Shown here: positions 1 through 24,737 of the stretch, in pieces
How the letters are laid out: every line of letters begins with the position of its first letter
Position numbering within the stretch: position 1 is the first letter of the stretch
Origin: an uncultured Anaeromyxobacteraceae bacterium
GTDB taxonomy: Bacteria > Myxococcota_A > UBA9042 > DTJE01
Length of the DNA stretch: 24,737 nt
Assembly (NCBI GenBank): GCA_964531595.1
Contig: CAZHDQ010000001.1
Coordinates: forward strand, 1 to 24,737
Direction: 5' to 3'
Made by a program: the position numbers and the translations under genes
The notes under the pieces: model-generated
What the model saw: only the letters and a program-made list of their open reading frames with translations
Database searches by the model: none
What the model was told of the DNA's origin: nothing

Positions 1-1271
1 AGGTCCTGCTCGACCTCCTCGCCCGGCAGCACCTGGACGCGACTGATCGCCAGCCCGCGAGGTTTGAACACCATCGAATACGGATCCTCCAGGGCGTCCA
101 GCACGTAACTAGCGGTCCCACCCAACGCGAACAGCAGGTACTGTCCCGCTGGGATATCGCGCATCTGGAACGTCGCGGTACACGTCGCGTTCGGCCTGTC
201 CGACAGCCCGCACAGGGCCATATTGGTCGGGATCGGAAGTGTCGGGTTTTCGGGGTCCGGTGCCTCCAGTACGCTGCCCATGCTCATCGACGACAGCGGC
301 ACGTCCCGAATCGCCAACTGGACGATCGCCACCGGCACCGGGGCCGCCGGGTTCGTGAACTGGTCCGTGATGAAGCCCGACGGCCAGTGATCCAGCCCAC
401 CCTCGCCTAGGAAGCCCTTGACCTCGCCACGGATCGAACCTACCCGGCCGGCGTCCCGTGGCAGCACCGGGTCCAGCGGTACCATCAAAATCGCCAGATT
501 CGCCGCGTCCACCCCCAGGTACGACGTGAACCGGAACCCGTTTGCGCCCACCGTAACGTCGATCGGCCCCGCCAGCCCAGGCTCGACTAGGTCCACGAAG
601 CCCTCGGGTCCCGTGAACCGCACCCAGGACTGCGCGCCCTTCAGCACAACGACCTGGGCACCTTCGAACGGCTGGGGCGACCCCGCAAACGGCCGGGCCA
701 GCGCGTACACCCGAAGCGTACCGTTCAGCGGCCCCGCGCCGACGTGCGGCCGCGTGTTTACCCCCGGTTCAATTGGATCCTCCAGCGACAGCGCAATCGA
801 ATCGATCGCCTCCTGGAACAGGTCGTCCGGGTCGTCGTAGCGCGCCGTCACACTGGCCCGAACGCGCTGGTCAGAACACGCCCGCACGCGGTACGAACCG
901 TCCACCCTGGATTCGACCGGGGCAATCGGCCCAAGCGGCCACTCGAACTTTACCTCGCACCCCGGCATCGGCAGGCCCAACCCGTCGCGCAGGACGCCCA
1001 CGACGTTGCTGCACAACTGCCCGCCCTGAATCTCGTAGACTGGCGAAGCCGTCAGCAGAATCCGCGGCCCGTCGCCGTTGGGCTCGGGATCGGCCCCGTC
1101 GGGGATACCGTCGTTGTCGGTGTCGACCTTGTCCGGGTCCGTCCCGAATCGGGCCTCCTGCTTATCGGTCAGGCCGTCGCCGTCCCGGTCGGGCCCCAGG
1201 TCCCGGCCGCAGCCGAAGGCGACCATCCCTATCGCGACCAGCAAGGCCCCGCGCAGGAACCAAACACGCAT
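1..1271 (-). CDS. Lipoprotein with N-terminal Dx[DN]xDG calcium-binding motifs followed by beta-rich (Ig-like/carboxypeptidase-regulatory-like) segments; partial, runs off the left edge
   Basis: Not in the ORF track because its stop lies outside the window. Translated by hand from ATG at 1271 (AGAGGTG RBS just upstream, 17 nt after the FadL stop): MRVWFLRGALLVAIGMVAFG-C (lipobox), then DRDGDGLTDKQEARFGTDPDKVDTDNDGIPDGADP. The frame stays open to position 1 with GC3-rich codons. Confidence 0.85.
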   Translation of the reverse strand, partial: MRVWFLRGALLVAIGMVAFGCGRDLGPDRDGDGLTDKQEARFGTDPDKVDTDNDGIPDGADPEPNGDGPRILLTASPVYEIQGGQLCSNVVGVLRDGLGLPMPGCEVKFEWPLGPIAPVESRVDGSYRVRACSDQRVRASVTARYDDPDDLFQEAIDSIALSLEDPIEPGVNTRPHVGAGPLNGTLRVYALARPFAGSPQPFEGAQVVVLKGAQSWVRFTGPEGFVDLVEPGLAGPIDVTVGANGFRFTSYLGVDAANLAILMVPLDPVLPRDAGRVGSIRGEVKGFLGEGGLDHWPSGFITDQFTNPAAPVPVAIVQLAIRDVPLSSMSMGSVLEAPDPENPTLPIPTNMALCGLSDRPNATCTATFQMRDIPAGQYLLFALGGTASYVLDALEDPYSMVFKPRGLAISRVQVLPGEEVEQD

Positions 1272-1287
1272 CGTGAGCACCTCTTGC

Positions 1288-2589
1288 CTAGAACCGAGCC
1301 CGAAATGTCAGACCCGCGTTCAGTACGCCGCCTTCGCCAGCCACATTGGGATACCCCGGGTTGCCTGGCTCGAACACGTACTTCGCGTCCCTGTTGCTGA
1401 CCATCGCCGTGTAGGCCACATGCACGTCGACCCCGATGGGTGGACCGCCGACGCCTACGGCATCGAACCCCAGGCCGAACGACCCGGTAAACCGATCACC
1501 GTCCAGCAAGTTAGTTATTCCAGTCTGGGCCGGCACCGGCGACTGAACCCAGCCGAACCCAGCCCGGATCGCCAGCGCTCGTAGCGGCCGGTATTCCCCG
1601 CCAAAGCGCACGGCAAACGTGTTCCTGAAGTCCGGATCCGGCGGACGGGTCTCCTTGACGATCCGCCCATCCGAGCCGGAACTGTACAGGATCACTCGCG
1701 GCGACGACTGTTGGAAGTCGCTGTACAGCGAGTAAGTCAAGTCGCCCGCGACCGTGAACTGGCCGGTCCGGTACGCCGCGCCCAGCGCAAACTGGTGAGG
1801 CGTCGAAAAGTCGTACGCCAGCACCTTCAGCCGCACAGCCGCGATCTTTTCAGACAGCACCGCCGACACCGGGATCTCGATGTAGGTCCGATTCGCGCCA
1901 CGCCACGTAAAACCAATCGTCAGACCCGGAATCGGCGCCACCATCGCACCGATCGTCGGGGCCAAGCTCATGTTGACGTCGATCAACGCCTGGTTCGCAC
2001 TGCTATCCTTCGTGAAATCCACGTCCACGCGGCCGATGACGTCTGGCAGCATCGATACGCCGACCCCCAGCATCGCCCACTTCCAGCGCAGGGCCACCGC
2101 AGCGTTCAACACCAGGCGGCGATTGCGGTCCTCCATGAACGGGAAGTACGCCTCCTGGACCGGCCGCTCGCGCACCGCATAGATGGACCCGACCGGAAAC
2201 GCGACGTGCAGCCCCGCGAACAGCAGCCTTGGATATTTTTTCCCCAGGGGAATCGGGCTGGCCAGGCCGATGTCCATCAACGCACGCGTCGTATCGGCGC
2301 GGGCCGAGGTCGCCGGAACGATCCGTCCGGTGCCGTCCTCGGCATGGGTCGTTGCTTTAAGGAAGGGCCGGTACACAAGCGTCCCGATACCCAGATCGAA
2401 CCCGTCCAGTTGCCCCAGGCCCGCCGGATTGTACCAGCAGGCGTCGTACGAACCCGCCAGTCCGGTCGCTCCGCCACCCATGGCGATGTTCGCCGAGGTC
2501 GCGCCAAACGTGTCCAGTGGGTTTGCGCTAGCCGGAACCGCCAGCCCCAGCAGCGCTAACGAAACAGTCAATGCCCAGGCGAAGCGCAC
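1288..2589 (-). CDS. OmpP1/FadL-family outer-membrane long-chain fatty acid/hydrophobic compound transporter
   Basis: GTG start with a GGAGGG RBS and a signal peptide ending ASA. FadL-type N-terminus 'GATSANIAMGGGATGLAGSYDACWYNPAGLGQL', amphipathic beta strands, C-terminal Phe (..GLTFRARF). Confidence 0.88.
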   Translation of the reverse strand: MRFAWALTVSLALLGLAVPASANPLDTFGATSANIAMGGGATGLAGSYDACWYNPAGLGQLDGFDLGIGTLVYRPFLKATTHAEDGTGRIVPATSARADTTRALMDIGLASPIPLGKKYPRLLFAGLHVAFPVGSIYAVRERPVQEAYFPFMEDRNRRLVLNAAVALRWKWAMLGVGVSMLPDVIGRVDVDFTKDSSANQALIDVNMSLAPTIGAMVAPIPGLTIGFTWRGANRTYIEIPVSAVLSEKIAAVRLKVLAYDFSTPHQFALGAAYRTGQFTVAGDLTYSLYSDFQQSSPRVILYSSGSDGRIVKETRPPDPDFRNTFAVRFGGEYRPLRALAIRAGFGWVQSPVPAQTGITNLLDGDRFTGSFGLGFDAVGVGGPPIGVDVHVAYTAMVSNRDAKYVFEPGNPGYPNVAGEGGVLNAGLTFRARF

Positions 2590-2736
2590 TCAGTCCCCTC
2601 CGGAAGACCGGCCGGGATAATACCACAGGGAAAAAGATCATCGGAACGGCGGTCACGGGCGCGCCCCGTTAGACCGCACAGGGTCGCCGCACACACCGAA
2701 TTAATCGCTGACTGCAACTAGATTCCGCGATTTGGC

Positions 2737-2742
2737 TATAAT
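2737..2742 (+). promoter_or_regulatory. Candidate sigma70 -10 element (TATAAT) for the large lipoprotein gene
   Basis: Perfect TATAAT 29 nt upstream of ATG 2771 in a locally AT-richer divergent intergenic region; no good -35. Confidence 0.4.
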
Positions 2743-2770
2743 GCGACTCCCTGTTCTTCGAGGCCTGGAT

Positions 2771-5512
2771 ATGGTTCGCTTCACGCGATTGGCAACTTGG
2801 GTCCTGGCTGTCGTACCACTGGCGGCGGTCGCCTGCCAAGGCGGGCTGGTTTCGGGGTTCCCGCCAAAGGTCGACACGGTACCCGACCGGGCGGAAATCC
2901 GTGCCGGCGAGGTCGTACACATCGCGTGTACCGTATCCGACGACCAGGGCAAATCGGTCGACACATCCACCACAGTAGCCATCGACCCGTCGGAGGGTCT
3001 GGCGCTGGCCGATCACGACGCGACACCCACGAAGGCCGGGACTTACACCGCGACCTGCGCGGCCCCGGAATTCGACGTCGTCGACGATACGCCCGCTGCT
3101 TTCAACGTTGTGCATGCGGACCCTGCCAAGGCGATCGCCACCGTGGACCCGTCATCGGTCCACGCAGGCCAGCCTGCAACCGTGACCTGCATCGTCGAGG
3201 ACGCCTTCGGCAACGTGATCACAGACGCGACGACGACAGTGACCGCAGCCGCCGGCGTAGACGTCGATGACCACCGCGTGTCGACGACCCAGACAGGTAC
3301 CTACGAGGTCGCGTGCGCGGTGCCCGGGTTTCAGGTGGAGGCATTTACCGACGTGCTGACAGTCGGCGCCGCCGACCCGATTCGCGTCGAGTTGTACATC
3401 AATCCAGACAAGCCTCGCTATGGACTGAACACCGATATTACCCTGTCCCACAAGGTGTTCGACGCATACGACAACGTCGTCGAAGGCCTGGGCTTCCAGT
3501 ACGTGATCCCCGAAAAGGGCATCAAGAAGATCGCCGACAACAAGGTGCGACTGATCGCCGAGGGCCACTACTTGGTCAAGGTGGTGCTGGACGCCCCGTG
3601 GGAGGCCATCGAGGACAGCCGAACGCTTATCTGCGACACGACGGGCCCGGGTTTCGAGGACCTGTATCCACCGCGTGGTCACACGACCGACAGCGAGCCC
3701 GTGCTGGTCGTGTCGGGCCGTGCCGTCGACCCGGCCGGGTCCAAAGTCGTCGAGGTTTTAGTAAACGGCAAGGAAGCGACCCTGGACGCCAACGGGTACT
3801 TCGAACTGCCCGTGGACAGCGCACACGGCGTCAATGGCCTGAAGATCAGCGCCAAGGACGAATTCGGTTTTTCGACGTTCGTAACCCGCGGCTACTACTA
3901 CTCGGAGGGCTGGCTGTACTCAGACCCCGAGGCCACCATCGGCGACGCGACGTTCGCCGAGGGCGCGATGCTGTTTTTGGGCCAACGGGCGCTGGACGAC
4001 GGTGACCACGATCCTGCACACCTGAACGATTTCGCGACAATCTTGGAAGTGCTGCTGGGCATCGACCTGGTCGACCTGATCGGTGGCATCCCGCCGTTCG
4101 CTACGACGATCCCGAACCTCATCAACTTGACCCTGCTGGGCGTCGGGCTCCAGGGCGACCTGGAGGTCCGGGTCACGGTCACCGACGTGTCCCTGGGGAC
4201 GCCGCATGTATCGCTGGACACACGGGACGGCGGGATGGAGGCCGGCATCGCGTTCGAAAACGTGTTGCTGGGACTCGACTTGGCGTTCTACGTCCATGCC
4301 CGCGCCACCGCGTTCGGCAATTCCTACCCGCTGCTGGACCCGGGCGTCGCCACGTCGTCAACGATGCGCGTCGGGCGCCTGGGCGTCAGCGTCAGTTTCG
4401 ACATCGACATGCCCCTGGGCGGTGCAGTTTCGGTTGAAGGCCGCGACTTCCAACTGGAAATCACGGACGTGGAAATTGACCCACTCGCCGGCCTGATGAT
4501 CGACCTGGGCATGGTGCCTGGCCTGGGTATCGACCTGGGCACCTACGACCTGTCGCAACTGGTCGGCGGGATCAACGATGTAATTCGCGACTACGTGCTG
4601 GGACCGCTGGTCAGTTTCATCACACAGCCACTGATCGACCTGCTTGAGCCGCTGGTGGTCCCGCTGATCGGCGATCTGATCGAGCAGGTGCTTGGGATGC
4701 TGGACATCCAGCAAACGGTCCAGATCCCGTCGATCCTGGGGATCCCGCCGGTTGACCTGGACCTGGCGCTGTCGCTTTCGTCGGTGACCTTTACCGAGGA
4801 CGGTGGCCGCCTGGGTCTGAATGTCGGCGTCCTGACCGAACACGCCGTTGACCACGAGCCGCTGGGCTCCATCCTTAGGGCCGGTTGCAACAGCGTCGAC
4901 CCGGATCCCGCGATGTTCGACTTCGGCGTCGAGCCCGGTATCCAGGCCGGCATCCGTTTGGACCTGGTCAACGAGCTGTTGTTCATGCTGTGGCGAACCG
5001 GAATGATCAACCAGACCCTCGACTTGGGCGGACTGATGGGCGGCGGCGGCAGTTCGTCGGTCGACAACCTGGTCATCACACCGAACGCCTATCTGCCACC
5101 AATCCTCGACGACTGCGGCGATATGCAGGAACTCCAGATCGGCGATCTGTACCTGGACATCCAGGGAGACGCGTTCGGTTTCAACATCGCGATGCGGGCG
5201 TGGCTCCAGTTGAAGATGGAGGCCAATATCTTCGCGACTGGCAACGAAATCGGGATACACATCGGCAAGGTCCGGTTCATGGAAACCGAAATCTTCGACG
5301 ACGGCGGCTTCGACCTGATCACGGACATCGTTGTGGGCCTTCTGCCCCAATTGATCAAGAGCCTGGAAAACCAGTCGTTCTCGTTCCCGATCCCCTCGAT
5401 TCCGCTGGACGGGCTGCTGCCTGGGCTGCCCGCCGGTGCCGAACTGCGCATCGGCGACTTGAAGGCCGGCACCGAACACGGCGTGATCGTGGTCGGTGGC
5501 AACCTGCAATAA
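2771..5512 (+). CDS. Large acidic lipoprotein (~913 aa): N-terminal Ig-like repeats plus a C-terminal tandem BPI/LBP/CETP-like (TULIP-like) region
   Basis: The ORF track starts at 2732, but ATG 2771 follows GAGG and gives a lipoprotein signal (MVRFTRLATWVLAVVPLAAVA-C). Three repeated 'CTV.D..G..(V/I)...TTV.......' Ig-like units, an Ig/cadherin-like 'VVSGRAVDPAGSKVVEVLVNG' unit, then ~515 aa patterned like BPI/PLTP. Confidence 0.85.
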   Translation: MVRFTRLATWVLAVVPLAAVACQGGLVSGFPPKVDTVPDRAEIRAGEVVHIACTVSDDQGKSVDTSTTVAIDPSEGLALADHDATPTKAGTYTATCAAPEFDVVDDTPAAFNVVHADPAKAIATVDPSSVHAGQPATVTCIVEDAFGNVITDATTTVTAAAGVDVDDHRVSTTQTGTYEVACAVPGFQVEAFTDVLTVGAADPIRVELYINPDKPRYGLNTDITLSHKVFDAYDNVVEGLGFQYVIPEKGIKKIADNKVRLIAEGHYLVKVVLDAPWEAIEDSRTLICDTTGPGFEDLYPPRGHTTDSEPVLVVSGRAVDPAGSKVVEVLVNGKEATLDANGYFELPVDSAHGVNGLKISAKDEFGFSTFVTRGYYYSEGWLYSDPEATIGDATFAEGAMLFLGQRALDDGDHDPAHLNDFATILEVLLGIDLVDLIGGIPPFATTIPNLINLTLLGVGLQGDLEVRVTVTDVSLGTPHVSLDTRDGGMEAGIAFENVLLGLDLAFYVHARATAFGNSYPLLDPGVATSSTMRVGRLGVSVSFDIDMPLGGAVSVEGRDFQLEITDVEIDPLAGLMIDLGMVPGLGIDLGTYDLSQLVGGINDVIRDYVLGPLVSFITQPLIDLLEPLVVPLIGDLIEQVLGMLDIQQTVQIPSILGIPPVDLDLALSLSSVTFTEDGGRLGLNVGVLTEHAVDHEPLGSILRAGCNSVDPDPAMFDFGVEPGIQAGIRLDLVNELLFMLWRTGMINQTLDLGGLMGGGGSSSVDNLVITPNAYLPPILDDCGDMQELQIGDLYLDIQGDAFGFNIAMRAWLQLKMEANIFATGNEIGIHIGKVRFMETEIFDDGGFDLITDIVVGLLPQLIKSLENQSFSFPIPSIPLDGLLPGLPAGAELRIGDLKAGTEHGVIVVGGNLQ

Positions 5513-5525
5513 AATTCAACAGTTT

Positions 5526-5540
5526 CCCCCGTACCGGGGG
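5526..5540. terminator. Short GC hairpin between convergent genes
   Basis: CCCCCG-TAC-CGGGGG, 14 nt after the 5512 stop. No U-tract on either strand, so terminator function is uncertain. Confidence 0.3.
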
Positions 5541-5574
5541 TCCATCCAAAAGCCGGCCCGGGCCGCCCTCCTCG

Positions 5575-6102
5575 TTAACGGCGCTGCCCGCGGGCCTCAA
5601 ACCCCTGACGCAGCATCACGATGGCACGCTGCTCGGCCCGCACGATCGTGGCGGGGCTGACCCGCATCAGGGCGGCTGCCTCGCGGACCGTCAAATCCTC
5701 GAAGAACCGCAAGCGCACCACCTCGCGTTCGACCCGCGGCAGGAGCGCCCACCCGTCTCGCAAGAACGTCCGAAATCGTCGCAGGGCCAGCACCGATTCG
5801 GGCGAACGGGAGTCGGCGGCCCAGTGGATTTGGACCCCACTCTCGGCCGTGTGGCAGGCTGGTGCCTCGCGGTTGCGCCGGACCATGCCACGCAGGTGAT
5901 CCAGCATCGCGCCAGACGCACGTTTCGTGGAAAACGTCCGCAGACTGCACCCGTGGCCCCCCTCGTAACGGGTCGCGGCCTCCAGCAGACCGACGACGCC
6001 TTCCTGGAACATGTCTTCCCGGTCGACCTCGGACCGGACCGTGGGGGCAATGGACCGCGAGATGCGTTTAACGACCGGCACCAGGCTGGAAATCGATGTC
6101 AT
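5575..6102 (-). CDS. Short sigma70-family factor (175 aa) with FliA/WhiG-like region 2 and region 4, lacking region 3
   Basis: Region 2 'DREDMFQEGVVGLLEAATRYE...SLRTFSTKRASGAMLDHLR'; region 4 HTH 'LPRVEREVVRLRFFEDLTVREAAALMRVSPATIVRAEQRAIVMLR'. ATG 6102 is preceded by GGAG; the alternative TTG start is 6117. Confidence 0.88.
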   Translation of the reverse strand: MTSISSLVPVVKRISRSIAPTVRSEVDREDMFQEGVVGLLEAATRYEGGHGCSLRTFSTKRASGAMLDHLRGMVRRNREAPACHTAESGVQIHWAADSRSPESVLALRRFRTFLRDGWALLPRVEREVVRLRFFEDLTVREAAALMRVSPATIVRAEQRAIVMLRQGFEARGQRR

Positions 6103-6188
6103 GGTCGAGCTCCACAATGGGTCATGCCGAATCCTTTGCGAAGGACGTGCCGTGGCTGCGCAGAAGGGCGATTAAAATCGTAAGCCGT

Positions 6189-6202
6189 TGTTTACAAACA
6201 AT
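6189..6202. promoter_or_regulatory. AT-rich palindrome upstream of the sigma gene (candidate operator)
   Basis: TTGTTT-AC-AAACAA inside the AT-rich patch ~6170-6210, 87 nt upstream of ATG 6102. Confidence 0.35.
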
Positions 6203-6300
6203 AAATAGCCGCGAAGCACCCAATCTAAGCGTCGCACGCTCGACCAGCGTCCCTCGCACGCAGCAACCTGCCGGGGCCGGTCCACCCCAGCCTGGAGCCA

Positions 6301-6438
6301 CAAGGCCCGCCGTGGCCAACACACCGTTTCCACCGGGACCGCCACACTGTTTCCACCGTGGTCAACCCTCCGTTTCCACCGGGACCGCCACACTGTTTCC
6401 ACCGTGGTCAACCCTCTGTTTCCGCCGGGACCGCGCCT
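6301..6438. repeat. Intergenic tandem array of six 23-bp units alternating between two types (46-bp higher-order period)
   Basis: Type A CCGTTTCCACCGGGACCGCCACA at 6324-6346 and 6370-6392 (identical). Type B CTGTTTCCACCGTGGTCAACCCT at 6347-6369 and 6393-6415 (identical). Degenerate B at 6301-6323 and degenerate A at 6416-6438. Confidence 0.95.
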
Positions 6439-6662
6439 ATACGCAGTCCGGTTTCGAGTACGCGAATGGACCGCCATCGCCGACCGTCAATTGAGGCTGC
6501 CCGCCCCGCGTGCCACGAACACGTACCGAACGCATCAGCCCGCGCTAAACTACCTGGCCCGACCACCGGAAAGTTGACCCGAGGCGCCCGGAATGCTACC
6601 GATCCCATCGGGACGCCGATTTGTCCGGCTTTTCGGATCCGTGGCGTCCACTAGGTAACCTG

Positions 6663-7715
6663 ATGCGCACCCGGACACGACCGAACGCAATCCAGCCGGC
6701 AGATGCGGTGCCGTTGCTGCCCCGCAGAAGACACGGACCCAGGCCACTTAACAGGATTGAACGGGCCGAACGCCTGCCCGATGACCTGCTGCCTGACCTG
6801 AGCGCACTACTGCGCCGGTATCCACATAGGAATCACCAGTTACGCACTCTGGGCGTGGACAAGAATGCGATGACCGCCTACCTGCTGGGCGGCATGGACC
6901 GGGCCGACACCCGCGTGCTGTTCGAGGTCCGCGAGGGGCACCTGGAAGGGTTGATCCAGGTCGTTCCCGACACCCTGCTGAGCCAGCGCCTTGGCCGCCG
7001 GATGTGGTCTATCCGCCACGTGCTGTCCGCAGACGACGGCCGGTTCGGGGTCGTGCGCCGGTTGGTGAGCGCCTTGGTAGAGGATCTGGAGGGCCGGGCC
7101 GACATGGTTACTGCTCGGGTCGCCTCTGGCGATCTGGTCGCCTTAAACGCACTGGAACGCAACGGATTTAGGGTAGTCACCGGTGAAATCGCCGGCGTGG
7201 TCCGCCCGACCCGAGTGGTCTCGGCGCATCCCGCGGGGCTGGTCATCGAGGTGATGCGCCCAGACCATGTCGAGGACGTCGCAGCGATTGCCGGCCGCAG
7301 CCACGTCCACAACCGGTTCGCCTACGACCCGCGATTCGACCGTGACGAGGTGCGCCTGCTGTACGAAGATCTGATCCGCAGGTACGCCGAGGACCCGGAC
7401 ACGACATCATTGGTGGCTCGAACCCGTGACGGAACCATTCTGGGATTCATCAGCACCCGCCTGAACCGGGCCATATCGGACGCGACCAACAGAACGCTTG
7501 CCAGCCTGGACTTCATCGGTGTGCAGCCTGATGTCCGCACCCGGGGCATCGGCGACGCCCTGAACCAGCACGCGCTGGCACGGATGTATTCCCTGGGAGT
7601 CCACGCAATCACGGTGCGTACGTTGATGAACAACTTTGAAGCCCTGGGGGTCCTGCAAAAACTCGGCATGCGGATCACCAGTTCCAACGTCGTCCTACAT
7701 CGGTGGTGGGGATGA
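6663..7715 (+). CDS. GNAT-family N-acetyltransferase with a WecD/RffC-like C-terminal domain, probably tandem GNAT
   Basis: 'HNRFAYDPRFDRDEVRLLYEDLIRRY' resembles the WecD SRF motif and helix. Acetyl-CoA-binding motif 'FIGVQPDVRTRGIGDALNQHAL', then 'TVRTLMNNFEALGVLQKLGMR'. Start uncertain (6621, 6663 or later). Confidence 0.8.
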   Translation: MRTRTRPNAIQPADAVPLLPRRRHGPRPLNRIERAERLPDDLLPDLSALLRRYPHRNHQLRTLGVDKNAMTAYLLGGMDRADTRVLFEVREGHLEGLIQVVPDTLLSQRLGRRMWSIRHVLSADDGRFGVVRRLVSALVEDLEGRADMVTARVASGDLVALNALERNGFRVVTGEIAGVVRPTRVVSAHPAGLVIEVMRPDHVEDVAAIAGRSHVHNRFAYDPRFDRDEVRLLYEDLIRRYAEDPDTTSLVARTRDGTILGFISTRLNRAISDATNRTLASLDFIGVQPDVRTRGIGDALNQHALARMYSLGVHAITVRTLMNNFEALGVLQKLGMRITSSNVVLHRWWG

Positions 7716-8401
7716 AACGCACAAATGCGATCTGGGTGTTCCTTTGCTTCCTTTTGCTGGCGCCGGCGTCCGCGTCTGCGTTGGAGGTCATCGTCGGCAT
7801 GCCCTACGGAGACCACCCCATAGGGCACACGGCGGTCCGCGTCCGGACCTTCGATTCCGACGAAGCGGTCATTTTCGACTTCGGCCGCTACAGCAAGGTA
7901 TGGGGATACCTGCGTTTTCAAGGCGAAGGCGTGATGCGAGTTTGGCGCGGTCCCGAGGCCATACGGAAATACTTCGCGAAACAACAGTCGTTCCGGGATT
8001 CGATAGGTTACGAAATCAAGGTCACCCCAAAGGAAGAACGTCGCATCCTGGCTTACTACGAGGGCCTGCTTAAAAGCGCGGTGTGGGTCAAAGAGTACCC
8101 GCTGCACAAACGCTATCGCCTGGCATCCGACTATCACGGCGTCTACAACCAATGTACGTCGATGTCGCTGGAAGGACTCAAGAAGGTGCTGCCTCGGAAG
8201 CGCTGGGAGGCCATCCTTGCCCCACGCCACAACCGCGGTCAAGGATTCAACGAGGCCACGCGAACCTACTTTTACAGCGTTCAGAAGGAGAAGGGGCTAA
8301 ACGAGGTTGTCGTGCCGCTGGATGTCGTCGACGCCCTGGAAGACGCCCACCGCCGACTGCCGAAGGTCGTCGTGGCCGTCCGACGTTACGACCGCCACTA
8401 A
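7712..8401 (+). CDS. Secreted protein, Lnb/DUF4105-like (permuted papain-like His/Cys) domain
   Basis: ATGA overlap with the GNAT stop. Sec signal (..LLAPASASA-LE). Motifs GHTAVRV (7823), FDFG and YNQCTS (Cys at 8153) match the DUF4105 pattern GH.x.LR / F(N/D)YG / NCT. Confidence 0.65.
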   Translation: MKRTNAIWVFLCFLLLAPASASALEVIVGMPYGDHPIGHTAVRVRTFDSDEAVIFDFGRYSKVWGYLRFQGEGVMRVWRGPEAIRKYFAKQQSFRDSIGYEIKVTPKEERRILAYYEGLLKSAVWVKEYPLHKRYRLASDYHGVYNQCTSMSLEGLKKVLPRKRWEAILAPRHNRGQGFNEATRTYFYSVQKEKGLNEVVVPLDVVDALEDAHRRLPKVVVAVRRYDRH

Positions 8402-8576
8402 CCCCTCGCGCGACCAACAGGAACGCCGGAACCTGGACGATACGATTGCTGGAGGTCAACGACCCGTGGTCGCCTGGAGGACCCAGTGCTAGACTAGCCA
8501 GTCGATTACGAGGTCGGACGCGGCCACCCGACCGCTGATCGGCGATTCCAGGCAACAAGGCAGAGGAACGGGGCGA

Positions 8577-11420
8577 ATGGAACGCCTGGTCCTGATCGAA
8601 TTCATCGCTGCCGACCGCCCGATCCGCGGGATCCAATTCCCCTATATCCATGGATTCGTGAAGGGACGGGGGCTTTTTTCCCACTGGCTTCGGTTCGGAC
8701 TGGCCCACGCTTCCCACCAATTCGTCAGAGGCGAGCACGGGATCGGCCTGGAACCGGGGGACATGGCGGCGCTGCTCGACTACCTCGACGCCTTCAAGCC
8801 GACTCGGGCGGTCTTCAACATCGCCCCGTCCTCCGATTTCCTTCGACAAATCGGCGATCGCTGTCCGGGCCTGCGGACGGCACTCGCCGGGACCCGCGGA
8901 ATGGGGGCCGCCGATCCTGGGCAAGGCCTAGAAACACTGTTCGGCACGACGCTGGAATTGACGCGCTTCCTGGGACTGCCCGAGGTCGCCGGGAAACCAA
9001 CATCGTTCATGCACGAAGTGACCCCGGATTTCGGCTTTTTGGCCATGAACCCGCTGGCGCGCAAGATCGACCCGATCCCCTACGTGGTGCTGGACTCGAC
9101 GTGCAAGTACGCACGCGGTCTGCGACACAACCCATTATTTTTGGACATCGACCTTTCCGGATGCGATCGCACAACCGGCTGCACCTTTTGCGACATCTCG
9201 GACGACTACCGGGCCGGTCTGACATTCACCCTGGAAAACGCCCGGATGCAGTTCGAGGCGCTGAAGCACACCCTGCCGCCCTTCGACCGGCCGGTCCAGG
9301 TCCGGCTGATCGGCGACCGATTGTTGGACCACGCGCCAAACCTGGTCCGGATTGCCCTGGACCTGGACATGCCCCCGTGCGAATGGCAGTTCGACACGCG
9401 TGCGGACGATTTGGTGCGCAGCCGTGTACGGTTCGAGGAGGCCCTCGTGTTGGCCACCGGAACCGGCCACCGGGTCCGGGTCACGCTGCTGGGCATCGAA
9501 AACTTCTCCCGCGACGAACTGTTGCGGATGAACAAGGGGTTGACCCCACAAGACAACCTGGACGCCATCCGGTGCCTCGTCGAATTGGGACGCGATCACC
9601 CGGCAGTCTTCGGCTCGATGGACGGTGGCTGCAGCACCATCCTCTTTTCCCCGTGGACGACGCTCGAAGACGTAGCTTTCAACCTTCGCATCATCAAAGA
9701 AGCCGGGATTTTTACGCTGACTGGAAAACTGCTCGGCTCACGGATGCGCCTGATCCCCGGCACCCCGATCGCGGCGCTGGCGCAACACGACGGATTAACG
9801 ACGGCGCAGTTCGACGACCCGCTGTTCGAATCCGCCATGCGAAACCTGTACGGCCAGGAAATTCCCTGGAAATTTCAGGATGCACGCGCGGACACTCTGT
9901 GCCGGATATTCGTCAGGCTGGACCTTGGGGTTAACGCGGATACGACGGACCCGTTGACACGCCAGGTCTCCCGCCTGCTGCAGGGCACCGGTGAGGACGT
10001 ATCGGCCATCCTGGACATCGCGCTGTCGCTGGTGGACGCGCTGACGAAACGTTGTCCACCGACCGAGATCTCGCTGAGAGCCGTCCCCTCGGCGTCGGAA
10101 CTTCTAAAACATTTCCAGCCGGTCTGTGGCGCGCATTCAGGTGGGGACGAACACCCGGACGATGTCGCCGCGGAACGCCCACCGGTTGCGTGGGCAGCCT
10201 CGCGGCCTGGTTGGTGGCACTCCCACGTCCGTCTGCTGTGTGCCACCGTGAATGCTGGCCTGAAGCCGGTCGCAAAACTGGAAGGCGTGCCCCGCGAACT
10301 GATCGGCCGTTTCGCCACCGAATTCGACATGCCGAACCTGATGGTCGTCGATTCCACCATGTACCCGGAGGGGCACCCGATCCTGTATTTTGGCAAGGAT
10401 CCTGAATCGGTGCAGCGACTTGCCAGGTTGACTCAAGTCCGGACGGGCGAGGCTTGGTCCGCCACGGCCCGCCCCAGGGACACGACCGGTGAGATCGGCG
10501 CGCTGCTCGGTTATCCGGCATGCTGCGTCAAGGCATTCCGGACCGGCAGCCAACGAGACGTCAACCGGTTCATTGAGATGCGACTAAACGACTCAGAACG
10601 GATCCCGCCGGAGCGCAATCCCTGGCCCTTCTCGGGGATATCTGCCGTACCTTGCAGCCCCGGATGCAGCGTCTGGCTCGAAGGCAACCAACGCATGCTG
10701 AATGCGGCCCACGCGGCGTTTACCGACGAGACATTTTCACTCCTAGAAGCATCCATGTCCCACCCCTGGCTACTGCTGCCGGAATTCGACTCCAGCATCC
10801 AAATGATCCCCGACGACCCGGTTGGACCCCACTTTCGATTCACACTGCCCGGCCCGGATCCGCACCCACTGGCTATGATCGGCGTCCTGGATGCCGACGA
10901 AATCCGGATGGACGACGAGCGAACGTGGCTGTTTCACCGTGGTGTGAAGGTAGCGGACCTTTCGATGCGGGCATTCGTCTGGTCCCACGAAAAAGTATTT
11001 CAGAGGCGCCTTTGGCAGTCGGTCCTGGACCTTCGCCAGATGACGAGGCCCCTTCGCGATAGGGCCGCTACAGCCGGCGCGTCGTCCCGCTCGGTCGCGG
11101 AAAAACTGCACGGATTCGTTTCGCAGATCCTGGCACGTTTCGAGTTCCGGGACACAAATGGCGGCGGGTTTCGAATCGGCAGCATCCGGGCTGTCGCGGA
11201 TGACAGCGTACACGTGGCGCTGGTGTCCGACCATGACACGTTTACGGTGGTGCTAAGGCCCCGAAAGGCCACACCAAAGGCATTTTTGAACCTGGGTCCT
11301 CTGGCACTCCTGTACCCGGGAGACCCCGCCGACAGCACCCAGGAACGCCAGCAGGCTATCCACGAACTGGCCGACCGCCTGGCCCACGGGATCGCCGAAC
11401 GAAGAAGGGATTACCGGTGA
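8577..11420 (+). CDS. Atypical radical SAM protein (947 aa) with a DUF483-like Cys-rich C-terminal fusion
   Basis: C-X19-C-X5-C-X2-C at 9102-9191 (..GCDRTTGCTFC). Radical SAM barrel elements 'LLGIENFSRDELLRMNKG', 'ILFSPWTT' and 'RMRLIPGTP'. C-terminal 'IGALLGYPACCVKAF' and 'PCSPGC'. Confidence 0.8.
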   Translation: MERLVLIEFIAADRPIRGIQFPYIHGFVKGRGLFSHWLRFGLAHASHQFVRGEHGIGLEPGDMAALLDYLDAFKPTRAVFNIAPSSDFLRQIGDRCPGLRTALAGTRGMGAADPGQGLETLFGTTLELTRFLGLPEVAGKPTSFMHEVTPDFGFLAMNPLARKIDPIPYVVLDSTCKYARGLRHNPLFLDIDLSGCDRTTGCTFCDISDDYRAGLTFTLENARMQFEALKHTLPPFDRPVQVRLIGDRLLDHAPNLVRIALDLDMPPCEWQFDTRADDLVRSRVRFEEALVLATGTGHRVRVTLLGIENFSRDELLRMNKGLTPQDNLDAIRCLVELGRDHPAVFGSMDGGCSTILFSPWTTLEDVAFNLRIIKEAGIFTLTGKLLGSRMRLIPGTPIAALAQHDGLTTAQFDDPLFESAMRNLYGQEIPWKFQDARADTLCRIFVRLDLGVNADTTDPLTRQVSRLLQGTGEDVSAILDIALSLVDALTKRCPPTEISLRAVPSASELLKHFQPVCGAHSGGDEHPDDVAAERPPVAWAASRPGWWHSHVRLLCATVNAGLKPVAKLEGVPRELIGRFATEFDMPNLMVVDSTMYPEGHPILYFGKDPESVQRLARLTQVRTGEAWSATARPRDTTGEIGALLGYPACCVKAFRTGSQRDVNRFIEMRLNDSERIPPERNPWPFSGISAVPCSPGCSVWLEGNQRMLNAAHAAFTDETFSLLEASMSHPWLLLPEFDSSIQMIPDDPVGPHFRFTLPGPDPHPLAMIGVLDADEIRMDDERTWLFHRGVKVADLSMRAFVWSHEKVFQRRLWQSVLDLRQMTRPLRDRAATAGASSRSVAEKLHGFVSQILARFEFRDTNGGGFRIGSIRAVADDSVHVALVSDHDTFTVVLRPRKATPKAFLNLGPLALLYPGDPADSTQERQQAIHELADRLAHGIAERRRDYR

Positions 11421-11510
11421 ACCGACCGCCTTACGCACCCCACGTGCCGGCCCTCATCGGCCCGTTTGGCCTGCCGGTAGGTGTGTAGGAACTGCCTGCG
11501 CCTCTAACGC

Positions 11511-11540
11511 TGACTGACAAGATGACTAGATTGTCAGTCA
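11511..11540. promoter_or_regulatory. Perfect 10-bp inverted repeat, candidate repressor operator (TetR-like)
   Basis: TGACTGACAA-gatgactaga-TTGTCAGTCA with a nested TGAC-N6-GTCA (11523-11536), ending 21 nt before ATG 11562 and upstream of the GGGAG RBS. Confidence 0.7.
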
Positions 11541-11561
11541 ACCTAGCAGGGAGACCGGACC

Positions 11562-12593
11562 ATGAGCCAATCAAACACCGTCAACCGCCGGATCGTGCTC
11601 GCTCAGCGCCCTCGGGGCGAACCTGACGAAAATACGCTACGGCTGGAAAACGTCGCCATCCCGAAACCCGCCCAGGGCCAGATGCTGCTGCGCAATGAAT
11701 ATCTGTCGCTGGACCCGTACATGCGGGGCCGGATGAGTGACGCGCCCTCCTACGCCGCGCCTGTCGAAATTGGCGACGTGATGGTGGGAGGAACCGTTTC
11801 GCAGGTTGTGACGTCAAACGTGGACGGATTTTCCGAAGGGGACTGGGTCGGCGCGTACGGCGGCTGGCAGGATTATGTGCTGTCCGATGGCAATGGCGTC
11901 ATCAACATGGGCAAGAACCCGGAAAATCCGTCGTGGACTCTGGGCGTCCTTGGAATGCCGGGCCTGACGGCTTGGGCGGGATTGACACAAATCGGGCAGC
12001 CGAAAGCTGGTGAAACACTTGTGGTTGCAGGGGCCAGCGGGCCGGTGGGCGCGACAGTCGGCCAGATCGGCAAAATTCTGGGATGTCGCGTTGTCGGTAT
12101 CGCCGGCGGGGCAAAGAAGTGCCGCCATGTGGTTGAAACCTTGGGGTTCGACGCTTGTATCGACCACAAGGCTGAGGGGTTTGCCGATGCGTTGAAAGCG
12201 GCGGTGCCCGATGGCATCGACGTCTATTTCGAAAACGTCGGCGGTGCCGTCTTCGACGCGGTTCTGCCGCTGCTGAATCCAGCGTCGCGCATCCCGCTGT
12301 GCGGCTTGATCTCACAATACAATGCAACGTCCTTGCCTAAAGGTCCGGACCGGATGAACTTCCTGATGGGACAAATACTGCGCCGCAGGATCACGATGCG
12401 GGGGTTCATCGTCTTCAACGATTTCGGGCATCTCTATCCGGAATTTGCCAGCAAAATGATCGCCTGGGTCAAACAGGGCAAGATCAAGTACCGCGAGGAA
12501 ATGATCGCAGGGCTGGAACAGGCGCCAACCGCATTTATCGGGCTCCTGCGCGGCGAAGCTTTTGGCAAGCGTGTCATCCAACTGAGCGACTGA
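11562..12593 (+). CDS. NADP-dependent oxidoreductase, MDR superfamily (CurA/YncB, prostaglandin-reductase-like alkenal/one reductase)
   Basis: 'NRRIVLAQRPRG', 'YLSLDPYMRGRMSDAPSY', 'LGVLGMPGLTAW', NADP motif 'AGASGPVG', 'DVYFENVGG', 'LCGLISQYN'. Confidence 0.95.
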   Translation: MSQSNTVNRRIVLAQRPRGEPDENTLRLENVAIPKPAQGQMLLRNEYLSLDPYMRGRMSDAPSYAAPVEIGDVMVGGTVSQVVTSNVDGFSEGDWVGAYGGWQDYVLSDGNGVINMGKNPENPSWTLGVLGMPGLTAWAGLTQIGQPKAGETLVVAGASGPVGATVGQIGKILGCRVVGIAGGAKKCRHVVETLGFDACIDHKAEGFADALKAAVPDGIDVYFENVGGAVFDAVLPLLNPASRIPLCGLISQYNATSLPKGPDRMNFLMGQILRRRITMRGFIVFNDFGHLYPEFASKMIAWVKQGKIKYREEMIAGLEQAPTAFIGLLRGEAFGKRVIQLSD

Positions 12594-12922
12594 TACAGAC
12601 AAGAACCCGATCCCTGCGTGTAGCGTGTGAGGATCTCGGATACATTCGCATGTCGACGACGGTAGTCTGGACATATACTCCACGGGTGAAGATTTTTTGC
12701 CCCGCACGACGGGGTTCACCGGCGCGATAATGACGGCCGATCTGCGGCGCAACTCTTCACCTTGGACTAGGATAAGGTTCATCGAATCCAGTGGTTGCAT
12801 TGAACCTTCGGTTAGCGAGTGGCTTCCGTCGATGCTGGTGCAATGAACGGGGCACCCGCCATTGGGCAGGGGTTTGAATTGTTCCTGCGAACGGCTGGGC
12901 GCTATTCAAAGAAAGGTGAGTC

Positions 12923-14293
12923 GTGAAACAAGGCCATCTGATTTTGGCAATGACCCTGGTTGTGATGACACTCCCGGGCTGTAGTAAGCAATCGGCAGGG
13001 CCGAATGTCGACGAGTTAGACAATCCGGCGACCGAGGATAGCGCCCAAGTGCTCGTCGCCGTGCATTCGTACACGGGACGCACAATTGTCGCCGGGCTGG
13101 CCATCGCCGCCATGCTCGATGCACGTTTCGTGCGCTACGGGAGTCCTCCTCAGGGGCTCCCGGCACTGCCTGGCGCCTCTGCCAAAAAACATCCCCAGTT
13201 GGCTCCAGCAGATGTCACCAGCGCAGACACGGTCTTCCTCGGCTTCCCGATTTGGTCGGATGGCCCAAGCCCAGACGCGATGCGTATCGCCGCCCTGCCC
13301 GAGTTCGCCGGGAAACGCGTCGTACCCTTTTTCACCTACGTACACTACGTGCAGCCCGAGACGCTCTCGGCCCTCAGCGTGGTGCTCGAGAAGTCGGGCG
13401 CGACAGCGTTGCCGCCGGTGGGGATCCGCATCCCAATGTTCGACACGGAGGAGCAGGTCGTGGCCTCCGTGGAGCAGGCTATCCTTGCCCGACCCGACCT
13501 GTGGGGAGGCGACCAGTCGACACCCGATCGTGTCTGCCACGAGCCGTCGGGAAACGAGGACCGCACATGTCGAGTGCCCGCCGGACACGCCTGGGTCGGC
13601 GATACTCGGATTCAAGACGCCCCTCGTGGCTACATCAGGCCCCGCCTTGTGCATGTGCCTGCGTTCGATATCGATCGCGCCGAAGCGACCGTCGCCGACC
13701 TCCGCCAGTGCACCGAGGCGGGCGCCTGCCCACCACTGAAACTCCAAGGCTTCTGCGTCACGCTGGTGCAGGAAGGGGGCGAAGGCGTCCCGGCGCCCTG
13801 TGTCAGTTACGGGCAGGCCGTAGCGTACTGCCGCTGGCGTGGGATGACGCTCCCGACGCAGGCTCAGTGGGCGCGAGCCGCGCGGGGGGCTACTACCTGG
13901 GCGTATCCGTGGCCCGGGGACTTTCGCCGGGACGGGGGAAATCTGGGCGAGCACCCGCCCTTCGGCTACCCCGACTACAGCATCCCCACGGCGCAGGCCG
14001 ACTGGCCCTTCGACGGCTACCGAGGTCTTGCCCCACCATGCCATTTCGAGCATGGACTTAGCGCCTTCGGGCTCTGTGACATGGCTGGGAACGTGGCGGA
14101 GTGGCTCGACCAGCAAGCGTCCGACTCGTCCTGGGCGCCCCTCACCGGGGGATCATGGTTGAGCGTCGACCCCAGCGACGTGCGGGTTGGATCGTTGGCC
14201 TATCATCCGAAAGATTTTGCCTTCTACCTGACCGGCGTGCGGTGCGCACGGCCGGCGTCGATCTCGACCACCACGCCTGACTCCGACGACTGA
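12923..14293 (+). CDS. Lipoprotein: flavodoxin-like domain fused to a formylglycine-generating-enzyme-like (FGE-sulfatase/SUMF1/EgtB/PvdO) domain
   Basis: GTG after GAAAGGTGA; lipobox TLPG-C. Flavodoxin motifs 'VHSYTGRT' and 'DTVFLGFPIW...GKRVVPFFT'. FGE motifs 'AVAYCRWRGMTLPTQAQWARAARG', 'FGLCDMAGNVAEW', 'GGSW' and 'GVRCAR'. Confidence 0.85.
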   Translation: MKQGHLILAMTLVVMTLPGCSKQSAGPNVDELDNPATEDSAQVLVAVHSYTGRTIVAGLAIAAMLDARFVRYGSPPQGLPALPGASAKKHPQLAPADVTSADTVFLGFPIWSDGPSPDAMRIAALPEFAGKRVVPFFTYVHYVQPETLSALSVVLEKSGATALPPVGIRIPMFDTEEQVVASVEQAILARPDLWGGDQSTPDRVCHEPSGNEDRTCRVPAGHAWVGDTRIQDAPRGYIRPRLVHVPAFDIDRAEATVADLRQCTEAGACPPLKLQGFCVTLVQEGGEGVPAPCVSYGQAVAYCRWRGMTLPTQAQWARAARGATTWAYPWPGDFRRDGGNLGEHPPFGYPDYSIPTAQADWPFDGYRGLAPPCHFEHGLSAFGLCDMAGNVAEWLDQQASDSSWAPLTGGSWLSVDPSDVRVGSLAYHPKDFAFYLTGVRCARPASISTTTPDSDD

Positions 14294-14466
14294 ACGAAGC
14301 AAGCCACGCCACGACGGCCTACGGCTTCACGAAGATTAGTGCGTCCGCCCATCGTGGCCAGACCTTGCGGATACATTGGCTGGTCAGGTGGGGTTCGGTT
14401 GAGGCATTCATTGAGTTTGGCGGAGTGACGCCGGACATTGTCTTCTGGATGGTGGCGTACCCGCCC

Positions 14467-16860
14467 TCACCGCCCCGTCTGCCCTGCAAGCGGCTTGAAC
14501 ATCAGGTTGTAAAACATCTCTAGGTAACGGCCGGTTTCCTCTCGCTCGGGTCGGGTGATGAACTTCCAGAAGCCGTAGATCCGCGACAGTGTCAGCATCC
14601 GCCGTGCGTACAGGCCCCAGGTATAGCGTTCCTCGACCCGAGCGATACCCGCCTCGGCCAGCCGTTCCCACACAGTCGGATCGTCTGCGCACCGCGCCAG
14701 GAAGTCCGCCATGCGCGCCGCCGCCTCGTCCCCGCGTGTCGGGTCGACATGGAAACCCGATTTCCCGTCCTCGATGATCTCCAGCGGCCCACCAAACCGT
14801 GTCGCGAACGTCGGCAGGCCCGACGCCATCGCCTCGATCACCGTCAGGCCAAACGCCTCGAACAGCGCAGGTTGCACGAACGCGCCGCGTCGATCTGCCA
14901 CCCACCGGTACAGTTCGCCGGACAGGTTTTTGTCCAGACGCGCCCCGACCCAGCGCACCTTGTCATCCAGCCCGTGGCGGTCCAGCAGTTCATGCATCAT
15001 CCCGATCTGGTGTCGTTCCTCCTCATCCTCCGACTGGTCGGCCCGGACGGCCCCGGCGATGATCAGCAGGTTGGACCGCTCCTGTAAGTCCGGCGACTCG
15101 GCGTACCACGACACCAGACCGGTCAGATTCTTGATGTGGTCCATGCGGGCCATGCTGAACAGCAGCGGCAGTCCGGGACGCTTTAGTTGCCCACGGGACT
15201 GGTCGTCGGGCCCGCCCAGCACCAGGCTTTCGATTTCGGGGTGCAGTTCGACCAACCGCCGCTCCTGGTCGCGCCATGGGAAAAAGACCGTGTCGTCGGC
15301 GCCCGGGGACACGATGTTGAACTTGGGGTCGAAGACGTCGATCCCGTCAAGTACGCGGTACAGGCCGGGCATCGTAAACGTCCGATAGGACTCGTACTGG
15401 CCCACGCCGCGGCCGGCACCAGCGATCTCCTGGTAGGTGCTGGATATCACGAAATCCGCCCCGTTCATCGCGATCAGGTCCGCCGTGAACTGGCTGCTGA
15501 AGTGGTAGCGATCCTCGTTGGCCTTCCAGTACATCGCCGAAAACAGGTACTTCAGTTTTTCCAGCGCGTGGGCGATGTTGCACTGGGTGACGCCCAACCG
15601 CTGGGACAGCAGCCACGCGACCAGATTCCCGTCGGTGTAGTTGCCGACGATCAGGTCGGGACGGTCACGCATCTCGCGCAGCAGTTCGGCCTCGACCTCC
15701 AGTGCGAAACGCTCCAGGTACGAGTAGATCTCGAATCGCGAGATCCAGTGTGGAACCACGCTGCCGTCGGGGGTGCGGAACGGGACTCGCAGGATCCGGG
15801 CGTTCCTGGTGCCGACGATCGGCTCCAGGCGCTGGTCACAGGTCGTTCCCCGCGCTTCGGGAATCAGCCGAGTCACGACCAGGATCTCGGGCACGATGTC
15901 CAACCCCTGCTCCTTGATCTGATGGCGCATCTCGCGTTCCAGCGCCCGCACCTGGTTCAGGATGTACACCACTTGGCCGCCGGTGTCTGGCATCCCCAAC
16001 ACGCCCGACTGGCCGAAAAACCCGTGGGGCGACAGGATCGCCACCCGAAAGATCATCGGGATGCGTGCCAAGAACGTTTCCAGAGCGGCCGGGGACGGAG
16101 CCTCCAAAATGTCCAGCAGCAGACTCAGCGTGTCACGCATGCGCCCCACGGTGTCGCCCCACCCCCGCAAAAAGCCCAGCGCCTCCAGTTCGGGCCCCGC
16201 CTCGTCCCATCCCTGGGCGTCATCACAACCTGCCAGGTGTTCCAGGGCGTTCGTAACCGCTTCCCTCAACTCTGGCACGACGGTGATCCGCCTGTCCAAC
16301 ATCAGCGGACGCCCGTCGTGCTGGTGGACGCGCAGGAATTCCAGAAGTGCCCGGGGCCCAGTGCCGTCGGTACTGCGAAATAGCCGGCTGGACAGAGCGC
16401 GGTTCAGGAATTCGACCCCCCGGCCGATTGAGCGGGGCTCCGTCATACGCGGCATGTCCCGGCCAAAGGGCTTGAAATCCAGTTCCAGCATCCATTCGTC
16501 GGCAGGGCGGTCGGGTTCGACCAAGCGTTCCTTGAAGCGCAGGAAGTCCGACGGCGTCACTTCGTCTATCAGCACTTCTTCCGCATGGAGCCGAAGATAG
16601 CGGTTGGCGGCCACGCGCGGACGCACATCCAACATCACCCAAGGCGCCGAGACCGCACATTCCTGGACGTCGACCATGATGGACTCGATATCCGTACCGG
16701 CCAGCGGCGCACCCGCCGGGGTCGCGACAAACTCCCGCCACACGGCGTCAAGATCGGTCGGCAGCAGGAACGGCCGCCCGGCGCGAATCAGTTGTTGCAG
16801 CAAAAGGTACAGGGGGCGACGATGTTTTGTTATCAGGGCTTCCAGTTTTTCCAGATTCAT
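14467..16860 (-). CDS. susA: Sucrose synthase (GT4)
   Basis: 797 aa; 'SPHGFFGQSGVLGMPDTGGQVVYIL', 'PDLIVGNYTDGNLVA', 'QCNIAHALEK', 'GIDVFDPKFNIVSPGAD', 'EAFGLTVIEAM'. ATGA overlap with the SPS stop. Confidence 0.96.
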   Translation of the reverse strand: MNLEKLEALITKHRRPLYLLLQQLIRAGRPFLLPTDLDAVWREFVATPAGAPLAGTDIESIMVDVQECAVSAPWVMLDVRPRVAANRYLRLHAEEVLIDEVTPSDFLRFKERLVEPDRPADEWMLELDFKPFGRDMPRMTEPRSIGRGVEFLNRALSSRLFRSTDGTGPRALLEFLRVHQHDGRPLMLDRRITVVPELREAVTNALEHLAGCDDAQGWDEAGPELEALGFLRGWGDTVGRMRDTLSLLLDILEAPSPAALETFLARIPMIFRVAILSPHGFFGQSGVLGMPDTGGQVVYILNQVRALEREMRHQIKEQGLDIVPEILVVTRLIPEARGTTCDQRLEPIVGTRNARILRVPFRTPDGSVVPHWISRFEIYSYLERFALEVEAELLREMRDRPDLIVGNYTDGNLVAWLLSQRLGVTQCNIAHALEKLKYLFSAMYWKANEDRYHFSSQFTADLIAMNGADFVISSTYQEIAGAGRGVGQYESYRTFTMPGLYRVLDGIDVFDPKFNIVSPGADDTVFFPWRDQERRLVELHPEIESLVLGGPDDQSRGQLKRPGLPLLFSMARMDHIKNLTGLVSWYAESPDLQERSNLLIIAGAVRADQSEDEEERHQIGMMHELLDRHGLDDKVRWVGARLDKNLSGELYRWVADRRGAFVQPALFEAFGLTVIEAMASGLPTFATRFGGPLEIIEDGKSGFHVDPTRGDEAAARMADFLARCADDPTVWERLAEAGIARVEERYTWGLYARRMLTLSRIYGFWKFITRPEREETGRYLEMFYNLMFKPLAGQTGR

Positions 16861-19055
16861 GTTTCCTCGCGCTTGCCCAGGGGACGGGGTTCCAGGAACT
16901 TCGTGATCTCGACGGTTTCAAGGATTCCAGCAGCGTTGCAGGCCTGGGCGAAATGGACACGGGGCGCGCCTCGCAGCGATTCCAGTTCCGGGTCGTGGTT
17001 GCCGACGACAGCGGCCCAGGTGTTCAGACGCAGCATATCCTCGTCGTTGCCCGAGTCGCCCGCCACCAACACCTGGTCCGGGTCCAGGCCCCATTTCACC
17101 ATCACGTAGCGCACCGCGGTACCCTTCGACGCCCGCAGCGGCAGTACGTCTACATGGCGACTGTGCGACGCAATCACGTGGGCGCGGATGCCCCGCTCCC
17201 GCAGGTGCAGCACAATCCGGCGCCGGTCGGGTGCCTCGCCCCCCGTTGCGTTGAAACTGACCTTGAAGCGGCGCTGCTCCGACGCCGGTTGCTCGACCAG
17301 CCACGGTAGTTCGCCCATCGCCGCAAGCACCGCGTCCCGATCCCAGCGCCAGTCCAGGTGGCGCTCCCAGACATCGTCAGCCACCAGACGCGCGCCGTAG
17401 TGGATTTCCGCGCCGACCGATGTGATCCAGACGTCCGGTTCGGGCACACCCCACTCCTTCAGCACCTTGCGAGCACTAGCCAACGTTCGCCCCGTGGCGA
17501 CGCCCAATCCGGTGGGCATCGGCGCGCCATCCAGGCGGCCCAGCAAGGCTCGCAGCCCGTCCCGATCGCCCAACAGCGTCCCGTCCAGGTCCGCTATCAC
17601 CAACCGCTTCAGGCGAGGCAACCGGACCGGTCGCAAGGCCCGGATCGTCCGCTTCCATTTTTTTTGAACCGCGTGGATCCGTGAAACGTACTGCTGGACG
17701 TGCCCCGCCCAGGTGTAGGCTCGGCTGGCATTACGTACCCCGCTGCGAGACCACGTTTTCCAGCGCCCGCGGTCCGACAACGCATCCATGATCGCGTCGC
17801 CCATCGCCGCCGTTTCCAGCGGGTCGACCAGGACGCCATTGTGGCAATGCGACAGGATTTCCTTGGGACCACCGTCGTTCGTGGCGACGACCGGCAGGCC
17901 ACTGGCCGCCGCCTCCAGCAGGGTCAGGCCAAATGGCTCGGTCAGGGCCGGATTGACGAAGACTCCATACGAGCGGGCGGCAGCCCGATAGACATCCGGC
18001 ACCTCGTCACGTCGATGGGCCCTGGGCAGCGCCACGGACCCGTACAGGTCCTGGGAGTCCACCTCGTGCAACACATCGGTCAACACGCGTGCGGGCTCGT
18101 CGTCCATCGCTCGGATGTCGTCGCGGTTGCCCAGGAACAGGACCAGGTTGGCCCGACGCCGCAACTCAGGATGCTGCCCAAAGGCACGCACGAGGCCGGG
18201 TACATTCTTGCGCTCATCGGCGCGCGACAGGGCCAGGACCATGGGCAGGCGCGGATCCCGCAAGAAGCGGCCGATTTCGTCCTCGATAGGGGCCCGTCCC
18301 TCGAACCGTCGTAGCGGCCGGAAGTGTGCCAGGTCCACCCCAGGCGGGATCACACGGGCATGCTTGGCCCGGAAGTTTGAGTACAGGCCGTATTGCTCCT
18401 TGATCTCCTGGGCAGTGCTGGCCACCAGGATCTTCGCAGCATCCAGGGCCGTTTCCTCGGCCTCGATACGCGTCGAAATATTGTACCTTTCCTCGATGAC
18501 CCGAACGTCCAGGCCCCGCGCTTGCAGTCGCTGACGCTTAACGCGGCCCAGCGAGTGCCCGGTAAAGCCCATCGGCACCCCCAGCAGAGCGGCCAGTCGC
18601 GACGCAGCCAATCCGCCGTCGGCATAGTGCCCGTGCACCAGGTCCGGGAACCGGTCAATGCGCCGCAGGTGGGCCAGGACGCCGTCCACCAGTTCGTCCA
18701 GATACGGCCACAGGACCTCCTTGCGCAGGTAACGCCGGGGACCGAACGGCACACGGATCAACCAGGCGCACTCGGCCAAGCGCTCCTCGGGCTCGGCATA
18801 GACGGGATCGACCTTCCGGTCGAAGATTTGGCGCGTGAACAGATCGACCCGCTCCACGTCTGGGTGCGCCGAAAGCGCCCTGGCCAGATCCACAACGTAC
18901 TGGACCTGCCCACCGGTGTCCGCGTCGCGTCCCAGTTCGATTTGTTCGCCACGGACCAGGCCGTGGACGCTTAGCATCACAACGTACAGACGCCCGTCGG
19001 CCATGGGGGCATCTGTCGGCTTTGCCGCTTGTTCGGGGATGGAAGTCTCCTGCAT
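16857..19055 (-). CDS. sps: Sucrose-phosphate synthase fused to a sucrose-phosphate phosphatase (HAD-IIB) domain (732 aa)
   Basis: 'LSVHGLVRGEQIELGRDADTGGQVQYV', 'PDLVHGHYADGG', 'LSRADERKN', 'EPFGLTLLEAAASGLP'. HAD motif I 'ADLDGTL' and motif IV 'GDSGND'. Start moved from 19424 to ATG 19055, which has a GGGAG RBS. Confidence 0.93.
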   Translation of the reverse strand: MQETSIPEQAAKPTDAPMADGRLYVVMLSVHGLVRGEQIELGRDADTGGQVQYVVDLARALSAHPDVERVDLFTRQIFDRKVDPVYAEPEERLAECAWLIRVPFGPRRYLRKEVLWPYLDELVDGVLAHLRRIDRFPDLVHGHYADGGLAASRLAALLGVPMGFTGHSLGRVKRQRLQARGLDVRVIEERYNISTRIEAEETALDAAKILVASTAQEIKEQYGLYSNFRAKHARVIPPGVDLAHFRPLRRFEGRAPIEDEIGRFLRDPRLPMVLALSRADERKNVPGLVRAFGQHPELRRRANLVLFLGNRDDIRAMDDEPARVLTDVLHEVDSQDLYGSVALPRAHRRDEVPDVYRAAARSYGVFVNPALTEPFGLTLLEAAASGLPVVATNDGGPKEILSHCHNGVLVDPLETAAMGDAIMDALSDRGRWKTWSRSGVRNASRAYTWAGHVQQYVSRIHAVQKKWKRTIRALRPVRLPRLKRLVIADLDGTLLGDRDGLRALLGRLDGAPMPTGLGVATGRTLASARKVLKEWGVPEPDVWITSVGAEIHYGARLVADDVWERHLDWRWDRDAVLAAMGELPWLVEQPASEQRRFKVSFNATGGEAPDRRRIVLHLRERGIRAHVIASHSRHVDVLPLRASKGTAVRYVMVKWGLDPDQVLVAGDSGNDEDMLRLNTWAAVVGNHDPELESLRGAPRVHFAQACNAAGILETVEITKFLEPRPLGKREET

Positions 19056-19289
19056 GTCGCTCCCTGAGGTCAAAACTATCGCCTGGACCGTCCGCGAGGA
19101 GGGCATCGTCGAGTGCGCCAAGAAGCGGGATGTCGGCCCGGAATTAGTGTCCCAGGATATCACATCGAGATTGATTTCCCTATCCATCCGGCGCCATCCC
19201 GTCCACCCAACGAATGCCTCGATGGGGTCCCCCTTTGACTCACAGGGACATCCTGGCACTACGGCAGCATGCGCTACGGGCTCTCGCAA

Positions 19290-19318
19290 TTGACGGTCCG
19301 GCGGCCCTTCCTTAGCAT
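19290..19318 (+). promoter_or_regulatory. sigma70-type promoter for the PG-binding metallopeptidase operon
   Basis: TTGACG-N17-TAGCAT, with a GGAGGG RBS at 19360-19365 before ATG 19372. Confidence 0.65.
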
Positions 19319-19371
19319 GGAATCGTCGTATCCAGTCGTGAAATCCCCGTCCGGATTCCGGAGGGTCACCG

Positions 19372-21378
19372 ATGCCACCGACGTTTGAACCGGAGAGCAA
19401 GCGGCCGATTGAGCCGGCCCGCAAACCGAAGCAAGGGTCTGCGACGACAAGGGGAACGGCCGGCGTGCGCCAGCGACTGCGGGGGATGGGCTACGAGGAG
19501 GGGCGTGCCCTGCTGAGCCCCGGGGGATCCGACTCCGACACGCCTTCCGAATCGGTCCTGGGACCGGCGGCGGACACCACACCTCCCGGCGGCACGACAC
19601 CGGTCGAGCCGGGTGGAGTGTCATCGATCCCCCCAGAGCAGCGCCGACTGGTCCGGGCCGGAAGCCAGGGAAAGGAAGTCGCCTACGCCCAGGAACGCCT
19701 GAACGCCCATGGGGCGCAGCCGCTCCTGGCCGTGGACGAGATGTTCGGACCGCTCACGCGCAAGGCGTTGTTGGACTACCAGAACTCGCACGCACTGAAG
19801 GCAGACGCGGTCGTGGGCCCGCGCACCTGGGCATCGCTGGACGGTCCGGCCGACGTGGGGAAGTCGCAGGGCGCCGGCACGGGAGGCGGCGCGGGCGGGC
19901 CGGGGTCGACAGTGCTGCTGTATGACAACGCGGTTCACCCCCTCAACCCGCCGGCCCCGGGCACCAAGAAGGACGTGCCCATCGCCGAGATCAAGTCGAA
20001 GCAGGGGACCAAGTCGCCGGAGCTGGGCAAGACCATCAAGGTCGACGGCGCGGCCGCGGGAAGCGAGGCCGAGGTGCACCTGTACAACGTGATCGCGCAA
20101 CTCGGCGCGCGCTCGCAGTGGGGCTCGGAAAGCGACATGGTCACGCAGATCGGTTACGCGCCCAGGGGGGGAGGGCCGGCTCCCAGGGGCCGCGTCACCT
20201 TGCGGATCGACGGGGCTGGTAACGCCACGGCGTCCCTGGTCGGCTCGGGGCCGGCCACGGTGGCGGCCACGTTCAAGGACATCGCGACCGGCAAGGCTGG
20301 GCTGAAGACGAACTTCGGCTTCTCGTTTGTCGAGGACGGCGACGCGACCTGGACCCTCGACGAACTCAACAAGATCCAGGCGGCCCTGTCCCGCCTTTCG
20401 GGCAAGGAGAAGGCGGCCCTGAGCGGGGTCGTGCTGAAGCGGATGCACTCGATCGAGAGGGGCGGCCAGGCGCTCAGCGGGTTGTACGAGACCAGCCAGA
20501 AGTTCTCCGACGACAAGAAGGCCGCGACGAGCGCCGCGACCCTGAGCTTGGCAGACGCCGCATTCTCGTCCGACCTCAGCAACTTCATCGGCGATCAAAC
20601 TGACGCCGCGCCGGCGAGCTTCCAGACCATCCTCCACGAAGTCGGGCACGCAGTGGAGGGCGCCGAGGAGTTCAGGACCACGGCAGCCCGCAACGAGGCC
20701 CAGGCCGACGTCAACCGCAAGATCGAACCGTTCAACGCACAGGTGGCGAAGGCCGCCCCGCTGTTCGGGGCTCTGAACACCGCACACAACGCCGCGAACC
20801 AGAAGGCCGCCAAGTACCCGAAGGCCCAGCAGGGGGCGTCTGCCGCGTACAAAGGGGCGATGCGCCAGGCGACCAACACGATCGAGGCGTTCTCCAACAA
20901 TCGGAGCGGCGGCAACATCGCCACCATGGAGGCAACGGCGAACACGGCGATCGCGAACCGAGACACCCAGCGTGTGGCGCTGGACAAGGCGTCTTCGTCG
21001 AAGCACCCTGCGCTGACCGACTACTCGGCAGTGGAAACGCGGCAAGGCGATCTGATGGCAGTGGCCAAGCGCGAACAGGCGGCGCTGGGCGTGGTCGAAG
21101 CGGCCCGGGAAAAGTTGCGTGCGGCCGAGACCGCAGTGGCGGCCACCAAAAGCGGCAGCCGGACGGTGCGATTGAAGGCGTTCGCCGACCTGGTCGCCAA
21201 GGAGAAGATCCCCCCCTTGACGAAGTACGCCCAGAATGAGACCAAGAAGAAGGCGTCCACGGGAATCGCGGAGTTCTACGCGGAAGCGTTCTCGCTGTTC
21301 CACGCGGATCCGACGTACCTGAAGTCGCAGGCGCCCAAGCTCTTCGACTTCTTCGACAAAGGGGAGCACGTGAAATGA
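19372..21378 (+). CDS. Peptidoglycan-binding (PG_binding_1) domain protein with a C-terminal HExxH zinc metallopeptidase (anthrax-lethal-factor-like motif arrangement); putative effector
   Basis: PG-binding 'GSQGKEVAYAQERLN...VDEMFGPLTRKALLDYQ..HALKADAVVGPRTWASL'. HEVGH at 20635-20649 and 'TKYA...EFYAEAF' (EFYAEAF at 21271-21291). No signal peptide. Confidence 0.78.
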   Translation: MPPTFEPESKRPIEPARKPKQGSATTRGTAGVRQRLRGMGYEEGRALLSPGGSDSDTPSESVLGPAADTTPPGGTTPVEPGGVSSIPPEQRRLVRAGSQGKEVAYAQERLNAHGAQPLLAVDEMFGPLTRKALLDYQNSHALKADAVVGPRTWASLDGPADVGKSQGAGTGGGAGGPGSTVLLYDNAVHPLNPPAPGTKKDVPIAEIKSKQGTKSPELGKTIKVDGAAAGSEAEVHLYNVIAQLGARSQWGSESDMVTQIGYAPRGGGPAPRGRVTLRIDGAGNATASLVGSGPATVAATFKDIATGKAGLKTNFGFSFVEDGDATWTLDELNKIQAALSRLSGKEKAALSGVVLKRMHSIERGGQALSGLYETSQKFSDDKKAATSAATLSLADAAFSSDLSNFIGDQTDAAPASFQTILHEVGHAVEGAEEFRTTAARNEAQADVNRKIEPFNAQVAKAAPLFGALNTAHNAANQKAAKYPKAQQGASAAYKGAMRQATNTIEAFSNNRSGGNIATMEATANTAIANRDTQRVALDKASSSKHPALTDYSAVETRQGDLMAVAKREQAALGVVEAAREKLRAAETAVAATKSGSRTVRLKAFADLVAKEKIPPLTKYAQNETKKKASTGIAEFYAEAFSLFHADPTYLKSQAPKLFDFFDKGEHVK

Positions 21379-21836
21379 GGGCTGACCGGTCGATCGCCCT
21401 GGCGGTGATCCTGGCAGGCTGCTCCGGGGCAGTGACCGGGACCGGACCCGGGCACGCGGGAGGGGAACCCATGGAATTCCAGGCACCCGGTCCCTTGGCT
21501 CTGTATGGATGGCTGGTCCCGGGCGGGACCGAGCCGGTTCCCTCCGCGTTCGGGGAGGCCGCCGGCCGGTTCGAGCAGGCGAAGGCCGAATATGAGGCGG
21601 GCAGGTGGCGAGCCGCGGCCCGGGCGTTTTTGGACGCGGCGGCACTCCTGCCCCGCGGGCCGGGCCCCCACTCGTCGATCTCGGGCGCCGACCGCGGGGT
21701 GTCGTACCGCAACGCCGAATCGTCGTTCCAAATGGCCGGGGACACCGAGGAGGCGCGACGGACCTTCGAGGCCCTCGCCGCGTCGGACCCCGACTGCGCG
21801 GGGCCCCTGGGCGAAATCCTGGCCCGCCTGCGCTAG
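21375..21836 (+). CDS. Small lipoprotein with TPR-like helices; candidate immunity/partner protein
   Basis: ATGA overlap with the upstream gene; lipobox ILAG-C; helical 'RFEQAKAEYEAGRWRAAARAFLDAA' and 'YRNAESSFQMAGDTEEARRTFEAL'. Confidence 0.75.
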   Translation: MRADRSIALAVILAGCSGAVTGTGPGHAGGEPMEFQAPGPLALYGWLVPGGTEPVPSAFGEAAGRFEQAKAEYEAGRWRAAARAFLDAAALLPRGPGPHSSISGADRGVSYRNAESSFQMAGDTEEARRTFEALAASDPDCAGPLGEILARLR

Positions 21837-22112
21837 TACTAGCGTGTTGCAAACCATCTAGTCAGCCTATTGCGTATTTGTGCGGCCAATCCTTGCTCGG
21901 GTAGGGTCGGCGCCCGCGTTGGCGGCGAGTGTGCGCGACGGTGCCTGCAGTACAGGCACCACTCCAGTTTTTGCATCAGGTGGCGGGCGATCTCGACGCG
22001 GGTAGTACCGCTCGAGTCGCCAGCGCAGCTTCGCCCGGCGGACGAGCGTAGTGAAGTCGGTGTCGGCGGGCTCCGTAGCCAGCCAGTACTTGGCCGGCTC
22101 CTCCTCGGTCAT
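21833..22112 (-). mobile_element. IS701-family insertion sequence remnant (3' end of transposase, internally deleted)
   Basis: Minus strand encodes 'EEEPAKYWLATEPADTDFTTLVRRAKLRWRLERYY' (IS701-type catalytic-E region). A second frame from 22003 gives 'TRVEIARHLMQKLEWCLYC...' to TAG at 21839-21841, followed by TAC-TAG at the CTAG site 21833-21836. Confidence 0.8.
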
Positions 22113-22116
22113 CCGT

Positions 22117-22304
22117 GTCCACCGGATCGTGAAGGACCTGCCCGGGGGCGTGTCGCGCGTCGAGGCGACCTCCTTCTTCCCTCCTTCTTCAAGTACTACG
22201 GCTGGGGTTCGTGGGCGGCCAGCAAGGCAGAGGACGGCATGAGCGCATGGATTCAAACAAAATACTCGAATCTGAGGAGGAAGTTCGTCAAGAGGTGCCA
22301 GTAG
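22117..22304 (+). pseudogene. Orphan 3' gene fragment frameshifted by an exact 11-bp tandem duplication
   Basis: CCTCCTTCTTC occurs twice in tandem (22169-22179, 22180-22190). Removing one copy gives a continuous 58-aa frame VHRIVKDLPGGVSRVEATSFFKYYGWGSWAASKAEDGMSAWIQTKYSNLRRKFVKRCQ-stop with coding-like codons. Confidence 0.55.
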
Positions 22305-22653
22305 TTCTTCCCTGATCTTGCAAGCACGACTGGATACGATGAAATCGCGCTCAGACCGGCGCTGAAGCCATGGGCGGTGCCTTCCTGACCCGAGACTCAG
22401 GTCAGGCAGGGGGCCCGCTCCAGGCACGGTTCACGAGGTTCACGGAGGTGGTAGCGAGGGAGGTGCGCCTTCAGTGCTATTGATTCTGCATCTCGCGTAC
22501 AGTCAACTGACCCCGAGTGTGCAGCAGTGATCGCCGCGATCCTTGATTCGCTGCCACGGCCGTAGGGCGAAGAACGCCCATCCACCGCAAGATCCGGGTC
22601 GCAAATGGCAGCCGCAGGCGGCACAATCACCACGGGCAGATCGCGAGAGCTTG

Positions 22654-23499
22654 ATGAACGGCGGGGATTACACGCGGGTGGCTGCAGCGATCCGGTTCCT
22701 GGAGGCGCACGCCGTCCAGCAGCCTGGCCTCGCTGATGTCGCTGCGCACGTGGGGTTAAGCGAATTCCATTTCCACAGGCTGTTCAAACGCTTGGCCGGG
22801 GTGACTCCCAAGGACTTCCTTCGGGTCCTGACCCTGGCGAGGGCGAAGCGACTGCTGGCGGAAAACCATGGCGTGCTGGAAACGTCCATCGACGTCGGGC
22901 TATCGGGCCCGTCGCGACTGCACGACCTGTTCACGGGGCTGGAGGGCATGACGCCCGGGACCTTCCGGCGTGGTGGCCAGGGCCTCATCGTTCGTTGGGG
23001 CATATTCCCGACCCCGCTGGGGGCCGCAGTGTTCGCGGCAACTGACGCGGGGCTGTGCGCAGCGGCGTTCCTGGGAGACAACGAGGATCCGGAAGCAAAC
23101 CTGCGGTCGCGGTGGCCAAAGGCGACCCTGGTGAAGGAACCGGAGGCAGTGCGGATGGACGCAGAGGAGGTCGCGGCGCGGATGCGTGGGGACCCCGGGC
23201 GGCCGCTGTCTTTGGCAATGCAGGGGACCCCGTTCCAGATGCTGGTTTGGCAGGCCCTGGTGGCGATCCCCGAGGGGCGCGTGACGACCTACGGGGCACT
23301 GGCCTCGGGCCTGGGTATGCCGTCGGCTTGCCGTGCCGTGGGTGCGGCGGTCGGGGCGAACCCGATCGCCTACCTGATTCCATGCCACCGGGTGATCCGC
23401 TCGACCGGGGCCGTGGGCGACTACCGGTGGGGCTGCGACCGGAAGATTGCGCTGCTGGCCATGGAAGGGGCACGACACCTCGATTGGCTGACAAAATGA
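22654..23499 (+). CDS. Bifunctional AraC-type HTH / methylated-DNA--protein-cysteine S-methyltransferase (Ada-like, no N-terminal Zn domain)
   Basis: 'LADVAAHVGLSEFHFHRLFKRLAGVTPK' (AraC HTH), 'GTPFQMLVWQALVAIPEG..TTYG', active site 'IPCHRV'. Likely start is ATG 22654. Confidence 0.93.
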   Translation: MNGGDYTRVAAAIRFLEAHAVQQPGLADVAAHVGLSEFHFHRLFKRLAGVTPKDFLRVLTLARAKRLLAENHGVLETSIDVGLSGPSRLHDLFTGLEGMTPGTFRRGGQGLIVRWGIFPTPLGAAVFAATDAGLCAAAFLGDNEDPEANLRSRWPKATLVKEPEAVRMDAEEVAARMRGDPGRPLSLAMQGTPFQMLVWQALVAIPEGRVTTYGALASGLGMPSACRAVGAAVGANPIAYLIPCHRVIRSTGAVGDYRWGCDRKIALLAMEGARHLDWLTK

Positions 23500-23511
23500 T
23501 TGGAGTAGCGA

Positions 23512-24558
23512 ATGCCTCGATTTCCCGGTGATCCCGTCCCCGTGCTGTTCCACCCTGCCCAGATGGCCCACCAACCATTGCTGGAGTGGGCCTTTGGGAA
23601 GCGAATGCGTCACCCCGAGACGTCTCGGCGCGCCGAACGCATCCTGGCGACGCTGGCCCGGCATCCTCGGACCTTCCCCATCCAGCAGCCTGCGCGGATG
23701 CCCGTGGCGCTGATCCGGCGGGTACACCACCATCGACTGCTGACGCTGTACCAAACGGCGCAGGGGCTGCCCGAGGGCGAAACCTTCTACCCAAGCGTCT
23801 TCCCGAAGCGGTCCCAGTGCGTCGGCGATCCCTTCGACATCCACCAGGCGGGCTATTTCTGCTTCGACTCGGGCACCCCCCTGCATGCCCGAACCTGGGA
23901 TGCCGCCGCCTGGAGCGCCGCCTGCGCCGTCGAGGCCGCAGCGCTGGTGGCCCGCGGTACCACGCGCTTGGCCTACGCCCTGTCCAGACCGCCTGGTCAC
24001 CACGCATCCCGGGACCTGATGGGCGGCTATTGCTATCTGAACAACGCCGCCGTGGCTGTCGAGCGGCTGCGCCGCCTGGGACGTGTCGCCGTACTGGACA
24101 TCGATTTCCACCACGGCAACGGGACGCAGGCGATCTTTTGGCGCGATCCCGACGTTTTGTACGTGTCGATCCACGGAGACCCGCGCCAGTTCTATCCGTT
24201 CTTCAGCGGATACGCATCCGAGACAGGTGCCGGCCGAGGCGCCGGGACCACCTTGAACCTGCCGCTTCCAGCGGGCACGACCGGCGACCAGTACCTGGAC
24301 GTGCTGAACCGCGAGGCACTGCCGGCCATCGCCGCCTTCGACCCGACTATGCTGGTGGTTTCCGCCGGCTTCGACACATGGCGCAACGACCCCATTGGGG
24401 ACTTCGCGCTTGAAACCGACGACATGGAGCGCCTGGGCGAGGCAATCGGTGCCCTTGGGCGACCCGCAGTCGTCGTCCAGGAAGGCGGCTACGCGACCGA
24501 GGCCCTGGGCCACAACGTCGTGGCCTTCCTGTCGGGCATGCGTCGGGGCGGCGGGTAG
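23512..24558 (+). CDS. Histone deacetylase-family protein / acetylpolyamine amidohydrolase-like
   Basis: 'HPETSRR', 'RPPGHHA...GGYCYLNNAAVA', 'LDIDFHHGNGTQ', 'SIHGDP', 'SAGFDT..NDP', 'QEGGY'. GGAG RBS 12 nt after the ada stop. Confidence 0.93.
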   Translation: MPRFPGDPVPVLFHPAQMAHQPLLEWAFGKRMRHPETSRRAERILATLARHPRTFPIQQPARMPVALIRRVHHHRLLTLYQTAQGLPEGETFYPSVFPKRSQCVGDPFDIHQAGYFCFDSGTPLHARTWDAAAWSAACAVEAAALVARGTTRLAYALSRPPGHHASRDLMGGYCYLNNAAVAVERLRRLGRVAVLDIDFHHGNGTQAIFWRDPDVLYVSIHGDPRQFYPFFSGYASETGAGRGAGTTLNLPLPAGTTGDQYLDVLNREALPAIAAFDPTMLVVSAGFDTWRNDPIGDFALETDDMERLGEAIGALGRPAVVVQEGGYATEALGHNVVAFLSGMRRGGG

Positions 24559-24565
24559 GTTGCGA

Positions 24566-24737
24566 TCAGGCCGACGGCCAGCCGCCAAGGCCACGGACCA
24601 GTACGTGGGCGCCCAGCGGCACGCCGGCATGGTCCGCGATCACCTCGCACTTCGCCCGGAACAGGAAGCACAAGGGGGCATCTACATCGCTAAGGGTCTC
24701 GTAATTGCCCTGCCCCTTGGCGATGACCAGGTCAGCA
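24566..24737 (-). CDS. 3' end of a DUF89/ARMT1-like damage-control phosphatase (partial)
   Basis: Manual translation ADLVIAKGQGNYETLSDVDAPLCFLFRAKCEVIADHAGVPLG..., stop TGA at 24566-24568. KGQGNYE and AKC are the DUF89 C-terminal motifs. Confidence 0.85.
   Translation of the reverse strand, partial: ADLVIAKGQGNYETLSDVDAPLCFLFRAKCEVIADHAGVPLGAHVLVRGLGGWPSA

Follow-up and report, generated by a model that had tools for sequence, protein, structure and literature searches.

Among the closest described counterparts is the TipA/TipB pair (Bd2538/Bd2539) of the predator Bdellovibrio bacteriovorus. TipA, secreted as a soluble homodimer and accompanied by an operon-encoded adapter, binds lipids and membranes, destabilises bilayers, and was proposed to take up prey lipids (10.1101/2025.09.09.675085). 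Bacterial BPI-like double-TULIPs, including fusions to beta-rich domains, have also been described and appear in AlphaFold DB clusters (10.1101/2025.09.09.675085; PMC10584675). As for the FadL family of outer-membrane proteins, the AupA/AupB alkane-uptake operon of Marinobacter encodes first a FadL-family protein and then AupB, an envelope protein of the inner membrane, and both are needed for the uptake of the hydrophobic substrate (PMC5989066). In BamG/BamH and Bt1785/Bt1786 of Bacteroidota, and in PorV, a FadL-homologous barrel binds a large lipoprotein and the two are encoded as a gene pair (PMC12578637).

The window analysed here is a stretch of 24,737 nucleotides from an uncultured Anaeromyxobacteraceae bacterium, and every known carrier of the genes in question is an uncultured MAG. 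The original prediction, made from the sequence alone, was a three-gene apparatus for lipid capture and uptake. When the window sequence was re-read, the genes of a FadL-like channel, a TSP3 lipoprotein, and a 913-aa BPI-like lipoprotein were found where they had been placed, and the divergent region measures 181 bp against the predicted ~180 bp, while the 17-nt spacing between the first two had to be corrected by one nucleotide (Table 1). The claim that no characterised system has this architecture stands for the three-gene set, but bacterial BPI-like double-TULIPs were already described (10.1101/2025.09.09.675085; PMC10584675). The explanation that I prefer, to which I give an even chance, is that two envelope modules for hydrophobic molecules are juxtaposed head to head, and that they are separable and probably cooperate.

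Table 1. Coordinates of the features at the left end of the window
Feature	Position	Strand	Details
TSP3 lipoprotein gene, 5′ part	1..1271	-	423 of ~721 codons; leaves the window at the left edge
Spacer between fadL-like and TSP3 lipoprotein genes	1272..1287	-	16 nt; AAGAGG Shine-Dalgarno; read from sequence
FadL/TodX-family outer-membrane channel gene	1288..2589	-	433 aa; Pfam PF03349
Divergent intergenic region	2590..2770	.	181 bp; sequence
BPI-like lipoprotein gene	2771..5512	+	913 aa; signal peptide, Cys22, Ig-like stalk, double-TULIP
Four Ig-like beta-sandwich domains	2858..3940	+	residues ~30-390; Pfam, profile, Foldseek
BPI/LBP/CETP-like double-TULIP domain	3950..5509	+	residues 394-913; Foldseek, phmmer, Pfam of relatives
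Sigma-70-family factor gene	5575..6117	-	180 aa; Pfam Sigma70_r2/r4; NCBIfam

The stop codon of the fadL-like gene (1290-1288) is followed after the short spacer, which holds the ribosome-binding site, by the ATG of the TSP3 lipoprotein gene (1271-1269); co-transcription of the two is almost certain. On the other side, the listed ORF of the BPI-like gene starts at a TTG (2732), while the true start is the ATG at 2771, and the database copy of the protein has the same length of 913 aa. Positions 2711-2760 look like a promoter and contain a perfect -10 hexamer, TATAAT (2737-2742), which lies 29 nt 5′ of this ATG. In the alignment with a 79%-identical relative, the TATAAT block and the start codon are near-identical and the remaining spacer is weakly conserved. 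A consensus promoter scan of the divergent region gave no full sigma-70 site.

The C-terminal region of the 913-aa protein had been predicted to be TULIP/BPI-like, and this assignment to the BPI/LBP/CETP-like double-TULIP fold holds on the AF2 model (pLDDT 82.5, pTM 0.60), in which four Ig-like domains precede a 520-residue domain. The best Foldseek matches of this domain in the PDB are BPI, CETP, and LBP (E 1e-15 to 5e-13): BPI 1ewf at the top (E 1e-15; TM 0.56 normalised to BPI; 560 columns), then 1bp1, CETP 2obd (2.9e-13), and LBP 4m4d (4.6e-13). The modelled N-lobe has long twisted strands and a 42-residue helix (601-642), and two helices of the C-lobe span 730-742 and 848-863. At the start of the domain lies the family signature LDDGDHDPAHLNDFATILE (residues 408-426, 3992-4048). 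The domain shares with the eukaryotic BPI/LBP/CETP/PLTP proteins (PF01273 plus PF02886) the two-lobe helix-sheet-helix TULIP of ~450-520 residues, at ~10% identity. Its conserved Cys pair (Cys706/Cys782) lies in the C-lobe, whereas that of BPI lies in the N-lobe. The window protein itself matched no Pfam BPI model, while LBP_BPI_CETP (PF01273) was matched by 19 of 51 distant family members (best 3e-7), some of the members matching JHBP or Grp7_allergen. The domain is strongly acidic (net charge -52, pI 4.05; family median charge -50), and its GRAVY of +0.43 is consistent with a large apolar interior. The family comprises at least 324 clusters (phmmer against 1.84e9 representatives), seemingly all from Myxococcota, in about five clades with several paralogues per genome.

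The window protein and TipA are both bacterial double-TULIPs of the BPI type, with BPI, CETP, and LBP as their nearest relatives of solved structure; both belong to lineages that include predators, and both have a beta-sandwich partner. However, TipB is a separate protein, whereas a Glucodextran_B-like beta-sandwich precedes the TULIP in 41 of 51 distant relatives of the window protein, which is no soluble homodimer but lipid-anchored, on a stalk of four Ig domains. There is no detectable sequence similarity between the two (no DUF2785 match, and none in the PDB sequence search). Lipid binding has been shown for TipA only, and its paper mentions no FadL neighbour (10.1101/2025.09.09.675085). 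E. coli YceB, also a lipoprotein, and clostridial P47/OrfX share the bacterial TULIP fold, but they are single-lobe or differently arranged, lack an Ig stalk, and have no detectable sequence relation to the window protein.

That the barrel belongs to the FadL family, as had been proposed, was confirmed by Pfam Toluene_X/FadL (PF03349; 54 bits, cut-off 29.7) and by the hatch motif near its N-terminus, N54-P55-A56 (codons at 2422-2430), which is invariant in 31 homologues. The signal peptide ends in PASA, and NP follows. A profile search against PDB sequences retrieved the Pseudomonas aeruginosa FadL homologue 3dwo (3.8e-12) and E. coli FadL (6e-11) as well as TbuX, TodX, and CymD, the solved FadLs aligning confidently with only the C-terminal third of the barrel. 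The mature protein of ~410 residues has about the same distance from its N-terminus to the NPA motif as the transport FadLs, and lacks the N-terminal plug extension of 10-12 residues that marks BamG, a protein from another phylum. The best NCBIfam match is AupA, yet with 26.5 bits where 840 are required; BamG (20 against 250), PorV (22.5 against 90), and the FadL equivalog were likewise rejected, all scores being far under the cut-offs. No genes for fatty-acid activation or degradation were found near the locus. The subfamily is small and limited to Myxococcota (35 clusters) and, unlike FadL, TodX, and TbuX, is always paired with a lipoprotein of 720 aa.

The signal peptide of this partner carries the lipobox AFGC (Cys21). 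Behind it come two TSP3_bac Ca-binding repeats (~1077-1196; Pfam 32.5 bits, cut-off 25), and then Ig-like and carboxypeptidase-regulatory-like beta-sandwich domains. About 50 full-length homologues have 690-740 aa, and full-length relatives of 721-732 aa give the expected size. The AF2 model of an 88%-identical protein (P0063), used as a stand-in, is all-beta (pLDDT 90.9, pTM 0.86), and Foldseek matched it only to generic strings of Ig/MG domains, BamH not being retrieved. Apart from weak matches on the TSP3 repeats, no NCBIfam family was found.

Is the three-gene arrangement common among the relatives? The FadL-like and TSP3 lipoprotein genes adjoin in all 24 distinct loci and are an obligate pair. 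The BPI-like gene adjoins this pair in 14 of 23 assessable distinct loci and is missing in nine, one of which has a FadL 67% identical to that of the window; of the 11 loci that FadL alone brought up, 5 have it next to the pair. The genes keep their order and orientation in 14 distinct loci, although the proteins share no more than 40-80% identity, and thus the arrangement goes beyond chance. The predicted linkage of the BPI-like lipoprotein to fadL was borne out within one orthologous clade (clade A, at least 40% identity) and failed in all paralogue clades (0 of ~30 assessable loci), and four clade-A genes (L008, L022, L007, L028) also lack fadL. It is therefore unlikely that the genes form a dedicated three-part surface apparatus, in which the Ig-stalked TULIP would extract lipids from the membranes of prey, host, or detritus and pass them to FadL, the Ca-motif lipoprotein being the third part. 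The fold and family assignments, the divergent promoter region common to the genes, the recurrent arrangement, the invasin-like Ig domains and TSP3 repeats typical of exposed proteins, and the proposed role of TipA all suit such an apparatus, but the loci that have one part without the other argue against it. The two modules are not an obligate three-part machine.

The adjacency could be inherited synteny: on the FadL tree, it was gained once and lost at least four times, and the genes farther out show a fair degree of conservation as well. It is kept where the outer flanks differ (L072, L004, L001), which counts in favour of the two-module reading. The sigma factor has regions 2 and 4 only (NCBIfam sigma70-ECF superfamily, 74 bits, cut-off 42.9). 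Its gene, convergent with the BPI-like gene, lies downstream of the latter in ~15 clade-A loci, including L008 without fadL, and is absent from every FadL-pair locus without the BPI-like gene; its companion is thus the latter rather than the pair. On the other hand, HxsD, HxsB, and HxsC-like genes of a His-Xaa-Ser radical-SAM cluster lie on either side of or next to the pair in 13 of the 19 distinct loci that could be assessed, about as often as the BPI-like gene, also where the TULIP gene is missing, and they are co-directional with fadL and abut it in L076 and L084. These patterns would suit neighbours by descent only, the pair serving the Hxs cluster, for example by moving its product or substrate, with the TULIP and sigma genes unrelated. 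I consider this improbable as well, because the Hxs linkage is also incomplete (missing in L072-75, L086, and L091), the cargo of FadL channels is small and hydrophobic, which no Hxs product is known to be, and chance would not readily bring together two genes of one theme, for a lipid-tunnel protein and a lipid channel.

The predicted N-terminal Ig-like stalk was recovered as the four domains of the AF2 model, although the Pfam matches are weak. Domains 1-3, in which the Cys pairs 53/96 and 140/182 are conserved, resemble invasin/intimin (Big_1), while domain 4 (residues ~293-385, 3647-3925) is Glucodextran_B/Big_7-like and lies directly before the TULIP in most family members. The stalk matched FdeC 4e9l (2.4e-16) in the profile search against PDB sequences and invasin 1cwv in Foldseek. 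The lipid Cys22 (codon 2834-2836) is invariant in 27 close homologues, all unnamed. Since the next residue varies (Q in the window protein, K in its three closest relatives), it is uncertain even which membrane holds the anchor. A 2011 study by Bhat et al. is said to report that a Lys at this position keeps lipoproteins of Myxococcus xanthus in the inner membrane. A protein facing the periplasm would ferry lipids, or hydrophobic molecules taken up by the cell, from one membrane to the other, FadL supplying it with substrate from outside, and four Ig domains with a TULIP of ~13 nm would span the periplasm, as the lengths of TipA dimers also would. YceB faces the periplasm, and no bacterial surface-export signal is evident in the window protein. 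Nevertheless, this seems distinctly unlikely, as invasin/intimin-type Ig domains and the Cys-rich Dicty_CTDC repeats of distant members are typical of extracellular proteins, and the residue after the Cys is not conserved across the family. It is highly improbable that the protein is a weapon of predation or competition, binding LPS and making target membranes permeable like BPI, beside an incidental FadL: BPI is the best structural match, TipA destabilises bilayers, and Myxococcota are commonly predators, but the acidic, lipid-anchored TULIP behind its Ig domains is neither free nor like the cationic, LPS-binding N-lobe of eukaryotic BPI, and several paralogues per genome suggest a housekeeping-type diversification.

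In the preferred reading of two separable modules, the first (1-2589, minus strand) is an operon for a canonical-type FadL-family channel together with a large, all-beta lipoprotein on a tether of Ca-binding TSP3 repeats, the two probably forming a complex through which a hydrophobic substrate would cross the outer membrane. This follows the precedents of AupA/AupB (PMC5989066), BamG/BamH, and Bt1785/Bt1786, the latter two indicating that FadL barrels can be docks for lipoproteins rather than channels alone (PMC12578637). In the second module (2771-6117), which includes the small sigma factor, the four Ig-like domains would hold out the very acidic and very hydrophobic double-TULIP domain, whose tunnel may sequester a lipid or another hydrophobic molecule and shuttle it at the cell envelope, as suggested by the binding of lipids and membranes by TipA (10.1101/2025.09.09.675085). 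In the lineage of the window, both modules have one divergent control region in common and probably cooperate in lipid acquisition or trafficking.

The three genes at the left end of the window are as described in the original prediction, that is, a FadL-like gene with a lipoprotein gene downstream on the minus strand and a divergent BPI-like lipoprotein gene, with the ORFs, the starts and the spacer as read. The gap between the fadL-like TAG and the start of the lipoprotein gene, put at 17 nt, was one base off, as the sequence gives 16 nt. The divergent genes are separated by 181 bp. In a two-sequence alignment with L072 (the locus of a 79%-identical relative; related genome loci have L numbers), a promoter-like block of this spacer is near-identical, and the remaining spacer has diverged. 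The conserved TATAAT block was detected through this alignment only; scanning positions 2400-6300 for consensus sigma-70 promoters and for terminators gave no match. The mechanical ORF start of the BPI-like gene, TTG at 2732, falls within the block, and the database copy of the protein has the same length as the ORF from the ATG.

Features of the window and of related genome loci (window positions unless a locus is named)
Feature	Position	Strand	Length	Remarks
TSP3 lipoprotein gene	starts at 1271, continues past the left end of the window	-		AAGAGG ribosome-binding site
FadL-like ORF	1288-2589	-	433 aa	
Promoter-like block	2711-2760			perfect TATAAT at 2737-2742, ACTGCAAC upstream of TATAAT
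BPI-like lipoprotein ORF	ATG 2771 to 5512	+	913 aa	
Sigma-70-family factor	5575-6117	-	180 aa	regions 2 and 4 only; convergent with the BPI-like gene
ORF	7703-8401	+	232 aa	no Pfam match at E 0.001 or better
ORF	8577-11420	+	947 aa	no Pfam match at E 0.001 or better
Sucrose synthase (plant/cyanobacterial type) adjoining a sucrose-phosphate synthase/phosphatase fusion	14467-19424	-	797 aa and 855 aa	
ORF	22900-24630	-	576 aa	no Pfam match at E 0.001 or better; overlaps other long ORFs in GC-rich DNA
Hxs clusters	L004:1287-4435; L076:3238-6412			also in L001, L009-12, L017-20, L079, L082, L087-90
ABC ATPase and MacB/FtsX-type permease (LolCDE-like architecture)	L072:10839-13941	+		directly downstream of the BPI-like gene, replacing the sigma gene
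MMPL/RND transporter with a sterol-sensing domain	L091:2994-5417	-		divergent from the FadL pair
Patatin phospholipase	L073:9566-10615	+		after the TSP3 lipoprotein gene
3-beta-HSD-like and steroid-reductase-like genes	L001:2045-3816	+		between the Hxs cluster and the FadL pair
Alkaline ceramidase	L007:14506-15765	-		near a BPI-like paralogue

The C-terminal domain of the BPI-like protein, which had been called TULIP/BPI-like from the raw sequence, was found to have the double-TULIP fold, defined as two tandem lobes joined by a central sheet, with a long helix in each lobe wrapped by a highly twisted antiparallel sheet. The AlphaFold2 model of the protein (27-sequence alignment, mean pLDDT 82.5) consists of four beta-sandwich domains and then residues 394-913, a region of very long, twisted strands with three long helices. 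This secondary structure and the Foldseek similarity to solved members agree with the definition. The PDB entries ranked first by Foldseek were BPI (1ewf, E 1e-15, TM 0.56 normalised to BPI, 560 aligned columns; 1bp1, E 7e-15), CETP (2obd, E 2.9e-13) and LBP (4m4d, E 4.6e-13), and they outrank the matches to Ig strings, which are due to the stalk. Relatives provide a bridge at the sequence level. A phmmer search of 1.84 billion cluster representatives with the 520-residue domain matched 324 proteins, mostly 850-1200 aa in length with the domain at the C-terminus. PF01273 (LBP_BPI_CETP) was matched at E 0.01 or better by 19 of 51 of the more distant of these relatives (best 3.1e-7), whose own phmmer matches to the window domain have E-values as low as 1e-16; JHBP and Grp7_allergen were each matched by two of the 51, and all three families belong to the TULIP clan. 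PF02886 had no match among the 51, and the window protein itself matched neither PF01273 nor PF02886 in the Pfam search. Thus, the call was right, because the Foldseek ranking is joined by an independent bridge to TULIP-clan families.

The domain has a net charge of -52 and a pI of 4.05 (the median charge of the family is -50), and its GRAVY is +0.43 versus -0.07 for the Ig stalk. This acidity and overall hydrophobicity fit a large apolar interior, and the GRAVY gives indirect support for a putative continuous tunnel that would hold lipid. BPI-style cationic LPS binding was rejected on the charge; since the domain is very acidic, electrostatic LPS capture is disfavoured. Conservation within the family is highest in the motif LDDGDHDPAHLNDFATILE (residues 408-426), at the boundary between the last sandwich and the N-lobe, and DDGDHD is the conserved junction motif.

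The BPI-like protein begins with MVRFTRLATWVLAVVPLAAVAC-QGG, and its Cys22 is invariant in 27/27 homologues (pattern A/G-C-x-G-G). The residue after this Cys varies: the window protein has Q, its three closest relatives have K, and other members have E, D, G, T or S. The TSP3 lipoprotein begins with MRVWFLRGALLVAIGMVAFGC-GRDLGPDRDGDGLTDKQE, that is, a signal peptide and a lipobox cysteine followed by thrombospondin-type-3 Ca-binding repeats, and at least 90% of 45 sequences have its Cys21 (pattern C-G-R). Both proteins carry a signal peptide and a lipobox with a conserved Cys, and are predicted to be lipidated. Residues 1-390 of the BPI-like protein gave weak Ig-like Pfam matches (Invasin_D3, MG2, Glucodextran_B), and the family profile matched the adhesin FdeC (2.4e-16) among the PDB sequences, with no match in the C-terminal half. 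A Glucodextran_B-like sandwich lies directly N-terminal to the TULIP domain in 41/51 distant relatives. Some family members of about 1200 aa (such as P0186, P0208, P0215 and P0253; 13 of the 51 scanned) have Cys-rich Dicty_CTDC repeats in place of the invasin-like stalk. The last sandwich and the TULIP domain are constant, and the stalk is a modular part.

The barrel scored 54 bits for PF03349 (FadL/Toluene_X; gathering score 29.7), which is present in all 33 closer homologues. The family profile matched the Pseudomonas aeruginosa FadL homologue 3dwo (3.8e-12) and Escherichia coli FadL (6e-11) in the PDB, as well as TbuX, TodX and CymD. The hatch motif N54-P55-A56 is invariant in 31 sequences and lines up with the NPA of 3dwo; it would lie at mature residues 32-34 versus 33-35 in 3dwo, assuming the inferred signal cleavage after ASA22. 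A non-transport homologue, BamG, is marked by an N-terminal extension of 10-12 residues (PMC12578637); the N-terminus of the present barrel is canonical in length and lacks a BamG-type extension. BamG, AupA and PorV identities were rejected on the length of the N-terminus and on the NCBIfam scores (BamG 20.2 vs a cut-off of 250, AupA 26.5 vs 840, PorV 22.5 vs 90), and the FadL equivalog score is also far below its cut-off (21 vs 585). The barrel subfamily is small, with about 35 clusters.

In the TSP3 lipoprotein, TSP3_bac scored 32.5 bits (cut-off 25), and apart from these repeats Pfam and NCBIfam recognised a single Big_1-like domain only. P0063, a full-length 88%-identical relative, has a confident, compact, all-beta, multi-domain model (pLDDT 90.9, pTM 0.86), for which Foldseek returned generic Ig/MG-domain strings only, with low TM. 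No enzyme or lipid fold was found by Pfam, NCBIfam, the PDB sequence profile or Foldseek. The C-terminal 280 residues (about 440-721 of P0063), whose equivalent in the window protein lies beyond the left edge, are the most conserved part. They matched no known fold or family, and could serve in binding or catalysis; the invariant residues of P0063 are D529, P530, G532, T535, R602, Y605, W630, E678, E680, N705, Q713 and S715, and there is a GGPRSHCLWE motif.

Is the FadL pair (the FadL-like gene and the TSP3 lipoprotein gene) a regular neighbour of the BPI-like gene? On the BPI side, iterated HMMs on six-frame ORFs were used to survey 64 genome loci. These seem to come from Myxococcota MAGs without exception and form about five clades, and a MAG has up to three paralogues. 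The proposed linkage held in the clade of the window (40% identity or more), where the FadL pair lies upstream of the BPI-like gene, but not in the other clades, where the FadL pair was found at 0 of about 30 assessable loci and every clade has conserved neighbours of its own. Four loci of the window's clade (L008, L022, L007 and L028) lack the FadL pair. In L008, the genome locus most closely related to the window (its protein is 77% identical), the upstream gene is an FGGY sugar kinase, not fadL, and the nucleotide similarity of L008:1-8054 to the window starts at 2831, exactly at the gene start; either a rearrangement or chimerism of the MAG contig would account for this. Unannotated neighbours, considered as hidden barrels or TULIPs (388 aa in L006; 392 aa in L007, which is an LRR protein; 267 and 471 aa in L003; 1038 aa in L074; 1180 aa in L075) were negative by Pfam and a broadened TULIP HMM.

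On the FadL side, a metagenome scan and three distant-homologue look-ups gave 24 distinct loci after de-duplication at 95% identity. The TSP3 lipoprotein gene neighbours the FadL-like gene at 24/24 loci, the His-Xaa-Ser radical-SAM (Hxs) cluster at 13/19 assessable distinct loci, and the BPI-like gene at 14/23 assessable loci. Since retrieval through one gene biases loci towards containing that gene, the FadL-side counts are given separately; among FadL-retrieved loci only, the BPI-like gene was the neighbour at 5/11. On a quick neighbour-joining tree of FadL, the adjacency to the BPI-like gene was gained once, at the base of a crown group; four or more losses followed, one of them in a lineage whose barrel shares 67% identity with that of the window. 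All carriers are uncultured.

The Hxs cluster encodes HxsD, a 71-aa HxsD-like protein, HxsB and an HxsC-like radical-SAM protein, with NCBIfam scores of 543 bits for HxsB (vs 370), 57 for HxsD (vs 50) and 72 for the HxsD-like protein (vs 41); the HxsC-like gene scores below the cut-off. No HxsA repeat peptide was seen in the Hxs clusters of the related loci. The cluster flanks the FadL pair also where the BPI-like gene is absent, and runs in the same direction as fadL in L076; its expected place is outside the window, beyond the left edge. The sigma gene tracks the BPI-like gene and not the FadL pair: it is present in L008 without fadL, and absent wherever the BPI-like gene is absent. It may encode a dedicated regulator. 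In L029, L056 and L062, BPI-like paralogues also have related sigma genes no more than a few kb away. The simplest description is that Hxs-(TSP3 lipoprotein <- FadL) and (BPI-like -> <- sigma) are two modules that were juxtaposed in one lineage and mostly retained.

Elsewhere, the window is devoid of lipid-catabolism genes. Its sucrose synthase and sucrose-phosphate synthase/phosphatase pair is uncommon for a Myxococcota genome. The lipid-related genes of L091, L073, L001 and L007 come from single loci, are not conserved and are anecdotal.

Judging from the modelled fold, the hydropathy and the behaviour of TipA, the only characterised bacterial double-TULIP, the C-terminal TULIP domain is likely to bind a lipid or some other hydrophobic ligand. 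Phospholipids and bilayers are bound by TipA, which a beta-sandwich adapter opens; bacterial double-TULIPs fused to beta-rich domains were noted in the same study (10.1101/2025.09.09.675085). The TipA family is marked by a hairpin/helix insert for dimerisation in the N-lobe and by a separate TipB adapter gene in the operon. The window has no small beta-sandwich gene adjacent, and a fused sandwich precedes the TULIP domain instead. By analogy, this sandwich may play a TipB-like role. A search for TipA homology of the TULIP region returned no PDB chain at E 10 or better, and DUF2785 had no match in the BPI-like protein by Pfam, in database copies that may not include TipA.

The barrel and the TSP3 lipoprotein are likely to form a complex, in view of the obligate pairing and the 16-nt spacing. 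AupA/AupB is a precedent for a barrel with a partner (PMC5989066), and BamG/BamH and Bt1785/86 are precedents for a barrel-lipoprotein partnership (PMC12578637). The weak step is the cooperation of the FadL and BPI-like modules. In its favour are the thematic match and the control region that the modules share, but the modules are separable and the Hxs linkage is equally frequent, which casts doubt on it. It seems rather unlikely that the genes form a three-part relay, in which an Ig-stalked, lipid-anchored double-TULIP carrier, possibly Ca2+-dependent, would draw lipids from foreign membranes or particles and pass them on to a gate formed by FadL and the lipoprotein, with a small sigma factor of its own as the regulator.

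The BPI fold is not new in bacteria, because the clustering of the AlphaFold database gave bacterial structural homologues of BPI, including a "Deltaproteobacteria bacterium" protein (PMC10584675), and the TipA study described others. As far as the searched literature shows, the new elements are the Myxococcota lipoprotein family with an Ig stalk and an acidic surface, the obligate pair of FadL and a 720-aa lipoprotein, and the juxtaposition of this pair with the BPI-like gene.

The BPI-like family is sizeable, paralogous and predicted to be lipid-anchored, with at least 324 clusters at 50% identity and up to three copies per genome. The bulk acquisition of lipids from outside by Gram-negative bacteria is poorly understood. 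FadL accounts for the passage of free fatty acids, not for their extraction from membranes or particles, and tunnels of the BPI/CETP type are how animals move lipids through water. TipA is the only bacterial double-TULIP known to have been studied, and no partners are known to act after its lipid capture. The FadL pair, as a neighbour in one BPI-like clade, is a concrete candidate for the missing link from extraction to import, and together FadL and the 720-aa lipoprotein are a new case of a probable barrel-lipoprotein partnership outside Bacteroidota. The relay, if true, would be a bacterial counterpart of the animal LBP/CETP hand-off chains and a previously unknown kind of lipid harvesting. 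Even if the linkage is incidental, the family takes the BPI superfamily into a bacterial phylum, in an architecture of its own that is marked by the Ig stalk, the acidic surface and the DDGDHD motif.

Follow-up and report, generated by a model that had tools for sequence, protein, structure and literature searches.

A putative stand-alone cassette encoding a predicted eCIS-type zinc metallopeptidase toxin and its translationally coupled partner

Introduction

[quoted passage not shown] Their cargoes, the eCIS-associated toxins (EATs), exemplified by the AlgoCIS cargoes Cgo1 and Cgo2 (PMC8213781, PMC11297309, PMC8894135, bioRxiv 10.64898/2026.05.27.728243), follow a published layout in which a disordered loading region is followed by an optional DUF4157 domain and a C-terminal effector domain (bioRxiv 10.64898/2026.05.27.728243), and DUF4157 is itself a published marker of such toxins (PMC8213781, PMC11297309). 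Most of the antibacterial EATs described have no identifiable immunity gene, a situation that surveys have found puzzling (PMC8213781). Among toxins delivered by contractile machines, the zinc metallopeptidase VgrG2b of the Pseudomonas aeruginosa H2-T6SS acts in the periplasm and is neutralized by the binding of PA0261, a small envelope-targeted protein that is encoded just downstream and is a lipoprotein in some lineages (PMC6899460).

Here we describe two overlapping genes, ORF A and ORF B, found in a window of 24,737 nucleotides (the whole stretch of DNA that was analyzed). The evidence suggests that they probably constitute a stand-alone ("orphan") cassette, made up of a toxin and its cognate partner, that belongs to a large family of eCIS cargo toxins.

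Organization of the locus

The features of the locus and its immediate surroundings are as follows.

19290..19318, plus strand: candidate promoter, TTGACG-17 nt-TAGCAT, in the intergenic region that separates ORF A from a divergently oriented sucrose-phosphate synthase gene on the minus strand
19372..21378, plus strand: ORF A, 668 aa, ATG start; multidomain zinc metallopeptidase lacking a signal peptide and predicted to be a cargo toxin of an injection system
21375..21836, plus strand: ORF B, 153 aa, ATG start; small all-helical partner, predicted cognate inhibitor/immunity protein
22011..22175, minus strand: IS701-family transposase remnant, 55 aa, directly downstream of the A-B pair; context, outside the mechanism

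The two ORFs are coupled through an ATGA junction, in which the start of B (21375) overlaps the stop of A (21378), as an earlier, sequence-only reading of this DNA had noted. The same reading described a dedicated near-consensus promoter. A promoter-like site is present at 19290-19318, and it is the sole such site in 18800-22700 (3.9 kb), where shuffled sequences are expected to yield 0.2, but it matches the consensus at 9/12 positions and is better regarded as a plausible promoter than as a near-consensus one. The "Lys(AAG)-rich codon style" attributed to this locus proved to be compositional. ORF A is indeed rich in Lys (6.9% versus ~2% in the flanking genes, with a K/(K+R) of 0.57 versus ~0.2), but its preference for AAG (0.89) is ordinary here; ORF B is not Lys-rich. 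The IS debris reported downstream was identified by tblastn, which matched it to IS701 transposases (47 to 53% identity, E 1e-4) across aa 85-139 of an ORF at 21867..22427 on the minus strand; this ORF has no Pfam match, as would fit a fragment. The mobile-DNA context, with the adjoining IS701 remnant, and the atypical amino-acid composition of A lend support to the idea of a cassette. A search for T6SS and eCIS loci, which had been proposed as a check, found no such genes on the 24.7-kb contig (the window is the entire contig), nor did the surrounding 10 kb contain any for the three closest homologues. Similarly, no T6SS trafficking domain (PAAR, VgrG, MIX, Rhs, or DUF4123-type adaptor) or T6SS neighborhood was found for A or in the window.

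Domain structure of ORF A

Six regions can be distinguished in ORF A.

19372..19641, plus strand: disordered N-terminal region, aa 1-90; candidate cargo-loading sequence
19666..19839, plus strand: PG_binding_1 domain, aa 99-156, with Pfam, structure, and PHROGs matches
19909..20616, plus strand: mixed alpha/beta region, aa 180-415, upstream of the active-site helix; presumed zincin N-subdomain
20635..20649, plus strand: HEVGH zinc-binding/catalytic motif, residues 422-426 (H422, E423, H426)
20659..21144, plus strand: Ala/Lys/Gln-rich long-helix bundle, aa 430-591, ~165 aa
21217..21291, plus strand: lethal-factor-like LTKY...EFYAEAF segment with Tyr and Glu (T617, Y619, E634, E638)

The ATG of ORF A lies 8 nt downstream of a GGAGG, and no hydrophobic stretch follows it, in agreement with the earlier description of the protein as signal-less; since the frame opens just 10 codons before this ATG, a hidden signal peptide is impossible. 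The AlphaFold2 model has a mean pLDDT of 89, with values of >95 across residues 180-668. The N-terminus, previously recognized as being of low complexity, is predicted to be disordered at residues 1-30 and 50-81 (pLDDT <50), with short predicted helices at 32-36 and 41-48. Within it lies a conserved motif, VRQRLRGMGYEEGRALLSP (19465-19521), that aligns with a motif, GN[QR]Axxx[L]L, shared by further members of the family, including orthologues located inside eCIS clusters; the latter motif is present in 12 of 152 N-termini, with 0.15 expected by chance. A disordered, signal-less N-terminus fits the published eCIS cargo layout, and by analogy with the loading role described for such regions (bioRxiv 10.64898/2026.05.27.728243), the disordered N-terminal ~90 residues of A, with their G-x-x-x-x-x-x-LL motif, are likely to be a loading sequence. 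The peptidoglycan-binding domain that follows, also proposed earlier, was confirmed by Pfam (E 1.1e-10, 41.9 bits versus a cut-off of 23) and by matches to 5nm7, 5tv7, and 1lbu, and its matches in PHROGs are limited to endolysin cell-wall-binding modules.

The C-terminal domain (CTD) of A, of ~490 residues, is predicted to be a zinc endopeptidase of the anthrax-lethal-factor/MtfA type, with the kinship being remote. HEVGH is invariant in all 42 aligned homologues, and the full HEVGH...Y...EFYAEAF metallopeptidase motif of the sequence-only reading is upheld by the invariance of HEVGH, T617/Y619, and E634/E638 in 26 full-length homologues. When the family C-terminal profile was compared with the PDB using HMMER, the sole significant match was anthrax lethal factor (E 2.3e-4 to 0.01), the profile aligning TxY and EF[FY]AEA[FY] with LTSY...EFFAEAF in lethal factor residues 712-766. 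The matching segment is contiguous in lethal factor, whereas a ~165-aa insertion breaks the domain of A. This insertion is the helix bundle, which separates the HExxH helix from the Glu helix; in the predicted model the helices in and around it span 416-479, 484-508, 513-540, and 552-591, and in Foldseek the bundle shows a generic four-helix-bundle likeness alone (McpS ligand-binding domain, TM ~0.48). A further insertion, of 8 residues between Tyr and Glu, is peculiar to ORF A. Upstream of the active-site helix, the alpha/beta region (strands 252-259, 272-279, 285-292, and 354-406; pLDDT >95) contains many invariant residues, W250, E253, D255, D280, G283, and N284, and no significant structural match to it was found. 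The Pfam ATLF model scores 19.1 bits on A versus a cut-off of 27.4 (E 1.1e-3), covering residues 633-663 only, and Foldseek returned no zincin or lethal factor match for the whole A model. Across 143 family members, ATLF is matched by 4 and Peptidase_M90 by 5.

A protease family associated with eCIS

The CTD of A represents a large uncharacterized family comprising 553 clusters at 50% identity (E <1e-3), in which the domain is nearly always C-terminal and the N-termini are variable. PF13699, eCIS_core (DUF4157), is found at the N-terminus of 60 of 143 family representatives (37/80 plus 23/63), and no T6SS, Rhs, LXG, PAAR, VgrG, or MIX domain or DUF4123-type adaptor is found in any of the 143. 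ORF A itself gave no PF13699 match at E <=1. Orthologues with the architecture of A (PG_binding_1 plus CTD, 42 to 47% identity) are located inside eCIS clusters. At L008, the cluster contains sheath, two tube genes, CIS_tube, Pvc16_N, and an AAA ATPase; L011 likewise places an A-type orthologue inside an eCIS cluster; at L092-94 the orthologue is flanked by two giant eCIS_core proteins; at L096 it lies beside Tail_P2_I and an eCIS_core neighbor; and at L024 an AAA ATPase and a sheath gene are nearby. Because relatives of A and B are found inside eCIS clusters, a stand-alone toxin/protector pair is the most likely interpretation of the locus. The "T6SS/eCIS-type" toxin of the sequence-only reading can therefore be narrowed, since both the eCIS_core fusions and the in-cluster orthologues tie the family to eCIS, but the evidence does not speak for T6SS.

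It is accordingly improbable that A is an effector delivered by another route, such as a T6SS, vesicles, lysis, or outer-membrane exchange, and that B is a lipoprotein conferring immunity to it in the periplasm. Such a route would account for the failure to find eCIS genes near the window clade, and the layout of the locus, in which a zinc peptidase that has no signal peptide is succeeded by a small partner directed to the envelope, is that of periplasm-acting T6SS pairs (PMC6899460). However, of the 143 representatives 60 carry eCIS_core and none has a domain of the PAAR, VgrG, Rhs, MIX, or LXG type, all five cluster-embedded relatives (5/5) are in eCIS-type clusters with Pvc16, AAA ATPase, or Tail_P2_I, and A, besides having no PF13699 match, has no sequence match to VgrG2b structures.

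Most unlikely, in our view, is that A serves as an endogenous, autolysin-like protease of cell-wall or envelope remodeling, with B as a lipoprotein that regulates it or acts as its adaptor, much as the TPR lipoproteins NlpI and LbcA steer periplasmic proteases. Such a role would suit the presence of PG_binding_1, a domain typically found in cell-wall hydrolases and endolysins, and the small size, lipoprotein signal, and tentative TPR-like fold of B (see below), as well as the location of several homologues among housekeeping genes. Nevertheless, A has neither a signal peptide nor room for one, making it impossible for A to be exported to the periplasm by Sec or Tat like the clients of NlpI and LbcA, and the patchy spread of the family across phyla, the fusion of its members to eCIS_core, their location in eCIS clusters, and the IS remnant adjoining the pair all argue against it.

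Pairing of A and B across relatives

A and B are conserved together and coupled in translation, and B tracks the protease domain, not the N-terminal part of A. Of 24 loci, 13 have a B-like gene as the immediate downstream neighbor of the protease gene, its start usually overlapping the protease stop; ATGA, GTGA, or short overlaps are present in L001, L007, L008, L010, L011, L013, L017, L092, and L096. B-like ORFs trail CTD genes with PG_binding_1 or eCIS_core N-termini, as illustrated by L010 and L017, in which a B-like ORF is present though the CTD is all that they share with A. There is no recognizable B in the other 11/24 loci, and at L003 and L005 housekeeping genes directly follow the A homologue.

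The loci that lack B would be compatible with a role for A against eukaryotic cells, like that of lethal factor, which cleaves signaling proteins of the host, with B guarding the producer from leaky activity. The lethal-factor-like catalytic segment of A points in the same direction, and most characterized eCIS hit eukaryotes, with many eCIS toxins having no immunity gene (PMC8213781). We consider eukaryotic targeting very unlikely, however, given that the peptidoglycan-binding domain and the exported lipoprotein partner would have no obvious use there and that a conserved cognate partner argues for antibacterial activity.

Localization and possible dual forms of B

Three features of ORF B bear on where its product would act.

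21375..21422, plus strand: lipoprotein signal peptide, MRADRSIALAVILAG followed by C (lipobox LAGC, Cys16)
21459..21473, plus strand: internal GGAGG, then ATG 7 nt on (Met33 of B); candidate second initiation site
21543..21830, plus strand: folded helical domain, aa 57-152, five helices; pLDDT 88-98, tentatively TPR-like

As first proposed from the sequence, B begins with a lipoprotein signal; starting MRADRSIALAVILAGC, it passes a simple lipoprotein rule that 0.2% of shuffles pass, and it consists of a positively charged n-region (MRADR), an h-region (SIALAVI), and LAG preceding the lipobox Cys. Among diverged homologous B extensions, 7/8 pass the simple rule (0.2 to 3% of shuffles do so), and the signal is kept in kind, not in sequence (L001, L006, L007, L010, L017, P0190, and P0195). 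Yet of the 13 loci that have a B, 6 encode a form without a signal, among them those of Actinobacteria, a cyanobacterium, and the eCIS-linked L096, and wherever an eCIS-embedded locus has a B, it is of this signal-less form. The idea of a "periplasmic inhibitor" is thus supported by the lipoprotein signal in the window clade, but the signal-less proteins of Actinobacteria, the cyanobacterium, and L096 make periplasmic B a clade-specific feature, not a family property. The designation "TPR-like" holds weakly: the top fold matches of B are all TPR proteins, with PcrH (E 0.36), FLU, Sec17, and Sec72 the best in the PDB, but at E >=0.3 and TM ~0.4-0.5, and the eight Pfam TPR families matched are each below the gathering score.

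These observations also bear on the possibility that B is a cytoplasmic chaperone or loading adaptor, keeping A soluble or passing it to the loading ATPase in the manner of TPR-type secretion chaperones, in which case the functional product in the window would be the short form starting at Met33. The frequency of signal-less B, the conservation of the internal Shine-Dalgarno and Met in 5 of 7 lipoprotein-type loci, the appearance of the type III secretion chaperone PcrH among the top fold matches (weak, at E 0.36), and published speculation on eCIS chaperones (PMC11297309) are all consistent with this role. Still, we think it rather unlikely. If B served purely as a cytoplasmic chaperone for a protein that has no signal, it would be difficult to see why at least 7 diverged loci have retained a lipoprotein signal. 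In addition, the fold matches are weak, and B tracks the catalytic CTD and not the N-terminal loading region, which is the pattern expected of an inhibitor.

If B is a protector, as we favor, the internal start raises a further, tentative possibility. The arrangement of an internal GGAGG and ATG, which is also present in L001, L006, L007, and L017, has a background of 2.2% of internal in-frame starts, and Met33 aligns with Met1 of signal-less B homologues, so that the short form would be the exact counterpart of signal-less B in Actinobacteria and cyanobacteria. Perhaps, then, one B gene encodes two proteins, an exported lipoprotein initiated at the ATGA overlap and a cytoplasmic form initiated at Met33. 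The long lipoprotein would guard the periplasm against toxin that neighbors inject, and the short form would restrain, or chaperone, the cell's own toxin before loading. If so, the ancestral partner would have been cytoplasmic, with the lipoprotein leader added in particular clades, and the pair would offer an example of dual-compartment immunity to a contractile-injection toxin, bearing on how producers survive their own eCIS toxins.

Conclusions

In the mechanism that we propose, A, which bears no secretion signal, would be synthesized in the cytoplasm, and its disordered N-terminus would load it as cargo into an eCIS particle, presumably one produced by the source organism. After injection by a neighbor, PG_binding_1 would keep A at the cell wall, where it would most likely cut an envelope protein or peptide with an active site composed of HEVGH, Tyr619, and Glu634 and split by the long helical bundle. 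Protease activity of this kind would make A toxic, and B, as a dedicated binding partner in direct contact with A, would keep the producer and its kin safe from it. In the window clade B would be exported as a lipoprotein, implying that the protease is dangerous in the periplasm.

The A-B pair is most likely a new family within a known sort of system, an eCIS toxin with its protector. The CTD defines an unnamed family of >500 clusters of predicted injection-system toxins, with a lethal-factor-related catalytic center split by a helical bundle, and would add a new class of effector to the eCIS, few of whose natural cargoes are known. Its conserved, translationally coupled partner speaks to the puzzle of missing immunity genes (PMC8213781), and because the localization signal of the partner varies between lineages, both the site of toxin action and the protection of the producer are directly testable. 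The short N-terminal motif of A is in addition a candidate loading tag that could be of use in engineering eCIS protein delivery.

Comparison with known systems

Like EATs, A is signal-less, with a disordered N-terminus and a C-terminal effector domain; 60 of 143 relatives have the same CTD joined to eCIS_core, and orthologues of A occur in the effector region of eCIS clusters, beside Pvc15/Pvc16-like genes. Unlike EATs, A has no DUF4157 and its contig has no eCIS gene, and neither its split lethal-factor-like zincin nor its conserved partner gene occurs among the EATs described in the literature searched.

With lethal factor (MEROPS M34/Pfam ATLF) and MtfA (Peptidase_M90), A shares the HE[FV]GHAV[DE] active-site helix and the downstream LTxY...EF[FY]AEA[FY] segment, which provides the catalytic Tyr and, as third ligand of the zinc, Glu. 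It differs in scoring below the ATLF cut-off, in having no Foldseek match as a whole model, in the ~165 residues of long helices between its two motifs and the 8 extra residues between Tyr and Glu, and in having no PA-binding or VIP2-like domain.

In layout, A-B resembles VgrG2b/PA0261, each pair consisting of a zinc metallopeptidase and a small downstream partner; in the proposed mechanism A would likewise reach the bacterial periplasm through a contractile machine and be neutralized by the binding of its partner. VgrG2b, however, has a DUF4157-type domain joined to a T6SS spike, whereas the zincin of A is not DUF4157; B was unrelated to PA0261 in the searches made and is predicted to be cytoplasmic in many relatives.

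In NlpI-Prc and LbcA-CtpA, TPR lipoproteins partner periplasmic proteases; Prc and CtpA are Sec-exported serine proteases that the lipoprotein, NlpI or LbcA, activates or steers. A-B would resemble these systems in that a small lipoprotein of the outer-membrane type, tentatively with helical repeats, is paired genetically or physically with a protease of the cell envelope, but differs from them in that A is a signal-less zincin and in its likeness to a mobile toxin cassette.

The two-gene unit and its surroundings

ORF A, which encodes a 668-aa predicted zinc metallopeptidase toxin, and ORF B, which encodes its 153-aa helical partner, are both present as the sequence-only reading had claimed, and the stop codon of A and the start codon of B share an ATGA overlap. 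GGAGG lies 8 nt 5' of the ATG of A, and only ten codons precede that ATG in the open frame, so A cannot conceal a signal peptide and is indeed signal-less, as had been proposed. The possibility that A is a housekeeping wall protease, with B as its lipoprotein regulator, is contradicted by this lack of any export signal, and we regard it as the least probable of the readings weighed here. The features of the window are as follows.

2732-5512, plus strand: uncharacterised 926-aa ORF with Invasin_D3 and MG2 matches, both sub-threshold
8577-11420, plus strand: uncharacterised 947-aa ORF without a Pfam match
14467-19424, minus strand: adjacent genes for sucrose synthase (797 aa) and a fused sucrose-phosphate synthase/phosphatase
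19290-19318: promoter-like site TTGACG-17-TAGCAT in the divergent intergenic region (9/12 match; 0.2 sites expected)
19372-21378: ORF A
21375-21836: ORF B
21825-21850: perfect 14-bp palindrome CGCTAGTACTAGCG across the stop codon of B
22543-24558, plus strand: AraC-HTH/methylguanine-methyltransferase (Ada-like) fusion gene, then a histone-deacetylase-family gene, their frames offset by 12 nt
Other genes: FadL-like porin, ECF sigma factor, GNAT, ADH and FGE-sulfatase-domain protein

The two sucrose genes form a sucrose metabolism operon divergent from ORF A, and the true start of the 855-aa sucrose-phosphate synthase/phosphatase ORF probably lies ~125 to 140 codons in. Secretion or injection machinery was not found among the genes of the whole contig, the remainder of which have ordinary functions. 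A is lysine-rich, as the earlier reading had it (6.9% versus ~2% in neighbouring genes), and B is not. The distinct codon style claimed for the pair was dismissed, since the contrast lies in the amount of lysine and the preference for AAG is ordinary. The insertion sequence debris reported downstream is real: the adjoining 3' ORF holds a 55-aa IS701 transposase remnant. Beyond the palindrome at the stop codon of B, which could be a small hairpin or an insertion-sequence boundary scar, G+C content falls before this remnant is reached. The window, a full contig, originates from landfill and bioreactor metagenomes, and a search of sequencing runs returned only DNA metagenomes from these two sources and no RNA.

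ORF A is a remote relative of anthrax lethal factor

The peptidoglycan (PG)-binding domain ascribed to A was recovered as Pfam PG_binding_1 (residues 99 to 156; E = 1e-10), and the last 30 residues gave a sub-threshold match to Pfam ATLF, the family of anthrax lethal factor. An AlphaFold2 model built with 42 homologues had a mean pLDDT of 89, rising above 95 from residue 180 on. In this model, residues 1 to 30 and 50 to 81 are disordered, bearing out the low-complexity N-terminus described earlier, and two short N-terminal helices cover the conserved motif VRQRLRGMGYEEGRALLSP. The PG-binding domain consists of three helices and is followed by a Gly-rich linker, a mixed alpha/beta region (residues 180 to 415), the HEVGH helix, which starts at 416 and continues into four very long helices up to 591, and, at the C-terminal end, short helices bearing LTKY and EFYAEAF. 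The metallopeptidase motif HEVGH...Y...EFYAEAF survived comparison, with H422, E423, H426, T617, Y619, E634 and E638 invariant in all 26 full-length homologues.

Searched against the PDB, the whole-family profile matched the lethal factor catalytic fragment (E = 1e-3), and lethal factor was the sole match for a profile built on the final ~110 residues (E = 2.3e-4 to 0.01), in which 'ipplTkYak...eEFYAEAysLw...nakklfdfF' aligns with 'snLTSYGRTNEAEFFAEAFRLMH...NAPKTFQFI' of lethal factor. A few relatives match ATLF or the related Peptidase_M90 directly. Foldseek searches of PDB and BFVD with the whole model of A gave no zincin match, hits being limited to the PG-binding domain and generic helical bundles. 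We conclude that the protease domain is a remote lethal-factor/MtfA-type zincin with a helical bundle of ~165 residues inserted; it falls below the curated threshold of Pfam ATLF and is not counted as an ATLF member. That A is a eukaryote-directed toxin seems highly improbable. Two other identities were rejected, a prophage endolysin (PHROGs match the cell-wall-binding module alone, and no phage genes lie nearby) and an anti-phage defence system (PADLOC gave no matches).

The protease family is associated with contractile injection systems

DUF4157, now eCIS_core (PF13699), is a published marker of toxins associated with extracellular contractile injection systems (eCIS) (PMC8213781, PMC11297309), and published eCIS cargo begins with a disordered loading region, which may be followed by a DUF4157, and ends in an effector (bioRxiv 10.64898/2026.05.27.728243). 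At E < 1e-3, a query with the C-terminal 392 residues of A, its protease domain, yielded 553 clusters (50% identity). In almost all members this domain sits C-terminally, and the N-terminal parts differ: eCIS_core is found there in 60 of 143 family representatives, and PG_binding_1 is present in 5/143. Two homologues (P0018 and P0043) combine eCIS_core, PG_binding_1 and the protease domain, the architecture of A plus the marker. Delivery of A by some other route, such as a type VI secretion system (T6SS), is improbable in our estimate; trafficking domains of the T6SS, Rhs, CDI or T7SS kinds occurred in none of the 143 representatives.

The link between the protease family and injection systems is direct, because gene neighbourhoods show it. 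A genome-contig scan with A gave 80 loci, mostly PG_binding_1-only matches, which were set aside, and ~13 with the protease domain. P0018, 43% identical to A, is encoded near CIS_tube, two gp19-type tube genes, a sheath gene, further eCIS_core proteins, Pvc16_N and an AAA ATPase. The same arrangement recurs in L011, a Propionibacteriaceae MAG, and in L092 to L094, three contigs from metagenomes; there a 642-aa protein that has the architecture of A, without DUF4157, is flanked by two giant eCIS_core proteins. At L096, the homologue (P0015) has a Tail_P2_I baseplate gene on one side and a gene for a 1529-aa eCIS_core protein on the other, and in a Saprospiraceae locus (L024) an AAA ATPase lies upstream and a sheath gene downstream. 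In all, 5 of 24 distinct loci lie inside eCIS clusters, and 7 further loci encode an eCIS_core fusion of the protease. The window clade (the window, L001, L006 and L007) has neither an eCIS cluster nor an eCIS_core fusion within the available DNA.

Some of these loci show further features. In the Actinobacteria-like clusters L008 and L092 to L094, two giant eCIS_core proteins (1125 to 1731 aa), one with a faint GH-E match, are encoded in the effector region; it also contains an opposite-strand molybdopterin oxidoreductase gene that overlaps the B-like gene at its 3' end, and a TEN_YD-shell (Rhs-like) protein of more than 2000 aa adjoins. Small ORFs without Pfam matches (L096, 8949-9425 and 17265-17894) flank that cluster's other eCIS_core toxin and may be extra partner or immunity genes.

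The otherwise disordered N-termini of some homologues of A (P0006, P0008 to P0010, P0014 to P0016, P0091 and P0168 among them) carry, within the N-terminal 30 to 75 residues, a motif GN[QR]Axxx[L]L ('...IGNQAVQRLL...'), which 12 of 152 proteins have (0.15 expected) and which occurs nowhere else in the proteins. The window clade has GYEEGRALL at the same alignment columns. This motif is a candidate eCIS cargo loading tag.

ORF B follows the catalytic domain and varies in its leader

Each of the three closest homologues of A is followed by a small ORF 41 to 47% identical to B. A single-sequence search with B found only two proteins, a profile found 13, and a metagenome scan with the B alignment returned one truncated locus. 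By the B profile, a B-like ORF lies directly 3' of the protease gene at 13 of 24 loci, including those of a Verrucomicrobiae MAG (L010) and Myxococcus qinghaiensis (L017). Since the protease domain is the sole part that the L010 and L017 proteins have in common with A, B tracks the catalytic domain, a pattern that would be expected of a cognate inhibitor. A recognisable B was not found at 11/24 loci, two of which have housekeeping genes immediately after the protease gene. The model of B shows a disordered leader and linker, then five helices (pLDDT 88 to 98). It may be TPR-like, as described earlier: its best PDB matches are all TPR-like but weak, and Pfam TPR scores are all sub-threshold.

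Gene callers had placed the starts of B homologues at internal Met codons. In the window clade, however, no locus has an in-frame stop between that codon and an ATG or GTG that overlaps the stop codon of A, and the N-terminal extension so gained has a charged n-region, a hydrophobic segment and a Cys. Of eight extensions scored (window, L001, L006, L007, L010, L017, P0190 and P0195), seven pass a simple lipoprotein rule, compared with 0.2 to 3% of composition-matched shuffles, which upholds the lipoprotein assignment. Because three homologues were called from an internal Met, we considered whether the leader might be spurious, owing to an in-frame ATG further upstream, and rejected this, the leader being lipoprotein-like in seven diverged loci. 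In Actinobacteria (L008, L011, L013 and L092), a cyanobacterium (L095) and L096, B is signal-less and starts at the folded domain. Hence the leader, though genuine, is specific to certain clades.

The conserved C-terminal G-E/G-H-L/V-K of A is encoded by GGGGAG or GGAGG (21361-21378 in the window; L001, L006 to L008, L011 and L013), which is also the Shine-Dalgarno sequence for the overlapping start of B, and nucleotide-level constraint may therefore explain part of the protein conservation.

In the window, L001, L006, L007 and L017, an internal Met or Val of B aligns with the Met1 of signal-less homologues and is preceded by GGAGG at 3 to 7 nt. Among internal in-frame starts of these loci the background rate is 2.2%, GGA accounts for only 13% of Gly codons, and the chance of 5/7 GGAGG-preceded starts is ~1e-7, a figure that assumes independent loci, which these are only in part. 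The pattern suggests a possible second, cytoplasmic isoform of B. B might be a loading chaperone and not an immunity protein, a reading to which we assign some weight and which we nevertheless consider unlikely.

A proposed mechanism and comparison with known systems

We propose, as the most probable reading, that A is synthesised in the cytoplasm. There it would be recognised by way of the disordered N-terminal stretch and packed into a phage-tail-like particle whose genes would lie in another part of the genome. Upon its injection into a neighbour bacterium, A would be kept at the wall by the PG-binding domain and would cleave an envelope peptide or protein. B would bind the protease domain of A, its lipoprotein form shielding the periplasm of kin, and the short form, if made, might neutralise or chaperone A ahead of loading. 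Of this scheme, the domain composition, the invariance of the catalytic residues, the coupling of the two genes, the leader and the link of the family to eCIS are shown, and delivery in this organism, activity, A-B binding and the compartment targeted are inferred.

Full-text literature searches found no description of the protease family of A or of its partner B. Most worth following are the shifting localisation of B between lineages and its possible dual initiation. The closest functional analogue of the pair is the VgrG2b metallopeptidase of the Pseudomonas aeruginosa T6SS with PA0261, a periplasm-acting zinc peptidase and a small envelope-targeted neutralising protein (PMC6899460); the PA0261-type immunity protein takes the form of a lipoprotein in certain lineages (PMC6899460). 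Unlike VgrG2b, A does not belong to the DUF4157-type peptidases, and its family is affiliated with eCIS. In catalytic ancestry, the closest relative of A is lethal factor/MtfA; by system, A fits the eCIS-associated toxins.
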